Of a stretch of DNA of 64,000 nt, positions 1-64,000 are shown one piece after another. The translations under genes were made by a program, and so were the position numbers. How positions within the stretch are numbered: the first letter of the stretch is position 1; each line of letters starts with the position of its first letter. The notes under the pieces were generated by a model. It worked only from the letters and a program-made list of their open reading frames with translations, did no database searches and had not been told where the DNA came from. Source of the DNA: Mariniblastus sp. (GTDB lineage: Bacteria; Planctomycetota; Planctomycetia; Pirellulales; Pirellulaceae); NCBI GenBank assembly GCA_031409295.1, contig JANNWZ010000154.1, forward strand, positions 19 through 64,018, read 5' to 3'.

Positions 1-3000
1 TGTACAAGTTGCCGACGGCGTGAACACCACCGCCAACGCGGGCACCGCCAGTAACGGTGTTGCCAGTGACATCGACTCGATTTAACGCAGCAATACCGGT
101 CGACTGTTCAACGAGTATTCCTCCGCCATCGTTGCTAATCGAGCCGCCGGTGATTCTCACATCGGTCAACGCAAGGCTGCCCGTAGCTCCATCCACTTCA
201 ATCGCGCGGTCGATTCCACCGCCGCTAATAATCGTGCTGGTCATGCCAGCACCGAAGATGGTCACCGTTGTCTGTATGTCAAAGTCGCCTGTCAAGCTGC
301 CGTCCTCGCCTGTTCCAGCGATTGAGATCGTATACGTTCCGGTATCTAGAAAGATTCCGCCGCCACCTGCGGTGTTATTGGATGCGATCACTGCTTCGCG
401 AAGTGAGATCTTGCCGTCGGTTCCTTTGTTTGCTAACAGGTTCGCTATTGAGGTCGTGGTGCCGTCGACGACATCGCTAAACGTATCGACAATGAGTGCC
501 GACGCGTTAGCTGTTGTGCTACTAAACTCGGATGAGTTACCGGTTGCCACATTCGTCGCCGTCGCCGTGATATTGGCTCCGACAGCAACCGTGGCGCTGA
601 ATTGCTCGACGAACGATGCGTTTCCGCTGGCGTCGGTATGAACATTTCGAAAACCCAGGTAAGTCTGACCTTCGTCGCCGCTGGTGTTCGCATAAAACTC
701 GACGCGAAAGGTCGTGTTAGCGAGACTGTTAATTGTGCCGGACACTGCAAACTTGCCACTGGCGTTGATGAAGGCGCCCGTTAGTACGGGAAAGTTTTGT
801 AGGTTGTTCGCACCGGTATCGGCATCGCCCGCGTCGTTGGCGGTCACGCCGGTTGTGCCCAAGTCGATGCCAAGTCCAGCATTTCCATAAATCGAGTTAC
901 CGTACATGGCGTTGCCGGTGCCGGTGCCGGTAATGGCAATTCCGGCTGTGCTGCTTCCGCCGGTCCCAGAGTTGGTGATCGTATTGCCTTGTCCAGTCGC
1001 AGTTCCGCCAATCGTGTTGTTAGAGGCAGTGCTAAGAATCTGAATTCCGTAACCCGTATTCCCGGTGGTGACGGAACCGGTTGAATCGCGACCGATAAAA
1101 TTTCCTTGAATTATCGTCCCAGAAGAAACTCCATTGAGCGAAATTCCATTGCCTGTGTTTCCGAGGATGACGTTGTCGATGATGCTCGTGTTATCGCCGC
1201 CAGATGTGATTCGCACGCCATCACCGGCGTTGCTTAGTACAGTCGAACCGTTGGCTCCCAAACCGATCCAGTTGTTGCGAATGATATTGCCGTCGCTTGG
1301 CTCGGAAGCAATCTCAATTGCTTCACCGCCAGTCGTCCCACCGATAATATTGCGATGCGCGGTAGTCAAGCCGCCGATCGTATTGAACGTCGCCCCGCTC
1401 TCGATTCTAACGCCGTGAGTAGTGTTACCCAGAGCGGTGTTGCCCGTTGCGGATGTTCCAATGTAGTTGCCGGCGACCGTGTTATTGCTGGCGCTGGCAC
1501 CCGATAGGTTGATGCCAAAGGTGCTATTGCCGCTGATGATATTGCGATCGAAACTTCCTGTGCCACCGACGGTGTTGTTGGAAGACAGGAGGGTGATCCC
1601 AGAACCTTGATTGGCAATCACAGCCGTACCGGCTGCGTTCAGACCAATGGTGTTTCCTTGAATCGTGGTGCTGGAAGAAGTGGCGTCTGCATAAACTCCG
1701 AAGGAAGCCGTTCCCGATGTTCCAGTACCGGAGATGACGTTTCCAGCACCGCTGGTCGAACCACCGAGTGTATTCCCCGAAGCGGACCAGAACCCGACTC
1801 CGTACCACTGGTTTCCAAGGTCCGCCGAGCCAGTGTTGCTGACTCCAATGTAGTTGCCCAGGATCGTATTGGACGAACCGTTCCAGACCGAGACACCAAT
1901 ATTGTTGTTTCCGGAAATGACGTTGCGATTGGCAGTCGAGGTACCACCAATCGTATTGCTGGAACCGCCTGCGATGTTGATTCCAATATCGTTTCCTGCG
2001 GCAGCCGTGCCGGCTTGTGTTGTTCCGATGTAGTTGCCGACGATCAGGTTGCTAGAGCTTTGGATCTCGATGCCATCACCGGTAAAGCTGCGAATGACGA
2101 GACCGCGGATCGTGCTGCCGCTGCTGCCTGCCGTTAATCGTAAACCGTCGGTATAAGTACTGTTGCCGTTCAAAACGATTAGCGGCTGTCCTGAGTATCC
2201 TGATTGCGTTGTTGCGTCGATGGTGACGACGTGATCGATATCTGCTAATTGTGCAGTTGTTAGCGTGATCGTTTGTACGCCCGTACTAATATTGAAAACG
2301 ATCGTATCGGCACCTGCGTTTGCTTTGGCATCGATGAGGGCTTGGCGGAATGAGCCGGCACCGCTGTCATTGGTGTTGGTGACGGTGTAGGTTGCAAGCA
2401 GCCCGCCGTAGGATTCTTGGAAGTGGAGGCCGAAGGCGATTTCGGTTTCGATGGTGGCGGCGGGCTTCCAGCCGGCCGATTCAATGTCGATGGAATTCAC
2501 AGAATGGTAGCCGATGCCACTGGAATTCACAGGCTGGAAGCCTATGCCACTGACATACTCCAAGCTCCAATCGCCGCCGCGAGAAAGATCGCCGGTTTTG
2601 TCCGTCGAGGCGGCTACGTCGGCGTTGGTTAATCGAGCAACCGTGTCAATAAACAATTGACCCTGTGGTCCGGCGGCGACGTCGCAACCGTAGATGAGAA
2701 TATCACCAGATTCGTTCAGCGCCCTACCCCAAGCCTGCAAGTCGGCCACGTGGCTTTGGATATTTCCAGCAGTTAACCAGGAGTCGCCCAGCTGGATCAT
2801 GCCATCCGCACCGTGGGAGACAATATGAATCGCGTCGAGGTTGGTGTATTGGGTCAAGGCGTTGTTGATTTGCTCGAAACCGCCTTGGCCCTCCTCCAGA
2901 ACAACAAAGGAGATCGATCGACCCAACGAGTGGGCTTGGAATTCCAGGTCGGCAATCAATGTTTCAGAATTGTATAGGCCGGCTTGGACGAAGGCCAATT

Positions 3001-3505
3001 CGTAGTGCGAACTATAGGTCAGCGCTGGTGGAATGGCGGCTGACGTCAAATGAGTTTCCGCGATGGTTGAATTCAGGCTGGAAGTCTCCCCGGTCAATTC
3101 GAACTGCTGGATTCCTGACGTAGATAATTCGACGTTGGCAACTCCGTCGTCAGCCACTGTCAATTCGCCGGTAGGCCGGTTGGCATCGTTCGGCAGCACA
3201 TTGATCGAATGCAATTCGGCGGGTGGCCAAAACGCGCCACCGGTTATGAATCCAGTGTCAAATGCCTGCACTTGATCAGACAGTTGAAGCAAATGATTGA
3301 TTTGCTGATCAACTTGCCCGCCGTTGTCCGGCACTTGGTCGGGAACGAATAGGCTCGATAGCCCGGTAGCATCAAATAGGATGCGGTCTTCCAAAGATTC
3401 CAATAAAACGGACTTCAGCAATTGTTCCGTCGGTGGCGTGGGGCTGAACGAGCTGACCATGAAGTGCCAACCGTGCTGAAAGAGGCTATTTAAGGACGGG
3501 TTCAT
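1..3505 (-). CDS. Giant surface/secreted protein (N-terminal part; runs off the window's left edge): LEPR-XLL-like motif, DUF4347 domain, parallel beta-helix repeats, CSLREA-like motif
   Basis: Absent from the ORF track because there is no stop in the window. Manual minus-strand translation from ATG at 3505 gives MNPSLNSLF...LLESLEDRILFDATG..., then DUF4347 hallmarks (IHIVSHGADG, DILIYGCDVAAG, VAASTDKTG...GGDWSLE), TYTVTNTNDSGAGSFRQAL, many GN(Y/F/W)IG / NTIGG / RNVISGN repeats, NNLQNFPVLT and GKISLREAVIASN. The frame is consistent at both ends and at spot checks in the middle. Confidence 0.9.
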   Translation of the reverse strand, partial: MNPSLNSLFQHGWHFMVSSFSPTPPTEQLLKSVLLESLEDRILFDATGLSSLFVPDQVPDNGGQVDQQINHLLQLSDQVQAFDTGFITGGAFWPPAELHSINVLPNDANRPTGELTVADDGVANVELSTSGIQQFELTGETSSLNSTIAETHLTSAAIPPALTYSSHYELAFVQAGLYNSETLIADLEFQAHSLGRSISFVVLEEGQGGFEQINNALTQYTNLDAIHIVSHGADGMIQLGDSWLTAGNIQSHVADLQAWGRALNESGDILIYGCDVAAGPQGQLFIDTVARLTNADVAASTDKTGDLSRGGDWSLEYVSGIGFQPVNSSGIGYHSVNSIDIESAGWKPAATIETEIAFGLHFQESYGGLLATYTVTNTNDSGAGSFRQALIDAKANAGADTIVFNISTGVQTITLTTAQLADIDHVVTIDATTQSGYSGQPLIVLNGNSTYTDGLRLTAGSSGSTIRGLVIRSFTGDGIEIQSSSNLIVGNYIGTTQAGTAAAGNDIGINIAGGSSNTIGGTSTANRNVISGNNNIGVSVWNGSSNTILGNYIGVSNTGSADLGNQWYGVGFWSASGNTLGGSTSGAGNVISGTGTSGTASFGVYADATSSSTTIQGNTIGLNAAGTAVIANQGSGITLLSSNNTVGGTGSFDRNIISGNSTFGINLSGASASNNTVAGNYIGTSATGNTALGNTTHGVRIESGATFNTIGGLTTAHRNIIGGTTGGEAIEIASEPSDGNIIRNNWIGLGANGSTVLSNAGDGVRITSGGDNTSIIDNVILGNTGNGISLNGVSSGTIIQGNFIGRDSTGSVTTGNTGYGIQILSTASNNTIGGTATGQGNTITNSGTGGSSTAGIAITGTGTGNAMYGNSIYGNAGLGIDLGTTGVTANDAGDADTGANNLQNFPVLTGAFINASGKFAVSGTINSLANTTFRVEFYANTSGDEGQTYLGFRNVHTDASGNASFVEQFSATVAVGANITATATNVATGNSSEFSSTTANASALIVDTFSDVVDGTTTSIANLLANKGTDGKISLREAVIASNNTAGGGGIFLDTGTYTISIAGTGEDGSLTGDFDIQTTVTIFGAGMTSTIISGGGIDRAIEVDGATGSLALTDVRITGGSISNDGGGILVEQSTGIAALNRVDVTGNTVTGGARVGGGVHAVGNLY
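2454..2550. repeat. Planctomycete-type REP/REPIN palindromic element embedded in frame in the DUF4347 coding sequence
   Basis: The arms GGCTTCCAGCC (2463-2473) and GGCTGGAAGCC (2532-2542) are perfect reverse complements. There is also a 30-bp imperfect tandem duplication, tggaattcacagaatggtagccgatgccac / tggaattcacaggctggaagcctatgccac (2491-2550). Confidence 0.75.
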
Positions 3506-4080
3506 CGAATATTGGCAGTTTAAAGGTACGAGGTTTTTGTTTGCGCCGAACAATACTGGCGAGCAGCCGATTGGCACCCTAAAAGTTGATGAAGCGGAAT
3601 TTGCGCAGTCTGTTCCGGTCGAACTTTACCCCACGGATTGCGACGTGTGAGACGGGTCAGGAAAAAAATAGGGAACCGGTAAACTTTGCCGATTGGAATG
3701 TGCTGATCGTACGGCTAGCACGCGTTGAGTGCCGTCCGAATCGTTCTCCGATAGCACGGTTTAGTTTGGCGAGCTCAAGCAATGGAAACTCTGAGGTTGG
3801 ATGGCAAGGAGATACTGCGCCTCGCCAGGAAAACGAATCGAGGATGCTCAATTCGCTGCAGCAATGTCCGGGACCAGGCTGATTTCTCCGTCTCCTTGCC
3901 GAGAGTGTCAGAATTGGCAATTGCTAGCCAGCAGTTTGTAAAACTATTCGGTTTGTATTGTTTGTCGTGTTCCTTCGAACCGAAAACGGGCGCGAACTCG
4001 CTTTCCCTATTATCCGCACGACACGGATTGGGCGAATAACAGACAGACGCGATAAGCCAATTGTGCTGGTGGAGATCATT

Positions 4081-6477
4081 GTGCCTTCTAAATCAATCAC
4101 GACGAAATATACTGTGGCAACCACCGTACTGTTTGGTTGTATGTTTGCCGGCTCAGAAACCTTCGCCCAGTCGCCGACACTTCAACCGGCAAACTCAACG
4201 GTATTCTCTGGGCGGCCAATTCAGTTTCCTTTAATGGATTCCGCTAGTAAAGTTCCAGCCAAGGCGCCAACGATCCCCAACGCCGCCCAGTTGGAATTAT
4301 CGTTCCAGAGTCTACCGCCGCTTCCGAATCCAGGTGCTGTGCCATCGGCTCAAGATCCAGCGGCGTTGCAAGGCCGATCGCCGTTTCAAAATCTATCAGG
4401 GATTCAGGAACCACTTACGTTTCAGGATCTTCCAAAGTTTCAAGATCTTCCGCAGCTTCAAACACCTCCGGTCGTTCCTGTCGCGAAGAAGCAGTTCGAT
4501 TTTACAAACGACTTTGCCCAAGCCTACCAGAAAATCGGAACTGCACCGCCAGTATCAAACCCACCCGAGTCATCGCCACTGCGAAACCAGTTTGGGCCAC
4601 AACATTCGCCCGAATCCGTCTCGGCTCACAAAAACGAGACGGTGGTGGACGCAACGGAATTGCCGTCACTCGCCCCGACAGTGCCCGCCGTCCCGCCAAT
4701 AAACGATCGTATTGCCAGACGAACCGACGCGGACGCCGCGGCCGATGATTTCTCACACCATCGCGATGAATCCGGCGAACAAGGCGCTAAATCCGGCCTA
4801 CAAAGCGATAAATCCAGTGATGCACCGGTAGCCGTTGAATTGGATGAAGTCGTCAAATCGACTCCCAATGCGATCGCTGCGACACCTGTCAATCAATTCG
4901 ATCCAGCGACGTGGAACGCCGATCCGTTGTGGTGGAAACAAGTCGTCAATCAGGCTTTGAATCCTGACAATAAAACGCAAACGATCGACACGAATACGCT
5001 GGTCTTGGAGGCTTTAAAGAACTCTCCTCGAATTCAAGCGATCAGTCAGACCCCCTTGATTCGCGAATTGCAGGTCATCGAGGCCGATTCAGATTTTGAT
5101 CCCGTTTCCTTTGTGCGAAGTAATTTTGAGGATCGCAATGACCCGGTTGGCAACACGTTGACGACGGGTGGTGCGCCTTTTCTCAAAGACAACATTTGGA
5201 GCGGTGAATTTGGGCTGCGTAAGAAAACCCGAACGGGTGCGTCCGTTCAAATGAGCGAACGGCTGGGCTTCAAAAACAGTAACTCGACGTTTTTTCTGCC
5301 GCAAGATCAGGGTACAGCCACGTTGGCTTTGAATGTCACACAGCCGTTGATGCGCGGTCGTGGAAAGTACTACAACCAAAGTCAGATTTTGATCGCCCAA
5401 GCGACCGGGGGTGCCGCCTGGAATACGTTTAGCAATGAACTGCAAGACGAATTGCAAGAGATCACGCAGGCGTATTGGAGATTGTATTATGATCGCAGTC
5501 TGTATTTGCAGATGAAACGCAATGTCGAGCGGGGCGAACAAATTCTGCTGATGTTGGAAGGCCGCAGCGAACTGGATTCACTGCCCAGCCAAATAGCGCG
5601 CGCCCGATCGGCGGTCCAGTCCCGTAAAACCGACCTCGCCAATGCGTTCCGTGACGTGCGCAACGCGGAAACCGAGATTCGCCGTCGGATTGCCGATCGC
5701 GAGTGGTTGGCGGCGCAGTCGATCGAGTTGCTGCCGGTCGAACTGCCTCAAGCTGAACCCTTTGAAATCCCACTTGAGCAGGTAGTCTTGACTGCGTTGG
5801 AACAGCGTCTGGAAATCAAAGAAGTCCTGCAACGGGCGAAGATCGCGGGGATTCAGCGCGATGTCAGCACCAATGAACTGTTGCCGGAATTGTCATTGTT
5901 GATGGGCACTTACGTCAGTGCACTGAAAGGGGAATCGGCGCTGGGCCAAGCGATTACCGGTCAGTTTGGCGTCGCGCCCGGTTACAACTTTGGTGTGCAG
6001 TTTGAAATGCCCTACCAAAATCGGAGTGCCCGCAGCCGGTTGGCCCAACAAAAACTCCAGGTGGCGAAAATCAAGGCGGAAGTCGACGAGACGATCCAGA
6101 AAGTCGTCGCGGAATCGCAAATATCTCTGCGGCGGGTAAATTCCGCGGGACAGACCTTGCTCGCCGCTGAGCAAGCGATCATTGCCTCCCGCGCCGATTT
6201 GCAACAGAATTATCAACGCTGGGAAGCGTTCGGATTGGTGGAAGGAGATCTTGCTGACGGTCAAAACCCGACAACTTTACTTAATCAAGTGCTGGATTCC
6301 CAGGAACGACTGGCGGCGGCAGAATTAATCTATGCCCAAGCGGAATTGGACCTCAAAAATTCTGAGACTGCCTTGCAACGAACGATGGGGACACTACTGA
6401 TGCACGAAAATATCGACTTCAGTATGCTCACCAGTGGCGATCAGCCGGAAATGAAGTTGGAGAAAAAAGAAGACTGA
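4081..6477 (+). CDS. TolC-family outer-membrane efflux/secretion channel with a long Pro/Gln-rich N-terminal extension
   Basis: ORF 3958-6477; GTG at 4081 precedes a signal-peptide-like stretch. The C-terminal ~480 aa has OEP features: ALKNSPRIQA, LNVTQPLMRGRG, ELQEITQAYWRLYY, NELLPELSL, GVQFEMPYQNRSARS, VLDSQERLAAAE, LQRTMGTLL. Confidence 0.88.
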   Translation: MPSKSITTKYTVATTVLFGCMFAGSETFAQSPTLQPANSTVFSGRPIQFPLMDSASKVPAKAPTIPNAAQLELSFQSLPPLPNPGAVPSAQDPAALQGRSPFQNLSGIQEPLTFQDLPKFQDLPQLQTPPVVPVAKKQFDFTNDFAQAYQKIGTAPPVSNPPESSPLRNQFGPQHSPESVSAHKNETVVDATELPSLAPTVPAVPPINDRIARRTDADAAADDFSHHRDESGEQGAKSGLQSDKSSDAPVAVELDEVVKSTPNAIAATPVNQFDPATWNADPLWWKQVVNQALNPDNKTQTIDTNTLVLEALKNSPRIQAISQTPLIRELQVIEADSDFDPVSFVRSNFEDRNDPVGNTLTTGGAPFLKDNIWSGEFGLRKKTRTGASVQMSERLGFKNSNSTFFLPQDQGTATLALNVTQPLMRGRGKYYNQSQILIAQATGGAAWNTFSNELQDELQEITQAYWRLYYDRSLYLQMKRNVERGEQILLMLEGRSELDSLPSQIARARSAVQSRKTDLANAFRDVRNAETEIRRRIADREWLAAQSIELLPVELPQAEPFEIPLEQVVLTALEQRLEIKEVLQRAKIAGIQRDVSTNELLPELSLLMGTYVSALKGESALGQAITGQFGVAPGYNFGVQFEMPYQNRSARSRLAQQKLQVAKIKAEVDETIQKVVAESQISLRRVNSAGQTLLAAEQAIIASRADLQQNYQRWEAFGLVEGDLADGQNPTTLLNQVLDSQERLAAAELIYAQAELDLKNSETALQRTMGTLLMHENIDFSMLTSGDQPEMKLEKKED

Positions 6478-6645
6478 GGTTTATCGCGAATGTAACGATT
6501 GTGTAGTCGGCTGGTAGAGATAAAACCAAAAAATGGTCTGCGGCGAATGAGTTGGAGTGGAATGTGAACCTAGGTTATCAGGGAAACCAGACATTCGCTG
6601 GTTATCAAGTAACCTCTGTTCAACGTTTTCACCGCCGATCCTCCC

Positions 6646-7479
6646 ATGAAATCCATTTGCCTTGCACAGCGTCCATTTTCGTTCAACCAAGCGATACTGT
6701 TGGTTGTGGGATTCTGCTTGTTCCTGTTTGCCTTGACATCCGTTGCCGAAGCACAGATCGATGGTTTTACCGAACCGTTTCGCCGCATTGAATTGTCCAG
6801 CGACGAATCGGGCGCCATTGCTGAACTGTTGGTCGAGGAAGGTCAATCGCTCGAAGAAAATGAACCGGTAGCCCGACTCGATGCGCGTGTTCAGGCATTG
6901 CAATTGGAAATCGCGGAACAGTTGGCTCACAGTCAGAGTCAATTGATCGCGGCCGAAGAGGGATTGAGTAAACGACAAGCAATCAGTGATAAATTGGCCC
7001 AGCTAAAACACGAAGGGCACGCCAGTCAATCAGAAATTATTCGTGCTGAGATGGAATTGTCGCTGGCCAAAGCAAAACTATTATCGGCTAACGAGGATTT
7101 GGCAGTCGGAGAAATTGAACGCCGTCGAGCCGCAGTACAACTTGAACGTCGCACCATTGTCGCCCCATTCAAATCCATCGTAGCCAAGATTCACGCACGC
7201 GAAGGAGAGTTTTTGTCGCCCCTGAGACCGGAAATCGTCACGCTGATCCAGGTCGACAAGTTGATCGCCAAATTCGCTGTACCGAGCACGCAAGTTACCT
7301 CGTTTGAAGTTGGCAAAAAATTCAATCTCCAATTGGGGAGTGACCGAACGGTACTGGCGGAAGTATTGAGCGTGGGCGTCGAAACGGATGCTCAAAGTGG
7401 AACGGTTGAAGTCAAATTAGTTATTGAGAATCCGGAACTGGAGTTTCGCAGCGGCGAACTCTGCACCTTGACTATCTAA
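6646..7479 (+). CDS. Membrane fusion protein / periplasmic adaptor (HlyD/RND MFP family)
   Basis: N-terminal hydrophobic segment, lipoyl half-motifs (GAIAELLVEEGQSLEENEPVARLD; IVAPFKSIVAKIHAREGE), coiled-coil hairpin and C-terminal beta-barrel (DAQSGTVEVKLVIENPELEFRSG). Confidence 0.88.
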   Translation: MKSICLAQRPFSFNQAILLVVGFCLFLFALTSVAEAQIDGFTEPFRRIELSSDESGAIAELLVEEGQSLEENEPVARLDARVQALQLEIAEQLAHSQSQLIAAEEGLSKRQAISDKLAQLKHEGHASQSEIIRAEMELSLAKAKLLSANEDLAVGEIERRRAAVQLERRTIVAPFKSIVAKIHAREGEFLSPLRPEIVTLIQVDKLIAKFAVPSTQVTSFEVGKKFNLQLGSDRTVLAEVLSVGVETDAQSGTVEVKLVIENPELEFRSGELCTLTI

Positions 7480-7553
7480 ACTTTTTTCAACTGGATCGAG
7501 TTTCGTCATTTCGTTAAACCGAACACGGTTGGCAACCTAGCATCGAAAAAAAC

Positions 7554-9470
7554 ATGCTGAACTCAGGGACGAGTCCGATTAACAGGGTACTGCCGATCAA
7601 GGTGGTTCGATCGACAGCGGCCCCTTCGTCGGCGTCAGCGCCGCAGTTTGAGAATCAGACTCTGGTGCGGCAATTGGAATTGGCGATTGCTACCAGCAGC
7701 TCGCTCAACCATTTAATGTCCCAGTTGAATCGAATCATTGGTGAACAGACGGAGTGTCTGGCGTTGTGGATCGCTGCGCGCGACGAACAAGGTCAGTTCG
7801 CAGACTTTCAGCCGCTGTCAGAAGAATCGTCATTCGCCGTCTGGGATTTGGCACGCGAAGTAGTTCCCTCGTTGGTCGGCCATCTGCTTCAATCCAGTCA
7901 AATCTGCTCGACGCCTCTCCCCTGCAGTTCTTTAGTTCAGCTGGTCGCGGCGCCTCTACGCTCGCAATCCAAGCCCGAGACACCCATCGATTTCGTATTG
8001 TTGGGATGTTTTGAAAGCAGCAATCAATCCACCCTGCGATTGCAATGGCTTATGGGATTGGCGACTCAAGCGATCACCAACTGGTTTCAGGCTCAAGCCT
8101 TGACTCATGTGGAAACCAAACAGCGTGGCCTATCGGATTCACTGAAACTGATTCGCGACCTGGATCGGACGACCAGTCGAACGCAAGCGGCAATCCTGAT
8201 CGTGAACCAGTTGCGCCGGCTGTTGAGCGTCGAACAGGTGGCGTTGACACTCAACGGGCAGCTGATCGCCGTCTCGGATGTCGAACAAATCGATCAGTTC
8301 AACGAATCCAATAAACTGATTCAGGCGGCCTGCAATCAAACTTTGCGGACGGGAGAACCCGTGGCGTTTTTGAATTCAACTGCACAAGTGACACCGGCTC
8401 AATTGGCGCTGGCAGACTACTGTCGCGCACATCGTATCGAAGCCTGTTTGAATCTGCCACTCAGTCTGTCCGTGGGCGGAACCAATCAGGCCACGCCAGA
8501 AACAATCGGCGGACTGTTGATCGCCGGTTCCGCAGATCGATTGGGAAACCGCTCATTTGTTGAGTACCTGGTGCAACTGACGGGGTTGATTGGTGGGCAT
8601 TTGGAAGTCGTGTTGCGGGCCAATCGAAGCTTCAAAGAAATCGCCGTTCAGAAAATCCAAACACTGCGGAAACATCGTTGGAGAAAAGTTGCCTTGTTGG
8701 CGGCGTCGATCGTCGCAATTGTGTTGTCGATGCCAGTTCCCTATCGAATCGCTTGCGATTGTGAAATTCAACCCGTTTTACGCCGGTTCGTCGCCGCTCC
8801 CTATGACGGAATTCTGGAACGAGGGCTGGTGAAAAACGGCGAAATTGTGGCGAAAAATCAATTATTGGCACAACTCGATGGACGCAATCTGCGAATCGAG
8901 TTGGCCGGTTTGCAAGCGGAATTGGGAGGGGCGAAAAAACGACGCGACGCCGCATTGGCCGGCGGCGATATCGCCCAATCGCAGATCGCCCGGAGTGAAA
9001 CCGAACGCTTGGAAGCAAAAATATCGTTGTTGGAGCAACGCACGCTCAATTTGGAAGTGCGCAGTCCGATCGACGGAATCATTATCAGTGGCGATTTGGA
9101 GAAAGTCGAAGGTGCGCCCTTAGAAATGGGACAAACACTGTTTGAAGTCGCTCCAGCGGAACAAATGGTTGTCGAAATCGCCATCCCGGAAACGGAAATT
9201 CAATATGCCAAACCCAACATGATTGTGACGCTGAAACTGAATTCATTTCCGTTTCGCACTTGGTCGGGAAAGATTGAGAGTATCCATCCGAGCGCCGAAG
9301 TTGTCGACAGCGAAAGTGTGTTTGTGGCTCAGGTCATCATCGACAATTCTGAAAATTTGTTGCGACCAGGCATGGAAGGATCGGCGAAAGTAAATTCCGA
9401 GTGGTCGCCGCTGGGCTGGAATCTGTTCCACCGCTCATGGGAAGCAGTTCGTTACTGGACGATTTGGTAA
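7554..9470 (+). CDS. GAF-like domain(s) + single TM + HlyD-type MFP fusion
   Basis: The N-terminal ~370 aa has GAF-like segments (LALWIAARDEQG; EACLNLPLSL...IGGLLIAG), then a TM (VALLAASIVAIVLSMPV), then MFP motifs (RFVAAPYDGILERGLVKNGEIV, VRSPIDGIIISGD, NSENLLRPGMEGSAKV). Confidence 0.82.
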   Translation: MLNSGTSPINRVLPIKVVRSTAAPSSASAPQFENQTLVRQLELAIATSSSLNHLMSQLNRIIGEQTECLALWIAARDEQGQFADFQPLSEESSFAVWDLAREVVPSLVGHLLQSSQICSTPLPCSSLVQLVAAPLRSQSKPETPIDFVLLGCFESSNQSTLRLQWLMGLATQAITNWFQAQALTHVETKQRGLSDSLKLIRDLDRTTSRTQAAILIVNQLRRLLSVEQVALTLNGQLIAVSDVEQIDQFNESNKLIQAACNQTLRTGEPVAFLNSTAQVTPAQLALADYCRAHRIEACLNLPLSLSVGGTNQATPETIGGLLIAGSADRLGNRSFVEYLVQLTGLIGGHLEVVLRANRSFKEIAVQKIQTLRKHRWRKVALLAASIVAIVLSMPVPYRIACDCEIQPVLRRFVAAPYDGILERGLVKNGEIVAKNQLLAQLDGRNLRIELAGLQAELGGAKKRRDAALAGGDIAQSQIARSETERLEAKISLLEQRTLNLEVRSPIDGIIISGDLEKVEGAPLEMGQTLFEVAPAEQMVVEIAIPETEIQYAKPNMIVTLKLNSFPFRTWSGKIESIHPSAEVVDSESVFVAQVIIDNSENLLRPGMEGSAKVNSEWSPLGWNLFHRSWEAVRYWTIW

Positions 9471-11704
9471 TGATTTCGCCAGACAATCCACCGCCGTCAA
9501 CCGACCCACGTGAGCAATGGCTCGATGCGCGACTGACGTTAAGGTCCGAATTGAAGTTTGACGTGCGGACGATTGGCACTGAAACGGTCGTTGTCGTTGA
9601 AGATCCGGTGCGCAGCAAATTTTTTCAAATCGGGACATCGGAGTACCGACTATTGGCTGCGCTGGATGGTCAAAAAACCGTGCGCGAAATTCTGGAACAA
9701 GTCGTTCCAATTTCCGGTGTTACCAATCCAACAACGATTTCACCTGCAATCGACAATAGGGTAACGCCGATGGACGAAAGCCAGGCGATCCGGGTCAGCC
9801 AATGGTTAGTGCAGAATAACCTGGCGTACAACCCCACCGTTGATAACAGTAAACGGATGGACGAACAATCGCGACAGTCTCAACGGGCAAAACTTTTTGG
9901 CTGGCTCAATCCGATTTCCTGTAAGATCAAACTCTGCAATCCGAATCGAATACTAGGGCGTTTACAGCCGTTTACGCAATGGTTTTTCTCACCGTGGGCA
10001 TTGTTAGTCTGGTTCGTGGTGGGTGGCTATGCCATGAACATTTTGTATTCCGATTGGGACAAAATGGGCTCGGCGTCGGTCGGAATTTTCTCGGGCTATA
10101 GCTGGATCTGGTTGCTGCTGAGTTGGATCGGGTTAAAAATAATTCATGAAACCTCCCACGCTGTGGCCTGCCGACGATACGGTGGTGAGGTTCCCGAAGC
10201 GGGCGTGCTGTTGTTGCTGTTTACTCCGATGGCTTACGTCAATGTCACGTCGATGTGGCGATTTGCCAACCGTTGGCAGCGCATCGTCGTGTCGGTGGCG
10301 GGGATGTATGCGGAACTGTTTGTTTCGTTCCTGGCGTTGATACTCTGGCGACATGATCCCGGTGTAATCGGAGACGTGGCGTTCAAGGTCTTCATGATGG
10401 CCAGTGTTACGACGATTTTGTTCAACGCCAATCCACTGATGCGTTTTGACGGGTACTTCATCCTCTCGGACTTGCTGAATATTCCTAATTTGTACACCAA
10501 AGGAACGCGTTGGTTTGGGGATCGATTCAAGCACTATTTTTTTGGCACTCCGAAGACTCCCAATATTTATCTGGTTGCCGAACGGCGTTTCGTGCAGGTC
10601 TATGGCGTACTGGCTTGGTTTTGGAAAACGACGATCAGTCTGAGTTTGATCATCGGAGCTGGAGTGTTGTTTCATGGCGCCGGCATAATTCTGGCGGCAC
10701 TGGGCGTGATTTTGTGGTACGGGATGCCGGCGTGGCAACAAATTCGCTGGTTTCGAGCGGCCCGTGTCAATCGAACTATTAACCAACAGCGTCTGGCAAC
10801 CAGTTGTCTTGCGAGCGGATTACTGCTGATCGGAATGTTCACCGTCTTGCCTGCGCCAGGCACAAAATCGGCCCCCGCCATCGTTCGATATTCGGACGAG
10901 CAGGTCTTGCGCGCGGCCGCCGATGGATTCATTCGCCAGATTTTGGTGCGCAATGGCCAGGCGGTAACGCGTGGCGAAACCCTGATCGTGTTGGAGAATC
11001 CGCAATTGGTTTTGGACGTCGAGGAATTGGAGCGACTGGCCGCAGAAGCAACCATTGAAGCGCGAATAAAAACCCGGGCCGGTGAATTGGTCCTCGCACA
11101 AGTCGCAGCGGAAAGGAACGCCAGCCTGTTAACCCAGTTGGCCGAAAAGCGGCAATTGGTTGCCCAGCAAACGGTCACAGCGCCATTCGATGGATTTGTG
11201 TTTCAACGAAAACTCGAAAACCGAATCGACAGTTTCGCCCGGGCCGGAGAAGCACTGCTGTCGATTGCCCACGCCGAAACCAAGGAGGTAGTGGTCTCGG
11301 TCGATCAACGCGATCTGGAATCGATTCAGGGTAAAGAAGGGATTTACCTGAGAGTCGCATTTCCGGGACAACCGCTATTGAGGTCGAAGTTGACTCGCGT
11401 GAATCCTCGCGTTTCCAACCGTCTGCAACACGATTCATGGGGTGCAAGCCTGGGTGGCCCCTTGCCAGTCCAGCCGGTGGCAGACGAGTCTCAGCGACAG
11501 GAAGTACAATTTGAATTATTAGATCCTCGGTTTACCATGGATCTGGAACTGGAACCGGCGATGAGCGAATCGCTATTTGCCGGTCAACGTGGTCGAGCTT
11601 TTTTTGTGACGAATCGACAATCGCTAGGCAGTTACCTTTATTTGGCAACAGCCGACTGGCTAAAACAGAAGATCGAACTGGCGATTCAAACAGCGACATT
11701 TTGA
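9470..11704 (+). CDS. PqqD/RRE-like N-domain + site-2 protease (M50) membrane domain + HlyD-type MFP fusion
   Basis: TAATG overlap with the upstream stop at 9468-9472. HETSH (HExxH, 10145-10159) and NANPLMRFDG (10424-10453) are present, with multiple TM segments. The C-terminal MFP has LRAAADGFIRQILVRNGQAVTRGETL and VTAPFDGFV. Confidence 0.85.
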   Translation: MISPDNPPPSTDPREQWLDARLTLRSELKFDVRTIGTETVVVVEDPVRSKFFQIGTSEYRLLAALDGQKTVREILEQVVPISGVTNPTTISPAIDNRVTPMDESQAIRVSQWLVQNNLAYNPTVDNSKRMDEQSRQSQRAKLFGWLNPISCKIKLCNPNRILGRLQPFTQWFFSPWALLVWFVVGGYAMNILYSDWDKMGSASVGIFSGYSWIWLLLSWIGLKIIHETSHAVACRRYGGEVPEAGVLLLLFTPMAYVNVTSMWRFANRWQRIVVSVAGMYAELFVSFLALILWRHDPGVIGDVAFKVFMMASVTTILFNANPLMRFDGYFILSDLLNIPNLYTKGTRWFGDRFKHYFFGTPKTPNIYLVAERRFVQVYGVLAWFWKTTISLSLIIGAGVLFHGAGIILAALGVILWYGMPAWQQIRWFRAARVNRTINQQRLATSCLASGLLLIGMFTVLPAPGTKSAPAIVRYSDEQVLRAAADGFIRQILVRNGQAVTRGETLIVLENPQLVLDVEELERLAAEATIEARIKTRAGELVLAQVAAERNASLLTQLAEKRQLVAQQTVTAPFDGFVFQRKLENRIDSFARAGEALLSIAHAETKEVVVSVDQRDLESIQGKEGIYLRVAFPGQPLLRSKLTRVNPRVSNRLQHDSWGASLGGPLPVQPVADESQRQEVQFELLDPRFTMDLELEPAMSESLFAGQRGRAFFVTNRQSLGSYLYLATADWLKQKIELAIQTATF

Positions 11705-11759
11705 ACCCACCCGGGCCTTGGGCGATTAATTAAATCAGGAAATTATTAGAAGTACCGAC

Positions 11760-12584
11760 ATGACAAGCACTCCCTCCCAGCCTGACCATCAATCCCTGAT
11801 CAAAAAAATTGAAGCGCTGCGTCCTTGGCATCACGATATTCAGATTACTTCAGACCTTGGTACTGGCGAAGTATTTTCCCCCACCCGGGCGTTATTACCG
11901 AAGGACAATGAAGGTGTCAGCTTGATCTCGCCACGCGATCGTTTTTTGCAAACGATCGATGGGTTGTATCCCAATACCATGCAGGGAAAACGCTTTCTCG
12001 ATTGCGCCTGTAATGCGGGCGGCTATTGTTTTTGGACGCGGGAACGAGATGCGGAGTTGTCGGTTGGTTTCGATGTTCGCGAACACTGGATCAACCAAGC
12101 CCGGTTTGTTCAACAACATCGTCAGGTGGCGCCGGTGGATCGAGTCGAATTCCACGTACTGGATTTGTATGACCTGCCGAAAAAAGATATCGGCCGGTTT
12201 GACATGACTTACTTCAGCGGCATTTTTTATCACTTGCCAGATCCGATTACCGGGTTGAAACTGGCGGCGGATATCACGGACGATATTTTTGTTTTGAATA
12301 CTGCCGTCAAGATTGATGAAAACAATCCGACCGGCCTAACGATGTCCCATGAAAGTCGGACCTTGGTGATGTCGGGAGTACATGAGTTGGCGTGGTTCCC
12401 CAATGGCCCGGAATGCATGTACGAGTTGTTGCGTTGGTTGGGATTCGTGGAATTCAAGATTACCCTCAACATCTCCAAGCGCGATATGTTGCGTCAGCGT
12501 GTCGAGATGATCGCCTCGCGGGAAAAAGGTCGTTTGACTGGCATCAAAGGCGATCCATTCCCACCGCCACGAGCTCGCCCGTAG
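11760..12584 (+). CDS. Class I SAM-dependent methyltransferase (CmoB/DUF1698-like)
   Basis: PWHHDI N-motif, GKRFLDCACNAGGY motif I, GFDVRE, GRFDMTYFSGIFYHLPDP. Confidence 0.8.
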   Translation: MTSTPSQPDHQSLIKKIEALRPWHHDIQITSDLGTGEVFSPTRALLPKDNEGVSLISPRDRFLQTIDGLYPNTMQGKRFLDCACNAGGYCFWTRERDAELSVGFDVREHWINQARFVQQHRQVAPVDRVEFHVLDLYDLPKKDIGRFDMTYFSGIFYHLPDPITGLKLAADITDDIFVLNTAVKIDENNPTGLTMSHESRTLVMSGVHELAWFPNGPECMYELLRWLGFVEFKITLNISKRDMLRQRVEMIASREKGRLTGIKGDPFPPPRARP

Positions 12585-12696
12585 GCTGGGCTAAAGCCGA
12601 TATCCAATGAACAAAGATCGTCCAAGCGTGAACCTGAGGTAAACGCGAGGTCCGGTCGACGAACCCAGTTCGTCAACAGTTGACCCGGCGAACAGC

Positions 12697-15156
12697 TTAC
12701 ACAGCACTCAAGTTGGTGAATGCCAATTTGAATCGCTTCTTTCCCAGCTTCGGGAAATCGATGGTGGCCATTCGCTTCTGTCCCTCGCCGGTAAGACTGA
12801 CGATCTTTCCTTCGCCGTACTCCGCATGTACGACCGCCATGCCGATTTCAAAGCTGTTGGGATGCAATCGGATATAGGCACTCGCCTGTTGCTCGACCGC
12901 CAGTTGAGCGGCGGTCATCAATCGTGGAAAACCGCCCAGTCTCGATTCGGCAATCACGTCGGTTTGTTTACGAGACACGGGCCGGGAAACCCGATAGTCG
13001 CTGACTTCTTCGGCGACCGAATCATCCTCCAACTGATCCAAGGTCAATTCGTCGTTTTCCGAAAAATCATCAACGCCGGGCACGCGATGGGCAAAACCAA
13101 CGGTCCTCTCGGCAGAAGGCAGGGCATGAATGTCGATCGACGGTAATCCATCGTTCATATAGGGATCAAGCCCTTGCATCGCATCACCGTAATCATCGTC
13201 ATGATAGCCACCGTAATTGGCCGGCTCAAACACATCCATCAGATGTCGGGGAAGTTCCATCAGAAACCGGCTGGCGATTGCCGGCCAATGGCTGCCGCGG
13301 CGGAACCGATTCAGGCAGCGGCTGATTTGCAACTCGGATTCGGCACGCGTGATCCCGACGAACAAGAGGCGACGCTCTTCTTCGATTTGTTCATCGTCGA
13401 CGGCACTTCGTTCATGCGGCAAGATCCCTTCTTCCAAACCGACGATAAACACACACGGGAATTCCAACCCCTTGGCGGCATGCAACGACATCAATGTGAC
13501 ATACTCGGCGGACGAATCCCAGACATCCGTATCCGATACGAGGGCGGCTTGCTCGAGATACCGCTCAAGTCCACCTTCGTCACCGAAGTCGCGTTCGAAT
13601 TCTTGTGCGGCAACGATCAATTCATCGACGTTGTTCGCTCGTTCAAAGCCCTCTTCACCGCCATCTTCGGTCAGCCAGTCGCGGTAACCGGTTTCTTCCA
13701 AAACGGCTTTGATGATCGTGGGAACTGCTTCGCCGCTGAGCACTGACAACCGCTCAATCATCGCGACGAACTTTTGGATTTTGGCAGTGGGTGCTGCCGA
13801 GATCGTCGAAATTTCATCGCACCGACCGGCGGCCTCCAGCATGGAAATTTCTCGCTCCAGGGCGAATTCGTAAATTCGATTGAGCGTGACTCGGCCGATT
13901 TTTCGCGGAGGCACATTGATGACGCGTTCAAATGCCACGCCATCCGCAGGATTGTTCACCAGATGCAAATAGGCAATGACATCCTTGATTTCCTTGCGTT
14001 GATAAAACTCGTGGCCCCGCACGACTTGATAGGGAATGTTGCGCCGTCGCAACGCGTGCTCCAGTGCGCGGGACAAGTAGTTGGTTCGGTACAAGATCGC
14101 ATAATCGCTAGCGCGATGTTGTTGCTTTTGCAGCGCCAACGAAATCGAATCCGCAATATCGGCCGCTTCGTCCTCGGGTTTATGATACGTCACCAAGCGA
14201 ACCGGGTTGCCTTCCGCATTGTCGGTGATCAGTGACTTTTGCTTGCGGCGGACGTTGTTGGCAATCAATTGATCGGCCACGGCCAACACCGATTTCGTGC
14301 TGCGATAATTCTGCTCCAGACGAACGACCTTGACGTTGGGGAAATCCCGTTCGAACTCCAAAATATTGTTTAGATTCGCTCCCCGCCAGCCGTAAATCGA
14401 TTGGTCTGGATCGCCCGTAACAGCCAGATTCTGCAAGTCATAATTGAGCAGCCGGATCAATTGATACTGCGCCACGTTGGTATCCTGATATTCATCGACC
14501 ATCATATAAGCGTAACGACGATCGAGCGATTCTCGCAGCTCCGGAGATTGGCGCAGGAGATCGACCGCATGCAACAACAGGTCATCAAAATCAACACCGT
14601 TGGACAACCGCAACAGTTTCTGATATTCGGGATAGACTTTTCCAGCGATCGTATCGAGTACATGTCCGGGACGAGGTCGAAATTGTTCGACCGTCACGCC
14701 CGCGTTTTTGATGTTGCTGATTTCGTTGCCCAAACGGTCGGGAGTGTAATGCCGAAGATCGACTTTGACATTGGTGATGGCTTGTTTGACGAGTTTTTTT
14801 GAATCACTGGAATCAAAGATCGAAAAATTTTCGGCTAGTCCCACTAGTCGCGCATGATTTCGCAACAGGCGCGAGCAAAACCGGTGGAAAGTCCCGGTCC
14901 AAGTTTGATTGTCGGGGGCGTACACCGCCAATCGTTTGCGCATTTCTTCCGCAGCTTTATTGGTGAACGTCAGGGCTGCAATATTGTACGACGGGATGTC
15001 GTGCGCGATCATGTTGGCGATGCGATGGGTGATCACGCGAGTCTTGCCGCTGCCCGGGCCAGCCAGGATCAACATCGGACCTTCGATTTGGGAGACCGCG
15101 GCTCGTTGTTGTTCGTTCAGCGAGCTCTCATCGTTGCGGGATGAATCAAAATCCAT
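12697..15156 (-). CDS. pcrA: ATP-dependent DNA helicase UvrD/PcrA
   Basis: LNEQQRAAV, LAGPGSGKT, ALTFTNKAA, VDEYQDTN, GDPDQSIYGWRGA, LEQNYRST, LMSLHAAKGLEF, EEERRLLFVGITRA and a C-terminal Tudor-like domain. Confidence 0.95.
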   Translation of the reverse strand: MDFDSSRNDESSLNEQQRAAVSQIEGPMLILAGPGSGKTRVITHRIANMIAHDIPSYNIAALTFTNKAAEEMRKRLAVYAPDNQTWTGTFHRFCSRLLRNHARLVGLAENFSIFDSSDSKKLVKQAITNVKVDLRHYTPDRLGNEISNIKNAGVTVEQFRPRPGHVLDTIAGKVYPEYQKLLRLSNGVDFDDLLLHAVDLLRQSPELRESLDRRYAYMMVDEYQDTNVAQYQLIRLLNYDLQNLAVTGDPDQSIYGWRGANLNNILEFERDFPNVKVVRLEQNYRSTKSVLAVADQLIANNVRRKQKSLITDNAEGNPVRLVTYHKPEDEAADIADSISLALQKQQHRASDYAILYRTNYLSRALEHALRRRNIPYQVVRGHEFYQRKEIKDVIAYLHLVNNPADGVAFERVINVPPRKIGRVTLNRIYEFALEREISMLEAAGRCDEISTISAAPTAKIQKFVAMIERLSVLSGEAVPTIIKAVLEETGYRDWLTEDGGEEGFERANNVDELIVAAQEFERDFGDEGGLERYLEQAALVSDTDVWDSSAEYVTLMSLHAAKGLEFPCVFIVGLEEGILPHERSAVDDEQIEEERRLLFVGITRAESELQISRCLNRFRRGSHWPAIASRFLMELPRHLMDVFEPANYGGYHDDDYGDAMQGLDPYMNDGLPSIDIHALPSAERTVGFAHRVPGVDDFSENDELTLDQLEDDSVAEEVSDYRVSRPVSRKQTDVIAESRLGGFPRLMTAAQLAVEQQASAYIRLHPNSFEIGMAVVHAEYGEGKIVSLTGEGQKRMATIDFPKLGKKRFKLAFTNLSAV

Positions 15157-15376
15157 TTCTTAAGTCCTGAGGGTTAAACCAGCAAAGAAGCCGTCCCTGA
15201 TCAAAAACTAAAAGGGGCGTTAAATGCTAGCAGGTCTTGGGACTGCCTTCTCGACGATTCCCACGTTCATGATATATTGTTTTTTTCCGCAGACAAGGAT
15301 TGATTGGTTCACAGCGAACTCATTGATCCGGCAAATGTCACTATATAAAATCACTCTTTTTTGGGAGGGACCCCTG

Positions 15377-15652
15377 ATGGCCAAGACGCGCATTCCGTTA
15401 AGTGCTGCTGAAGAAGAAACTCGCAATCTCCGCGAGAAACTGGACTTGAGCACAGCCGAGATTGGGTTGACCGTTCGGACAACCAATTGCCTGGAAGAAA
15501 AAGGAATCTTTACCGTCCGCGATCTGCTCAATACCACGCGGGCCGATTTGTTAAGCATTTCCAACTTTGGTGAAAAGACCTTGGAAGAGGTTTATAAATC
15601 GTTGGAAGTGATTGGATTCTGCCGACCCGGTTACGAAGTAAAACCGCGCTAA
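15377..15652 (+). CDS. Stand-alone RNA polymerase alpha C-terminal domain protein (91 aa)
   Basis: IGLTVRTTNCLEEKGIFTVRDLL...DLLSISNFGEKTLEEV matches the alpha-CTD helix-hairpin-helix signature (LxVRsxNCL...NFGxKSLxE). There is no alpha-NTD. GGAGG lies upstream of ATG 15377. Confidence 0.85.
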   Translation: MAKTRIPLSAAEEETRNLREKLDLSTAEIGLTVRTTNCLEEKGIFTVRDLLNTTRADLLSISNFGEKTLEEVYKSLEVIGFCRPGYEVKPR

Positions 15653-15686
15653 AGATTCCTGTTGCCGATTCGAAAACGACAATGTT

Positions 15687-15721
15687 CCGTGGCCTATGTT
15701 CCTGGCATGCCACGGTTTTTT
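15687..15721 (+). terminator. Candidate intrinsic terminator after the alpha-CTD gene (second copy 289 bp downstream)
   Basis: Stem CCGTGGC/GCCACGG followed by T6. The loop is long (15 nt), so the call is weak. Confidence 0.4.
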
Positions 15722-15774
15722 GAAGTGGAGTGGCTCGACACGGCGTTGGATGTTTTGTTGCGCCATTTAAAACC

Positions 15775-15872
15775 TGACCACGAATTTCACGAATCACACG
15801 AATTCATTGAGAATTTTTTTTCGTAAATTTCCCAATCGTCTTCATTCGTGTGATTCGTTCGATTCGTGGTCA
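15775..15872. repeat. Iterated palindromic element (second copy 16064-16161)
   Basis: Arms TGACCACGAA/TTCGTGGTCA and GAATCACACGAAT/ATTCGTGTGATTC, with internal (C)ACGAA iterations. Confidence 0.8.
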
Positions 15873-16254
15873 ACAGGTCTCCACGATACGGTGTAAGTGA
15901 TTGGATTTTGCCGCCCCGGTTACGAAGTAAAACCGCGCTAACGATTACTGTTGCCGATTCGAAAACGACAATGTTCCGTGGCCTATGTTCCTGGCGGGCC
16001 ACGGTTTTTTGAAGTGCAGTGGCTCGACACGGCGTTGGATGTTTTGTTGCGCTATTTAAAACCTGACCACGAATTTCACGAATCACACGAATTCATTGAG
16101 AATTTTTTTTCGTAAATTTCTCAATCGTCTTCATTCGTGTGATTCGTTCGATTCGTGGTCAACGGGTCTCCACGATACAGTGTAACAACGGAAAGCCGCG
16201 ACTAGGTCGAGGAACGCCAGTTGGTTAAACCCGACAATATCGGTTAACGACGCA

Positions 16255-17598
16255 CTAATTCCATTCGAATGCGATCAGTTCATTCAAGTTGCGCACAAAC
16301 AACTGATTGCCACGAATCGCCAGATGTGCCCAACTGTCGTCGCCGACTTTGATTGAGCTTAGCAATTCAAACGATTCCGGATTGGCGCGAAACAATAATA
16401 ATTCGCCCGATTCGTCGAGAGCAAGAATCTGATCTCCATTGCCGATTATGCTGGCGTATTTTCCCATTGGCTTGCTGCGCCATTTTTCCACGCCGCTGGC
16501 CAGGTCGTAGCAAGCCAGACGTTGATTTTTCAGATGCATGTACGCATGCCCGGCAATCACAACCGGCGAATTCATGTAACCTTGAGCGGGCAAATTCCAT
16601 TTTTGCGTGAGAGAAAACTGGTCGTTTGTTTTGCCAACATTGATTAACTGCGTGGTACCACCGTAGGAACTGGCGAAAATATTGTCGCCGTAGATTGTCG
16701 GGGTCAGGATGTTCATGCCACGAAAGGTTGGAATTTCTTGCGACCACAATGTCTTGCCGGTCGCCAAATCGACGCCGCAGAGATTGGTTCTGGTTTGTAC
16801 GATTGCTTGACGTTGTCCGGCAACGGTCTCGATAACCGGCGACGAGAACGCACTTCCATTCATGCCACCCCCATCTTCCAACCCGCGCCAGAGAACCTCA
16901 CCCGTCAATTTATTCAGTTTACAAAATGCGCCGCCCGCTTGAATGTAGAGATGTTCGCCATCGATCAGGGGAGAGCAAACGAAACCGAAGGTCGGGACTT
17001 CGGACTTAAATTGAGCTGGAAAGTCAACCTTCCAATTTTCTTCGCCAGTCGTCGCATTCAGACAGACCAAGACGTCTTTGATTCCAGCGACATACAAACG
17101 GCCGTCGTCAAAAGCTGGAGTCGCGCGGATCCAACTGCCATTGCTATTGGCGAAAAAAGGAACGGTCATCGAACCTTCCCATTGAGTCGACCAAAGTTCC
17201 TTGCCGGTTTGACGATCAAACGCTTTGACGACTTCGAATTTTTTATCTTTTGTCTCGGTTGTGAAAACTTGGTTGCCAACGACAATCGGTCCAGAATAAC
17301 TGGGGCCAAGTTTGACGGCCCAGATTTGCTTCAAATGTTCACTCGAGACCGAATTGGGCCAGGCCGCTGCGGATATCAAACCAGTTCGTTTTGGCCCGCG
17401 CCATTGATTCCATTCCGCGGTCACTGACTTCGAGTCGGTTTGATCGGTTTGTCCCGCTGGTTTTGGCGCTGCCGTCGGGGCAGGAGTTTGTAACGACATT
17501 CCGATCGACGGATGGATTGACGTCAAACTGGCAAATACGACGGAACAAAATAGACTTCTAAAGGTCATCGACAAATCCAAGTTCATAATAAATTCCAT
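16255..17598 (-). CDS. PQQ-binding-like (BamB-type) beta-propeller protein, exported
   Basis: Signal-like N-terminus, WNQWRGPKRTG, GPSYSGPIV and repeated blades ending in G(K/E)xLW (TGKELWS, TGEENWK, TGEVLWR, TGKTLWS, SGVEKWR). Confidence 0.85.
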   Translation of the reverse strand: MEFIMNLDLSMTFRSLFCSVVFASLTSIHPSIGMSLQTPAPTAAPKPAGQTDQTDSKSVTAEWNQWRGPKRTGLISAAAWPNSVSSEHLKQIWAVKLGPSYSGPIVVGNQVFTTETKDKKFEVVKAFDRQTGKELWSTQWEGSMTVPFFANSNGSWIRATPAFDDGRLYVAGIKDVLVCLNATTGEENWKVDFPAQFKSEVPTFGFVCSPLIDGEHLYIQAGGAFCKLNKLTGEVLWRGLEDGGGMNGSAFSSPVIETVAGQRQAIVQTRTNLCGVDLATGKTLWSQEIPTFRGMNILTPTIYGDNIFASSYGGTTQLINVGKTNDQFSLTQKWNLPAQGYMNSPVVIAGHAYMHLKNQRLACYDLASGVEKWRSKPMGKYASIIGNGDQILALDESGELLLFRANPESFELLSSIKVGDDSWAHLAIRGNQLFVRNLNELIAFEWN

Positions 17599-18503
17599 TA
17601 GATAAAGGGGACAGTGGCAGGAAGAACGAAGTTCTTTGCTGAAGCCAATAATTGAGACATGTTATCGCAAACAACAATGGACCTTAAGCCGCTCCGAAAC
17701 GCCGGCGACACGGCGTGCCCACCGACAACCATGGCCACATTCGAAGGCAGGTCGACCGCCAATTGATTTAATTCAGCTTGGAATTCACTCTGAACTGTCG
17801 GGTCGTCAGCGAGATGGGAAATGCTCAACCAGAGCAAATTCGGTCTCTCGTGTTTAACGGCCTCTCGAAATGATTGAAACGGCAGGTTGCTACCCAATGA
17901 AACTGCGTTCCACCGGTGAGAAGCCAGGGTCAGTTCAACGGCAAAAGTGGGCAGACTGTAATGATCATCTTGAATGCTGCCGCCAATCGCCAGAGGTGCA
18001 CCTACAGGAGGTAGGCTGATCAAAGACCGTATCTCACGCATGACAGCCAGCGCAATCTCACAAGCTCGTCGTTCCTTGTAAATGTTCAGTCGGCCACAAG
18101 CCCATTGCTGGCCAATTTCAACAAATACGGGCGAAATGATTTCGTCGACCATTCGTTCGATCGACCAAAAACTGAGAAACATGCGAACCAAGAGATCGCG
18201 GGCTTTCTCTGCTGCACCTTCAATTAACAGCTCCGTCAACTGAGACTGAATCTCGTCGGATCGCTCTGGAAAATTGCCCGACAAATCAGGCAAACCGAGT
18301 GCCATCGGATCCGTCAGCGTGACTCGATTTTGACGGGCGAAACCCACCACATCAGCGATGGTCATGCGACGATGCCCCCCCGCCGTCTTGAGGCTGGAAA
18401 CTTTGCCGGCATCGCACCATCGTTTGAGAGACGATTCGCTCACACCGATGGCGACGGCAACTTGCTTGGGCGAAAAGAGCTGTTGCGAGGTAATCAATTT
18501 CAT
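17598..18503 (-). CDS. MerR/HTH-17 + cobalamin-binding domain transcriptional regulator (CarH/LitR-like)
   Basis: N-terminal SPKQVAVAIGVSESSLKRWCDAG...TAGGHRR, a B12-binding_2 helix bundle with W134, and a Rossmann domain with DDHYSLP and SLG / VVGG motifs. Confidence 0.85.
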   Translation of the reverse strand: MKLITSQQLFSPKQVAVAIGVSESSLKRWCDAGKVSSLKTAGGHRRMTIADVVGFARQNRVTLTDPMALGLPDLSGNFPERSDEIQSQLTELLIEGAAEKARDLLVRMFLSFWSIERMVDEIISPVFVEIGQQWACGRLNIYKERRACEIALAVMREIRSLISLPPVGAPLAIGGSIQDDHYSLPTFAVELTLASHRWNAVSLGSNLPFQSFREAVKHERPNLLWLSISHLADDPTVQSEFQAELNQLAVDLPSNVAMVVGGHAVSPAFRSGLRSIVVCDNMSQLLASAKNFVLPATVPFI

Positions 18504-18695
18504 ATCCTTGACTTTGTCGAATGCACGTATTGAACGTTTTCGGATTGCCAGTAAGATAGGTCAACCGTAGCCAAAAGTCACCAATTAACATAAAAAATAA
18601 GTATTTTTTATTTTTTCTGTTACGCACCGACGAATCGACCGGTTCGGACGTTTCAAACGTTGTGAACGTTTAGCTTTTTTCCGAGTATATCCCCA

Positions 18696-19145
18696 ATGCA
18701 GCGATTAGATCAGAAATTTGAAGTTTTCTTCGACGGAGATTGCCCTCTATGCCGGCGGGAAATCGACATGGTTAGGAGATTGGACAAATCTGGCAGACTT
18801 ATTTTGACAGATATTGGGTCGCCCCTGTTTGTTCCTACGGACGTTTCTCTGGAGACTTTAATGCGCGAGATCCACGGACGGTTTCCCGATGGGGTTTATG
18901 TAACGGGGGTCGAAGTCTTTCGACAGATTTATGATCGGATTGGATTCTCATTCCTGGTTGTACCGACACGCTGGCCGGTGGTTCGGCATGCATTGCACCC
19001 GGCGTATCGTTGTTTTGCCTACTTTCGTTTCCAATTGGCTAAACGGCGCATGGCCCGCGGAAATTGTCACCAAAATTCCTGTCCTCGCACAACGACCGCC
19101 ATCATCGATTCCGCTGCTGTTCCACTCCCACTCAAAGAGAATTGA
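18696..19145 (+). CDS. DCC1-like thiol-disulfide oxidoreductase family protein (DUF393)
   Basis: FFDGDCPLCRRE (DxxCxxC) and GVEVFRQIY. Confidence 0.88.
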   Translation: MQRLDQKFEVFFDGDCPLCRREIDMVRRLDKSGRLILTDIGSPLFVPTDVSLETLMREIHGRFPDGVYVTGVEVFRQIYDRIGFSFLVVPTRWPVVRHALHPAYRCFAYFRFQLAKRRMARGNCHQNSCPRTTTAIIDSAAVPLPLKEN

Positions 19146-19148
19146 AAA

Positions 19149-20429
19149 TTGAGGATCGCAATCATTGGTGGTGGTATTTCGGGCCTGGTGGCGGGATACC
19201 ATTTGCATACCAAACATGACATTACACTGTTTGAAGCCAACAGCCAGATTGGCGGCCACACCAACACCGTGGATGTTGTGGGTCAGAATCTAGTCGGTGC
19301 CGAAGCCCAATTTGCAGTCGATACTGGGTTCATTGTGTTCAATGACCGGACCTATCCCAACTTCATCCGACTGATGGCAGAATTGGGTGTCGCATCGCAA
19401 GCGACACGGATGAGTTTCAGCGTGAGTTGTGAGCGCACGGGTTTGGAATACCGCGGCGGGGATTTGAACGGATTGTTTGCCCAACGTAGTAATCTTTTCA
19501 ATCCGAGATTCCATCGCTTGCTGCTGGACTTCGGTCGGTTCAGTCGATTGGCCTCGGGGTTGCTCGAAACGGATGACGAAAAGGAAACAGTCGCGGAGTT
19601 TTTGCAACGCCAGCGTTTTTCGCGGAGTTTCATCGAGCAGTACTTTCTACCGATGGGCGCGGCGATCTGGTCGGCACCGTTTGCTTTGTTTCAGCAATTT
19701 CCGATTCGTTTCATCGCGGAGTTTTATCACAATCATGGATTGCTAGGGATTCGAAATCTGCCACAATGGCGAGTCATTTGCGGAGGCTCGCGATCCTACC
19801 TGGCACCGTTAACGGCACGCTGGCGCGATTCGATCCGACTCAATTCCTCGATCCGTTCCGTCGTTCGCCAGAATGAGCGCGTGTGGTTAACGCCAGCCCA
19901 TCAATCGCCACAGGAATTTGATCACGTGATTCTTGCTTGCCATAGCGATCAAGCGTTGCGGATGCTGGGTGCGCAAGCGCTGCCCCACGAGCGAGAAATA
20001 TTGTCGGCGTTTCCGTACCAATCCAATACAGCGACGCTCCATACCCAGCATTCAGCGCTGCCGAAAAATCGGCTGGCTTGGGCCTGTTGGAACTATTTAA
20101 ATCCTGTCGTTCGAACCGAGAGTGCGACCGTCACCTACAACATGAATCTGCTGCAGTCGCTGGCTTCCTCGACGGTTTTTTGTGTCACCCTGAATGATAC
20201 CGGGCGCATTCGAGACGAAAATGTCTTGCGAACGTTTGAGTATTCGCACCCGATTTTTGATGTCCGGCGACAAACCATGCAACGACGCCATCAAGAATTA
20301 ATTAACCAGCACCAAGTTTCATTTTGCGGGGCCTACTGGGGCAATGGTTTTCATGAGGACGGTGTGCGGAGTGCGCTGGCGGTAACGAGTGCGTTGCGAC
20401 ATGCATCTGTGGAGGCCGCCGTCCAATGA
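19149..20429 (+). CDS. FAD-dependent oxidoreductase, COG2907 type (UfaD-like fatty-acid desaturase family)
   Basis: RIAIIGGGISGL, IGGHTNT, VDTGFIVFNDRTYPNF, FEYSHP, FCGAYWGNGFHEDG. Confidence 0.88.
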   Translation: MRIAIIGGGISGLVAGYHLHTKHDITLFEANSQIGGHTNTVDVVGQNLVGAEAQFAVDTGFIVFNDRTYPNFIRLMAELGVASQATRMSFSVSCERTGLEYRGGDLNGLFAQRSNLFNPRFHRLLLDFGRFSRLASGLLETDDEKETVAEFLQRQRFSRSFIEQYFLPMGAAIWSAPFALFQQFPIRFIAEFYHNHGLLGIRNLPQWRVICGGSRSYLAPLTARWRDSIRLNSSIRSVVRQNERVWLTPAHQSPQEFDHVILACHSDQALRMLGAQALPHEREILSAFPYQSNTATLHTQHSALPKNRLAWACWNYLNPVVRTESATVTYNMNLLQSLASSTVFCVTLNDTGRIRDENVLRTFEYSHPIFDVRRQTMQRRHQELINQHQVSFCGAYWGNGFHEDGVRSALAVTSALRHASVEAAVQ

Positions 20430-21274
20430 GGCATAGTTGCTTATACATCGGCGATGTTCGTCACCGGCGACGGACGCCGCAACCGCATCGTTTCGATTTT
20501 CGGACTTATATGCTGTTGCTGGATCTGGACGAGTTGCCGACAGTTTTTCAGCGTCGCTGGCTCTGGTCCACCTCGCGACCCGCGATGGCATGGTTTCGCG
20601 ACCGCGATCACTTGGTTGACCTCCCGCCGGAGCTTTCGTTGCGCGAAAAGGTCTTGACCGCATTGGCGAATAAAGGCATCGAGTCGCCCATCGGACCGAT
20701 CCGGCTACTGACTCAGTTGAGGTATTTTGGATTCGCGATGAATCCGGTAAATTTTTTTTATTGTTATGACGTGGCGGATTCCCGGTTGGTGGCCATCATG
20801 GCTGAAGTCAATAACACTCCGTGGGGCGAGCAGCATTTGTACGTTGTGCCAGCCAACGGAGGCGACGAAACGATTGTTGCGGCGCGGCTCGAAAAAGAAT
20901 TTCACGTTTCTCCGTTCATGTCATTAGAAATGCATTATCGCATGAACTTTACTCATCCCGGCGACCGTGTCGGCATCAAGATCGAAAATTTTGAGAGTGG
21001 CAATTCAATTTTCCAAGCCACACTCTTGTTGAAAAAACATCCCTTGACAACTGGAAATCTAAACTGGGTATTGTTGCGTTACCCGTTGATTAGCCTGCAG
21101 ATTTTTGTCGGGATCTACTGGCAGGCGCTACGACTGTATCTCAAACGCGTGCCGATTCATCCGCACCCGGTTCATAGTCGCCAGCGATTCCGTCCGATTG
21201 AGGGCGGTCCCAAGAAGCCCATTGAAAATCTACATTCCGAAAACACTGAACAACCGATAGTGGCAGGCCGATGA
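20426..21274 (+). CDS. DUF1365 family protein (COG3496)
   Basis: LYIGDVRHRR, LLTQLRYFGFAMNPVNFFYC, AEVNNTPWGEQHLY, KEFHVSPFM, IYWQALRLYLK. ATGA overlap with the upstream gene. Confidence 0.9.
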   Translation: MRHSCLYIGDVRHRRRTPQPHRFDFRTYMLLLDLDELPTVFQRRWLWSTSRPAMAWFRDRDHLVDLPPELSLREKVLTALANKGIESPIGPIRLLTQLRYFGFAMNPVNFFYCYDVADSRLVAIMAEVNNTPWGEQHLYVVPANGGDETIVAARLEKEFHVSPFMSLEMHYRMNFTHPGDRVGIKIENFESGNSIFQATLLLKKHPLTTGNLNWVLLRYPLISLQIFVGIYWQALRLYLKRVPIHPHPVHSRQRFRPIEGGPKKPIENLHSENTEQPIVAGR

Positions 21275-22641
21275 ACTACTTTGCTAAAAATGCGTCGATG
21301 GAACCAACCCCCATGGCGTTGGAGTTATCTTTGCCGAAGTCGGCCCTGACGACGGAAACGTGTGCTCCGACCTGGCTGGGGGGCTGGTTGCGGGACCGGT
21401 TGATTCGTCGTCTCGTTAATCTGCAACATGGTTCGGTCGCGATGACGGAAGCCAAGGGTGAGAAAATACTGCTTGGTCGACAACCGGTCGAGGGTGGCAC
21501 AGAATCGAATTTGACGGCGGACGTCTTTGTCAATCGCTCGCGTTTTTTCGGTCGTGTGATGCTCGGCGGTACGATGGGCGCCGCCGAGTCGTACATTGAT
21601 GGCGATTGGCGCAGCGAAAATCTCACCGATTTGATTCGGGTAATGATTCGAAATTTGAACCAGCTGACCACACTCGAAAAATATTGGGGCCGCTGGAAGG
21701 GGATTTGCAATTGGCGGCAGCATTTGTCGCGACACAACTCAGTTACCGGCAGCCGTCAAAACATCCACGAACACTATGATCTGGGCAATCATTTCTATCA
21801 GTTGTTTCTCGACTCGACGATGAATTATTCGTCGGCCATATTCCAGCGCGAGGAAATGGCGGCGGACCAGCCGCTCTATGATGGGGAGACTTTGCGTGAG
21901 GCGTCGGTCCGCAAGATGGAACGGATTTGTGAAAAACTTCAACTTCGTCCGACCGATCATGTGCTCGAGATTGGAACTGGCTGGGGCGGCTTGGCGCTGC
22001 ACATGGCTGCGCGGCATGGTTGCCGAGTCACCACAACGACAATCTCGGAGCAGCAGTTTCGCTTTGCTACCGAACGGGTTCGCGCAGCGGGTCTGAGTGA
22101 TCGTGTCACTGTCGTGCAACAAGACTATCGGGAACTGGAGGGTACCTACGACAAATTGGTTTCGATCGAGATGATTGAAGCCGTAGGGCATCAATATTAC
22201 GATTGCTTTTTTCAAAAATGTCAACGACTGCTGAAGCCACAGGGCCTGATGCTGTTGCAAGCGATCACGATGAGCGAACAGAATTACCAATATCATATTC
22301 GACATGTTGATTTCATTCGACGGTATATATTTCCCGGTGGATGTTTACCATCGATCAGTGCCCTGCAAACCTCGATTGCGAAGAAAACCGATTGGCGAAT
22401 GTTGCATCAAGAAGATATTACGCCGCACTATGTTCACACACTGGCCTGTTGGCGAGCGGCGTTTTTGTCTCGATTGAAGGACGTCAGATCACAGGGCTAC
22501 AGTGAGAAATTCATTCGTCTCTGGCATTTTTACTTATGCTACTGCGAAGCGGCGTTTGCCGAGCGTCGCGTGCATAATTTGCAATTAGTCTACTGTCGAC
22601 CCGACTGTCCAGTTGACCCGGCCGTAGATTATTGTTTTTGA
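21271..22641 (+). CDS. Cyclopropane-fatty-acyl-phospholipid synthase family methyltransferase (Cfa/UfaM-like)
   Basis: GAAESYIDGDW, NIHEHYDLGNHFYQLFLDSTMNYSSA, VLEIGTGWGG, SIEMIEAVG, FIRRYIFPGGCLP, FIRLWHFYLCYCEAAF. Confidence 0.9.
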   Translation: MNYFAKNASMEPTPMALELSLPKSALTTETCAPTWLGGWLRDRLIRRLVNLQHGSVAMTEAKGEKILLGRQPVEGGTESNLTADVFVNRSRFFGRVMLGGTMGAAESYIDGDWRSENLTDLIRVMIRNLNQLTTLEKYWGRWKGICNWRQHLSRHNSVTGSRQNIHEHYDLGNHFYQLFLDSTMNYSSAIFQREEMAADQPLYDGETLREASVRKMERICEKLQLRPTDHVLEIGTGWGGLALHMAARHGCRVTTTTISEQQFRFATERVRAAGLSDRVTVVQQDYRELEGTYDKLVSIEMIEAVGHQYYDCFFQKCQRLLKPQGLMLLQAITMSEQNYQYHIRHVDFIRRYIFPGGCLPSISALQTSIAKKTDWRMLHQEDITPHYVHTLACWRAAFLSRLKDVRSQGYSEKFIRLWHFYLCYCEAAFAERRVHNLQLVYCRPDCPVDPAVDYCF

Positions 22642-22742
22642 CCACGGCTCCCTGCCGAGTCTGAAATACTTGCGCGGTCGGTCCTGGTGTTGCGATTGGG
22701 CTGGGCACGCGGTGCTGGTCGAAAAAAATTGTCCGCCAGCGA

Positions 22743-23111
22743 TCAACGGCGATTGGGTTTTCCTTTAATGGATGCCAACCACCGGAGTGCCCAATTAAGC
22801 GTTAATCCGACGGCTACAACCCCCGCCGCGATCCGAAAAATGTTGGGCCGACTGGCGGCCATTACCAGCAACAGCAAGGCAATCAACAGCGCAACCACCG
22901 AGATTTTTGACTTAAATGTTTCCAATTGAGGCAGCGCCAGCCAAATCGCGCCCATGACAAGTCCAATGCGAATCAACATGCCGGTCGTTCCGGTAGCTTG
23001 TTCCGGGTCGGCCAAGAAACTCGCCCCACCGATCAATAGGCAAATGACCGCCAGACAACCGACCGCTAGTCGCCGCCAATTCAATGACTGGCCTTTGACA
23101 ACTTGCCTCAT
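22743..23111 (-). CDS. Small hypothetical membrane protein (about 4 TM segments)
   Basis: Four hydrophobic segments with a basic C-terminus. It fills the gap between convergent genes. Confidence 0.65.
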   Translation of the reverse strand: MRQVVKGQSLNWRRLAVGCLAVICLLIGGASFLADPEQATGTTGMLIRIGLVMGAIWLALPQLETFKSKISVVALLIALLLLVMAASRPNIFRIAAGVVAVGLTLNWALRWLASIKGKPNRR

Positions 23112-23169
23112 GACCAACTCCAAGATGGCCGGTCCGTTGAAGCACTCGCATTAGTAGTTGAATGGGGCA

Positions 23170-24012
23170 TTACAAAAATTTTGACTTGAGCGAATTGATT
23201 AGCTGGACCGCGTGTCCGATCTCGGATTTCTGTCGCGCCGGTTCCTGTGGGATTTCTCGCTCAATGGTCAGCGGTCCTTGGTAACCGATCGATTGCAATG
23301 TCTTAAGATATCGTTCCATGTTCACGTCGCCGGCTCCCAACGGAACTTCCTGCCCCCACTCCACGCCGGGCTGGACAGACCATTTGGCATCTTTCAAATG
23401 GACGCTGCGAACCCGCCCCCCCAAAAGCTCCAGCGCTTCAATTGGCTCACCTGTTCCATACAAGATCATGTTGGCTGGATCGAAATTGACAAACAAATTA
23501 TTGCAACCCGTATCCTCGATGAACTGCACCAATCCGGCGGCGGTTTCCTGGCCAGTTTCCAGGTGCAAACACTGTGCATGGTTGGCGGCGTAATGGCACA
23601 AGTCCTGGGTCACCTTCAGAACGTCCGCATACATTGCTGTGGACGTATCGTGCGGAACAAATCCCAGATGCAAAGCGATCACGGGACATCCCAGTGCCGC
23701 TGCAAAATCCGAAATCTCTTTCATTTCCGCCAAACGAGCGGCTCGAGTGGCGGCCGGAACCAAGCCGATCGTCCGCTCGACGGTCGGAATATCGGCATAG
23801 CTTTCTCCTTCGAAACCACCGAACACTGCGGTCACTGAGATGCAATACTCTTTTAGTCGCGCGAGTATTTGTCGTGCTGTCGCCGGCGTTCGATTTCCCG
23901 CATGGGGTGCGTGTATCTGAATCGTCGGAATGCCTAATTCCCGAGCGACATTGAGATCTACTCCCAGCCCTGCGTCGATACTGGTGAAGACTCCGATCGG
24001 CCATTTTTCCAT
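23170..24012 (-). CDS. Sugar phosphate isomerase/epimerase (xylose isomerase-like TIM barrel)
   Basis: LHLETGQE, VNFDPANMILYG, SVHLKDA, GPLTIERE metal-binding pattern. Confidence 0.88.
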   Translation of the reverse strand: MEKWPIGVFTSIDAGLGVDLNVARELGIPTIQIHAPHAGNRTPATARQILARLKEYCISVTAVFGGFEGESYADIPTVERTIGLVPAATRAARLAEMKEISDFAAALGCPVIALHLGFVPHDTSTAMYADVLKVTQDLCHYAANHAQCLHLETGQETAAGLVQFIEDTGCNNLFVNFDPANMILYGTGEPIEALELLGGRVRSVHLKDAKWSVQPGVEWGQEVPLGAGDVNMERYLKTLQSIGYQGPLTIEREIPQEPARQKSEIGHAVQLINSLKSKFL

Positions 24013-24292
24013 AGCGATTTTCTGGATTGTCAAGGCGGTGAAATTGGATACAGATTGCGGAAAGCTAACATAATCGAGGCCTTACCCCTCGGCAACAGGT
24101 TTGTGTTTTCGACTTGATACTTGCACCACAATTGGAATGGCCATCGAATCAAGTGAACCAGAGCACTAATTTTGGATTTTCAAGAGAAACCAGGGCGCCC
24201 CGATCCACGGTAATCGTTGACAGTTGCGTAGGTTTCTTCTACGCTTGTGGGTGAACACGAGTCACAACTTGGCCTTTACTTGAAATTACATT

Positions 24293-25279
24293 ATGAACTT
24301 TGATCGTATCCGACGCGCCCTTTCGCTGGCGGGCATTTTGCTGGGCATGTTTTTTGGCGTTTCTCTGGTCCGCGCTGACTTTTTGGTATCGGACAATTTC
24401 GGTAACCAAGTGCTTCGTTACAGTGAAACAGATGGAAGTTTCTTGGGCTCGTTTATTGGCAACTCCAATAACGGCGGATTGAATGGGGCTGTTGGCATGC
24501 TATTCAATACGAATGGAGAGCTACTGGTTGCCAGCCAAAATACGAATCAGGTATTGCGATATGATGGAACAACGGGTGCATATCTAGGAGTGTTTGCGAA
24601 CACCGACTTGAATGCGCCGGCACACTTGGGATTCGATCCGACGACCGGAAATGTCCTGGTGTCCAATTTGAATGGAAATTCGATTACCAGGTTTAATTCC
24701 GCCGGGACGTCACTTGGATCGTTTACCAATGGTGGTCCTGCTTTGCAAGGCGTTTCGTCATTTGCGTTTGGACCAAACGGAAATCTATCGGTGGGCAGTT
24801 TCAACTCAGGTGCGATCTTAACCTATGACGCCGCCGGAAATTTTATTTCCCAATTTGCGACGGGGTACAACGGCGCTTCGGGATTGTGGTTTCAGGGCAA
24901 CGATTTGTGGGTGGCCAGTTTGTTTCTCAGTCAGGTTAGTCGACTGGATGCAACCGGAACGGCAACTTTGAACTTTTCGACGGGTCCTGGCCCGCAGGGG
25001 ATTGGGGCTTTTCCGTCGTTTATCTTGGCCTCGCCACTGGGTAGTGATGAAGTCTTGGTAGCACTAACCGCCCAAGGTGGCGTTTATCGTTTTGCGACCG
25101 ATGGAAGCGGCACCAACCGGGGATTGTTTATGGGGGGTGGCGGCTTGCAGGTTCCAGGTGAGGTGTTGCGCATCGCGTCGATTCCCGAACCGGTGACGCT
25201 AGTTCCGGTGATGTTGTTGGTCGGCCGCGCTTTGGGCCGACGTCGACGTCAAAATTTGGCGATTGTCGAATCTGACTAA
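24293..25279 (+). CDS. PEP-CTERM protein with NHL/Vgb-like beta-propeller repeats
   Basis: Signal peptide (SLVRA/DF), repeats of LLVAS..xNQVLRYD.xTG.FLG, and C-terminal IPEPVTLVPVMLLVGRALGRRRR. Confidence 0.82.
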   Translation: MNFDRIRRALSLAGILLGMFFGVSLVRADFLVSDNFGNQVLRYSETDGSFLGSFIGNSNNGGLNGAVGMLFNTNGELLVASQNTNQVLRYDGTTGAYLGVFANTDLNAPAHLGFDPTTGNVLVSNLNGNSITRFNSAGTSLGSFTNGGPALQGVSSFAFGPNGNLSVGSFNSGAILTYDAAGNFISQFATGYNGASGLWFQGNDLWVASLFLSQVSRLDATGTATLNFSTGPGPQGIGAFPSFILASPLGSDEVLVALTAQGGVYRFATDGSGTNRGLFMGGGGLQVPGEVLRIASIPEPVTLVPVMLLVGRALGRRRRQNLAIVESD

Positions 25280-25329
25280 CGCCCAGAAAAGATTCAATTC
25301 TCAATTAACAGACGTGTTGGAACAGAAAT

Positions 25330-26424
25330 ATGGACATCTCGCCGACCGGTCTTAAGAATCGCAAAAATAATCGAGATTCAATTTCTCGGTTGATTTATCG
25401 GCAGGGTTTCACATTGGTTGAGTTGTTGGTCGTGATTGCCATCATTGGGATCCTGATCGGCATGCTGTTGCCGGCGGTACAAGCCGTTCGTGAAGCCGCC
25501 CGTCGCTCGGCGTGTTCCAATAATTTGCGCCAAATTGCCTTGGCGGCGCATAACTTTGAAAGCGCGAAAGGCTTATATCCGGTCGGTTCGACGGCGCGGG
25601 CGTATCCTGGCAATCCGACCCATGCTCACAATTTTTATCGCTGGTCCGCCCTGGCCCATTTGTCACCTTTCCTCGAACAAGCGAATTTGTATAACACGAT
25701 TGATTTGAATTTGCCGTTGTTCCTCCCACCGGGATTTGCGATCGATCCGCAGAACATATTGGCCGCCGGCCAATTGGTTCCAGTCTTTCTTTGTGCCAGC
25801 GATCAACAGCAATCAGTTTCCAGCGGATTTGGTGTGACCAATTTGGGACCGACGAATTATGCTGCATGCACCGGGACGGGTGCCGGCGGTGGAACGCCAT
25901 TTCAGGATGAAGGTGCCGATGGCATGTTCTATGTCAATTCGAATACCCGTATCGCCGAGGTCTTCGACGGGACCAGCAACACGGCGATGTTCTCAGAAAG
26001 TTCGCTGGGAACTGGCGCAGAAAACAGTAATAACGCGACCATGATTCAGACGTCTCCCCAAACCGTCTATCGGTTTATGTTCGGTGCACCGTTGACAGAC
26101 GCCAGTGCCAGTTCAGCGTCCTTGTTTAATTTTACGAATCGCCGCGGATTCATGTGGGTCAATGGCGAATACCGCTGTACGATGTACAACCACTATTATG
26201 GTCCCAATAGTGCGACTCCGGACGTGTTCGGAGTGACGATCAATCCGCTTCCGGAAAAAAGATTTGCCGCGTATGGTTGGCGCGCGGCTCGCAGCATGCA
26301 TCCCGGTGGAGTCAACGTGGCCTATGCGGATGGTTCGTTGCATTTTGTACCTACTTCGATCGACCTGCAAAATTGGCGAGCGCTGGCGACAATGCAAGGC
26401 GGCGAAGTGCTGGCCAATTTCTAA
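25330..26424 (+). CDS. DUF1559 domain protein (prepilin-type N-methylation + H-X9-DG)
   Basis: [72 protein letters not shown]. Confidence 0.95.
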
Positions 26425-26450
26425 ACGCTAATCTCTGAAGCGACTTGCGC

Positions 26451-27623
26451 ATGCCAAATACTTTGCCTTCTCTGATAGGACTGGATCGGTTACAGCTGTT
26501 CGCTGCCTTAGCGTCGGTCGGAATACCGGAACAGCAGCGCTCGATGCGCGTCTCTCAATTGTGGAACTGGCTCTATGTTCGAGGAGTCAGCGAATTTTCC
26601 AGGATGTTGAATCTCGGCAAGGATCATCGTGAATTGCTGACGAAGAATTTTTCGCTGGCCAGACCGGAGATTCTTCAGGAACAGGTTTCCGGCGACGGTA
26701 CACGAAAGTGGTTGCTGCGATTTTCCGAGGGTGCCAACGATGCGTCCGGCGTGGAAGTGGAAACGGTTTACATTCCCGAACCTGGTCGGGGTACGTTGTG
26801 CCTCAGTAGTCAGGTCGGATGTTCGTTGACGTGTTCGTTTTGCCACACCGGAACGCAGAAGCTGGTGCGCAATTTGACCGCGGGAGAAATTTTGGGACAG
26901 ATTTTGGTCGCCCGGGATCGCTTGGCCGATTTCCCAAAACATGCGCTCGCGACCGATGTTATCGCTCCGACGGTGGGCCGCAAGGTTTCGAACATTGTAA
27001 TGATGGGAATGGGCGAACCACTATTGAATTTCGAGAATGTCAAACAGGCGTTGTTGTTGGCCCTCGATAAACAGGGATTGGGGCTGTCACGTCGGCGCAT
27101 TACACTTTCAACATCCGGTGTGGTGCCCGGGATTTATCGAACCGGGGCGGAAATCAAGGTGATGTTGGCGATTTCCCTCCATGCCGTGAATGATGAGTTG
27201 CGAAATATCCTCGTCCCCATCAATCGAAAATATCCGTTGGAACAATTATTGACGGCCTGCCGTTCCTATCCTGGCTTGTCTAATGCGCGCCGGATCACCT
27301 TTGAATACGTCATGCTCAAGGGCATCAACGATTCGCTGGCCGACGCTCGAGAGCTCGTCCGGAGGCTGGCTGGCATACCTGCGAAGATAAATCTGATTCC
27401 GTTCAATCCCTGGCCCGGTTCGAACTATGAGTGTTCCGATGGCACCGCAATCCAGCAATTTTCCGACTACTTGAACGAGGTCGGCTTCGTTTCTCCGGTT
27501 CGCACGCCGCGTGGTCAGGATATTATGGCGGCGTGTGGTCAGCTAAAATCCGAATCGGAAAAAATGCTCAAGCCGCGATCGGCAATGGCGGAAAACACCG
27601 ACTTGATTGAGCTGCGGGGTTAA
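26451..27623 (+). CDS. rlmN: 23S rRNA (adenine2503-C2)/tRNA methyltransferase RlmN
   Basis: [17 protein letters not shown] radical-SAM motif, [38 protein letters not shown]. Confidence 0.95.
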
Positions 27624-27806
27624 ACAGCGTTCGTTTAACCCGTGATTCTCCGTTCAAATTGGCTTGTGATGCAACATCGAAATAATCAGTATTTTCGTTT
27701 TCTATTTTATTTTGTCCCAAATATCGACTAGACTATTGTGACATAGAAACGTTCTTCTGCTTTCACCACTCCCAATTCGAGTTGCCCGCAACTCACTGGA
27801 GGAACG

Positions 27807-28748
27807 ATGCCCATTATTCTGGTTGTTGATGATTCGGAAATTGATCGCAAGTTGGTCGAAGCGTTGCTTAAACCCAAACTTGATTGGCTTGTGCAGTTTG
27901 CTGAAGACGGTGCCCAAGGACTGGAGATGATCGGAGCGATCTTTCCGGATGTCGTCGTAACCGATTTGCAGATGCCGGAGATGGACGGTATTCAACTCTG
28001 CGCCGAAGCGAAACTGCAATACCCGCATGTGCCGATTGTCTTAATTACTGGCCGGGGAAGTGAAGAACTGGCGATCGCCGCATTGGCCGCAGGCGCAGCG
28101 AGCTATGTGCCCAAAAGCGCCTTGGCAGGGTCTTTGTTGGAGACAGTGGAACAGGTTCTGTCGTTGGCCAAACACGACAAATCGCTCGGTCTACTGATGA
28201 AGTACAATACCAACACAAGGTACCAATTCAATCTCGAAAACGATCAGTCGCTGATTGCTCCGTTGACTGATTTCGTAAAAACTACCATGGAAAATCTGGA
28301 CTTGGGTGACGCCTCGGAACAACGTCATTGCATGGTGGCGATTGAGGAAGCATTAATCAATGCCATGTTCCATGGCAATTTGGAGTTGGACGGTTTGGCG
28401 GTACAAGATGCCCGTCGCGCCTTGCATGACGGCGAGATCGCCGAAGTTGTCCGCGAGCGAAAACACGACAAGAGATTTAAAGAACGGCGCGTGCGGTTTG
28501 CCATTGAATTCAGCCGCAAAGAAGTCAAGATCCTCGTGCGCGATGAAGGCCCTGGTTTCGATGCGGTGGCCAAACTGGAAAGTGCCGATGACTTGAGTCA
28601 ATTGTCCGGTGCCGGTGGAAGAGGTCTCACGCTGATACGGAACTTTATGGATGATATTCAATTCAACGACGATGGCAACGAAATCCGGTTGCTTTTGAAA
28701 CTGAAATCGAAAGCACTCCAACCCAATCAAGCAACAGCAACGACCTAG
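27807..28748 (+). CDS. Response regulator: REC domain + HATPase_c (anti-sigma/RsbW-like) output domain
   Basis: ILVVDDS, VVTDLQMPEMDG, ITGRG, YVPK; C-terminal EEALINAMFHGNLE, VRDEGPGFD, GGRGLTLI. Confidence 0.88.
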   Translation: MPIILVVDDSEIDRKLVEALLKPKLDWLVQFAEDGAQGLEMIGAIFPDVVVTDLQMPEMDGIQLCAEAKLQYPHVPIVLITGRGSEELAIAALAAGAASYVPKSALAGSLLETVEQVLSLAKHDKSLGLLMKYNTNTRYQFNLENDQSLIAPLTDFVKTTMENLDLGDASEQRHCMVAIEEALINAMFHGNLELDGLAVQDARRALHDGEIAEVVRERKHDKRFKERRVRFAIEFSRKEVKILVRDEGPGFDAVAKLESADDLSQLSGAGGRGLTLIRNFMDDIQFNDDGNEIRLLLKLKSKALQPNQATATT

Positions 28749-28892
28749 TTTGGGATTGGGCAGTCGGAGTAAGTCCCTGACTTGGGTGATCGTGCTTGGA
28801 TTGATTTGCGAATAACATAGTAAAAATAGGATACCTGGGCAAAACAGGATATTTTATTCTTAGTTAAGATTCCGAGAAAACCAGGAAAACTG

Positions 28893-28915
28893 GACTTGAC
28901 CATCCTTGTCAAGTC
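28893..28915. promoter_or_regulatory. Perfect 8-bp inverted repeat GACTTGAC-N7-GTCAAGTC upstream of csrA; candidate TF operator
   Basis: Read directly from the sequence. It contains a TTGAC (-35-like) half-site. Confidence 0.45.
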
Positions 28916-29061
28916 ATTCCTTGAAAGTTATTCTCGCAAACAACAGCGGTCTTCTCGTTGCGATTTCCGACTCGGATCCAACCCCGCGTGGTTGTTTATT
29001 CAGTGTGGCTATCGCTCACCAAGGAAGAAGTAAGGGAATATTTTCTAAAAAGGAATTAACG

Positions 29062-29301
29062 ATGTTGGTGCTTAGTCGCAAAACTGGCGAACGCATTTGG
29101 ATTGGCGAAAACATTTCGATAACGGTTGTTCGAATCACCGGAGGGGGTGTTCGGATTGGCATCGAGGCGCCTGTTGAAATGGCGGTTGTTCGCGAAGAAT
29201 TGAAATTGCGAATGTCCGAAACTGATGGATCACACCTGGGTGGACAAGATCTTAATCAATCCGTCGAGCATCCGCAAACGACTCGATCCCCCCAAGCTTG
29301 A
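29062..29301 (+). CDS. csrA: Carbon storage regulator CsrA
   Basis: MLVLSRKTGERIWIGENISITVVRITGGGVRIGIEAPVEMAVVREEL, with AAGGA SD upstream. Confidence 0.93.
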   Translation: MLVLSRKTGERIWIGENISITVVRITGGGVRIGIEAPVEMAVVREELKLRMSETDGSHLGGQDLNQSVEHPQTTRSPQA

Positions 29302-30249
29302 TTACTTACGATTCCAATCGTAGGATTCCAGTTCGGCGGTTTGCACGTTGCTGCCGATGGCTTTACCGGATCGCACATCTATCTTTCCTTGGGCCAAAGT
29401 ATTGAGCGGTCCATATTTGGCGACAAATTCTTCCAGTGCGGCCAATTTCCTGTTCGCCGATGCTTCCTGATGCGTTTCCTGTCCGGGTGGATTGCCCCAA
29501 ATGACTTGGGTTCCATTTGCCGGCCATAACTCGAAGGGCGAATCGGGATCTATTTGTCGATCGGGCCGACGAAAGGTCACGATGCGATACAAACCGAGTT
29601 CTTGCCAGCGCGATCCAAGGACCTCGCTGATTTCTGCGCAACCTTTGATTCGTTCATCGGGCCATTCTGTCCAGGTTTCGAGTTTGGTGAATCGAATCGG
29701 ATCAAAAACTGAAAATCTCAACAACGATTCTGCCGCTACCAATTTGGCAGGCAAAATAATCGCTTGTCGATCCACCGGCATGAGTTGGCCGTCCTCGTCG
29801 GCGGGCCAATCAGGAATCGTGAGTTTATTGAGTTCAATCATGCCAATCGGTTCCCGGTAAACCAATTCAATCGACAGTCCCGCCTTTGATTTTTCGACTC
29901 TGCGGACCTGTTCGACCCAGCCCACGGTTTTGAATGTTTCGACCGTCCGCGCTACCAATGCAGTATCGAGCAGGGAAGCCGTTTGATCGCTGGTAACATG
30001 GTCGAGCACCAACTTTTTAAGATCACCTTCACTCCATAGCGGCGGGTCATTCAATTGAATTTTGTCAACGGTCAATCGGTAGTCTTCTCGATCGACAATT
30101 GCTTCCTGATGTCGGTTCCAAAGATGAACGGCAACCCCGATCGTAAAACTTGACGCCACCACGAACAGTGTGGCTGGGTGAAGAAGGATACCGCGAACGG
30201 AAAGTCCCGAGAGTAAACGTGTAAGCAAATCTTCCTTGCGTTTCGCCAT
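29302..30249 (-). CDS. Bitopic membrane protein, FtsQ/DivIB-like (divergent)
   Basis: Single N-terminal TM followed by a periplasmic domain. GWVEQVRRVEKSKAGLSIELVYREP resembles the POTRA end of FtsQ. It lies directly downstream of the murB homolog. Confidence 0.55.
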   Translation of the reverse strand: MAKRKEDLLTRLLSGLSVRGILLHPATLFVVASSFTIGVAVHLWNRHQEAIVDREDYRLTVDKIQLNDPPLWSEGDLKKLVLDHVTSDQTASLLDTALVARTVETFKTVGWVEQVRRVEKSKAGLSIELVYREPIGMIELNKLTIPDWPADEDGQLMPVDRQAIILPAKLVAAESLLRFSVFDPIRFTKLETWTEWPDERIKGCAEISEVLGSRWQELGLYRIVTFRRPDRQIDPDSPFELWPANGTQVIWGNPPGQETHQEASANRKLAALEEFVAKYGPLNTLAQGKIDVRSGKAIGSNVQTAELESYDWNRK

Positions 30250-30389
30250 GATCCATCTCAAAAAACGAGTCGTTTCGACAGGAAGTGATTCCTGATTGAA
30301 TGTTTTTCGTATTTTTTGACAGAAAATCTTGAGGCGAAATCGGAGTTAGTCTGGAACGGTAAATTCTTTCGGGAACTGGCAGCGATTGC

Positions 30390-31268
30390 TCACCAAATAC
30401 AGATCGCGTTTTCCAGCTGAACTTGCAAGCGATCACCTACCTGTGTCCGAACCAACTCCATTAATTGAATCACCTCATCGCTAGTAGCACCGGGGTGAGC
30501 GACAAAGAAATTCGAGTTTTTGTCTGAAATTTCAACTTTTCCTACCCTGGTCCCCTTCAGTCCGGCTCGGTCGATCAATTCTGCGGCAGTCTCGCCTCCG
30601 TGGTCCTTGAAAATGTAGGTCGAATTTTCTTCCGACGGTGGTTGGGTAGCGCGGCGAACAATCCACTGTTTTTGCATTTGCCGGGTGAGCAAAGCTGAGT
30701 CTTCCGGTTCGAATTGAAACTTGGCACTGAGAATCACCAATTCTGTGATACTGCTTTGACGATAGGAAAACGATAACGAATGTTTGTCGCGCATGCTACG
30801 ATTTCCGGCGCGGTTCAACAATTCAACGGATTGCACCCACGAGCCAATATCGATCCCGTGGGCGCCAGTGTTGTTATGTAAGGCGCCGCCAATGGTGCCT
30901 GGAATACCAACCAGTTGCTCGGGTCCCGATAATCCAGCGCGCACGGCCGCGGCGACGAAATGTGAGATTTGTGTTCCGCCACCCGCGGTCAGGCAATTGT
31001 TTTCAATCTCAATCGTGCAAAAAGCAGGAGCACACAACTGCACAACCAAGCCGGCAACTCCAGTCCCGCGGACCAACAAGTTGGAACCATTACCGAGCAT
31101 ACGAATTGGCAGATCGTGGTCGGAGAATCGTTTCACCAATGCAATCAATTCCTCGATTGATGTTGGTTCCGCATAAAATTCCGCGACACCACCGACATTT
31201 AAGCGGGTGAATCGAGATAACGACTCGTTTTCGCGAACGATGTGTTCAAAACCGGAATTTAAACTCAC
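30390..31268 (-). CDS. murB: UDP-N-acetylmuramate dehydrogenase (MurB) homolog, active site divergent
   Basis: TRLNVGGVAEFYAEP, LGNGSNLLV, GIPGTIGGAL, FSYRQS, LKGTRVGKVEIS. GTG start at 31268 inferred. Confidence 0.85.
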   Translation of the reverse strand: MSLNSGFEHIVRENESLSRFTRLNVGGVAEFYAEPTSIEELIALVKRFSDHDLPIRMLGNGSNLLVRGTGVAGLVVQLCAPAFCTIEIENNCLTAGGGTQISHFVAAAVRAGLSGPEQLVGIPGTIGGALHNNTGAHGIDIGSWVQSVELLNRAGNRSMRDKHSLSFSYRQSSITELVILSAKFQFEPEDSALLTRQMQKQWIVRRATQPPSEENSTYIFKDHGGETAAELIDRAGLKGTRVGKVEISDKNSNFFVAHPGATSDEVIQLMELVRTQVGDRLQVQLENAICIW

Positions 31269-31410
31269 AAATTCATCCTTTGTAAACAGGGAACACGTTT
31301 CCTCAATAATACCAATTTTTGCAATTTCCCGAACCCGATCGATTTGGACTGAGGAAAAACAGGGAAATTGCCTTGGTCGCACTATTCAATCGATCAACTT
31401 AGGCCATGGT

Positions 31411-32172
31411 TTACCAATAGCGTTCTAATACGATCTGCCCCGGCGACTTGCTGCGATGAAGTGTCATGTTTCGTTTTCCCAACAATTGTTCCATTGAGTC
31501 AAGCATGGCTGGATTGCCACAAAGCAGGACCGATGATGTTTCCGGTCTCATTTCGTCGCCCACCAGGTGTTCCAAAGATCCGTTTTCGATCAAGTCCGGA
31601 ATGCGACCAGTCAGGCAATTTGGCGACTGATCACGCGTTAGAGTTTGGATCAATTTGAATCGTCCCGGGAATCGTTGTTCTAGATCCAACAATTCTTCCG
31701 TATAGGCGAGGTCGGTAATTTTGCGGACGCCATGGACAACAATAATCCGCTGAAATTTTTCCCAGGCATAATCCGTTCGCAGCATCGCGATGTAGGGAGC
31801 CAGCCCAGTCCCTGTCGCGAACAGCCAGGCTAATCGCGCGGCCGGCGTTTTTTGCAAAGTAAAACTCCCCGCTGCCCGTTGTGAGACATGGATCGGTTGA
31901 CCTTCCTGAAGTTCCCATAATTTGGGAGTCAGTTCACCATCGTCCACCACGACAATAAAAAACTCCAGTTCGTCGCCGTGAGGAGAGGCCACAGAATAGG
32001 GGCGATTGATTAGTTTTGGTTCCGATTCAACTGAATCCTGTTGGTGAACCATTAATTGCAAGAATTGTCCTGGTAAGAACGGCTCAATATCGGGAACTCG
32101 TATTCGAATCGTGAATAGTCCAGGCGACCAATTCCGTCGATTGGTAATGACTCCTTCGCACCATTTGGGCAT
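31411..32172 (-). CDS. fpr: Ferredoxin--NADP+ reductase (bacterial subclass)
   Basis: PGQFLQL, RPYSVAS, GELTPKL, ATGTGLAPY, HGVR, LLCGNPAML and C-terminal ERYW. Confidence 0.92.
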   Translation of the reverse strand: MPKWCEGVITNRRNWSPGLFTIRIRVPDIEPFLPGQFLQLMVHQQDSVESEPKLINRPYSVASPHGDELEFFIVVVDDGELTPKLWELQEGQPIHVSQRAAGSFTLQKTPAARLAWLFATGTGLAPYIAMLRTDYAWEKFQRIIVVHGVRKITDLAYTEELLDLEQRFPGRFKLIQTLTRDQSPNCLTGRIPDLIENGSLEHLVGDEMRPETSSVLLCGNPAMLDSMEQLLGKRNMTLHRSKSPGQIVLERYW

Positions 32173-32448
32173 CGTAAATTCAAACCATTTTTTTAGGGAA
32201 GGGAGCCCGGCGGCAAAAACCAAATGTGGGCGGAGCGCAGCGGGTGAAAGCAATTCCGGCTGCCCGCATGGCTTTATCATCCGTGATTTATCCCCCCGAA
32301 TCAATCAGTGAACAGCGAGTATTTGTTTATCGGCGAAGGCGCATACCAGTTGGGGAAAATCCCGTTTTTGCTTATAACCTTCAACTGACGTTTTTTGACA
32401 TTCGGATTTCTACGCCGCAGGAATGGGTGCACGACCACCGCTAATAAC

Positions 32449-35400
32449 ATGTTTAACCCGGACGATATTCCCAGCCGATTTGATTTCTTAGAATCTCAAG
32501 ACCGTCTCTATGCCATGTGGGAGGACGGCGGTTATTTCCATGCCGAACCCGACGCATCGAAAACCCCGTTTACGATCGTGATTCCTCCTCCCAACGTAAC
32601 CGGCGCCTTGCATTTGGGACATGCTCTGAACAATACGTTGCAGGACATTCAAATCCGGATGAAACGGATGCAAGGTTTCAATGCGCTGTGGATGCCCGGA
32701 ACCGACCACGCGGGCATCGCCACTCAAGCCGTTGTGGAGCGTCGACTTCGGGAGCAAGAGAACAAAACACGCCACGATTTAGGCCGCGAAAAACTGGTTG
32801 CGCGAATTTGGGATTGGAAAACAGAATACGAGGGACGCATTTTGGGCCAACTCAAAAAAATGGGTTGCAGCTGCGACTGGCAGCGGACTCGATTTACGCT
32901 GGACGAAATGTGTGCCACCGCCGTGCGGCATACTTTTTTTGATCTGTTTGACAAACAGCTAATTTATCGCGGCAAGCGGCTGGTCAATTGGGATACGTTT
33001 TTGCAAACCACGGTTAGCGACGACGAGGTCATCAATGAAACCAAACAAGGCAACTTTTGGCATTTCATGTATCCCGTCATCGATCCGCAGGGGAATGAAC
33101 CGGCGCATGTTATCGTCGCGACCACTCGACCCGAAACCATGCTCGGTGATACCGCAGTCGCCGTGCATCCCGATCCGGCCGCGGCCTTCGATCGTATCGC
33201 GTCGGAGCTGACGGAAAAATTGAAAACCGCTTCGTCCGCTGAGCAAAAAAATATACAGGCTGATCTCGAAGCGGTCGCAATTCGACGCCAAACGATGTTG
33301 CCGCAATTGGAAATTCTTCGCAACATGGCGCAAGCGGGACGAAAACTGATGTTGCCATTGGTCAATCGTATTATCCCCTTGGTCACCGATACTTGGGCCA
33401 AGCCGGAATTGGGCTCCGGTTGTGTCAAGATCACACCGGCCCATGACCCCAACGACTATGAAGTCGGAAAACGTTGCGGATTGCCGTTGATCAACATCAT
33501 GAATCGGGATGGTTCACTGAACCTCGAGGCCGGCAAATATCAAGGCCTGCTGATGAAACAGGCGCGGACTGCCGTGGTTGATGATTTGGAAGCGATTGGA
33601 CTTTTGCAAAAAGTTGAGGACCGCGAAATTGAAATGCCGATGTCCGATCGCAGCAAGACTCCGATCGAACCGTTTTTGGCGGATCAGTGGTTCGTCAAAA
33701 TGGATTCATTGGCGGAGTCCGCCATGCAAGCGGTCAGGGATTCTCGCGTAAAAATCTATCCAGTTCGCTATGAACGCAGCTACCTGGATTGGCTTGGCGA
33801 AAAACGGGATTGGCCGGTTTCGAGGCAGTTATGGTGGGGCCATCAAATTCCAGTTTGGTCGTTGGGTTGCTCGTCAGAAAAAGCAGTTCAGGTTCTGAAA
33901 TCTCAAATTCAAGCGTTGAACAGCTACGATCCCCAAGGCGCTTCGATACAAGTTGAATTGAATAGTGAGAACGATGCGGAAAAACGAGCGCTATTGGGAT
34001 TGCCATGTGCTACCGTGCATGTCTGCGTCCAGTCGAATAACGAATCGCTGGAATCCGACTTGATCAAACTGGGAATGGTGCGGGAAGAAGACGTTTTGGA
34101 TACGTGGTTCAGCTCGGCACTGTGGCCGCATTCGACTTTGGGATGGCCGCAACAAACTCCGGAACTGAAATACTTTTACCCAACCAGTACATTGATCACC
34201 AGTCGCGATATCATTTCGTTGTGGGTCGCTCGAATGGTGCTGATGGGGTTGAACAATTTGAATGAAGTCCCGTTCAAAGAGGTGTTCATTCATCCGAAAA
34301 TCCAGGACGGATTCGGCGAGACGATGTCAAAATCCAAAGGAAACGGCATTGATCCGCTCGACGTCATCGAAAAATTTGGTGCCGATGCACTTCGGTTTGG
34401 CATGGCCCATTTGACGACGGAGACGCAAGACGTACGGATTCCCGTTCAATTTGAATGCCCGCATTGTGCGCATACGTTTGATCAAACCAAAAAGAACCGC
34501 GTGTTGCCCCAACTAGCCTGTCCTGGTTGCAAACAGGAATTTTCCACGCAATGGGCTTCGACCGATGCCGAAAAATCGTTGCCTCGCGGCGCAGTAACCA
34601 GCGAACGATTCGAGGTCGCGCGCAATTTCATCAATAAACTCTGGAACGCTTCCCGTTTTGCCATGTTGAATTTGGGCGGCTATTCTCCCGCGCCGATTGT
34701 TGAAGCCGATTTGACGATCGAGGATCGTTGGATGCTCAGCCGATTGGCAACCGTTTCACAAAGTGTTACCGACAAATTTGAACATTTTCAATTCGCTGAC
34801 GCGACACGCGAGCTGTATGATTTTGCCTGGGATAACTTTTGCAGTTTCTATGTTGAAATATTGAAAGATCGATTTACCGATGCGGCGGCTCGACCGCATG
34901 CTCAACGCATGTTGGCCTTTGCATTGGATTCCTTGTTGCGCCTTTTGCATCCCGTCGTCCCGTTCATCACCGAAGAGATTTGGCAAAACCTGGCGAAACT
35001 TGCTGGGGCACGAGGATTTGCCGCAGTTGAGGCCGCGAGTCCTTGTTTGATCGCGGCCCAATGGCCTCGGATTGACTCGCGCTGGCAAAGTCCTGAAATC
35101 GAACAACAGTTTTCCATGTATCAACAGACGTTGGCCGCCCTGCGCGAAATTCGAGCCAAACAAAACCTGCCGCCTCGAAAAGAAATTCGTTTCGCTGTTC
35201 GGTGCACGGAGTCGATTGCAGCGCCGCTCCGTCCGATGGCAAGCTACTTCAAAAGTATGGCTGCCGCCGAATTGTCGGAAATGGGTCCGAAGATTGTCCC
35301 GCCCGCCATCAACGCTCCGTTTGTTTTGCCCGAATTGGAAATCTTCGTAGACTTGGCAGGTCTAATCGACAAAACAGCAGAAACGGCGAGGCTGGAGAAA

Positions 35401-35568
35401 GAACGCGCAAAAATCGAGACTGGCATAACAGCCAAACAGGCTAAACTTGCCAATGAAAAATTCATGAACAGTGCGCCACCGGAAATCGTCGAACGTGAAC
35501 GGGTGGCCCTGGCTCAATCAGTAGACCAATTGAAATCCATTGCCGAAGCCTTGGCTCGGTTGCGATAG
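32449..35568 (+). CDS. valS: Valine--tRNA ligase
   Basis: PPPNVTGALHLGH, PGTDHAGIATQ, ATTRPETMLGD, DWPVSRQLWWGH, DVLDTWFSS, TMSKS and the C-terminal coiled coil. Confidence 0.97.
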   Translation: MFNPDDIPSRFDFLESQDRLYAMWEDGGYFHAEPDASKTPFTIVIPPPNVTGALHLGHALNNTLQDIQIRMKRMQGFNALWMPGTDHAGIATQAVVERRLREQENKTRHDLGREKLVARIWDWKTEYEGRILGQLKKMGCSCDWQRTRFTLDEMCATAVRHTFFDLFDKQLIYRGKRLVNWDTFLQTTVSDDEVINETKQGNFWHFMYPVIDPQGNEPAHVIVATTRPETMLGDTAVAVHPDPAAAFDRIASELTEKLKTASSAEQKNIQADLEAVAIRRQTMLPQLEILRNMAQAGRKLMLPLVNRIIPLVTDTWAKPELGSGCVKITPAHDPNDYEVGKRCGLPLINIMNRDGSLNLEAGKYQGLLMKQARTAVVDDLEAIGLLQKVEDREIEMPMSDRSKTPIEPFLADQWFVKMDSLAESAMQAVRDSRVKIYPVRYERSYLDWLGEKRDWPVSRQLWWGHQIPVWSLGCSSEKAVQVLKSQIQALNSYDPQGASIQVELNSENDAEKRALLGLPCATVHVCVQSNNESLESDLIKLGMVREEDVLDTWFSSALWPHSTLGWPQQTPELKYFYPTSTLITSRDIISLWVARMVLMGLNNLNEVPFKEVFIHPKIQDGFGETMSKSKGNGIDPLDVIEKFGADALRFGMAHLTTETQDVRIPVQFECPHCAHTFDQTKKNRVLPQLACPGCKQEFSTQWASTDAEKSLPRGAVTSERFEVARNFINKLWNASRFAMLNLGGYSPAPIVEADLTIEDRWMLSRLATVSQSVTDKFEHFQFADATRELYDFAWDNFCSFYVEILKDRFTDAAARPHAQRMLAFALDSLLRLLHPVVPFITEEIWQNLAKLAGARGFAAVEAASPCLIAAQWPRIDSRWQSPEIEQQFSMYQQTLAALREIRAKQNLPPRKEIRFAVRCTESIAAPLRPMASYFKSMAAAELSEMGPKIVPPAINAPFVLPELEIFVDLAGLIDKTAETARLEKERAKIETGITAKQAKLANEKFMNSAPPEIVERERVALAQSVDQLKSIAEALARLR

Positions 35569-37319
35569 ATTTCCACCACTTGACCAGAGTTCACCTGTAC
35601 CGGCCCGGAAATTTTCTGCCATGCGCCCGCCAACACTTTTTTGCGCACTGGCACCAATAAGCGGTTAATGATGTTGTGTTTGTAGGTATCGGCGAGCGAT
35701 TTCGCGCTCGCGGCATCCGGTATGACCAAGTAGTCAATTTTCAATTCGGCTTGTTGCATGAGGTAAGTGATTTTCTCCTCGTCAGTGGTTCCGAAAACTC
35801 GTTGCCAATCGGCCACCGCCGGGACGCCGAAAATTGGCGCGCGCGTCATTTCAGTGCCTTCGATTTCGACATGATTCAAGTGACGGTCGGCATTCGGACG
35901 ATCAAACAGCAACGTCGAATACAGGCTGTGCGTGTTCAACTCGGTCAATTGCACAACACCAAAACAGATTTGCGTTCGCCCGGAAGGCAAGTTGTCAGCC
36001 AGAATTTGATCGATTAGTCGATGGTGCGCCGACATTAGATCAAAATTGGATCGTTGTTGATGCCGGCGCGATCCGCGGGCACTCGCGACCAATAGACATA
36101 GACATAGGCAAATCCACATGTAGCGATGGAGATTCTTGGATCCGTGTTGTTCCAGCCGACGCAGAACCGGAATGAGGAAAAATAGAATCAATCCGATGAC
36201 TGCCGGCATGCCGACGAATGGATTGATTCCCGCGCGCCGCGCCATCAAAATTGCGATCGGAGCGATTCCAATCCAGAGAATTTCCCAGTCCCAAGTACGA
36301 TGCTTGCCAGCGGGTTGAACCGAAAAATTGGGCGGCGTCGTTGTTTTTGAAACTACCGCCAAACCCAAACCCCAAGCCAGAAACAACGCTGGCAGCGAAT
36401 CTCCCAGACAACGCAACACCATTTTGGGGTGTTTCATTGTTTCCCGCCAGGGAATTCCGGCATTGGCATCCGTATTCCAGACGGCATAGTAGAAATACAA
36501 ATAGTCAAAATTAAGAAAGTAAAACCAGCCCGCGACGGTCAATACGATCAAACAAGAAAACAAATAGCCCAGAATTTTCACTTTGAACAACAGAGGTTGC
36601 TTGAAGGAGCAGCCTAACAAATCTAACAGCACGATCGGCGACAGCGCTGCCAACAAATAAATCGGCGCGGTAGCTCGGGACAAACAACAAGCTCCGGCAG
36701 CCACGCCCAACAATCCGAATCGCCACCAGGTTGGCTGATCGCGCGCCGACAGAAATAAGCAGGCCGTGATGCCAAACGTCAAACACAATCCCAGGTCCAT
36801 GCGAAAATCCGACAATCCTCCATTGTCGAAATACAGACACCCCGCGCCGAGAAACGTCAGGCAGCCGAGCATCGCCGTCGACGGTCTCAATCCGCGCATC
36901 GTTGTCAAATAGCTGTGCAGACTGATTAGAAACAGGAATAACAATCCCGTTTGAATCCAGCTGCCGACCGCTCGACTGGGTGCCACAATTGGCGCGATAC
37001 TGGCCGCGATGATAAATGGCAGACTAACCGTCGTCGTGACGAAACTTGCCTCGTGGAATCCCGCTGAGAATCCCTGCTCGCGTGACAGTGTCATGACTCG
37101 AAAGAGTTGTTCGTAGTAACTCAGCGAATCATAAAACGGACTCTGATGTTGATACAACTGTCGGTTGAGTTGGCAGCAATAAAAGCCGACCAACCAACAC
37201 GCCAGCGCCAACATTGCCCAGTATTTCAGCTTTGTCACAAATTTCTTTCGCGACCCATCGGCGAAAGTCCCTGCTTTTTTTGATTGCACCTGAAGAAGCC
37301 ACCGTAGTTTCAGCGACAC
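35514..37319 (-). CDS. Polytopic membrane protein, probable GT-C-fold glycosyltransferase
   Basis: About 11-12 TM segments, a first-loop FYDSLSY motif, SDFRMDL, and a C-terminal soluble domain. It is next to a GtrB-like gene. The true start may lie a little downstream (e.g. at MLALAC). Confidence 0.55.
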   Translation of the reverse strand: MSLKLRWLLQVQSKKAGTFADGSRKKFVTKLKYWAMLALACWLVGFYCCQLNRQLYQHQSPFYDSLSYYEQLFRVMTLSREQGFSAGFHEASFVTTTVSLPFIIAASIAPIVAPSRAVGSWIQTGLLFLFLISLHSYLTTMRGLRPSTAMLGCLTFLGAGCLYFDNGGLSDFRMDLGLCLTFGITACLFLSARDQPTWWRFGLLGVAAGACCLSRATAPIYLLAALSPIVLLDLLGCSFKQPLLFKVKILGYLFSCLIVLTVAGWFYFLNFDYLYFYYAVWNTDANAGIPWRETMKHPKMVLRCLGDSLPALFLAWGLGLAVVSKTTTPPNFSVQPAGKHRTWDWEILWIGIAPIAILMARRAGINPFVGMPAVIGLILFFLIPVLRRLEQHGSKNLHRYMWICLCLCLLVASARGSRRHQQRSNFDLMSAHHRLIDQILADNLPSGRTQICFGVVQLTELNTHSLYSTLLFDRPNADRHLNHVEIEGTEMTRAPIFGVPAVADWQRVFGTTDEEKITYLMQQAELKIDYLVIPDAASAKSLADTYKHNIINRLLVPVRKKVLAGAWQKISGPVQVNSGQVVEIYRNRAKASAMDFNWSTD

Positions 37320-37327
37320 CGTTTTTC

Positions 37328-38338
37328 CTATCCAGCCTTGCGCCTGACCACGCCCCGTTCGTCGGAGGTCAGGTCCTGGAAAGTATTCACCGAACGAATC
37401 TCCTGCGACACAATAAACGCTGGTCGCCCTTTGACTTCATCGTAAATCCGGCCAATGTACTCCCCCAAAATCCCCAGCCCCACCAGCTGAAATCCTCCTA
37501 GACCAAATACCGCGCACGTTAACGTTGTGAATCCCATGGAAGCCGATTCCCAACCGATCAGCCGTTTGAAAATAAACCAAGTCATCATCGCGAAGGCCGC
37601 GCTGCAGATCAGCACGCCGCTGCCAGTCAACACCCTCAGCGGCTTCAGTGAGTATCCAAAGACCGCATCGAGGGCATAGCGCAACAGCCGCGAGAAAGTC
37701 TGTTTCGGTTGCCCACCGGCGCGGGGAGGACGTTGAAACGACAAATTCGATTGACGAAACCCCACCCAGGCGCGCAAGCCGGGGAAAAAACGGTGCGACT
37801 CCGGCAAACTGCCGATCGCCTCGACCGCGGTCCGGTTAAGCAAACAAAACGTGCCGGTGTTCGGCGGAATTTTGGAATCGGCCAAATATCGGAATAACCT
37901 ATGAAAGGCCTTGAACGCCAAGCCTCGAAAAAATGTTTCGTCGCGCGAGGTTCGTTGCGCGATTACGATCTCGTCACCCGCGCGCCAGCGATCGACCAAT
38001 TGCGGAATAAGTTCGGGCGGATCCTGCAAATCCCCGTCCATCAGAACCACAACGTCTCCACGGGAGGCCTGTAAGCCCGCCATGATTGCCGCCGGCTGTC
38101 CGAAGTTTCTCGACAATCGGATCAGCAGCATTGACCCGCGCGAATTGGTTGCTTTAACGGCATTGTCAACGAGCCAGTCCACCGTGTGGTCCGTGCTACC
38201 ATCATCAACATAAATAATACAGAAATCGAGTTTGGTTTGTTCGCAAGCCGACGTCACGCGTCGATGGAGCAATTCAATGATTTCCTGTTCATTGAACACA
38301 GGAATCACCACATCCATGCGAGGTCTCGACATGTTCAT
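37328..38338 (-). CDS. GT2 polyprenol-phosphate glycosyltransferase (GtrB/ArnC/DPM-like)
   Basis: VVIPVFNEQ, YVDDGSTD, LSRNFGQPAA, MDGDLQDPPE, two C-terminal TMs, LGEYIGRIYDEVKGRP. Confidence 0.92.
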   Translation of the reverse strand: MNMSRPRMDVVIPVFNEQEIIELLHRRVTSACEQTKLDFCIIYVDDGSTDHTVDWLVDNAVKATNSRGSMLLIRLSRNFGQPAAIMAGLQASRGDVVVLMDGDLQDPPELIPQLVDRWRAGDEIVIAQRTSRDETFFRGLAFKAFHRLFRYLADSKIPPNTGTFCLLNRTAVEAIGSLPESHRFFPGLRAWVGFRQSNLSFQRPPRAGGQPKQTFSRLLRYALDAVFGYSLKPLRVLTGSGVLICSAAFAMMTWFIFKRLIGWESASMGFTTLTCAVFGLGGFQLVGLGILGEYIGRIYDEVKGRPAFIVSQEIRSVNTFQDLTSDERGVVRRKAG

Positions 38339-38459
38339 TCCTTGAACTAGTGTTTCCTAAAACTGGCAACCTGCAACACCGGCGATCGCGTCGGTTGTCG
38401 TCAAAGATTAAAGAACAGCCAGCCAACCAACAATATCAGCGTTCTTTGCTAGCGGTTTT

Positions 38460-38903
38460 TTATCCTGAACGACGACTCCGAGAAGACTTTGGATTCCCGA
38501 CAGCGCCTTTGTCTCGCATCAAGTATCGAAGATTTGCCCAATCCGCAAACATCAATCGCTTGGCACCACAGCATTGGCATTGAAACGGCCCTACCAGTCG
38601 AATCAACCCAAACGTCAATCCGACGAGGTAACTATAATACCAGCGACTCGCGGACGCCAAAAAATGCCCCTCGTGGCGATGACAATGGAAGCAATGCATG
38701 CCTTTTCGTTTCCGGGCATGTCGAGCACCGATTTCTGACGCCAATTCGTCTTCGAAATCTTCGTCCAAATCACTGGCGGAATCGTCGGTCAATAGTTCAT
38801 CAAATTTCTTGTCGAATTCGGCGTTGGAAATTTCCATTGAGGGTGACAACTCAGGTGCCAACAAATTCTCTTCGCGACGAGGGGATGGAGATTCTTGGTT
38901 CAT
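38460..38903 (-). CDS. Hypothetical protein: acidic N-terminus + split zinc ribbon around a hydrophobic segment
   Basis: DDSASDLDEDFEDE; CFHC...YLVGLTFGLIRLVGPF...CQCC. Confidence 0.6.
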   Translation of the reverse strand: MNQESPSPRREENLLAPELSPSMEISNAEFDKKFDELLTDDSASDLDEDFEDELASEIGARHARKRKGMHCFHCHRHEGHFLASASRWYYSYLVGLTFGLIRLVGPFQCQCCGAKRLMFADWANLRYLMRDKGAVGNPKSSRSRRSG

Positions 38904-39381
38904 CTTAGAAGTTAAATGAGGTTTACAAAAAAGGAGGGAGCTTGCGAAAATTCCTTAACCCCCGTTATGCCATTAAAGCCATACCATTATAACTTTTTGA
39001 GCTCCTATCCGGGATCGCGAATTTGAACTATTTTGCGATTTTCTGACCCTTTTCGCTATACACCGCCCCACGAACCACTCGTGCCAAGGCTTTAGGTACG
39101 GTTGATCTATTCGCTTATTAACGGCAAACCGCAGGAGAAGTGCTCTCATCGTCGCGTACGACTTGGCGTTCAACACCACAGGTTCGAAACAGCAGCTCGT
39201 GGAGCATTGAAACGCACTAACGTGGTGGCTTTGCCTTGCCGGGGGCCGGCGATCGCCCGCGACAACGGGCATGAACCGCTGACGGAGCCAGCAAAACGGT
39301 GGGTTGCGAGGCAAAGTTTCGCAATCAGATGGTGGCGATCGGCGAGTCGTGTCAATTTCTTGTCGAATTTCAGGGCACGGC

Positions 39382-40662
39382 TCATCTCAAAACCCCATTC
39401 TTGAAAACTCCAACGCAAGGATTTCCTCCGACCGCATACATGATCTCGGCGGGAGTCTTTACGTCCCAAACGGCAAAATCAGCGTTCTTACCGACTTCGA
39501 TGGTTCCCCGACTACCCAGTAAACCAAGGGCCAGCGCAGCATTGCGGGTCACACCCGCCAACACTTGTTCGGGAGTCAATCCAAATAAGACACAGCCCAA
39601 GTTTGCCACCGTTAATAACGACAGAAACGGTGAACTGCCCGGATTCGAATCCGTGGCGATCGCCATCGGAATGTCGTTGTCAACCAAGGCTCGAATCGGT
39701 GGCGATTGAGTCTCTCGCAAAAAATAAAACGCGCCGGGCAAAAGAGTTGCTACGGTGCCATTTTGGGCTAACGATCGGCAATCGGCGTCGGTCAAGTATT
39801 CAATATGGTCGACCGACAGTGCACCGAGTTCAGCAGCCATCACTGCCGAACCCGTATGGCTCAATTGCTCCGCGTGAATTTTGATTTTCATTCCGTAGCG
39901 CACGGCAGTTTCCAAAACGCGGCGCGATTGACTCAAATTAAAAGCAATTGTCTCGCAGAACACATCGGCGGCCGAACACAATCCGCGTGCCGCCGGAATC
40001 ATCTCTTCACAGACCAAATCGACATAGGCATCGGCCCGGCCAGAGAATTCGCGAGGAATCGCATGGGCGGCCAGCAAAGTGGTTTCGATATCGATGGGTA
40101 ACGCCGAACTCAACCGTCGCGCGACTCGCAACATCTTGAGCTCAGTTTCCAAATCCAGACCGTAACCCGACTTGATTTCAATTGTTGTCAAACCTTCCTG
40201 TGCCAATCGATTCAGCCGCTTGACTGCCGAGGCATACAATTCTTCTTCGCTGGCGGATCGGGTGGCTTGCACAGTCGACAAAATACCGCCCCCGCCGGCC
40301 GCGATCGACTGATACGACTCACCGCCCAACCGGCGTTCCCATTCGTCGGCGCGATTCCCCCCGTAAACCAAATGGGTGTGACAATCGATGAGGCCCGGAG
40401 TTAGCAGTCTTCCATTTCCCGAGATTACATCGATTGCGAGATCTTGAGGTGATTGGTTACCCGGCGGCCGAATCCAGGTGATTTTTCCATCCGCGATGCC
40501 GATCCAATGATCGTCCAACATCCCATAGGGCACACCTAAATCATCGCGCATTGTGGCGATACGGTAATCAATCAAAACCTGTTGTGTCGTTGGCGGAATC
40601 ACTGAAATCAATATCCGATCGTGTTTGGCATTGGCGGCCGATTTGTCGCTGTACGAAGGCAA
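39382..40662 (-). CDS. hutI: Imidazolonepropionase
   Basis: TPGLIDCHTHLVYGG, IEIKSGYGL, DVFCETIAF, KIHAEQLS, DHIEY, LLPGAFYFL, ATDSNPGSSP. Confidence 0.95.
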   Translation of the reverse strand: MPSYSDKSAANAKHDRILISVIPPTTQQVLIDYRIATMRDDLGVPYGMLDDHWIGIADGKITWIRPPGNQSPQDLAIDVISGNGRLLTPGLIDCHTHLVYGGNRADEWERRLGGESYQSIAAGGGGILSTVQATRSASEEELYASAVKRLNRLAQEGLTTIEIKSGYGLDLETELKMLRVARRLSSALPIDIETTLLAAHAIPREFSGRADAYVDLVCEEMIPAARGLCSAADVFCETIAFNLSQSRRVLETAVRYGMKIKIHAEQLSHTGSAVMAAELGALSVDHIEYLTDADCRSLAQNGTVATLLPGAFYFLRETQSPPIRALVDNDIPMAIATDSNPGSSPFLSLLTVANLGCVLFGLTPEQVLAGVTRNAALALGLLGSRGTIEVGKNADFAVWDVKTPAEIMYAVGGNPCVGVFKNGVLR

Positions 40663-40734
40663 AGTAATCTACAATAATGCTAGTGTTGCGGTCAGCGTTT
40701 TCAAACCCCGTTCCTCCCTTTACGATTCATAAAC

Positions 40735-42417
40735 TTGATGTCCCAGCCCGACCGAACGAATATTAGAGCGCCTCGCGGTACTTCGATTACATGCAAAAAC
40801 TGGTTTTCCGAAGCAGCGTTGCGAATGCTGATGAATAACCTGGATCCGGACGTCGCCGAGAATCCGGCGGAACTGGTAGTCTACGGCGGTATTGGTCGCG
40901 CCGCTCGAAATTGGGATTGCTACGACAAAATTGTCCAATCGTTGCAACGACTCGAAGCGGACGAAACACTCTTGGTGCAATCGGGGAAACCGGTCGGGAT
41001 TTTTAAAACCCATGCCGATGCTCCGCGTGTGTTGATCGCCAACAGCAATTTGGTTCCTCATTGGGCGACCTGGGAGCATTTTCACGAACTCGATCGTGCG
41101 GGTCTGATGATGTATGGTCAGATGACGGCCGGATCTTGGATCTACATCGGCAGCCAAGGCATCGTTCAAGGGACCTACGAAACCTTTGTCGCCATGGGGA
41201 AAAAACATTTCGGCGGCGACTTAACCGGCAAATGGATTCTGACGGCTGGACTCGGTGGTATGGGAGGCGCCCAACCGCTCGCCGCCACGATGGCCGGAGC
41301 CTGTATGCTGGCCATTGAGTGCGATCCGACGCGCATCGACAAACGCATCGAGTCGGGTTACCTGGATCGAAGGACGGATTCGCTGGACGACGCCTTAAAG
41401 ATGATCGAATCCGCGGCAGCGGACGGACAAGCGGTTTCAATCGGCTTGTTGGGTAACGCCGCAGTGATCTTACCGGAATTATTGCGAAGGGGTGTTCGGC
41501 CCGATGCTGTGACTGACCAAACGTCAGCGCATGATCCCTTGAATGGATATTTGCCAATCGGATGGTCGTTAGAGCGAGCCGCTGCCGAAAGATTATCACA
41601 TCCAACTGAAGTTATCGCTGCCGCCAAAACATCGATGGGAACGCATGTTCGCGCGATGCTGGAATTTCATCGCCAGGGGATTCCGGTGTTTGATTACGGC
41701 AACAACTTGCGACAAATGGCTTTCGAAGTTGGCGTGACGGATGCGTTCGATTTTCCCGGCTTCGTACCGGCTTATGTCCGGCCATTATTTTGCGAGGGGA
41801 TCGGACCGTTTCGCTGGGCAGCCCTATCCGGAGATCCGGCTGACATTTGGGCGACTGATCGCAAAGTCAAACAGCTGATTCCCGACAATCAACACTTACA
41901 CAATTGGTTGGACATGGCAGCCGAAAAAATAAAATTTCAGGGACTGCCAGCCCGAATTTGTTGGATTGGATTGGGCGATCGACATCGTTTAGGTCTGGCG
42001 TTCAACGAAATGGTCCGCACCGGTGAGTTGTCAGCTCCGATCGTCATTGGCAGGGACCATCTGGATTCGGGTTCCGTCGCCAGCCCCAATCGCGAAACCG
42101 AATCAATGCTCGATGGTTCGGATGCCGTTTCGGATTGGCCATTGTTAAACGCATTGTTGAACACTGCCTCCGGAGCAACTTGGGTCAGTCTGCACCATGG
42201 CGGCGGTGTCGGCATGGGTTTTTCCCAACACGCCGGTGTAGTAATCGTCGCCGACGGTTCGAGTGCAGCCGATGCTCGTTTGGCACGCGTGCTGTTCAAC
42301 GACCCCGGCACCGGTGTCATGCGACATGCCGACGCGGGATACGAGACCGCAATTGCTTGTGCCAAAGAGAAAAAATTGGATTTGCCCTGTCTGGGAGACA
42401 AAGAAATTTTCGATTGA
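40735..42417 (+). CDS. hutU: Urocanate hydratase
   Basis: [68 protein letters not shown]. Confidence 0.97.
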
Positions 42418-42431
42418 GTACTCGATAGACG

Positions 42432-43673
42432 TTAGTTCGAATGAGCAGGCAACGTCAGTCGCTTGACCAGAATCGTGGCATACGAACCGCGGGGTAATTC
42501 AAACCTTAAAGCCAGTCGATGTTTGCCCGGATACAATTGGTCAGCATCGAATTCCGACTCCAAATGGGTCGGCTGCAACAAAATCGGTCGCTCCCCTTTG
42601 GGAAAAAAGTTTCCCCGCGGATAGGCCACGCGCAACTGTCGGATTTCCAGGCCGAATTCACGCACGACGTTTTCCGTTAACGTGCAAATGGGGCCTTCGG
42701 TCAAATTCTGCCGGGCCGAAGGAAGTGGCAGCAAAGTAGTCGAAAACTGCTCCAGCTGTTTCGCTGACAACCGGCGCAAAAATGGCACCGGGCCCATCTG
42801 TAACGGCACGTCGAACAATTCGCTCGATTGACAGGACTGACGCAAATAGGTCGCCAACATTCGATTCCAAAGGTGACTTTGAAAGGCAGCCAGATACAGC
42901 CCTCGCAGATCGGCCTTCATTCGCGCAACACCACCGCGGAAGTCAGTAACGGCAGGAACTACGTCGCCCTCTGTTGCGTTTGCTGAGGATTGTGACGGCG
43001 GGTTTGTTCCCTTGTTTCTTTTTCCCGCCAGAAACAGCACGAGGCTGTGACGATACGATCGCCGCAACAACCGCAAACAAACCGGCCAATTTCCCCAGTT
43101 CTTTTGCAGAATTCGTTTCTGGTCTCGTTCTCCGGGATCATCATCATCGTGTGGTTCGGCCAACGCCAACCAAAGCGCCCGTTCGTAATCTCCCAGGCAC
43201 CAGGGAACGGCAATAAACTCGCCTGATTGACCGACCGAGCCGAAGCGTTGATCATCAAAATAATTGGGTAGTCCTGTCACAGAGAGGCTTTCCAGAGCTC
43301 GATCCGCGAACTCGCATTCGGCATAGGAAAGATCTCGCATGACCAATTCAAACCGATTGCCACTGATATCGTGGGGCGTGAACGGAGTCGACGTTTGGCC
43401 CAGATATTCCAATTCCAACAACTCGCCACAAAAGTTTTCGCGTGGACCATTGTCGATCGTGAGATGTTGCAGCGTAATAGCGTGCCGGTCTTTCAAGCCG
43501 CCAAACGACAATGAATCGCGGCGCAATTGCCAATGCGAGACGATTTCGTCAACCGCTTCAAGCGTGCCCAGTGAGCGCTTCATTAAACGATACAAGGCGA
43601 AATTGCCGCTCAGCGGCTGGCGCGAGGTAAGCTCTTCCACTTGAAAATCGGCAGGCTGACATTTGAGTTTCAA
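42432..43673 (-). CDS. truD: tRNA pseudouridine(13) synthase TruD
   Basis: DFQVEE, FGGLKDRHAIT (catalytic Asp), GNRFELVMR, PNYFDDQRFG, FELPRGSYAT. Confidence 0.93.
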   Translation of the reverse strand: MKLKCQPADFQVEELTSRQPLSGNFALYRLMKRSLGTLEAVDEIVSHWQLRRDSLSFGGLKDRHAITLQHLTIDNGPRENFCGELLELEYLGQTSTPFTPHDISGNRFELVMRDLSYAECEFADRALESLSVTGLPNYFDDQRFGSVGQSGEFIAVPWCLGDYERALWLALAEPHDDDDPGERDQKRILQKNWGNWPVCLRLLRRSYRHSLVLFLAGKRNKGTNPPSQSSANATEGDVVPAVTDFRGGVARMKADLRGLYLAAFQSHLWNRMLATYLRQSCQSSELFDVPLQMGPVPFLRRLSAKQLEQFSTTLLPLPSARQNLTEGPICTLTENVVREFGLEIRQLRVAYPRGNFFPKGERPILLQPTHLESEFDADQLYPGKHRLALRFELPRGSYATILVKRLTLPAHSN

Positions 43674-43743
43674 AGAACCATCCGGTTAAAATTCTGAACC
43701 CTGGAGATTTTTGGCCTCGGCGCGGCGCAGCTAGGCAATGGAT

Positions 43744-45408
43744 CTACCACGCCGCACCATTTTTTCGCGAGCCGCAAATGCTGACATTCATACCAAGACG
43801 CTGGGCCATCGACGCCTTCACCCACATGGCTTCATCGGCCGTCTCCTCCGATTTGGTGTAGGCCACTTGGATGTGATTGCTTTTATGGCGTGCCATCATT
43901 TGATCGCGGGAAACCCCATAGGTCACGGCGTGCATGATCGGCCACTGCGGCGTTGTCGCAGCCAATCGACGTGCCGTTTCCGATGCGGGAAGTTTGACGA
44001 CTCCGGCGCGCCCGATGTCGAGATGCAAACGGTTATTCGCGACAAAGATCCTTGACCAAACGATTTCGCCGGGCTTGGAAATTCCCTGAATGGTCCCACC
44101 GCCGGACGGAAAATACATCGCGGGTTGCCGGAAACTCTTGGCCCCTTTCCAACCCCCGATCAAATGTTGTGGCGGCACGCTTCCGCTAATTAAAAACACC
44201 CAAACATACTCGTCGGTCGTTCCGGATTGATCCCAATCGCCCCAACGCAGGTCATGCAGAGTATTCTCCGGCGGTTGCCCCATCGCGCGATGAATTCGAT
44301 AGGTCATCAAACCATCGAGGCCAGCGCATTCGTCGACTTCATTGAAGTGAGGTAGCGGCTGTCCCCGATACAAAACTCGTTTTCCATCGCGACTGGTAAC
44401 CGGGGGACGATCAGAATTATTTAACGTACCTTCGACGAGATCGCTGGCTGGCATCAAATCTTTCAGACCTTGTTGGTACTGGATGCCAATCGCATCGCAG
44501 CCATAATCGTCAGCGATTCGCACCGCAGCGATATACATTTTGCATTGCCGCAAAATCTGTTGATCGGACAGCTGCGTCAGCGGGTCAGGGCCAACATCAA
44601 ACACCATCCCTTTTTTTTCCATCCATTGACGAACGGCGAGCGCTTCGTCGTCGGAAACTTGTTGCGATTCAAAATACAAAGCAGACTGACTCAAGCGCTC
44701 TTTGAAAACACCAGTCGGGTTGAGCAGGTGATCCGGGATGATGGCATTGAACATTCCCATACAGCCCTCATCAAACACGCCGATGATGGCCTTGTCGTGC
44801 AGCATTTGCTCGGCCAATGCGCTGCCCAAGTTCTGACAGTTGGCATTGATCGTTACCTTGGAAAGTGGCGTCACGTGTCGTGTGGCGTGCTTCAATTTTC
44901 CGGTCGTCAACCACTGATTCAGTTTCTTCCGAAAATCAGGAGCCGCGAAATCCTCGCCCCACAGGGTACTGTAGTCCACACCCGCTTTTGTTAAAGAGCC
45001 GTTCAAGTTCAACATCCCAACCAAACCGGGCCACTGCCCCGACCAATTTGCGACCGTCAATAGGGGGCCACGATGAGAAAGCAAACCTGCCAAAACATGA
45101 TGGCTGTATTGCCAAACGGCTTCCGCGACGATCAACGGGGCTTGGGGATCGATTTTGGAAAAAACTTCCATCCCTTGTTTTTGCGAACTGATAAACCCAT
45201 GTTGCTCCCCTTTTCTCGGTTGATGAGCACGCTTGAGTCGGAACCCACAACTGCTGATCGCTTGTTGAAGTGCAGATTCCATTTCCTGTTGAGCGGCCCA
45301 ACACACCTCGTTCGCAGAAATTCGCAAGTCGCCACTGGCGACCAAAAAAATGGTCTTGGCCGGCGCCGTTGCGGCGGGCACGGACTTGGGTCGGGCATAG
45401 GTTGACAT
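43744..45408 (-). CDS. L-fucose/L-arabinose isomerase-family protein, substrate unknown
   Basis: [55 protein letters not shown]. Confidence 0.75.
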
Positions 45409-45464
45409 GGTGTTACCGTTCAAGTGGAAGTGGGTCGGGCGGTCTTCGATTCAACCAATGTCAA

Positions 45465-46400
45465 TCAGCGATTGGTTTGTGTCGAATAGGTGCTTTCGAA
45501 AATCTTATCGGCGTTCTGTGCCTCAAAACCATCTCGACGATGGTGACGCCGAATCTCTTCGGGCTTCAAATGCGCGAATTGCGGCAGGACCAAGCGTTCA
45601 GCAAACTCAACGTAGGAGCCCGAAATTCGATGGACGATCGTGCCACCTTGCCCATCTGAAAAAGTGGCATCGACCATGCCGGCGACCGTTGAGCCCTGGT
45701 TGAGTAAACCGTCGGGGCTTTTCTTGGCTTTCCCACCGGAATTATTCAAATTGAATCCACGGCTATCGAGATAGCGATTGAATGCGTCGATTGTATTGAA
45801 ATTGGCCGGCAGGTTATGGACGCTGATGGTAAAATGATTGAGATAGTAGCGATTGTAAATCACCCACGCGGCATATTCACTCTCTTCAGCCAAACGGAGG
45901 TAATCGGTCAGCGTCGGTGTTCGCCACAAGGGCGAATGTAAAAACTCGTCGACTGCCAAGCCGTTGTCGAGGTCCAATGAGTCAACCGGATCGGCAAGGA
46001 CTTCATTTGTATAGGAGTGGATAATTTTCTGGGCAGCCTGTGAAAGATCGCCGACTCGCAACTCACTGACAAAAATTCGGGGAAAATGCTCTTCCGGCGG
46101 TGCATACCAAAACGCATCCAGCTTTTTTTCTGCAAAGAAATAAGGATCTCTTCGTTGATATCCATAATGGAGAAATATCTTCTCGAATGATTTGATCCCC
46201 AATTGGGGAACTCCCATCGTACGAAACGCGATATGGTCGTTTTCGATGTCGTTGGCGGTCGCGATCAGCCCGTCTTGCACCATGCAACTAATGACGCGCG
46301 AAACATCGGGTACTCGTTCAGAATAGCGACGCATGAGTCCGCCGAGGACAACATTCAGAGCGTCATTTTTCGGAGTGGTGGTCAATTGGCCCTCTTTCAA
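45465..46400 (-). CDS. DUF1338 family protein (HglS-like 2-oxoadipate dioxygenase/decarboxylase family)
   Basis: NDHIAFRT, PRIFVSEL, ESEYAAW, NHFTISVH, SYVEFAER, DGFEAQNADKIFEST. Confidence 0.85.
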   Translation of the reverse strand: MKEGQLTTTPKNDALNVVLGGLMRRYSERVPDVSRVISCMVQDGLIATANDIENDHIAFRTMGVPQLGIKSFEKIFLHYGYQRRDPYFFAEKKLDAFWYAPPEEHFPRIFVSELRVGDLSQAAQKIIHSYTNEVLADPVDSLDLDNGLAVDEFLHSPLWRTPTLTDYLRLAEESEYAAWVIYNRYYLNHFTISVHNLPANFNTIDAFNRYLDSRGFNLNNSGGKAKKSPDGLLNQGSTVAGMVDATFSDGQGGTIVHRISGSYVEFAERLVLPQFAHLKPEEIRRHHRRDGFEAQNADKIFESTYSTQTNR

Positions 46401-46944
46401 GAGTTAAAAAACTCAAACAACGGTCTTAGATTTTTCGTAATTTTGCTTGGTACGTCTTTGGGGGCAAAATCAGGGGAATGTTATGATACCGCGAAATGCC
46501 AGCCCAGTTGAAGGGCCACGGAAACCCATTGCAACGGCAAAATTGTCTCGTTTTTGTTGGCGAAATTGTTTGTTCCTTGCAAATGAACCCGTCAATAGCG
46601 ATTGGATTTCGTTGTCGACCCACAATCATCGTTCACTCATGCCAATTTGACGAAATGAAAATGTCGAAATTGCGTAAAAATGAGTCATTGATTGCAACCA
46701 AAGATGACTTCTTCACATCGACCAACCCGCTGATCGCCGATGGTTGGCTGACTTGGCAGCGGGTCTAAAATTCAATTTGCTTCGAGATGTGGCCAACCAA
46801 CGCTTGCTTTGTGCCGGTTTTTTGTTTGAAATGCCCACTAGAGAAACGAATGCTCTATAAGGCAACCGCGACGACGAAATGAAACCAACTCAGAGCGAGT
46901 TGCTTGTCGATGACAGGACGAATCCTACATTCAGGTAACATGAT

Positions 46945-48015
46945 TCAGGTGACATGACGTGCATGGCCGTGCTTGCTATTTCGGCCGATCGGATTTCTGG
47001 TTTCCGAATTTTCCAATTCCAAAACCAGTTGACCTTCATGAAAAACAGAAACCGTCCCGGAAGAGGAGGACACGACGACCGCAATCGCGGAGGTCACCTC
47101 GGTGATCGAGCGGGCCGCCGCGTGTCTGGCCCCAAGTCCGGGCGTGAAAGTATCCCGGTTCGAGGTGGCGTTGAGGTAGGTGCCAGCCGAACAAACCAGG
47201 CCATCGGTGCCTACAACAAATGCCCCATCCAAGACGGCGAACTCGCGAATCGTCTCAAATAGCTCGGGACTATGGATATTACGCACGTTCGCGGGATGAC
47301 CGGCGACAGGATTTAGTACCAATTGGCGCACGTGAGGCTTAAGTTCGACGGCGTTGCCCAGCACGAAACAGGTTCCCAGTGGTTTTCCCTCGCGGCCTTC
47401 GTTGGCTAGCCGTAACGCGACGCCGAGAATGCTGACAAACTCCCGAGTCGCGATCAACCGCCGCAGATCATCCAATGTATGTTTGCGAAACCAGGGAAAA
47501 TCGCGACGGGGATTGGCTACAAACAACGTATCCATCGTGCCGGAATGAGCGATCCCCGACAGGCAGACCACATTTTCGTCCATGTCGACAATGCCGTTGA
47601 GAACGGCCAAGAGCATACCGACCTTGAGTTGGTTTTCGCGCGTATAAGTTGCTTGGGGTAGCTCCAAAATATGATCCCGGAACCGAACGTTGACATCGCA
47701 CACACGGGGCGAACGCATCAGCCACACGACGTCTTGAGTGTCTCGGACGAACTCGAATCGCTGGGCGTTTTGAATTTCACTCGCCTGGACCATCACTTTG
47801 TTAACGCCCAGTGAGCGAGCCAGCTGAAACGCACTCTTAGATAGCATCAACGACGCACTGTCATCGGACAAATGTAATTCTTGTAGCGCTTTATCCGGTT
47901 GCGATTTATCCTGAACCGGCGGCACCGATGCTATCAGTCCACCGATTACTACCTCAGGTATTATTTGATTCGACATTTTCAGTTGATTTCCAAGCCGATG
48001 GACTTTTGCCAGCAA
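46945..48015 (-). CDS. Diadenylate cyclase (DisA_N/DAC domain), DacZ-like architecture
   Basis: EGREGKPLGTCFVLG, LVLNP, EFAVLDGAFVV (DGA), GLGARHAAA (RHR-like), AVVVSSSSGTVSVF. The start may be at 47976. Confidence 0.88.
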   Translation of the reverse strand: MLAKVHRLGNQLKMSNQIIPEVVIGGLIASVPPVQDKSQPDKALQELHLSDDSASLMLSKSAFQLARSLGVNKVMVQASEIQNAQRFEFVRDTQDVVWLMRSPRVCDVNVRFRDHILELPQATYTRENQLKVGMLLAVLNGIVDMDENVVCLSGIAHSGTMDTLFVANPRRDFPWFRKHTLDDLRRLIATREFVSILGVALRLANEGREGKPLGTCFVLGNAVELKPHVRQLVLNPVAGHPANVRNIHSPELFETIREFAVLDGAFVVGTDGLVCSAGTYLNATSNRDTFTPGLGARHAAARSITEVTSAIAVVVSSSSGTVSVFHEGQLVLELENSETRNPIGRNSKHGHARHVT

Positions 48016-48597
48016 ATGGAGGCTAAAATATGATCGGTTTATTGGTCGCGCGCGGTTAACTAAATCGTTTGGTTGAATTGCAACTTGTGTAGATACAGAA
48101 CCTGCGACACTTGGACAATCTCAGTCTGAGGTTTACTTATCGGATAGGGGTGCAGGGTGCGGTTTTTAGAAAGCATGAAAAAAGAGATGCTGTGGGTGAG
48201 AAATTGGCGGAGTCTGGCTCTTGGATTGCGGAGTTTGGGCCTGCCCCTTCGACGTAGCCCAGCAATTTGCGCCCCGCGATCAAATCGTGGCCCAACCTTC
48301 CCCTCAAGATTGTGGGTCTTGTCGCTCCCAAATCGAAAATTTCCTCGCGTCGGTAAGGGCATTTTCGGGTATTTGTACTTGCGACAATTTGGTCGAAATC
48401 GCCAAACATCTTCGCGTCTTAACGGTGCTCATTATTGGTTGTTGAGTACCGCCTTCGGCAAAACCGATAGAATTCCTAAGAAAGACAAAGAAATAGTCCC
48501 GGAATATCAGTTTTTGGGGAATGATCAAGCGGAAATCACAAGGGTTGTTTAATATAACTCGATGGCTTTTTTGTACTATCTTCTTAGGGGAACTTAG

Positions 48598-49875
48598 ATG
48601 GCATTTCAGGCTGATCCTGTGATTGCAATTATTGGCTTGGGCTATGTCGGATTACCATTGGCTGTGGAGTTTGGTGGTAAGTTCCGTACGATCGGGTTCG
48701 ATATCAATTCCCGTCGAATCGAGCAACTTCAGGCGGGACACGACTCGACACTCGAGGTTAGTTCCGATGAGTTGACCGCCGCGCGACGACTTAAATTTTC
48801 CACAAAAGTGGATGACCTGATCGCGGCTGACGTCTACATCGTGACGGTGCCAACTCCGATTGACGAGCATAAACGGCCAGATCTTGGCCCGCTGATCAGC
48901 GCCAGCACCATGCTCGGGCATGTCATCAGGACTGGCAATATCGTGATTTATGAATCGACCGTTTATCCGGGTGCAACCGAGGAAGACTGTATTCCGTTGA
49001 TTGAACGAGGGTCGAAATTGAAATACAACACGGATTTTTTTGCTGGCTACAGTCCCGAACGAATCAATCCTGGGGACAAAGCCCATCGGTTGTCAACAAT
49101 CAAGAAAGTCACGTCGGGGTCTACTCCCGAGGTCGCCGAATATGTTGATCAACTTTACAGGCAAATCATCGTTGCCGGAACCCACAAAGCGCCGTCGATC
49201 CGAGTGGCGGAAGCCGCCAAAGTAATCGAAAACACGCAACGCGATTTGAATATCGCTTTGATTAATGAGTTGGCTTTAATTTTCAATCGTTTGGGAATTG
49301 ATACGGAATCGGTGCTTGAAGCAGCGGGCACGAAATGGAATTTTTTGCCGTTTCGTCCCGGTTTGGTCGGGGGACATTGCATCGGGGTGGATCCCTATTA
49401 CCTCACGCATAAAGCCCAGGAAATTGGCTACACGCCGGAAGTTATCCTCGCGGGCCGACGGATTAATGACGGCATGGGAAAATATGTTGTCTCCGAAGTA
49501 GTCAAAACGATGATTCGCAAACGAATTCATGTCCATGGTTCCAAAGTGCTAATACTCGGACTCGCTTTTAAAGAAAATTGTCCGGATCTGCGCAACACGC
49601 GAGTGACCGATATGATCACGGAGTTCCAGGATTATGGCGCAGAAGTCACAGTCCACGATCCTTGGGTCAGCAGCGCCGAGGCCCAACATGAATATGGCAT
49701 CCTGCCGATCGACGAACCGGAGCCTGCCGCCTACGATGCGATTGTCTTGGCCGTGGCACACCGCCAGTTTCGCGAAATGGGAGCTGCAGCAATTCGGGCG
49801 TTCGGCAAACCCAACAGTGTGTTATACGATATCAAATATGTTCTCAAATCCACCGAAGTGGACGGACGTCTGTGA
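48598..49875 (+). CDS. UDP-N-acetyl-hexosamine 6-dehydrogenase (WbpO/TviB family)
   Basis: [79 protein letters not shown]. Confidence 0.92.
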
Positions 49876-50256
49876 GTACGATCGCCGCCAATACGATTTC
49901 CGATCGCCCACCGAATCCAGGCTCTGTACTGGTTCAGACGCAGGCTGTCGCGACCCGTTTGCCACATGGCAATTGGTTCCAGGTATGTGGGTATGTGGGC
50001 AAAACATTTGGTTTTGTTGAAATCCAGGGGTTCCCGTTTTGGCGTGAGTTGGCGTCAATGGGAACCGTTTTATTATTCTATTTTTCGTTCATAGATTACG
50101 GACCGTCTGGTGTGACGATGTTCATGGACGAAGGACACGCCCATTTCGCGTTGGAAGTCTCACTTTCGAACCAATCGATTTGTGTTTTTTGATAAAGTGG
50201 TTTCGCAAATGGGGGCGACACTAGTTTTCTGATTTCTTTCTTTTATTCGATCCATT

Positions 50257-51321
50257 ATGAGAATTTTAGTCACGGGCGGCGCAGGATTTATCGGTTCAGC
50301 CGTAATTCGATTGCTGATCTCAAAACAGATCGAAGTGCTCAATGTGGATGCATTGACCTATGCCGGTAATTTGGAATCGTTGTCCAGCGTCGAGAGGTCG
50401 CCTCATTATCGTTTTCTGCGGGCTAACATTTGCGATCAAACCAAACTGGCAGACGCGGTGTTTGAATTTCAGCCGGATGCGGTCATGCATTTAGCCGCTG
50501 AAAGCCATGTGGACCGATCAATTCACGGGCCGGCGCAGTTTATTCAATCGAATATCGTTGGAACCTACACACTGCTGGAGGTGATGCGGGCGTATTGGAA
50601 TCAACTGGAAACCGAAGCTAAATCCAGGTTCCGTTTTCATCATGTATCGACGGATGAAGTCTACGGCGATTTGGCGGACTCGGGAGCGTTGTTTACGGAA
50701 GAGACAGCCTACGATCCAAGTTCTCCTTATTCGGCCAGCAAAGCGGCGTCCGATCATTTGGTCCGGGCTTGGCATCGAACGTATGGTCTGCCTGTACTGA
50801 TCACGAACTGTTCCAACAATTATGGACCATTTCATTTCCCTGAAAAATTGATTCCGTTGATGATTCTCAATGCGATTGCCGGAAAAAACTTGCCAGTTTA
50901 TGGCGCAGGGAACCAGATTCGCGACTGGCTGTTTGTGGAGGACCACGCGCAAGCGCTATACGCAGTGGTTCGTCGTGGCCAGATTGGCCAAACCTACAAT
51001 ATCGGTGGCCACAACGAGATGAAGAACCTCGATGTGGTATCGGCGATTTGCGATTTACTGGAGGAGTTAAAGCCGCAAAAACCAGTCGGTATCAAACACT
51101 ACCGCGATTTGATTACCTATGTCAAGGATCGACCAGGCCATGATCTTCGCTACGCGATCGATGCACGAAAAATCAAATCTGAACTGGCCTGGGAGCCCGC
51201 CGAGACGTTCGAATCTGGCCTGCGAAAAACGGTTCAATGGTTTATCGACAATTCGGTTTGGGTACAAAACGTTACGTCAGGGGAATATCGTAAATGGGTT
51301 GATCACCATTATAAATCGTAG
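50257..51321 (+). CDS. rfbB: dTDP-glucose 4,6-dehydratase
   Basis: [68 protein letters not shown]. Confidence 0.96.
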
Positions 51322-51644
51322 AATTCTCTTTCTCGAAACGACTGGCCCAGCTCACCCGACTCGCGACATTGGTTGGCCGCGGCAAGAAACTTCTGTTGGA
51401 GGGCTCTCATAAAACGAACACGGGTGGTTTCCTACAAAACTCCAGCAGATTATTTCTCAGACACTTTTTCAGCTCCTGAAATCAAAATTCTCGAGGCGTT
51501 CAAAACTAAACAAGAACTCCAGCGTTGTTCGACGCATAACGGAACAGAGGGGATCGCTCCCTTAATTGTTGGAGAGTTGCCGGTATGATGAGTTCCGGAC
51601 CAGGCTTTGAATTATCCGGTGATGGAGGGAGAAACAGCGGCCCC

Positions 51645-54600
51645 CTACTCTCTTTCAAAACCCAAACCCGGAGCCGAAATCGGATTTCGCTGGGGATCTC
51701 CAGTCCGGTACGGTCGTTGCCGAAAATAAAGTTCACGCCGTGCAACCAAGGCGTCTTTTTGCGCACTCGAATAGGGCTCTTGGAACTTTCCTTCTTCTAA
51801 TAACGCCAGCGATTTTTTTTGAATGTCAAGTGCTTCATTGAATTTTCCGCTCTCCGCCAATCCCGCTGCGTAAATTTCCAGAATTGCCGGCGAGGAGTCA
51901 CCATACAATTCAACCAGCGGAAGAATCGTGTGGAGCGATTGCTCACTCGAGCGAACGCTTTCGATTGGACAGGTTGCCAAAATCCAAGCCAAAATCAATT
52001 TTGAGCGTTGTCGGTTTGGCTCCGCCTCGATTACCTTCTGCAGCAACTGCACGCACTCTGAATAATTACCGGTCAGAAACTCCGCTTCCGACAAAAATCG
52101 GGTCATATTTTCGTCGCTCGGTTGAAGCCGATGCGCGAGCAACAGGAATTTCCTGGCATTTTTGTAGTCGCCACCATTGAGGTACAACAGCCCCAAATCG
52201 CCGGCGACGAACGGCAGCGACGGACGATTGTCAAAGGCGGTCACCAAATACTCGGCAGATTTAACATAGTCTTTCAAGTGGAAATACAATCGGCCGATCA
52301 CCGCGTGAACTTCATACCGCGTAGGATCGATTTGAATGTATGACATCAACTGCTGCAGGGCTACCTCGAATTGTTGCTGTTCGATTGCAATCTCTGCGAG
52401 GCCGAGAACGGCTTCACTATTGTAGGGATCAATCCGCAAAGCCCGCTCATAGTCCGCCAAGGCTTGCTGCTGCATGAAACGCATTTTTTCTGGATTGCTG
52501 GCCATCTCTTGCAGGGCCATTTTGCGTTGAACATGGCCAAGTTGGACGAGCGCCGGCACACAAAACGGATTATTGGCGATAGCAGTTTCAAACATCGACT
52601 TGGCGGTCGCGGTCTGACTAATCGCATCTTTTTCAATCCCTCGGTGGCAAAGCAAATAGGCTTGAAAGGGAATCTCACTGGCCATCATTTCATCGGCATC
52701 ATCCGGGTAGCCGAGTTCCGCCAAGCGAGTGCCTAATCGGGAAAGCTCAGGGTAGCGATACCGCGCCATCCAACGTCCGCCGAGTGGAGACGCGGCGGAG
52801 GAATAATTTCTCTCGTCGGCGGTCAACAAAGGCAGATCATTGATAACGCTTTTTAAGGTAAACACGGAACCGGGATAATATCCGACGACGCGCCCTGTTG
52901 AACCCAACAACAAACCAAACGGAAGTTGTGGAAGCTGTTGATCGCTAAACCAATCACCGGCACAATACTTCAATTTTTCGATCGAAGCCGGCGTCAACAA
53001 GCCCCATCGAAATGGAAGTTTCAGGTCTGGTACAATGGACTCAGCCCGATTCCAGCTCGCCTTCGCCGCTTCTCCAGCCGTCGTAACGGCGGGGTCGCAC
53101 ATGATACCAACGCAATCCAAGCCGGCGTCGTTGATACGATCGACCGACTTTCCCAACTGGCGGACGGTGTACAAGGAGCTTTCATCGGTTCCAAAAAACA
53201 TGACCAGTAGCGGTTGTTCCGCTGCGGATCGGAGTGGAAAAAACTTGTCAATCGCGCCTTGAAACATCAGTTTCGGCAGGGCTGGCGCCGGATAGAAAAT
53301 TGAACGTTGAGGAGTCGGTTGAGTTGAAGCCAGCGGCTTTGTCGTTGTATTGATCGACAAATTGAATCGGTCATTATTTCTTTCGACTAATTCTCTCGCC
53401 CCCTCCACCACCAGATACCTGTTGTTGATCTTCAGTTTCTCGAAAGTCTGTTGCAAACCATTGGGCCACGTGAAAACCGCCCGGTCAACGAGCTTGGATT
53501 CTCCCAATCCACAAGTCAATCGTTTCGAAGACTGACTCAAAAATCCCGAACCAGCCTGCAACAACTTCACCAACGGAACCTTGCTGCCATCGCAATACAA
53601 CTCGATTCTCGTTCCGATCGCATCACGGTTCGATGTTGTTCCCATCAATTCAAAACTAACAAAACTGTTTTCCGTTCCCGATTGGTTGCAGAGAATTCGC
53701 AACTGGGGCGAGTTCCGACACGTCATGACAACATCGACATCGCCGTCGTGATCCCAATCGGAAGTGGCGAGCGCACGGCCATCATCCAAAAAATCCAATC
53801 CGGAGACACCCGAAAAATTCGCAAATCCCGTTGCACCCAGGCCCAGAAAACAACGATTGCGCTGGTGGCCGTTAAAAGAAAATCCGGCTCGACTCAAATC
53901 CAAAACAGCATGCAAAGCTTGCGTGACTTTGGTTTGGCGACCCGCGGCTGGAGCGGCGTCTTGCTCATCGAATGCCCCATTGAACAACAATTCGCCGACA
54001 TCTTCGGTCGAACTGCGGCTCAGGAAACCGTTCGACACGATCAAATCATCCATCCCGTCGTTATTCAAATCAATAGCGCACGATCCGTTAGCAGATCCGC
54101 AATCGAAAATCGGGGCCCGCAGCAAAAAAGGTCGATAGCACGCCGTCAAATTTTCTGGACCCGGTGCCGGTTCCTTCAGGGGCGGTTGGTTATCGGTTTG
54201 TGAAAACCAGACTCGACTCTCGCGCGAAAATATCTGTTGGATGGCGGCCGGCAGCCCCGGTGGAATCTTGGTTTTGTCCGGGGACTTCTCATCCGGATCG
54301 ATAGCGGACTTGGCAACCAGCGCAGCGACCGAATCCGGAACGCTTAGCGTCGCATCGGTCCCGACAAAGAAATCCAGTTTGCCATCCTGATTGAATTCGC
54401 CAACGGAGACAGTCCGGTGACGAGCTTTCAAACTCAATTTCGACGACGCCGTGGCATCAGAAAACCAGCCGCGGTCGTTTCGTAGCAAGCGGTCGCTGGA
54501 AAATTCATTGGTCAAGTACAGATCCTGATCTCCGTCGAGATCGTAATCCAACCACACGGCACACCGAGAAAACTCTTGATTGTTCGTGGTGATGCCGGCT

Positions 54601-55940
54601 TGTTCCGTGACGTCCTCAAACCGCCAGGCTTCTTCGTTTCGCAGCAACACGTTTCTGCCGCCATCGCTGATTGCATCGAATTTCGACGGCCAGTTTACCA
54701 AATCATCGATACACTCGGTCGCGAAGGTTTTGCACAAAAACAAATCGAGATCACCATCTTGATCGTAATCTGCGGCCGAGATACTTTCGGCCCTTCGACC
54801 AATCGGCAGGGACTTCTCCAGTTGAAAATAACCGAAACTATTATTGGCCAGCAGCAATAACGCCTCGTCGGTTGATACGACAAGGTCTTGATCACCATCA
54901 TTGTCCAGATCGATCATTAATGCACCGAACGACTGATCGAGAATATCCACTCCAGAATCATGACTGACGTCCCGAACCGTCCCGTTGGGATCTTGGACCA
55001 AAAGCAAATTCGGCAAACCGTGACCTTGACAGACATACAGATCGTCCAAACCATCCTGGTTGACATCGCCAATCGAAAGACCTTGGTTGCCGACAATATC
55101 GAGGTGAGGAATTCGTTTCGCCCAGTGATCGAGTCCGTATGCCAATTGTCCGTGCAGCGAATCGCAATTGGCGAGAATTGATGACGTGCAGTCTTGGAAA
55201 AGTTTGCCGCCCGTAACGGCGATCTCAACTTCTTCCTGTGCCACGGCCGAAATAGAAACAAGTTGCAGGGTGGAATCTGGCTTGAGGATCCAACTGGTCT
55301 GCCAAATTCCCGATCCTTGCCCGCACTTGTGGGGGGAAATTTGAGCGACGCATTCAAACGACAGGCTGATGCGCACCTGTGATTGTTCGATCTGGACTTC
55401 AAACGGGCTGAATTCAATCCGAAAATCACTGGCCGCTTGCCAAGCCATAAAGCAGGATTTCGTCAGTTCCTCAAACGCCCGACTGCCGCTAAACTGGGGA
55501 GCGGATTCGGAAGTCTGCCAGCGCTGCACCGAAATCGGGATCTTGGAATAGCGAGTTTTGAACTTGATCCGATCGACGCCCGAGCCCGAAAATTCCTGGC
55601 TGATCCAATCAGGTAAGCTGAATAGCTCGCCCGTGTTGCGTCGCGAAAAAAAGTTCGCCAACTGTCGCAACTTGAAATCAATTTCCCCTCGGAGTTTAGT
55701 TTCTGGAGCGGCACGACCCAAAATTTGTTCGAACGCGATTGCCGTTTTGGCCAACGTATCGGGTACGGCCTGAGAACTCAATTGAGAATTGGTCGTTCCA
55801 ATCAAAACCGGTGACGGCTCAAGATGGCTACGATACAGCAGTAATAGAATCAACAAAAATCCGGCAGCCCAGCCAACGTAGAAATAGAGTGGCGGCAGCA
55901 ACAGGATCCTGTCGACTAGGCGGATGAAAAAAAACTTCAT
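51645..55940 (-). CDS. Large FG-GAP/CRTAC1 (ASPIC/UnbV) protein with thioredoxin-like and TPR domains
   Basis: N-terminal TM, multiple D-x-N/D-x-D-G-x-x-D blades, GHQRNRCF, DDGRALATSDWDHDG, NRDAIGTRI, GSGFLSQSS (UnbV_ASPIC) and a C-terminal TPR array. Confidence 0.88.
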   Translation of the reverse strand: MKFFFIRLVDRILLLPPLYFYVGWAAGFLLILLLLYRSHLEPSPVLIGTTNSQLSSQAVPDTLAKTAIAFEQILGRAAPETKLRGEIDFKLRQLANFFSRRNTGELFSLPDWISQEFSGSGVDRIKFKTRYSKIPISVQRWQTSESAPQFSGSRAFEELTKSCFMAWQAASDFRIEFSPFEVQIEQSQVRISLSFECVAQISPHKCGQGSGIWQTSWILKPDSTLQLVSISAVAQEEVEIAVTGGKLFQDCTSSILANCDSLHGQLAYGLDHWAKRIPHLDIVGNQGLSIGDVNQDGLDDLYVCQGHGLPNLLLVQDPNGTVRDVSHDSGVDILDQSFGALMIDLDNDGDQDLVVSTDEALLLLANNSFGYFQLEKSLPIGRRAESISAADYDQDGDLDLFLCKTFATECIDDLVNWPSKFDAISDGGRNVLLRNEEAWRFEDVTEQAGITTNNQEFSRCAVWLDYDLDGDQDLYLTNEFSSDRLLRNDRGWFSDATASSKLSLKARHRTVSVGEFNQDGKLDFFVGTDATLSVPDSVAALVAKSAIDPDEKSPDKTKIPPGLPAAIQQIFSRESRVWFSQTDNQPPLKEPAPGPENLTACYRPFLLRAPIFDCGSANGSCAIDLNNDGMDDLIVSNGFLSRSSTEDVGELLFNGAFDEQDAAPAAGRQTKVTQALHAVLDLSRAGFSFNGHQRNRCFLGLGATGFANFSGVSGLDFLDDGRALATSDWDHDGDVDVVMTCRNSPQLRILCNQSGTENSFVSFELMGTTSNRDAIGTRIELYCDGSKVPLVKLLQAGSGFLSQSSKRLTCGLGESKLVDRAVFTWPNGLQQTFEKLKINNRYLVVEGARELVERNNDRFNLSINTTTKPLASTQPTPQRSIFYPAPALPKLMFQGAIDKFFPLRSAAEQPLLVMFFGTDESSLYTVRQLGKSVDRINDAGLDCVGIMCDPAVTTAGEAAKASWNRAESIVPDLKLPFRWGLLTPASIEKLKYCAGDWFSDQQLPQLPFGLLLGSTGRVVGYYPGSVFTLKSVINDLPLLTADERNYSSAASPLGGRWMARYRYPELSRLGTRLAELGYPDDADEMMASEIPFQAYLLCHRGIEKDAISQTATAKSMFETAIANNPFCVPALVQLGHVQRKMALQEMASNPEKMRFMQQQALADYERALRIDPYNSEAVLGLAEIAIEQQQFEVALQQLMSYIQIDPTRYEVHAVIGRLYFHLKDYVKSAEYLVTAFDNRPSLPFVAGDLGLLYLNGGDYKNARKFLLLAHRLQPSDENMTRFLSEAEFLTGNYSECVQLLQKVIEAEPNRQRSKLILAWILATCPIESVRSSEQSLHTILPLVELYGDSSPAILEIYAAGLAESGKFNEALDIQKKSLALLEEGKFQEPYSSAQKDALVARRELYFRQRPYRTGDPQRNPISAPGLGFERE

Positions 55941-55949
55941 GATCGGTTG

Positions 55950-57188
55950 CTAGTGTTGGTCACATGTCACAATTCGCGGGGACCTCGCAATTGATTGCGT
56001 TGGTGCACCCAAATTGCTTTCGATCAACTCACGAAAACGGCGGAACAAATATTGGCTGTCGTGCGGACCAGCCGAGGCTTCAGGATGATACTGCACGCTA
56101 AACGCCGCCGCATCGCGATGCCTCAACCCCGCAATGGTATCGTCATTCAAATTGCGATGCGTGACTTCCAGGCAATCCGGTAATCCTTCATTCGCGACCG
56201 CGAAGCCATGATTTTGCGTGGTGATCTCGATCTTACCCGTTTCCAGATCCAATACAGGTTGATTAGCGCCACGATGACCAAACTTCAACTTATAGGTCGT
56301 TGCGCCACAGGCTAAAGCAAACAACTGATGGCCTAGACAGATCCCAAATACGGGGACTTCATTAATCAAATTGGCAACCGTTGCAATCGCGAACCGCAGT
56401 GGTTCCGGATCCCCCGGGCCGTTGCTCAGGAAAACTCCATCCGGCGCCAACGCCATCACTTCGGCTGCAGTCGCGGTACCTGGTAGCACTGTCACGCGGC
56501 ACCGCTGATTCAACAAATGTCGCCCAATATTCCATTTCATTCCAAAATCGAGTGCCACCACATGGGGCGACGAAGCATTTGGCAGATCGGGGACAACAGC
56601 AGTGGTTCGGACATCCCACCATCGACTGAGTTGCTCGTTCCAATTGACGGGTTGAGTTGGCAAGACCTCGCTCACGAGATCACGTCCGACCAGACCCGCA
56701 CTGTTCTTCGCTCGTTCAATCAACACCGAATCAACCAAAATTTCAGTTGAAATTACCCCTTTGAGTGCGCCAACGCTGCGAATTCGTCGAACCAACGCGC
56801 GGGTGTCGATTCCCGCGATTCCAATGATGTTGTTTCGTTCGAGATAGCTGGACAACGTTTCCGACGAGCGAAAATTACTTGCTAAACGGCTGAGATTTCG
56901 AATGATGAAGCCGGCCAAGTGGGGACGGCCGCTCTCGGTATCTTCTTCATTAACCCCGTAATTGCCAATTTCTGGGTACGTCATTACGACCATCTGACCG
57001 CGATAGCTCGGATCGGTCAGGATTTCCTGATATCCCGTCATCGATGTGTTGAAAACGACTTCGCCATCGCTAGTGCCGGTCGCGCCGAACGAAACCCCGG
57101 TGAAAACAGTCCCATCCTCGAGGGCGAGTTTGGCCACGCGAGCGGTTTGGGGTGGATTGGGTTGAGGGACCAAGCTTGACGAACTCAT
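55950..57188 (-). CDS. carA: Carbamoyl-phosphate synthase small subunit
   Basis: LALEDGTVF, GEVVFNTSMTGYQEILTDPSY, LSNGPGDP, FGICLGHQ (catalytic Cys), SVQYHPEAS. Start placed at ATG 57188, not at the ORF-track start 57533. Confidence 0.95.
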   Translation of the reverse strand: MSSSSLVPQPNPPQTARVAKLALEDGTVFTGVSFGATGTSDGEVVFNTSMTGYQEILTDPSYRGQMVVMTYPEIGNYGVNEEDTESGRPHLAGFIIRNLSRLASNFRSSETLSSYLERNNIIGIAGIDTRALVRRIRSVGALKGVISTEILVDSVLIERAKNSAGLVGRDLVSEVLPTQPVNWNEQLSRWWDVRTTAVVPDLPNASSPHVVALDFGMKWNIGRHLLNQRCRVTVLPGTATAAEVMALAPDGVFLSNGPGDPEPLRFAIATVANLINEVPVFGICLGHQLFALACGATTYKLKFGHRGANQPVLDLETGKIEITTQNHGFAVANEGLPDCLEVTHRNLNDDTIAGLRHRDAAAFSVQYHPEASAGPHDSQYLFRRFRELIESNLGAPTQSIARSPRIVTCDQH

Positions 57189-57567
57189 TTTTTCGGAACT
57201 TTGCAAATAATTTTGAGAAAACCGGATTTTTCTTCCGCCCACATAATTTACCAAACGAGTTTGACTGTTGCAGCGGATTAGCGAATGTTTTTTCTTTTTT
57301 GTGGATTCTGTAGCGAACGGACCGATAACAGTAGTGGCTGTGGGTCTCCGAAAAGGACTTGTTCCGTAATCGGACAGCCAAATTGAGAAGGGTTTCAGTA
57401 GCGGCGAGCTGAAACCCTTCGTTTTTGCCTGCGCTGAACCTGACAAATCAGCCTCTAATTGTGACAAGATTCGTTCCACACGAACGAACAATCGCACATG
57501 TCCGTCACCCGAGATAGCCTGAAACTCGGCCACAAATCTCGGTTTTTTTGATTACGTTTCCGGTGAT

Positions 57568-57597
57568 CACCGTGTTAGGATCCACCGTGTTAGAATC
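57568..57597. repeat. 15-bp direct repeat CACCGTGTTAG(G/A)ATC x2 in the carA/SPFH divergent intergenic region
   Basis: caccgtgttaggatc caccgtgttagaatc, one mismatch. Confidence 0.7.
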
Positions 57598-57766
57598 AGG
57601 GCGAAAGGCATTTTGAACCGGCCCAGCTGATTATGCTGCTTGTACCAGCGGCAACACAGGTTTCCCAAAAGTCCGACTCCAGCTAACCGAATTCTCTTAC
57701 CACACAATCAAGCCACGCCGATAACGCTGAAACCTAGACATTATTTTCTTCCGGGAGATCCAACGG

Positions 57767-59446
57767 ATGCATAAGCATCGAAACGATTCGTCGCTGGTTC
57801 GACAAAACACGACGCACCGACAAGCTGAACGTGCTGGCCGAATTAACCTGGCTGCACTGTCGCTGACGGGAATGGCGATTCTCGTATTCGCAATCCTGAT
57901 CGTTGGCTACAGCATTTACAATTTTTGCCGGATTGATGTTCCGGCAAAACATATTGCCGTAATCACGACGAAGACCGGCATCGATCTGGAAAACCAGCAA
58001 GAAATTGCTCCTTCGGAAAAACACAAAGGCTTGCAACTCAACGTGCTCGGCGAAGGACGCTACTTTCGCAATCCGTTTTTCTACAAGTGGTCGGTCTATC
58101 CCATGATCGAAATTCCGGAAAACAAAATCGGCGTCCGCGTTCGACTATATGGGCAGGATCTGCCCTACGGACACTTCGTGGCTCCGACGATGACGGCTGG
58201 GACATCCGGAACAAGTCTCGACCCCGAAACACAATTTAAGGGAATTGTACCCGAAGAGCTGCGCGCCGGTCGCTATGATTTCAATGCGATCCTGAAAGAC
58301 GAAACGGGAAGAATCGTCAGCCCGCGCCCCCGCAATGACTACATCGAAATCATTGAGCTGTGCGATCCCGTGACGATCCCGGCCGGCCACAAAGGAATCG
58401 TCACCAATTTGTCCGGCCCGATTCCGGAGAATCCCAATAAGTTCCTGGTTGAATCCGGTTGTCGTGGTGTACAACAGGAAACACTGGATGAAGGCACGTA
58501 TTATCTCAATCCCTACGTGCAACGTGTTCAACCGATCGATTGCCGTTCTCAGCGATTTAATCTGGCCGATGGCGACGATATGGGGTTTCCCAGCAAAGAC
58601 GGCTTTTGGGTTTCGTTGGAAGGAATTGTCGAGTTTCGTGTGAAGCCCGAAGAAGCGGCGCTGGTGTACGTTTTGTACGACGAATCGAAATCCAAGGACG
58701 ACCTCCCGACGTCGATTGAGGAACAAATCATCACCAAAGTGATTACGCCCAACGCGCGTTCGATTTGTCGTCTGAGAGGCTCCAATTCGCTCGGTCGCGA
58801 GTTCATCGGTGGCGACACCCGGTCAAGTTTCCAAGCGGAATTCCAAAAACAGCTTCGCGAAACTTGTGACGCGCAGGGAATCGAAATCGTGCAGGCCTTG
58901 ATTACCAAAATTCATCCACCTCAAGCCATCGCGGCGCCCGTTCGTGATCGCGAAGTTGCCAATCAAAAACTGAAACAATATCAACAACAGAAATTGCAAC
59001 AGTTGGAAGAAGCCAACCTCGCCCGCGAGGTGGCCTTGGTTCAACAAATTCAAACGTTAGTGGAAGCCGACCGGGAAGTAATTAAATTGGTCACCGAAGC
59101 GAAGAAACGCCAAGAGGTTTCCATCGCCGGCGCTAATCGCGACAAAGATATTGCCACCGAAGAATTAGCCGCTGCCCGGGACAAAGCCGCGGCGACGATG
59201 GCTGAGAAAACGGCCGAAGCTTCCATCATCAAATTCGCCAATGATGCAAATGCGGCGGGTTGGAAAGCCTCTGTGGCTGCGTTCAAGGGAGACGGAGCGG
59301 CCTATGCTCGCTATGTCATGTATCAGAAATTGGCTCCCGGTTTCAAATCGATCATGACCAACACAAATGACTCACCACTTATGGAAGTGTTCAGAAATTT
59401 CTCTGCGACAGATAATCAGCAACCCACTCCATCACCGACGAAATAA
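57767..59446 (+). CDS. SPFH/Band 7 domain protein (large, one TM, repeated N-terminal modules)
   Basis: TM, FPSKDGFWVSLEGIVEFRV, KVITPNARSICR, GIEIVQALITKI and a long C-terminal coiled coil. Confidence 0.85.
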   Translation: MHKHRNDSSLVRQNTTHRQAERAGRINLAALSLTGMAILVFAILIVGYSIYNFCRIDVPAKHIAVITTKTGIDLENQQEIAPSEKHKGLQLNVLGEGRYFRNPFFYKWSVYPMIEIPENKIGVRVRLYGQDLPYGHFVAPTMTAGTSGTSLDPETQFKGIVPEELRAGRYDFNAILKDETGRIVSPRPRNDYIEIIELCDPVTIPAGHKGIVTNLSGPIPENPNKFLVESGCRGVQQETLDEGTYYLNPYVQRVQPIDCRSQRFNLADGDDMGFPSKDGFWVSLEGIVEFRVKPEEAALVYVLYDESKSKDDLPTSIEEQIITKVITPNARSICRLRGSNSLGREFIGGDTRSSFQAEFQKQLRETCDAQGIEIVQALITKIHPPQAIAAPVRDREVANQKLKQYQQQKLQQLEEANLAREVALVQQIQTLVEADREVIKLVTEAKKRQEVSIAGANRDKDIATEELAAARDKAAATMAEKTAEASIIKFANDANAAGWKASVAAFKGDGAAYARYVMYQKLAPGFKSIMTNTNDSPLMEVFRNFSATDNQQPTPSPTK

Positions 59447-59454
59447 GTGAAGAC

Positions 59455-61050
59455 ATGAAATACCTTATTCCCTCAATCATTGCCGGTCTGATTCTGATTA
59501 CGGCGGCGGCCGGATTTCATTGGTTTGTCAACCGCGTCTATGTCGAGCAAGGACAGAGCCTTCAACTGCGGTACAAGGGTCCATTTTTTGGGACCGCGAA
59601 AATGGCCAAAAAAGGCTATTGGGCCGAAGAAGGGGAAGTCGGAATCTTGAAAAACCTGCGCGGTCCCGGTCGGCATTTCTACTGCCCGTTGTGGTGGGAA
59701 CGAACCATTATTCCGGATGTCGAAATTCATCCGGGCCAAGTGGGAATCGTTACTTGCAAGCTCGGGGATGATCTTCCCGCCGGACAGTTCCTGGTCGACG
59801 GCGACATGGGTGAAACAATGTTCAAAGGCGTATTGCGAAAGGCCCTCAGCCCAGGTCGCTATCGTGTCAATAGTTACGGTTATGAAGTTAAAACGATTGG
59901 AACCGAACAACAAACTTCGGGCAAACAAATCAAGTACGGTGGCTGGGTCGTCGTACCAACTGGCTTTGTCGGCGTGATCACCAACCTTGCCGACAATCCA
60001 GCTACCGGTCAAACCAAAGGTGTGCAGAAGAAGGTCTTCCCGCCAGGTATTTACCCGGTCAATAATCGGGAACAACAAGTCGACATCGTCGAAGTTGGTT
60101 TTCGCAAGACAACGGTTTCAGTGGAAAAACAACGCAATCCGGATGGAACGTTGAAGTTGGATCTGGCCGGCGAGCCGATTGTCAGCAATATCAATGACGG
60201 TATCAATTTCCCGTCGGGTGACGGTTTCCCCATTCAGATGGATTTCACTGCGATCTGGGGTTTGACACCGGACCAGGCTTCCAATGCAGTGGAGATGTTT
60301 GGCAATATCGAAGAAGTCGAAAATAAAGTGGTTCAACCGCAAATCGAATCGATTTGTCGGAATAACGGTTCGAAATATACCGCGGTTCAATTGTTGGTCG
60401 GCGATGAACGGGAGAAATTCCAACAAGTCAATCGACTGGAACTGGAAAAAGTTCTCAAAGAAAAGAACATCCAATTGCTGTATGGCTTGATCCGTCAGAT
60501 TTATATTCCGCGCGAAGTTCGCGAGCCAATTCAGTCGGCCTTTATCGCTGACGAAAACAAAATTACCCGCGAACAAGAACAACTAACCGCCAAAGCCGAA
60601 GCCCTCCTTCGCGAAGCCGAAAAAAATGTCGGACTGGAAACCGAAAAAGTGGAAGTCGATACCGAACGCCAATATCAGGTCGAACTGGCCGAAGGAGATC
60701 GGGAAGCCAAAACGATCGACGCGCAGGCTTCGCGGATGGTGGCGGCGATCATGAAAGAAACCGCCGTTCTGAATGCCGAGGCAGCCACTCTGATCGGCGA
60801 AGCTGACAACAAAGGGAAACAGTTGATCGAAGAGGCTAAGGCCGATCAATTCCGGTTGGCGGTGGAAGCGTTCGGATCCGCCCGCGCCTACAATGATTGG
60901 GTTTTCGCCGAAGGCTTGCCCGATGATATCGATCTGAAACTAATGTACGCCGGTCCCGGGACGCTCTGGACCGACATGAAAGAAATCGGGTTGCAAGCGA
61001 CCGTTCCCATTGAACAAGCACCAACCGTAAAACCGCCGATTCCCAAATAG
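59455..61050 (+). CDS. SPFH/Band 7 domain protein (paralog of the upstream gene)
   Basis: TM, FPSGDGFPIQMDFTAIW, VVQPQIESICRNNG, IQLLYGLIRQI, coiled coil and YAGPGTLWTD. Confidence 0.85.
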   Translation: MKYLIPSIIAGLILITAAAGFHWFVNRVYVEQGQSLQLRYKGPFFGTAKMAKKGYWAEEGEVGILKNLRGPGRHFYCPLWWERTIIPDVEIHPGQVGIVTCKLGDDLPAGQFLVDGDMGETMFKGVLRKALSPGRYRVNSYGYEVKTIGTEQQTSGKQIKYGGWVVVPTGFVGVITNLADNPATGQTKGVQKKVFPPGIYPVNNREQQVDIVEVGFRKTTVSVEKQRNPDGTLKLDLAGEPIVSNINDGINFPSGDGFPIQMDFTAIWGLTPDQASNAVEMFGNIEEVENKVVQPQIESICRNNGSKYTAVQLLVGDEREKFQQVNRLELEKVLKEKNIQLLYGLIRQIYIPREVREPIQSAFIADENKITREQEQLTAKAEALLREAEKNVGLETEKVEVDTERQYQVELAEGDREAKTIDAQASRMVAAIMKETAVLNAEAATLIGEADNKGKQLIEEAKADQFRLAVEAFGSARAYNDWVFAEGLPDDIDLKLMYAGPGTLWTDMKEIGLQATVPIEQAPTVKPPIPK

Positions 61051-61252
61051 GTGTCTTCATTCTATTTTCAAGGTAATGTTCTCATTTGGTCGCAACAGGA
61101 GATGCAAGTTCCAGCCATCGCCGCCTCAAATCCAGGGATAATTTTTAGCAGTAATCGTGGGGGAATGGCGCTCACTGCCCGCCCCCTGTTGCCGTCGCCA
61201 ATCACCGATAAAATAGGCTTTTGTTCCTATAACTCTCAACTGGATTGAGACT

Positions 61253-64000
61253 GTGACGCACGGCATTTTATCTTCGGCGGCTCGCGATTCTGCTAACTTC
61301 CCTGCAACTACGACGCTGTGGCAGATCGACATCCGACCGGTAGCCGGTCAACCTGATCGGATCGCCGAAAAAATGCTCGCCGGCGCTAGCGACTGGCAAT
61401 TGCCAACTTCGATGCAGCTGATCGCCTCGCGCGGGTTTCTGATCCAGGGTACCCTCGACCGAGTAGCGGTCGAACAAATTTCCCGTAGGTTATTGGTCGA
61501 GCCGGTGGTGGAACAATCGCAATTGGCACCGATCGGTGATGAATCCTTTGCGGTTCCCTTAGCTTTACATCACGACCTGATTTACGTTTTGCCGTTACCT
61601 GGCGTGACCGATCCGGAAGCCGAAAGCGCTTTGCTGGCGATGCAAAATTTGGGGTACGACGTAGGGGCGGTACGTACGTATCGAAAGTATTGGGTTTCGC
61701 CGCTCTCCGACCAACAGCTGGAACTCCTCTGCTCGAAAGTGCTGTGCAATAGTTCCATCGAAATGATCGTGCGTGGCAAATTGGAGTTGAATGAATTGCA
61801 ACTTGGTCGACCCTACGAATTTCAACGAACGGAGATTCCGTTGGCTGAATTGTGCGAAGAGCAACTGGTGGAAATCAGCCGACAGCGGCAACTCAGTTTG
61901 TCGTTGATTGAAATGCAAACCATCCGCGAACACTTCCGGGCGCTCGATCGCGACCCAACCGATATCGAGTTGGAAACGATGGCCCAGACCTGGAGCGAAC
62001 ATTGCAGCCACAAGACACTGGCCGGTCGAATCGCCTATCGTGACGGCGATACCGAACGGACGTTTGACAACCTGTTGAAGGAGACGATTTTCGCGGCGAC
62101 GTTACAGATTCGCCAAGACCTTGGGATGGAAGATTGGTGCGTCAGCGTATTTGCCGACAATGCGGGAATCGTACGGTTCGACGACAATTTCAATGTAGCC
62201 TTCAAAGTTGAAACGCATAACCGTCCATCGGCGTTGGAACCCTATGGCGGAGCAAACACCGGTATCGGTGGCGTGATTCGCGATACGCTGGGAACTGGCA
62301 TGGGAGCCAAACCGATTTGCAGTACCAATGTGTTTTGTTTCGCGCCGCCGGCAACATCCCACGATCAGCTTCCGCCTGGCGTGATGCATCCCCGGATGAT
62401 CATGCAGGGTGTGGTGGCGGGCGTGCGAGATTATGGCAACCGGATGGGAATTCCCACGGTCAATGGTGCGGTTTATTTCGATCCGCGCTACGTGGGAAAT
62501 CCGTTGGTCTTTTGCGGCAATGTCGGCCTGGTTCCTCGCGACAAATCATTCAAAGAACCCCAGCCACATGATTTGATTGTGTCAATCGGCGGCAAAACGG
62601 GACGCGATGGCATTCACGGTGCGACCTTCAGTTCAGCAGAACTGACCGAAGACAGCGATATCATGTCCGGGGGTGCCGTGCAAATTGGCAACGCGATCAC
62701 GGAAAAAATGCTGATGGATGTAATGCTGCAGGCGCGCGATCTGAACTTGTACACTGCGGTTACGGATTGTGGTGCCGGAGGATATTCCAGTGCCGTCGGC
62801 GAAATGGGCGAAAAAATTGGTGCCGAAGTCTGGCTGGATCGCGTGCCACTGAAATACCAAGGACTGTCGTATACGGAAATCTGGATCTCCGAAGCTCAGG
62901 AACGGATGGTCTTTTCCGTGCCCGAATCGAATTGGGAATTATTCCGTGATTTATGTAAGGCAGAATCAGTTGTCGCCACGGTGATCGGACAATTCAAACC
63001 GACCGGTCAACTGGAACTCAAATACGGCAACGAATCGGTTGGCAACCTCTCGATGAAGTTCATGCACGACGGCCGGCCACGAGTTATTCGTGCCGCTGAG
63101 TTCGTCCCGCAACCGGTTACGAGTCTTACTGTTAAATCGCTGGCGTCGAATGCTACTCCCGACTGGAATCATGATTTGTTGAAAATTCTTGGCTCACTGA
63201 ACGTCGCGAGCAAACATTGGATCATTCGACAATACGATCACGAAGTCCAAGGCGGCAGCGTACTTAAGCCCTTGGTCGGAATCGATAACGACGGTCCTGG
63301 CGATGCGGCAGTTGTGCGTCCGGTGTTGAATTCGCGTCGTGGATTGGCGATCTCTTGTGGCATGAATCCATACTTCGGCGATCTCGACCCCTACCACATG
63401 GCCACCAGTTCGATTGACGAAGCCATTCGCAATTGTGTCGCGGTCGGCGCCGATCCACAACGAATTGCGATCCTCGATAATTTTTGTTGGGGCCACACCG
63501 ATCGCCCGAGCACTTTAGGTTCGCTAGTCCGCGCGGCCATCGCTTGCCACGATCTCGCGATCGAAATGCAGACTCCTTTTATCAGCGGCAAAGACAGCCT
63601 GCATAATGAGTTCAGTTACACGGACGCCAACGGCAATCGACAATCCATTTCCATCCCAGCTACTTTGTTGATCAGCGCGTTGGGTCAAGTGCCGGATGTC
63701 AGGAATTGTGTTTCCATGGATTTCAAGTCGGCCGGAAACTTGATTTATCAAGTGGGCCGAACCAAAGCCGAGCTCGGCGGCTCACACTGGTCGATGGTCA
63801 ATCAGGGCACAGGTGGGCAGGTTCCAACCGTCGATGCTAAATCCGCCAAACAGATTTTCACTGCAGTGCACGTCGCGATGAATGCAGGTTTGATCCGCAG
63901 TTGCCATGACCTATCCGAAGGAGGCCTGGCTGTCGCCGTCGCGGAAATGGCGTTTGCGGGAGGACTTGGCGCAACGCTAAACCTGGATCCGATTCCTACG
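61253..64000 (+). CDS. purL: Phosphoribosylformylglycinamidine synthase subunit PurL (partial; runs off the right edge)
   Basis: Manual translation in the frame starting at GTG 61253: TLWQIDI..., [112 protein letters not shown]. Confidence 0.95.

Follow-up and report, generated by a model that had tools for sequence, protein, structure and literature searches.

The window analysed here, meaning the whole stretch of 64,000 nucleotides from Mariniblastus sp., opens with a gene coding for a giant LEPR-XLL-type/DUF4347 protein that is divergent from an operon encoding an outer-membrane factor (OMF), two membrane-fusion proteins (MFP) and a fusion of RRE, M50 and MFP parts. The following features were identified:

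2-3505, minus strand: giant LEPR-XLL-type/DUF4347 protein, candidate cargo (Pfam DUF4347, 4.6e-46; Beta_helix)
2546-2998, minus strand: DUF4347 domain within the giant (Pfam PF14252, long-ORF residues 194-344)
3359-3406, minus strand: LEPR-XLL-type leader motif LLESLEDRILFDATGL, N-terminal in the giant protein (NCBIfam NF012209, 15.4 bits)
4081-6477, plus strand: TolC-family OMF, N-terminally extended by ~300 aa rich in Pro, Ala and Ser and bearing a plausible signal peptide (Pfam OEP, 1.1e-16, two stretches)
6646-7479, plus strand: small MFP (periplasmic adaptor) of 277 aa with an N-terminal anchor (Pfam HlyD_D23, HlyD_3)
7554-9470, plus strand: protein of 638 aa with a cytoplasmic tandem GAF, one TM segment (residue 377) and an MFP part (HlyD domains, residues 403-615)
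9470-11704, plus strand: RRE(PqqD-like)-site-2 protease (M50)-MFP fusion of 744 aa (NF041824, 146 bits; HlyD, residues 487-672)
9542-9829, plus strand: RRE-like domain of three strands then three helices (AF2 secondary structure, Foldseek)
10145-10159, plus strand: HExxH zinc-binding motif (HETSH), with H226, E227 and H230 invariant in alignments A1 and A2
10424-10453, plus strand: NxNPLxxxDG, the second site-2 protease catalytic motif, with N319, N321, P322, L323, D327 and G328 invariant

The giant protein has its probable start Met at position 3505, and the longest ORF on the minus strand starts at 3577. At least 1168 aa are encoded, the C-terminal part being lost where the contig ends, 18 nt before the window start. 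Neither a hydrophobic signal peptide nor a TM segment was predicted in the protein, and its orthologue at locus L001 (86% identity) has the same start Met. The protein scored 15.4 bits (E 0.01) against NF012209 vs a cutoff of 17 bits, and its paralogue on contig C146 reached 19 bits. Its motif aligns with those of giants named LEPR-XLL or DUF4347 by PGAP and also opens the giants of L004, L007, L012, L016, L069 and L072 as well as the cassette-adjoining giants of E. coli, Burkholderia and Eleftheria. Furthermore, LE.R is strongly N-terminal in the Mariniblastus genome, with 44 matches within the first 160 residues vs 10 elsewhere. C-terminal RTX repeats are typical of the cargo of ABC-dependent T1SS. 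We found no RTX match in the 1192 aa available of the giant protein; its lost C-terminus may have carried a T1SS signal. Some proteobacterial LEPR-XLL/DUF4347 giants also bear C-terminal RTX repeats (PMC10868602; PMC13723633).

The OMF ORF spans 3958/4081-6477 and begins with a plausible Sec signal peptide if the start lies at 4081; orthologues at L001, L004, L007, L012 and L016 share 57-84% identity with it. The small MFP scored 97.3 bits against TIGR01730, which exceeds the cutoff, and has a TM segment at residue 10. The N-terminal 375 aa of the GAF-MFP had no Pfam match; its AF2 model (residues 1-379, pLDDT 78.6) matched the tandem GAF structures 3ibj, 3lfv and 1ykd with a probability of 1.0, the matched proteins being PDE2A (E 9e-9), PDE5A and CyaB2, and Pfam GAF was detected directly in its paralogues. 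All three adaptors contain a stretch of ~60 aa rich in coiled-coil-type residues between their lipoyl halves. PGAP labels the adaptors as 'efflux RND transporter periplasmic adaptor subunit'.

The TAA of the GAF-MFP gene and the ATG of the M50 fusion gene overlap as TAATG (9468-9472). The AF2 model of the fusion (pLDDT 86.6) had M. jannaschii S2P (3b4r) as its top Foldseek match, with a probability of 1.0 and a target-normalised TM-score of 0.51, and the protein scored 21.7 bits against Pfam PF02163 vs a gathering score of 27.2. Both catalytic motifs are invariant in the paralogues, and HExxH is kept in 34/34 planctomycete and 11/11 proteobacterial M50-MFP homologues. With both motifs set in a polytopic membrane core of S2P fold, the fusion classes as a site-2 protease (M50). 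Its RRE model matched the lasso-peptide RRE TbiB1 with the leader bound (5v1v; probability 1.0, target-normalised TM-score 0.65), as well as SuiB and CteB. A weak Pfam PqqD match was obtained for one M50-MFP paralogue, homologues carry the PGAP name 'PqqD family protein', and an HMM of the RRE region recovered the full set of 11 homologues from Proteobacteria, with E values between 5e-12 and 3e-5. The modelled domain therefore has an RRE-like winged-helix fold, with putative leader binding. These results bear out the domain calls of a preliminary description of this DNA (OMF, three MFPs, GAF, RRE-like domain and intact M50) by Pfam/NCBIfam, by AF2 with Foldseek and by invariant motifs, and the ORFs lie as it described them, in a tight, TAATG-coupled operon opposite a giant gene without signal peptide.

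We searched the locus for a pump. No ORF of the window pairs a Walker A motif with an ABC signature, and no RND-sized polytopic ORF that could encode an RND or MFS pump lies within the window. The claim that ABC and RND pumps are missing thus held in a motif and TM screen of the ORFs and in most homologous loci: ABC genes were absent within 10 kb of 17 orthologous loci, save two unrelated ABC ATPases in L016. A 1177-aa ORF found in L008, L013, L015 and L017 was considered as an RND pump and rejected, as it is an AAA_27/SMC-type ATPase. In the rest of the genome, crude motif and TM screens returned ~31 ABC-like and 17 RND-sized ORFs.

No SecA-like ORF was found near the module on its contig (C154); the genome encodes two SecA-like paralogues, on contigs C188 and C156, and one of its paralogous modules has an adjoining SecA-like ATPase. 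At the level of the phylum, a SecA-like gene adjoins the cassette in 8 of 20 loci, and the window's M50-MFP belongs to a clade whose sister clade includes SecA-linked operons (support 100/99). The earlier caveat that the energy partner is unlinked or unknown stands, the SecA_DEAD ATPase with its two paralogues on other contigs having been overlooked.

The row MFP, GAF-MFP and M50-MFP is kept in 17 Pirellulaceae loci, which excludes a chance arrangement. The Mariniblastus genome has six paralogous M50-MFP genes, that of the window and five others, three of which adjoin a GAF-MFP gene; PilZ proteins are encoded upstream of paralogous modules. A divergent DUF4347 or LEPR-type giant was observed in L001, L004, L007, L012, L016, L060, L069, L072 and L073. 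The orthologous loci L005, L008, L009, L013, L015 and L017 have neither a giant nor a directly adjoining OMF. By regex, a LEPR-type neighbour was found in 3/20 phylum-level planctomycete loci (4/20 including a near-motif in L073) vs a baseline of 10% of random 20-kb windows, which counts against the explanation that we favor below, as do the orthologous loci without a giant and the presence of ~40 LEPR-type proteins vs only six modules in the genome.

In 11/11 proteobacterial plasmid loci inspected, the strand that encodes the cassette also codes for a large repeat protein, located directly upstream of it or within it. Several of these neighbours are LEPR-XLL/DUF4347 giants, including one of 4460 aa in E. 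coli with the motif ALESRQLFDGAAL and DUF4347. Those of A. brasilense and B. anthina are annotated 'DUF4347 domain-containing protein', that of T. marina 'LEPR-XLL domain-containing protein', and the Eleftheria neighbour is a VCBS giant; lengths reach 10,518 aa in Mesorhizobium, 8,847 aa in Methylosinus and 8,149 aa in Alisedimentitalea. The RRE domain is conserved along with HExxH in all 11 homologues. A SecA-like gene is present in 3/11 loci, and an ABC exporter lies nearby only in Phyllobacterium (1/11), as a separate T1SS pair 3-7 kb off on the opposite strand. The cassette occurs on natural E. coli plasmids in 24 of 5426 complete genomes; an entire 69-kb cassette plasmid encodes neither an ABC exporter nor SecA, and it also carries a diguanylate cyclase and an EAL remnant. 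The neighbourhood survey that had been proposed as a check recovered the cassette beside a large repeat protein in every proteobacterial locus, without an ABC exporter nearby in 10/11, and revealed that LEPR adjacency is not universal in Planctomycetes. Synteny across phyla strongly supports the tie between the cassette and the DUF4347 giant as its cargo that had been suggested from the window. The cassette is widespread, its hosts ranging from Planctomycetes to plasmid-bearing E. coli, and its giant surface-protein neighbours are probably exported or processed by it.

The explanation that we favor, with a probability of roughly 0.6, is that a conserved trans-envelope cassette, T1SS-like without an ABC transporter, is present here as a copy unlinked to SecA and contains a proposed leader-clipping export assembly. 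The small MFP, the GAF-GAF-TM-MFP and the RRE-S2P-MFP would form a periplasmic duct, of conjectural stoichiometry, onto the TolC-like OMF. In the preliminary description, the adaptors were conjectured to make up a hetero-oligomeric ring, with the M50 domain as a putative conduit through the inner membrane. At the N-terminus of the giant DUF4347 protein, which lacks a Sec signal, the cytoplasmic RRE would bind the LEPR-XLL-type leader, and the fused intramembrane metalloprotease would clip this leader, whereupon the protein may be passed outside or displayed on the surface. The tandem GAF domains could gate the process when a small ligand binds. A partner encoded outside the operon would supply the energy; it might be a secondary SecA-like ATPase (C188 or C156), housekeeping SecA or the proton-motive force. 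Further points count against this export assembly: many cassettes, including those of the window and of E. coli, are without a dedicated motor, no site-2 protease is known as a protein-conducting channel, some proteobacterial LEPR-XLL/DUF4347 giants bear RTX repeats, and the lost C-terminus of the window's giant may have held a T1SS signal. More tentative, at somewhat less than even odds, is the proposal that the cassette represents a distinct type of secretion system, in which an RRE-S2P-adaptor fusion would read and remove the LEPR-XLL leader and, jointly with the two other adaptors and the TolC-like channel, carry out one-step, ABC-free export of giants. The power would be proton-motive or would come from a SecA-type ATPase, either a dedicated paralogue in genomes that have one or perhaps housekeeping SecA in the others.

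The cassette could instead be a processing, retention or release device, the giant leaving through an unlinked ABC T1SS or Sec while its N-terminal LEPR-XLL/DUF4347 end is held or cleaved under second-messenger control, in the style of LapD/LapG-LapA. That M50 is a protease and no pump, that many cassettes are motorless, that second-messenger-type parts recur (tandem GAF, PilZ, the cyclase and EAL remnant of the E. coli plasmid) and that some LEPR-XLL/DUF4347 giants elsewhere have RTX repeats all speak for such a device. We nevertheless regard it as unlikely, given that the cassette's own OMF and three adaptors are duct hardware and that an ABC exporter is missing from the whole E. coli plasmid and from within 10 kb of most loci. 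Furthermore, both the RRE and the GAF domains lie in the cytoplasm, and therefore recognition precedes export.

Two other explanations appear far less probable. The module might be a leader-dependent exporter or maturase of a small ribosomal, RiPP-like peptide that adjoins a giant gene incidentally, as the best NCBIfam matches of the protease part are daptide_HExxH and YydH/LiaK and its RRE resembles in fold the RREs of lasso and sacti-peptide systems. However, the scores fall far under the cutoffs (146 vs 300 bits for NF041824, 27.8 vs 225 for NF058609), no daptide biosynthetic genes lie near the M50 fusion in the window, modification enzymes are absent from every locus, no short precursor-like ORF recurs in the ORF tables (ORFs of at least ~80 aa), and a same-strand giant adjoins the cassette in 11/11 proteobacterial loci. 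Equally improbable is a conventional adaptor set of the tripartite efflux or T1SS kind, for drugs or metals, served by an ABC, RND or MFS pump elsewhere and having the M50 fusion as an accessory. The PGAP naming of the adaptors and the ABC-like and RND-sized ORFs returned by the crude genome screens agree with it; against it, a linked pump is missing from the 17 orthologous, 20 phylum-level and 10/11 proteobacterial loci, and the conserved partners of the cassette are instead the giant protein, DUF3467 and the SecA-like ATPase.

For giant adhesin-like proteins, the main route to the Gram-negative surface is considered to be ABC-driven type I secretion. The cassette retains the TolC channel and the adaptors, and has a putative leader-binding intramembrane protease in place of the ABC pump and a SecA paralogue only sometimes. 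If its neighbour is exported, a new secretion route would be added, the LEPR-XLL N-terminal tag and the DUF4347 giants would gain a pathway, and the secondary SecA genes of Gram-negative bacteria would be explained. Tractable hosts are at hand for a direct test, since natural E. coli plasmids and Azospirillum carry the cassette.

The designation of the system as undescribed proved too strong. A GAF-HlyD, M50-HlyD and HlyD row with or without OEP was reported in silico by Kamneva, Poudel and Ward in 2015 as a T1SS-related module without an assigned role, linked to a secondary SecA_DEAD ATPase that these authors proposed as the motor, some SecA paralogues being unlinked from their partners (PMC4452313). 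The example of Methylobacterium extorquens AM1 is META1p2399-2402 (PLoS One 10:e0129066; PMC4452313). Like the window, where M50-HlyD lies beside GAF-HlyD and a further HlyD/biotin-lipoyl protein, that locus combines GAF-HlyD, Peptidase_M50-HlyD and HlyD/biotin-lipoyl proteins, at times accompanied by OEP and in no case by an ABC transporter; it occurs in Planctomycetes and Proteobacteria, and a secretion-related role was proposed for it. In contrast, the window has no SecA_DEAD gene in the same locus and the OMF comes first in its operon. The 2015 report mentions neither the RRE domain, nor a pairing with giant LEPR-XLL/DUF4347 proteins, nor SecA-less cassettes such as that of the E. coli plasmid.

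The cassette shares a TolC-family OMF and HlyD-type adaptors with the T1SS of giant adhesins and RTX proteins (HlyB-HlyD-TolC; LapBCE-LapA with LapD/LapG; SiiCDF-SiiE), and like them it adjoins a giant repeat protein without a Sec signal; its second-messenger-type sensor domains resemble LapD. Of the classical T1SS components, the window encodes the TolC-family OMF and an HlyD-family adaptor with an alpha-hairpin, and no HlyB-type ABC transporter as the inner-membrane component. Whereas those systems have one adaptor, the cassette has three different ones, one of which is a fusion with RRE and site-2 protease parts, and the recognisable conserved tag of its candidate cargo is N-terminal, unlike the C-terminal signal of T1SS cargo. 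RiPP leader peptidases (NF041824; NF058609), the best sequence-family matches of the RRE and HExxH membrane domain, share with the M50 fusion a layout in which a leader peptidase follows an RRE; the fusion differs from them in its scores far under the family cutoffs, in being joined to an MFP within an OMF/MFP operon, and in a locus that has no enzymes for RiPP modification and, among ORFs of at least ~80 aa, no precursor gene. Finally, as in CvaAB-TolC and other PCATs, an exporter-borne protease would recognise and cleave the N-terminal leader of the cargo; in PCATs this is a C39 cysteine protease, whereas the cassette, which has no ABC domain, would rely on an RRE-bearing intramembrane M50 metalloprotease for cargo thousands of residues long.

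ORF calls, Pfam searches and AF2 models agree on the gene set first noted here: an outer-membrane factor (OMF), three membrane-fusion proteins (MFPs), the last of them fused to a site-2-protease-type M50 domain, and a divergent giant protein. The four cassette genes lie on the plus strand, divergent from the giant ORF.

Features of the cassette and the giant gene
3505 (probable Met) to contig end, minus strand: giant ORF with DUF4347 (4.6e-46) and beta-helix repeats (Pfam)
4081-6477, plus strand: OMF (Pfam OEP) with a long Pro-rich N-terminal extension and, if the start is 4081, a signal peptide
6646-7479, plus strand: small MFP, 277 aa
7554-9470, plus strand: GAF-MFP, 638 aa
9470-11704, plus strand: M50-MFP fusion, 744 aa, its ATG start overlapping the TAA stop of the GAF-MFP gene (TAATG)
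10145-10159, plus strand: HExxH, invariant in alignments
10424-10453, plus strand: NxNPLxxxDG, invariant in alignments

Contig C154 begins just 18 nt ahead of the window; the giant ORF runs off this end, and its C-terminus is missing. The claim that the window encodes no ABC or RND pump held, as no ORF with Walker A and an ABC signature and no RND-like ORF was found within it. The OMF extension (4081-5100) is a low-complexity stretch of ~300 aa rich in Pro, Ala, Ser and Gln between the signal peptide and the OEP core; a paralogous OMF on contig C59 has a similar extension, but at its C-terminus. A methyltransferase downstream of the cassette (11760-12584) was rejected as a member since its synteny is shared by the closest relative (L001) alone. 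Unrelated housekeeping-type genes occupy 11760-18503 (TIGR04290-like methyltransferase, UvrD/PcrA helicase, BamB-like PQQ beta-propeller, MerR/B12-binding regulator).

Pfam gave no match in the first 375 residues of the GAF-MFP and failed to detect PqqD in the window fusion protein, so structure prediction was needed. The AF2 model of GAF-MFP residues 1-379 (pLDDT 78.6) matched the tandem GAF domains of PDE2A, PDE5A, PDE6 and CyaB2 (E ~1e-8, probability 1.0), and Pfam finds GAF directly in same-genome paralogues. The fusion-protein model, covering residues 1-477 (pLDDT 86.6, pTM 0.79), has two parts. Three strands and three helices (residues ~25-120) match the leader-bound lasso-peptide RRE TbiB1 (5v1v), as well as SuiB and CteB, and the membrane core, helical apart from a beta-hairpin, best matches the M. 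jannaschii site-2 protease (3b4r). Together with the two invariant motifs, these models bear out the GAF and RRE-like/M50 assignments. Both the RRE and the GAF domains come before the membrane spans of their proteins and lack a signal peptide, which makes them probably cytoplasmic, and the topology would place all three MFP parts in the periplasm.

The row small MFP - GAF-MFP - M50-MFP is conserved in 17/17 orthologous Pirellulaceae loci recovered. Gene order at L001, the locus of the closest public relative (a Mariniblastus MAG; Pirellulaceae, Planctomycetota), follows that of the window, and protein identities there are 84-96%. The OMF and the divergent DUF4347 giant join the row in L001, L004, L007, L012 and L016; the OMF lies somewhat farther off, behind a pseudouridine synthase, in L008, L013, L015 and L017, and no adjacent OMF was found in L005 and L009. 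A 1177-aa ORF upstream in L008, L013, L015 and L017 was rejected as a hidden RND pump, being AAA_27/SMC (SbcC-like) by Pfam and located beside a separate OMF.

The genome encodes six M50-MFP paralogues, on contigs C154, C188, C95, C81, C74 and C59. GAF-MFP adjoins M50-MFP on C188, C81 and C59, the last of which additionally has a small MFP.

M50-MFP modules on the other contigs
C188:66882-75942: LEDRRLLA-type 805-aa protein - SecA-like - GAF-MFP - M50-MFP
C81:6026-11516: PilZ - GAF-MFP - M50-MFP - small MFP
C59:1-10971: divergent 900-aa OMF; LEPR-type 625-aa neighbour
C95:9950-12241 and C74:8441-10858: M50-MFP modules

The SecA-like ATPase adjoining the C188 module has 626 aa (SecA_DEAD, PP_bind and P-loop_SecA domains). 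A second SecA-like gene (644 aa, 49% identical to that of C188) has no adjoining MFP module; it occurs next to CpaF/TadB/TadC-like genes for a tight-adherence pilus (region C156:3056-8428). Canonical SecA, at 1237 aa, is encoded on C16. M50-MFP matches occurred in 31 of 121 sampled Planctomycetota genomes, and a SecA-like gene was adjacent in 8/20 phylum-level loci compared to 0/17 orthologues of the window copy. A maximum-likelihood tree joins the window clade, with 100/99 support, to a sister clade containing L068 and L070, two phylum-level loci with the order DUF3467 - GAF-MFP - M50-MFP - OMF - SecA-like - small MFP; a clade whose loci are all SecA-linked branches next to these. Therefore, the SecA-less state of the window's clade looks derived, a polarity that depends on the midpoint root. 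A gene for a small DUF3467 protein (L068:7549-7917, L069:7626-8015) separates the giant gene from the adaptors at the head of many cassettes, both in Planctomycetes and in Alphaproteobacteria (plasmids of T. marina, M. ciceri and Methylosinus). The window copy has no such gene; the protein might serve as a chaperone or targeting factor.

The window giant has no hydrophobic N-terminus. LLESLEDRILFDATGL lies ~35 residues past its Met and scores 15.4 bits against NCBIfam NF012209 (LEPR-XLL; cutoff 17), and the C146 paralogue reaches 19 bits. In about 40 large proteins of this genome, the N-terminus consists of a basic stretch and then [FY]ExLExRxLLA, without a hydrophobic signal peptide. LE.R.[LIVMF][LFYM] was found within the first 160 residues of 44 ORFs versus 10 occurrences in all remaining sequence. 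The variant LEDR[IV]L[YF]D/S is confined to three proteins (C154, C146 and C232), and the C154 and C146 giants also carry DUF4347; the leaders may fall into two subtypes that work with different partners. A LEPR-type neighbour accompanies 3/6 modules of this genome. In two Pirellulaceae MAGs, two LEPR-type proteins lie downstream of the orthologous module (L006:6090-14038 and L012:14316-22206); the one in L006 belongs to the thermolysin (M4) protease family and has an FTP propeptide, its LEPR motif sitting at the expected signal-peptide position. At phylum level, adjacency was 3/20 by regular expression, or 4/20 with the near-motif of L073, against 10% of random windows, and was rejected as a convincing link by itself.

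The strong signal linking cargo to cassette comes from proteobacterial loci, not from these 20. A tblastn search of PLSDB with the fusion protein returned 72 proteobacterial records, from which 11 loci of 11 genera were inspected. All 11 carry a large repeat protein just ahead of the cassette or within it, in the cassette's own orientation; the neighbour tabulated for A. ramasamyi is convergent and downstream.

Proteobacterial loci inspected (large protein and gene order)
E. coli IncF plasmid: 4460-aa Ig-like giant, then TolC - MFP - HlyD - M50-MFP
A. brasilense Sp7: 'DUF4347 domain-containing protein', ~4195 aa, then TolC - MFP - HlyD - M50-MFP
B. anthina: 'DUF4347 domain-containing protein', 3302 aa, then TolC - MFP - HlyD - M50-MFP
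T. marina: 'LEPR-XLL domain-containing protein', ~4033 aa, then DUF3467 - HlyD - M50-MFP - MFP - TolC
M. ciceri: 10,518-aa giant, then DUF3467 - MFP - HlyD - M50-MFP - SecA-like
Methylosinus: 8,847-aa giant, then DUF3467 - MFP - 'PqqD family protein' - SecA-like - MFP - TolC
Alisedimentitalea: 8,149-aa giant, then HlyD - M50 - SecA
Eleftheria: VCBS giant, 3718 aa, between small MFP and HlyD - M50-MFP
M. gryphiswaldense: ELWxxDGT repeat protein, 492 aa, then TolC - MFP - HlyD - M50-MFP
Phyllobacterium: 1412-aa HrpK-domain protein, then HlyD - M50-MFP
A. ramasamyi: RTX-type M10 protein, convergent downstream of TolC - MFP - HlyD - M50-MFP

Where readable, the N-terminal motif of the window giant recurs in these giants, as RFALESRQLFDGAAL in E. 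coli, followed by DUF4347 with the window giant's IHILSHG...LLYGCDV core, LLALEPRVVYDASV in Burkholderia and AWALEARLMFDAAA in Eleftheria. Furthermore, an HMM built from the RRE region of the planctomycete proteins matches 11/11 proteobacterial fusion proteins, all of which keep HExxH. As a candidate C-terminal signal common to the cargo proteins, a possible 'SL(T/A)(A/S)Q' helix occurs in four proteobacterial giants and not in planctomycete ones. RTX repeats are present in some LEPR-XLL/DUF4347 giants elsewhere (PMC10868602; PMC13723633). Neither an ABC exporter nor a SecA-like protein is encoded anywhere on the 69-kb E. coli plasmid. Two further genes of this plasmid (NZ_CP081687.1; 8006-9388 and 43149-43319), for a diguanylate cyclase and, just upstream of the giant gene, a truncated EAL-domain protein, hint at c-di-GMP control.

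Within the preliminary description's proposal that the cassette is a type I-like machine exporting the giant, it is the link to the giant that gains most, from the 11 proteobacterial loci and the shared N-terminal motif. With the RRE domain and the motor-less cassettes, this link makes an ABC-less export route a testable case. Its main rival, in which the cassette would act as a processing or retention device under second-messenger control, by analogy with LapD/LapG, draws on the patchy adjacency, on forty-odd LEPR-type proteins for six modules in this genome, on the RTX giants, on the missing C-terminus and on the many cassettes without a motor gene; site-2 proteases are not known to act as protein conduits. 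The GAF domains and the PilZ and diguanylate-cyclase neighbours also fit a second-messenger role.

The RRE domain could also evoke a RiPP exporter, an unlikely reading given that the loci hold no modification enzymes and the ORF tables (ORFs of at least ~80 aa scanned) no recurring short ORF. Membership of the fusion protein in the daptide or YydH RiPP protease families was rejected, its scores falling far below cutoffs. Ordinary efflux is unlikely because no pump is linked at the surveyed loci; in Phyllobacterium, a separate opposite-strand T1SS pair lies 3-7 kb off.

Calling the system undescribed overstated the novelty of its gene row, which was published in silico in 2015 (PMC4452313). Kamneva, Poudel and Ward reported secondary SecA_DEAD proteins co-encoded with Peptidase_M50/HlyD, GAF/HlyD, HlyD/biotin-lipoyl and sometimes OEP proteins, and remarked that an ABC transporter is missing. 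In their proposal SecA_DEAD is the ATPase and the M50 protein may form a pore through the membrane; they gave the biological role as unknown (PMC4452313). Our literature search found no functional follow-up of that paper (PMC4452313) and no paper tying LEPR-XLL or DUF4347 to the cassette. Our neighbourhood survey agrees with the 2015 picture of a SecA-linked module, and the giant-protein link, the RRE domain and the motor-less cassettes extend beyond what we found in print.

Follow-up and report, generated by a model that had tools for sequence, protein, structure and literature searches.

A predicted RRE, site-2 protease and membrane-fusion protein of Mariniblastus sp. and its proposed role in the export of giant leader-bearing proteins

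Many giant surface proteins of Planctomycetes and several other phyla have a LEPR-XLL-type start and no recognisable Sec signal peptide. In the literature LEPR-XLL was found mentioned just in passing, and no account was found of how these giants are exported or of the role of the motif. The question is posed by a 64,000-nucleotide stretch of Mariniblastus sp. DNA (GenBank assembly GCA_031409295.1, contig JANNWZ010000154.1, positions 19 to 64,018; hereafter the window), in which a gene at 9470..11704 (plus strand) encodes a 744-aa protein that joins, in this order, a PqqD/RRE domain, a seven-helix site-2-protease (S2P) domain and a periplasmic membrane-fusion (MFP) domain. What would such a protein recognise, and what would it do with its substrate? 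A first-pass annotation, made from the sequence, had proposed that the RRE-like domain binds the N-terminal leader of a LEPR-XLL-type protein and that the protease processes that protein or a regulator.

Domain architecture of the fusion protein

The full open reading frame of the fusion gene spans 9401-11704, and translation probably begins at the ATG at 9470, in an overlap (TAATG) with the TAA stop of the preceding gene. Homologues with the full-length three-way architecture comprise more than 800 proteins, and the fusion of RRE-like, site-2-protease and MFP domains at 9470-11704 was confirmed as real.

The N-terminal domain (approximately residues 21-118; 9530..9823, plus strand) is, by structure prediction and profile comparison, an RRE/PqqD-type winged helix. 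An AlphaFold2 (AF2) model of residues 18-170 contained three or four beta-strands and, after them, three helices, the succession that had been read from the translation in the first-pass annotation, with a pLDDT of 83 for the domain and of about 95 across the first 60 residues; an insert of ~24 residues (~79-102) between helices 2 and 3 was window-specific and was modelled with low confidence. The annotation had also suggested a Foldseek comparison with RREs. When this was performed against the PDB, the top five matches were RRE:leader complexes headed by lasso-peptide B1 proteins (TbiB1 5v1v/5v1u and 6jx3 among them), with probabilities of 0.97-1.00, TM-scores of 0.59-0.68 normalised to the target and modest E-values (0.014). 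The RRE-bearing proteins CteB and SuiB ranked below the lasso B1 proteins, and TbiB1 was recovered again with a two-domain model of the fusion. Comparison with an alignment of stand-alone PqqD proteins using hhalign gave 93% probability and an E-value of 3.5e-7 over 64 columns (PqqD positions 3-67). Pfam PqqD (PF05402) scored above its cut-off, at 29-36 bits, in at least 10 fusion-family ORFs of other genomes; these ORFs, of ~720-770 aa, were identical to those matched by the RRE-M50 profile. PF05402 gave no match at E<=1 in the window's fusion protein or in 38 close homologues, and the N-domain profile gave none against PDB sequences. The PqqD/RRE-like reading is backed by the Foldseek matches, the hhalign result and the PF05402 hits in relatives. 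The N-terminal stretch quoted in the annotation begins at residue 37 of the fusion protein.

The membrane domain (approximately residues 175-460; 9992..10849, plus strand) comprises seven predicted helices with a site-2-protease core. The zinc-binding/catalytic motif HETSH (residues 226-230, with H226, E227 and H230; 10145..10159, plus strand) sits inside AF2 helix 212-236, and NANPLMRFDG (residues 319-328; 10424..10453, plus strand) corresponds to the third-ligand motif NxxPxxxxDG, in which D327 is the ligand. Both motifs had been reported as intact, the coordinates match exactly, and the residues proved to be conserved in homologues: H226, E227, H230 and N319 to G328 were invariant in 38 homologues of 49-61% identity, and the same positions were invariant or nearly so in 55 homologues down to 30% identity. 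Because the M50 residues are conserved across homologues, HETSH is not a chance HExxH. The AF2 model of the membrane domain had a pLDDT of 87.9 and a pTM of 0.81, and its S2P core was matched by Foldseek to 3b4r_A (MjS2P; E-value 7.9e-4, probability 1.00) and 8vjl_A (SpoIVFB; probability 1.00). The window's fusion protein missed the gathering score of PF02163 (21.8 bits, cut-off 27.2); a Pfam M50 match was obtained in all 38 aligned members at E<=1, the best at 1.7e-10. An S2P fold is supported for this region by modelling and alignment, and zinc-dependent intramembrane proteolysis is predicted.

The last transmembrane (TM) helix (residues 439-464) is followed by the periplasmic membrane-fusion (HlyD) domain at residues 465-744 (10862..11704, plus strand). 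Residues 472-651 scored above the Pfam gathering scores for HlyD_D23 (44.2, cut-off 30) and HlyD_3 (44.4, cut-off 22.2), in agreement with the MFP assignment in the annotation.

Operon partners, related loci and candidate cargo

Three partner genes precede the fusion gene on the plus strand. The first, at 3958..6477, encodes a TolC-like outer-membrane factor (Pfam OEP, 61.6 bits) with a long low-complexity N-terminal extension; its true start is probably internal to this ORF. The second, at 6646..7479, encodes a short MFP of 277 aa. The third, at 7554..9470, is translationally coupled to the fusion gene and encodes a 638-aa protein in which a GAF-like N-domain in the cytoplasm is joined through a single TM helix to an MFP domain; in its homologue L026, GAF scored above the cut-off. 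The MFP and TolC-like components of type I secretion are therefore present in the window, and no ABC transporter that might serve as inner-membrane energiser was found in the window cluster.

The neighbourhood was compared among 82 related loci from Planctomycetota, Desulfobulbaceae, Nitrospinales, Chthoniobacter and others. The neighbours of the fusion gene were GAF-HlyD (78 loci), short HlyD (65), TolC-like OEP (45), DUF4347 (33, a count to be read in the light of many truncated contigs) and a SecA-like ATPase (22); only five module proteins and the cargo recurred. A crude motif scan, whose sensitivity is limited, detected an ABC-like ORF in just 5 of the 82 loci. The SecA-like ATPase is short, with motor and preprotein-binding domains and without the C-terminal quarter. 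No SecA-like gene was found in cis in the window cluster or its closest relatives (L001-L025), and two short SecA-like genes lie elsewhere in the genome, on contigs C156 and C188. A second operon of the same genome, on C188, comprises a LEPR-motif protein, SecA-like, HlyD and M50-HlyD. A module of secondary SecA_DEAD, HlyD, GAF-HlyD, Peptidase_M50-HlyD and OEP has been described bioinformatically (Kamneva, Poudel & Ward 2015, PLoS One, PMC4452313). The window holds this same module, with M50-HlyD, GAF-HlyD, HlyD and OEP in one operon, but its cluster lacks the SecA-like gene. The published description reports weak M50 similarity alone and names no RRE/PqqD domain, cargo or leader motif (PMC4452313), and no account of the module's RRE domain or cargo was found in the literature.

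The candidate cargo is encoded at 2..3505 (minus strand), divergent from the fusion operon, by a gene that runs off the contig end; its product is a giant protein with DUF4347 (Pfam, 157 bits) and a right-handed beta-helix. Residues 35-46 form the candidate leader, LESLEDRILFDA (3368..3403, minus strand), a LEPR-XLL-like segment. NF012209 (LEPR-XLL) scored 11.8 bits on it with hmmscan and 17.1 bits in a six-frame genome search, the cut-off being 17. An N-terminal LE[DE]R[VI]L.[DS]A.P motif was found on the DUF4347 protein in 31 of the 33 DUF4347-bearing loci. The extended form in DUF4347 neighbours, LxLxxLE[DE]R[VI][LM]x[DS]AxP, is kept across phyla: P+10 was present in 29/32 and L-3/L-5 were conserved, all of these positions lying outside the search pattern. 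The density of motif-bearing ORFs was 0.024 per kb in the loci versus 0.004 per kb in the genome from which the window comes. Motif-bearing proteins were 500 to >2500 aa long, and the motif was absent from all 5213 short ORFs of the loci.

Co-occurrence was counted across 201 Planctomycetota genomes, which are related to each other, so that Fisher P values overstate the associations. The fusion was present in 15 of 17 genomes with DUF4347 versus 42 of 184 without it and, among the matches listed, in 34 of 42 LEPR-XLL-positive genomes versus 23 of the other 159. The fusion was also present in each of the 20 genomes with LEPR matches at E<1e-3, and several LEPR giants (2400-7000 aa) have a fusion gene no more than a few kb away. 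Since 42 genomes carry the fusion without DUF4347, other cargo must exist. The genomic context, in the form of synteny, the motif on DUF4347 neighbours and phyletic co-occurrence, strongly supports a LEPR-XLL-type giant protein as the putative substrate of the fusion, the candidate that the first-pass annotation had put forward.

Proposed mechanism and competing readings

Sequence comparison and structure models make it reasonably probable that the fusion protein is the subunit that recognises the signal and removes the leader in an envelope-spanning secretion apparatus for very large leader-bearing proteins, an apparatus that is type-I-like but ABC-less. The cargo appears to be very large, with an N-terminal LEPR-XLL-type leader in place of a Sec signal peptide. 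The RRE head would be cytoplasmic and the zinc site would lie at the cytoplasmic leaflet, given the parity of the helices, the positive-inside rule and an MFP domain that has to be periplasmic; this topology was derived from the AF2 helices and from where K and R fall in the sequence. By analogy with RiPP RREs, the leader motif of the cargo would bind as an added beta-strand, next to beta-3 and against helix 3, and the leader might then be removed by the adjacent S2P site, as proposed for the homologous RRE-S2P protein MpaP on daptides. The MFP domain of the fusion, the short MFP and the GAF-MFP protein would bridge to the OEP, and translocation would be driven by the short SecA-like ATPase, which in this genome would act in trans. 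More tentatively, the module may represent an unnamed class of double-membrane secretion system in which the RRE reads the leader of a giant protein, the fused S2P clips it, and a truncated SecA-like motor drives the cargo N-terminus-first through an MFP/TolC duct; such a system would work without an ABC transporter and perhaps without SecYEG. Alternatively, recognition of the leader may fall to the preprotein-binding domain of the SecA-like protein or to GAF domains.

The M50 domain might also serve mainly as an inner-membrane scaffold or channel, with proteolysis secondary (for example, the clearing of stalled cargo) and the RRE only docking or gating the cargo. The module has no ABC transporter or other known channel, being fused to an MFP, the domain should occupy a stoichiometric position in the conduit, and M50 has been suggested as a pore former (Kamneva et al. 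2015, PMC4452313). Against this, the catalytic residues (H, E, H and D) and the NANPLMRFDG block are invariant or nearly so down to 30% identity, which argues for selection on catalysis, and leader peptidases are the closest relatives that have been characterised. S2Ps are not known to conduct polypeptides, and the scaffold or channel reading is regarded as unlikely.

Regulated intramembrane proteolysis, in which the S2P would cut a regulator bound by the RRE (an anti-sigma factor or the GAF-HlyD protein) and so switch on secretion genes, is improbable. Across the 82 loci neither sigma nor anti-sigma genes are conserved, the conserved N-terminal motif is on the cargo and not on a regulator, and RRE-S2P relatives act on leaders; these points weigh against the precedent of the classical S2Ps RseP and SpoIVFB, the latter matched by the fold, and against the adjacency of a GAF sensor protein in most of the loci.

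The closest curated relative is the daptide RRE-S2P peptidase model NF041824, which matched residues 47-417 of the fusion at 146 bits. With the N-domain alone, 7 of 8 members matched this model from start positions 3-22 to end positions 111-118 (E-values 0.096 to 8.6e-9). Equivalog membership was rejected, the score being 146 versus 300 bits and no aminotransferase, decarboxylase or short precursors being conserved. MpaP has been called an RRE-dependent intramembrane leader peptidase, with the leader motif ELExMEAP (Ren et al. 2023, bioRxiv 10.1101/2023.03.08.531785). Like the fusion, daptide MpaP/DapP have an N-terminal RRE joined to an intramembrane M50 domain, with homology over both domains, and both systems have a short acidic leader motif (ELExMEAP in daptides, LE[DE]R..[DS]A.P in DUF4347 cargo candidates). 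MpaP/DapP, unlike the fusion, have no MFP domain and no TolC, MFP or SecA-like partners, and their substrates, tens of residues long, are peptides of a RiPP cluster, whereas the candidate cargo here measures 1000 to >7000 aa. Because its score is well under the equivalog cut-off, the fusion is assigned by profile score to a different subfamily. This distance bears on a further alternative, that the protein matures and exports a small daptide-like RiPP or bacteriocin and that its giant neighbour is unrelated. The best curated match is a daptide protease and an RRE is a RiPP hallmark, but the match falls far under the cut-off, the motif is on large proteins and absent from the short ORFs of the loci, no modification enzymes are conserved, and a methyltransferase downstream of the fusion gene occurred in 0 of the 81 other loci, making this alternative very improbable. 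An ordinary tripartite small-molecule efflux pump, its MFP fused by chance to an unrelated protease, is barely credible: MFP and OEP components are present, but no conserved RND, ABC or MFS transporter was found in the cluster across the 82 loci, the three-way fusion is kept full-length in its >800 homologues, and linkage to giant leader-bearing proteins is strong.

Relation to other export and recognition systems

Under the leader-peptidase model, the system shares with peptidase-containing ABC transporters (PCATs) and type I secretion the coupling of N-terminal leader recognition, cleavage and export in one polypeptide, and the use of an MFP and TolC-like duct. PCATs have a C39 cysteine peptidase and an ABC transporter, and the window system has neither; recognition is proposed to be performed by the RRE and cutting by the zinc S2P, with the SecA-like motor as the presumed energy source. 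The model would thus be a zinc-protease/SecA-like counterpart to the C39/ABC design. With an RRE in M50-HlyD, a leader on adjacent giants and co-occurrence of the two, the questions of the module's cargo and of the motif's role merge into one testable model, which would take the RRE beyond RiPP biosynthesis and into protein secretion. Lasso-peptide B1 proteins and PqqD share the beta3-alpha3 winged-helix fold with the N-domain; they are soluble RiPP-pathway proteins of ~90 aa, whereas the domain described here would form the cytoplasmic head of a membrane protein of 744 aa.

The fusion gene and its N-terminal domain

The fusion gene occupies an open reading frame at 9401-11704 (+). Its most likely start is the ATG at 9470, which overlaps the upstream gene's stop codon (TAATG); the protein then has 744 residues. 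In exact agreement with the first-pass annotation, both M50 site-2 protease (S2P) motifs are intact, HETSH at 10145-10159 (+, residues 226-230) and NANPLMRFDG at 10424-10453 (+, residues 319-328). H226, E227, H230 and the entire N319-G328 block are invariant in 38 full-length homologues of 49-61% identity, and the same residues are invariant or almost so in 55 homologues with identity down to 30%. The Pfam M50 model gave 21.8 bits on the window's protein, under the cut-off of 27.2, and was matched by all 38 aligned family members (best E 1.7e-10). The export part, read earlier as a membrane-fusion protein (MFP), exceeded the Pfam cut-offs for HlyD_D23 and HlyD_3 over residues 472-651. More than 800 full-length proteins belong to the family; their annotations read only "HlyD family..." or "putative peptide zinc metalloprotease". 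The fusion was found in at least 586 GTDB species, mostly Pirellulales but also Desulfobulbaceae, Beggiatoa, Nitrospinales, and Chthoniobacter.

The first-pass annotation had compared the N-terminal domain to PqqD-type peptide-recognition domains (RREs) and proposed a fold comparison. The Pfam PqqD model matched neither the window's fusion protein nor 38 homologues, and a profile of the domain searched against PDB sequences returned nothing but one spurious 15-bit match. The PqqD miss alone would speak against an RRE, but it is overturned by a fold search, hhalign, and Pfam matches in remoter members. An AlphaFold2 model of residues 18-170, built from a 76-sequence alignment, had a pLDDT of 83 (about 95 across the first 60 residues) and comprises three strands (12-18, 21-28, and 33-38) and three helices (39-47, 54-61, and 86-98). 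The top Foldseek match in the PDB was leader-bound TbiB1 (5v1v_A; probability 1.00, TM 0.68 on the target), followed by further TbiB1 chains, by 6jx3 (a lasso B1 protein in complex with its leader), and by CteB and SuiB, both of which contain an RRE. The domain alignment was also compared by hhalign with 22 stand-alone PqqD proteins of the same phylum; the match had 93% probability and an E value of 3.5e-7 and extended over the whole PqqD model. In six-frame translations of 151 Planctomycetota genomes, at least 10 ORFs of 720-771 aa had an N-terminal Pfam PqqD match over the cut-off, with scores of 29-36 bits; they are the same ORFs that the RRE-M50 profile finds (for example, by genome, contig, and position, G162:C1:92736, G178:C1:1392060, and G066:C1:483006).

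The best curated family for the fusion protein is NF041824, the daptide intramembrane metalloprotease (146 bits, residues 47-417). In seven of eight members the N-terminal domain alone matched the first ~118 NF041824 positions (start 3-22, end 111-118), with E values from 0.096 down to 8.6e-9. In the daptide paper (Ren et al. 2023, bioRxiv 10.1101/2023.03.08.531785), the NF041824 enzyme is described as a site-2 protease with an RRE at its N-terminal end and is credited with removing the leader; the leader motif given there is ELExMEAP. Four lines thus agree, as judged from the predicted fold and sequence comparison, in identifying the N-terminal domain as PqqD/RRE, and the earlier likeness holds. 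A search of its single sequence against 1.8 billion representatives gave 363 matches at E<=0.001, of which the best 150 were mostly proteins of ~700-800 aa, the rest being shorter, with no other architecture seen among those. Between RRE helices 2 and 3, the window's lineage has a specific insert (VVPISGVTNPTTISPAIDNRVTPMDES-like, residues ~79-102, 9704-9775 (+)) of low pLDDT (50-60), which most homologues lack.

A model of residues 18-470 (pLDDT 87.9, pTM 0.81) was best matched in the PDB by the M. jannaschii S2P (E 7.9e-4, probability 1.00) and also by SpoIVFB (probability 1.00), and TbiB1 again matched its N-domain. It contains seven long hydrophobic helices at residues ~175-194, 212-236, 268-295, 299-319, 369-400, 404-429, and 439-459, and a beta-hairpin after the HExxH helix. 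The MFP domain has to be periplasmic, the parity follows from the number of helices, and the sequence has K/R-rich loops (237-267, 320-368, and 430-438) that indicate the cytoplasmic side. From these we infer that the RRE is cytoplasmic and that, as in known S2Ps, both catalytic motifs lie where helices end on the cytoplasmic side.

Gene neighbourhood and SecA-like partner

ORFs of 82 loci with related fusion genes were compared with the window's proteins. A GAF-HlyD protein was encoded nearby in 78 loci, a short HlyD protein in 65, a TolC-like outer-membrane factor (OEP) in 45, a giant DUF4347 protein in 33, and a SecA-like protein of ~650 aa, with SecA_DEAD, preprotein cross-linking, and SecA P-loop domains, in 22. 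The SecA-like proteins encoded at the loci (635-668 aa; for example, locus L026 4803-6710 and L034 4891-6897) retain the DEAD motor together with the domains for preprotein cross-linking and the second P-loop; they lack the C-terminal quarter, as alignment extends only to ~positions 18-610 of the 789-position SecA model. An ABC transporter is not a conserved component, a crude motif scan having found an ABC ATPase in only 5/82 loci. The TIGR04290-like SAM methyltransferase immediately downstream at 11760-12584 (+) adjoins the fusion gene at none of the other loci compared and is therefore probably unrelated. The TolC-like protein carries before its OEP repeats a ~300-aa N-terminal extension rich in Pro, Ala, and Gln (3958-4900 (+)); the TTG at 3958 annotated as its start probably lies too far upstream, because a signal-peptide-like stretch begins ~40 codons in.

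The window's own genome encodes six M50-HlyD paralogues, four of them on contigs C59, C74, C81, and C95, and two short SecA-like genes on other contigs, one an orphan at C156 6494-8428. A second complete operon at C188 66882-75942 (-) encodes, in order, a LEPR-motif protein with an N-terminal YQVLEDRRLLAV motif (805 aa), a short SecA-like protein (626 aa), a HlyD-like protein (686 aa), and an M50-HlyD protein (761 aa).

Candidate cargo and its leader motif

The divergent candidate cargo gene, cut by the contig end, lies at 2-3505 (-), and its product has right-handed beta-helix repeats as well as a DUF4347 domain (157 bits). No hydrophobic signal-peptide core was found in its first 60 residues. 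The candidate leader motif, LESLEDRILFDA, is located at 3368-3403 (-), residues 35-46, and the same motif occurs in the DUF4347 protein of 31/33 DUF4347 loci, at a distance of 19-134 residues from the predicted start. These neighbours have the consensus L-x-L-x-x-L-E-[DE]-R-[VI]-[LM]-[FYM]-[DS]-A-[STV]-P-[LV]. The search pattern included neither the Pro at +10, present in 29/32, nor the conserved Leu at -3 and -5. Large motif-bearing ORFs are ~6 times denser in the 82 loci than in the window's genome, where 23-24 large proteins carry such an N-terminal motif at residues 24-147 (0-3 in shuffled sequences; for example, C84 3395-5569, C96 46581-53042, and C146 1-7145). The motifs in that genome are mostly of the canonical LxFExLExRxLLAG type, and the proteins have no obvious hydrophobic signal peptide. 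Small precursor peptides were rejected as cargo, as none of the loci's short ORFs has the motif.

Co-occurrence was assessed in 201 Planctomycetota genomes, 57 of them positive for the RRE-M50 profile. The fusion was present in 15 of the 17 genomes with DUF4347 and in 42 of the 184 without; among the 42 listed of 44 genomes with LEPR-XLL (NF012209) over the cut-off it was present in 34, against 23 of the remaining 159, and in all 20 with a LEPR-XLL match at E<1e-3. Fisher's exact test gave P values of 1e-7 (DUF4347) and 5e-16 (LEPR-XLL), which overstate independence because the sampled genomes are related; the direction is unambiguous. Fifteen of 27 DUF4347 matches were less than 10 kb from a fusion gene, and several LEPR giants were within a few kb of one (genomes G126, 5105 aa; G109, 4839; G149, 5819; and G008, 2408). 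The proposal that a LEPR-XLL-type protein is the substrate is thus backed by synteny, by the motif's recurrence, and by phyletic co-occurrence. Within the cargo's DUF4347 domain (2560-3060 (-)), a His-Gly and a Cys (IHIVSHG ... ILIYGCDVA), each behind a hydrophobic strand, resemble the pair of clan CD cysteine peptidases, and the domain may be self-processing.

Proposed mechanism and known systems

Support is good for both the architecture and the link to the cargo. By analogy with the daptide protease MpaP and with peptidase-containing ABC transporters, the RRE would bind the cargo's leader, the S2P would clip the leader on the cytoplasmic side, a duct would be formed by the MFP and OEP, and the SecA-like motor would supply energy, for the window's cluster necessarily in trans; as a whole, this mechanism is considered reasonably probable. 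It has three main rivals. The leader may be read by the preprotein-binding domain of the SecA-like protein rather than by the RRE. The S2P may act on a regulator, as regulated proteolysis. The M50 domain may have a structural or channel role.

Kamneva, Poudel & Ward 2015 (PMC4452313) described a module of a secondary SecA_DEAD protein, HlyD, GAF-HlyD, weak-M50-HlyD, and sometimes an OEP, and proposed a type-I-like secretion role for it. It is exactly the module seen across the compared loci; neither an RRE nor a cargo is named in that paper. META1p2399-2402 of Methylobacterium extorquens AM1, a candidate carrier of the module, is named in it. Nothing relevant on M50+HlyD proteins of Planctomycetes, DUF4347, or LEPR-XLL was found in the searchable literature. 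Two elements had been described before, RRE-S2P fusions for daptides in 2023 and the M50-HlyD/GAF-HlyD/HlyD/SecA_DEAD module in 2015. So far as that literature allows one to judge, three points are new: the presence of an RRE in this module, the reading of the protein as a triple RRE-S2P-MFP fusion, and the assignment of LEPR-XLL/DUF4347 giants as its cargo. The chance that the apparatus as a whole represents a secretion system of a distinct kind is substantial. A 2023 preprint linked truncated SecA_DEAD proteins with preprotein-binding domains, without scaffold and wing, to giant-protein export in Omnitrophota, which is a different system and an independent thematic parallel.

Follow-up and report, generated by a model that had tools for sequence, protein, structure and literature searches.

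Loss of the peptidoglycan genes murA, C, D, F, G, J and ftsW has been described in Pirellulales, Gemmatales and Isosphaerales (PMC10632474; PMC12283558), and murB, like mraW and ftsK, is conserved in the whole PVC superphylum (Rivas-Marin et al. 2023, PMC10632474; iScience 2025, PMC12283558). The two papers call murB "very conserved" yet non-essential in P. limnophila, and record without explaining it that murB is among the few dcw genes kept by planctomycetes in which the rest of peptidoglycan precursor synthesis is lost. The gene analysed here exemplifies this published retention in peptidoglycan-gene-poor Planctomycetia. It lies in a stretch of 64,000 nt (the window; contig JANNWZ010000154.1, positions 19 to 64,018, forward strand) of Mariniblastus sp. 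GCA_031409295.1 (GTDB lineage Bacteria; Planctomycetota; Planctomycetia; Pirellulales; Pirellulaceae), a Mariniblastus-like Pirellulaceae MAG. Retention of murB is already known; we found no publication that describes its catalytic site as lost, and in the accessible portions of PMC10632474 and PMC12283558 we found no statement on residue loss, on such residue loss following pathway loss from lineage to lineage or on linkage to ftsQ.

The open reading frame of the murB-like gene spans 30390..31382 on the minus strand, and its actual start is the GTG at 31268, giving the same length, 292 aa, as in more than 100 homologs (Table 1). Pfam recognised FAD_binding_4 and MurB_C in the protein (E 6e-20 and 3.5e-21). 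Its score of 174.3 bits against TIGR00179 (murB) exceeds the cut-off of 144.5, and its score of 251.5 against NF010480 falls below the cut-off of 259. The AlphaFold2 model was confident (pLDDT 95.6) and superposed on S. aureus MurB 1HSK with TM 0.91 and an rmsd of 2.2 Å.

Table 1. Features of the murB-like locus (window positions)
Feature	Position	Strand	Description
MurB-like gene	30390..31268	-	292 aa, GTG start, type II MurB fold, catalytic residues replaced
Tyr218 codon	30615..30617	-	aligned with proton-donor Ser238 of S. aureus 1HSK
Ala288 codon	30405..30407	-	aligned with catalytic Glu308 of S. aureus
Asn251 codon	30516..30518	-	in place of the His of H-A-N-F (K-H-A-G-F in aligned MurB)
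Arg170 codon	30759..30761	-	Arg of Y-R-x-S, kept; alignments to solved MurBs
G-N-G-S-N motif	31080..31094	-	FAD (pyrophosphate) binding motif, kept; sequence
G-I-P-G-T-I-G-G-A motif	30882..30908	-	FAD-domain motif, kept; sequence
Divergent FtsQ-like gene	29302..30249	-	315 aa from ATG; fold match and synteny
Ferredoxin-NADP reductase-like gene	31411..32172	-	directly upstream, same strand; neighbour in a subclade only

A first-pass annotation of the window had read Tyr at the proton-donor position, Ala in place of the catalytic Glu and Asn for the His of HANF, with the GxGSN and GIPG motifs and the Arg of YRxS kept. When the protein was aligned by HMMER with four type II MurBs of solved structure, without gaps near the motifs, all of these assignments were borne out. 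Ser172, Phe220 and Lys221 are kept as well, and the protein is predicted to have retained FAD binding. The substitutions are common to a clade of 120 homologs (57–100% identity), the donor site holding Tyr (103) or Phe (14) and the Glu site Ala (95), Ser (13) or Gly (7), and therefore do not reflect chance. The Arg of Y-R-x-S is kept in 97 of these homologs. Realignment did not bring a Ser/Cys and a Glu to the catalytic positions: the candidates for a shifted donor (Ser216 and Thr217, immediately ahead of Tyr218) and for a shifted acid (Glu286, two positions ahead of Ala288) are not conserved in the clade of 120.

The wider pathway was sought in the source genome, a MAG of 241 contigs. In this 94%-complete genome we found no MurA, MurC/D/F, MraY or MurG, and no SEDS protein, PBP transpeptidase, FtsW/FtsI or FtsZ; relatives with complete genomes are alike. 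The only MurA-family match (47.8 bits) is AroA (TIGR01356, 287.5 bits), and the MraY candidate is only a WecA-like GT4. Since MurA was not found, EP-UDP-GlcNAc would not be made. The search for a second intact murB and other mur genes that the first-pass annotation had proposed yielded a MurE-like protein, a weak second Mur-ligase-domain match (44 bits) and no second murB, the window gene being the sole murB-family match in the genome. The claim that a MurB had lost its catalytic residues holds, in a genome with no detected MurA or other lipid II gene.

We then compared genomes across the order (81 genomes) and the class (91 genomes). These samples took the place of a phylum-wide one, in which MurA and MurB were both present in almost every one of the 150 genomes and there was no contrast because the window's own order was absent from the draw. 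In the order sample, MurA and MraY occur in the same 39 of 81 genomes (pathway-bearing), and 41 genomes besides the source likewise have neither (pathway-less). About half of the order, as represented by this metagenome-rich sample, still has MurA and MraY.

Of the 81 order genomes, 79 have MurB. All 39 pathway-bearing genomes have kept the whole Cys/His/Glu triad, against 13 of the 40 pathway-less genomes with MurB, the other 27 of the 40 having at least one triad residue replaced. The donor, which is Cys in planctomycete MurBs, is Cys in every pathway-bearing relative (39/39), and Glu at the position of Ala288 is likewise found in 39/39 of them and in 19/40 pathway-less ones. On the gene tree the Cys column changed at least 14 times and the Glu column at least 13 times, and every one of these changes must fall on a pathway-less branch because every pathway-bearing genome keeps both residues. 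Pathway-less branches make up 68% of the tree length, and a rough branch-length test gave P of about 0.004 (Cys) and 0.006 (Glu). A strict independent-pairs test on well-supported branches of the MurB tree had only four pairs and was not significant; in four of seven within-family contrasts only the pathway-less member had lost the triad, and the reverse was seen in none. In the class sample, where MurB is present in 91/91 genomes and MurA in 30/91, the triad is intact in 0/49 fetched MurA-less genomes and 15/15 fetched MurA-bearing ones. This pattern shows many independent replacements of the catalytic residues, confined exactly to genomes in which MurA and MraY were not found.

The replacements are not uniform. 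In other pathway-less lineages the donor site holds Met, Arg, Leu, Gln, Trp or Ile, and since the Cys and Glu replacements differ by lineage, relaxation fits better than a newly shared catalytic site; their variety says nothing positive about the nature of the retained function. In pathway-bearing MurBs, 87 columns are conserved at 97% or more; of these, columns 216–218, 288, 102, 131, 213 and 214 have relaxed furthest in pathway-less genomes, and the FAD motifs stayed near 100% conserved. In one family the FAD motifs themselves are altered, so a function shared across the class may not need FAD. In genome G234, a canonical murB adjoins murA and a Tyr-type copy is also present. We rejected G234 as a wall-making genome with two MurBs, as it is without MraY; it is evidence that canonical and Tyr-type copies coexist, not of a complete pathway.

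The murB-like gene is under strong purifying selection and is not decaying. Its dN/dS against the nearest relative is 0.054 (dS 0.34), and other pairs within its clade gave 0.04–0.14, in keeping with the earlier suggestion that selection had kept the gene. Full-length murB reading frames are found in 79/81 order and 91/91 class genomes, including 40 and 61 that are MurA-less, and pathway-less branches evolve overall at about twice the rate. As an enzyme homolog with key catalytic residues gone and under purifying selection, the protein fits the description of a pseudoenzyme, its inactivity being predicted from the residues.

The gene downstream is, on its predicted structure, a divergent FtsQ, recognisable by fold only. 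Its protein had no Pfam or NCBIfam match, PF08478 and PF03799 included, and two orthologs from relatives gave faint FtsQ-family matches (E 0.02–0.09). The model comprises a short cytoplasmic tail, one TM helix (29–55), a POTRA domain and a beta domain. The top eight Foldseek matches were all FtsQ (E 4e-7 to 3e-4), and VIA gave Z 9.5–10.1 against FtsQ structures across the TM helix, POTRA and beta domains. The family is single-copy in 79/81 order genomes, always with murB, and evolves faster than the MurB-like protein; its juxtamembrane segment is strongly conserved. The first-pass annotation had described an FtsQ-like gene following murB with no ddl between, a dcw remnant. The fold match and a gap of only about 140 nt, which therefore holds no ddl, confirm the arrangement, and gene order in relatives supports its origin: pathway-bearing relatives have murB-ddl-ftsQ, with ddl between murB and the ftsQ-like gene in 28/32 and FtsQ-like at the distal end of the dcw cluster after murB/ddl, and pathway-less genomes have murB-like then ftsQ-like, directly adjoining in 38/40. 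In a promoter and terminator scan, sites were no commoner than in shuffled sequence, and none fell in the intergenic gaps.

With a probability of roughly 75%, we read the gene as a dcw-remnant MurB retained for some other role after losing the ability to reduce EP-UDP-GlcNAc. An ancestral murB would have been inherited vertically from the murB-ddl-ftsQ end of a dcw cluster, in a Mariniblastus-like Pirellulaceae lineage in which we found none of the other genes for peptidoglycan precursor and polymer synthesis. Selection on the reduction chemistry would have lapsed because its substrate was no longer made. The general acid Cys/Ser would then have become Tyr, the catalytic Glu Ala and the HANF His Asn, with neighbouring substrate-pocket positions altered as well, and the protein would have stayed under strong purifying selection for its fold, length, FAD-binding motifs and place immediately upstream of a divergent ftsQ. 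Residue loss, absence of detectable pathway genes and continued selection together argue for a MurB-derived flavoprotein not working as MurB. We infer that a second function exists, presumably present in canonical MurB too. It is possible, at well below even odds, that this function acts with the FtsQ-like protein in FtsZ- and peptidoglycan-independent division or envelope growth; the structural or regulatory role in FtsZ-less division that the first-pass annotation proposed is speculative and draws on the conserved adjacency to the ftsQ-like gene. Counting against our explanation, canonical murB and ftsQ are dispensable in P. limnophila (PMC10632474).

The kept FAD motifs, Arg170, Ser172, Phe220 and Lys221 would also suit a neofunctionalised enzyme, a still-active MurB-type reductase that has Tyr218 as general acid and whose substrate is EP-UDP-GlcNAc or some related enolpyruvyl or unsaturated compound. 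In old yellow enzyme a Tyr donates the proton, and Tyr can be the general acid in other flavin ene-reductases, so some residual or altered catalysis may persist in the MurB-like protein. In the clade of 120, an aromatic is fixed at 218 and a new Asp stands at 222 in 119, which indicates that the old pocket is still constrained, and in a subclade an NADPH-type ferredoxin reductase gene lies upstream. We nevertheless consider an active reductase unlikely. With no MurA found, EP-UDP-GlcNAc would not be made; 14 close homologs have Phe instead of the Tyr, the catalytic Arg is variable in 23/120, and other pathway-less lineages carry the assorted donor-site residues given above. Where murA is present, in G234, it is a canonical murB that adjoins it, beside the Tyr-type copy.

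A peptidoglycan-like polymer made by a non-canonical route, with MurB-like, MurE-like and Ddl-like proteins as its enzymes, appears quite improbable. It would accord with the peptidoglycan-like substance reported from Rhodopirellula baltica and Gemmata (cited in PMC5814848), with the two divergent Ddl-like genes of the source genome and with a MurE-like protein kept in 30/42 pathway-less order genomes, its gene sometimes directly upstream of murB-like. However, MurE-like scores decay in pathway-less genomes, the formerly catalytic MurB residues vary by lineage, unlike those of a conserved enzymatic step, and MurA, MurC/D/F, MraY, MurG, a SEDS protein and a PBP were not found in the 94%-complete genome. 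The idea of a functionless relic nearing loss, open by chance or through polar effects on the ftsQ-like gene, could appeal to the missing catalytic residues, the roughly twofold faster evolution of pathway-less branches and the non-essential canonical murB of P. limnophila (PMC10632474). The selection analysis already contradicts it (dN/dS 0.04–0.14), as do the full-length frames in 79/81 and 91/91 genomes, a length fixed at about 292 aa, the conserved FAD motifs and the confident AF2 model, and we regard it as highly improbable.

The reading of a dcw-remnant MurB kept for another role turns a puzzling pattern of murB presence and absence into a testable claim, a moonlighting role for MurB. 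A broader version, which we hold to be doubtful, is that a second, peptidoglycan-independent function of MurB is the real reason for its PVC-wide retention, and that MurB-like and the divergent FtsQ, joined in many lineages by MurE-like, belong together as a module of the machinery for FtsZ-free division or envelope growth in wall-gene-less budding planctomycetes. In this version, MurB-like may be a sensor or scaffold, linked to FAD/NADPH, that acts on the juxtamembrane segment conserved on the cytoplasmic side of FtsQ-like. The murB-like/ftsQ-like pair, or the triple with MurE-like, offers an entry point to FtsZ-free, wall-independent planctomycete division. Pipelines that label such genes "UDP-N-acetylmuramate dehydrogenase" mislead pathway reconstructions.

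Among known systems, canonical type II MurB (S. aureus 1HSK, L. monocytogenes 3TX1; TIGR00179) shares with the MurB-like protein the FAD_binding_4 and MurB_C architecture and the position ahead of (ddl-)ftsQ, at about 30–33% identity and TM 0.91, with the FAD motifs and the Y-R-x-S Arg kept. Unlike it, the MurB-like protein has Tyr for Ser/Cys, Ala for Glu and Asn for the HANF His, as well as about 20 further changes at columns at least 97% conserved in wall-making relatives, and it is encoded in a genome with no detected MurA to supply its substrate or MurC to use its product. FtsQ/DivIB (E. coli 2VH1, 6H9O, 8HHF) and the FtsQ-like protein are both bitopic, with POTRA and beta domains, and are encoded at the end of the dcw cluster; the FtsQ-like protein differs in its low identity (about 15%), its lack of any Pfam or NCBIfam match and a genome setting in which FtsW/FtsI were not found. 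The E. coli MurB S229A mutant (PDB 1UXY) illustrates the effect of taking away the general-acid hydroxyl. It can still fold and bind substrate, and work by Benson et al. in 1997 reportedly found it severely impaired in the second half-reaction. S229A is a laboratory single mutant, whereas in the natural MurB-like protein the Glu and His are gone too and a bulky aromatic occupies the site.

We mapped the catalytic residues of the MurB homolog by aligning it with HMMER to four type II MurBs of known structure; the alignments run without gaps around the motifs. A Tyr falls at the position of Ser238 in S. aureus MurB (the Ser of C-G-S-V-F), an Ala at that of Glu308 and an Asn at the His of K-H-A-G-F. 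The Y-R-x-S Arg is retained, as are both FAD motifs. The protein carries the Pfam domains FAD_binding_4 and MurB_C, exceeds the TIGR00179 cut-off (174.3 bits, cut-off 144.5) and falls narrowly below that of NF010480 (251.5 bits, cut-off 259). Its structure model, built from 80 homologs, reached a pLDDT of 95.6 and, against 1HSK, a TM of 0.91 with an rmsd of 2.2 A. In a passage of PMC9658463 that cites primary work, proton transfer involves E. coli MurB Ser229, the equivalent of the donor Ser; a structure of the S229A protein is available (1UXY). The first-pass annotation had read this gene as a MurB homolog with Tyr at the donor, Ala at the catalytic Glu and Asn for the HANF His, its FAD motifs and Y-R-x-S Arg kept. 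The alignments, family scores and structure model therefore bear out every element of that observation.

The homolog is the middle gene of a three-gene minus-strand run, with valS divergent upstream. Its reading frame is open from 31382, but more than 100 homologs share a length of 292 aa and a start at the GTG. The ferredoxin-NADP reductase-like gene lies directly upstream in this order in about 14 close Mariniblastus-clade loci and not in more distant ones. At the other end, a csrA-like ORF convergent with the ftsQ-like gene abuts it without a spacer, a pairing retained in many close relatives.

Features of the murB-like locus and residues discussed in the text
Feature	Position	Strand	Detail
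Ferredoxin-NADP reductase-like gene	31411-32172 (also listed as 31411-32304)	-	NF008178 209.6 bits, below cut-off
MurB homolog	30390-31268	-	292 aa; start GTG at 31268
Tyr codon (donor site)	30615-30617	-	
Ala codon (Glu site)	30405-30407	-	
FtsQ-like gene	29302-30249	-	315 aa
Conserved FtsQ-like segment	30150-30249	-	residues 17-35
csrA-like ORF	28906-29301	+	CsrA domain at residues 53-103 of 131-aa frame

Pairwise NG86 estimates within the clade bearing Tyr and Ala gave a dN/dS of 0.054 (dS 0.34) against a 96%-identical relative, 0.139 for another close pair and 0.04-0.06 for pairs at dS 1.3-1.8. Among 120 homologs, Tyr occupies position 218 in 103 and Phe in 14, and Ala, Ser or Gly is found at 288. 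Asp222, a new residue, is fixed in 119, and the catalytic Arg is variable in 23. On these sequence comparisons this is a coding gene under selection, its former pocket remodelled rather than preserved.

Absence calls for the organism itself refer to its own assembly, which is 94% complete in 241 contigs. The search for a second murB that the first-pass annotation had proposed returned none beyond a single match. MurA was not found in this genome, its lone family match being AroA and rejected on that account; nor was MraY, with a WecA-like transferase present. No MurG, SEDS protein, PBP transpeptidase, Pfam-type FtsQ or FtsZ was found there. Mur-ligase matches were limited to one MurE-like ligase (locus L017:2407-3942 on contig C168; TIGR01085 304 bits) and one weak second Mur-ligase-domain match (44 bits). 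Two tandem divergent D-Ala-D-Ala-ligase-like ATP-grasp genes on contig C200 (L016:13963-17975) score well under Ddl cut-offs; beside a KamA-family lysine 2,3-aminomutase gene and a GNAT acetyltransferase, they may belong to a beta-amino-acid peptide pathway, not to wall synthesis.

We then compared pathway state with the catalytic residues across 81 genomes of the order, assigning state by HMM searches of draft genomes. MurA and MraY co-occur in the identical 39 genomes, which separates pathway-bearing from pathway-less genomes cleanly. Both states occur within each of seven families, and even within one genus (g165); pathway loss in the order is therefore recent and repeated, and not the order-wide trait that cultured-strain summaries suggest. 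MurB is present in 79 of the 81, and all 79 genes were retrieved and aligned. S-A-G-C-x-F-K-N-P, H-A-(N/G)-F and L-E-x-E occur in every pathway-bearing MurB (39/39), whereas Cys, His and Glu are jointly retained in only 13 of 40 pathway-less MurBs. At the donor site the replacements are Tyr, Met, Leu, Gln, Arg, Ile, Trp or Thr, and at the Glu site Gln, Ala, Leu, Asp, Gly or Ser. On a MurB gene tree built with the trait columns left out, at least 14 changes are required in the Cys column, at least 13 in the Glu column and at least 12 in pathway state. Because Cys and Glu are kept in every pathway-bearing genome, all their changes fall on pathway-less branches, which hold 68% of the tree length; a branch-length test puts the rough probability of this at 0.004 (Cys) and 0.006 (Glu). 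A stricter independent-pairs test on the tree had 4 pairs only and was underpowered. Among the 87 columns with 97% or more conservation in pathway-bearing MurBs, relaxation in pathway-less genomes is strongest in a cluster at 213-218, 222, 251-252 and 288, and also at 102 and 131. Conservation remains 95-100% in the glycine-rich FAD motifs, at Arg170/Ser172 and in the Q-x-x-W-I helix.

The 315-aa neighbour matched no family among Pfam and NCBIfam profiles, and 30 homologs had no Pfam domain, with faint POTRA_1 and FtsQ_DivIB_C matches in two orthologs from relatives. Its AlphaFold2 model (pLDDT 84) places two alpha/beta domains after a single TM helix. The eight best Foldseek matches were all FtsQ (E 4e-7 to 3e-4), and VIA-align matched FtsQ chains across TM helix, POTRA and beta domain (Z 9.5-10.1), above BamA, which aligned over the POTRA only (Z ~7). 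We accept the product, which the first-pass annotation had called FtsQ-like, as a divergent FtsQ on this modelled fold. One of the best-conserved stretches of this otherwise fast-evolving family is its cytoplasmic and juxtamembrane segment, R-G-I-L-L-H-P-A-T-L-F. Such conservation is unusual among FtsQ tails and makes the segment a candidate partner-binding site.

The FtsQ-like family is single-copy in the very 79 genomes of the order that have MurB. In 38 of 40 pathway-less genomes its gene directly follows the murB-like gene (71-385 nt between HMM matches), whereas a gene of 1.05-1.7 kb intervenes in 28 of the 32 pathway-bearing genomes with both on one contig. The intervening gene was Ddl in all five pathway-bearing loci scanned; the pair in the window is therefore murB-ddl-ftsQ minus ddl, the dcw remnant claimed earlier. 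MurE-like proteins are retained, with decaying scores, in 30 of 42 pathway-less genomes. In several (e.g. G171, G220, G195, G177, G216, G224) the gene lies directly upstream, leaving a murE-like/murB-like/ftsQ-like remnant.

The best-supported reading is that the homolog is a MurB-derived flavoprotein that would have lost EP-UDP-GlcNAc reduction and been kept for another function, with FAD binding judged from its motifs. Were it instead an altered but active reductase, or an enzyme of a non-canonical wall pathway, the residues replacing the triad would have to be reconciled with their differences from lineage to lineage, which weaken both explanations. A decaying relic is contradicted by the low dN/dS. 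For the MurB-derived flavoprotein, a role in envelope growth or division is plausible, because the ftsQ-like pairing is conserved and a MurE-like gene lies upstream in many relatives.

The pattern recurs across the class, where MurB was present in 91 of 91 sampled genomes and MurA in 30. Among 65 further MurB genes retrieved, a canonical copy occurred in all 15 MurA-bearing genomes and an intact triad in none of the 49 MurA-less ones. In family f103 the Glu is replaced by Gln. In f104, a MurA-less family of another order, the protein is still conserved at ~298 aa (L202-L226), with Arg at the Cys site; its FAD motifs read G-G-G-F-N for the usual G-x-G-S-N and G-I-R-G for G-I-P-G, and His replaces the catalytic Arg; this family may therefore no longer bind flavin. 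The ftsQ-like gene directly follows in 17 of 18 f103 and at least 12 of 19 f104 genomes. MraY was not found in genome G234 (family f105; L178, L194), where a canonical murB and murA lie side by side in divergent orientation; its second MurB-like copy, at another locus, carries Tyr at the donor site and has Gln in place of the Glu. The published strain Kolteria novifilia is reported with murB1 and murB2 (PMC12288469).

In the full-text library searched, we found no report that retained planctomycete murB genes have lost catalytic residues. Passages of PMC12283558 describe loss of murA, C, D, F, G, J and ftsW in Pirellulales, Isosphaerales and Gemmatales, and name murB, mraW and ftsK as the sole dcw genes conserved across the PVC superphylum. 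In a passage of PMC10632474, murB is 'very conserved in Planctomycetia' yet non-essential in P. limnophila.
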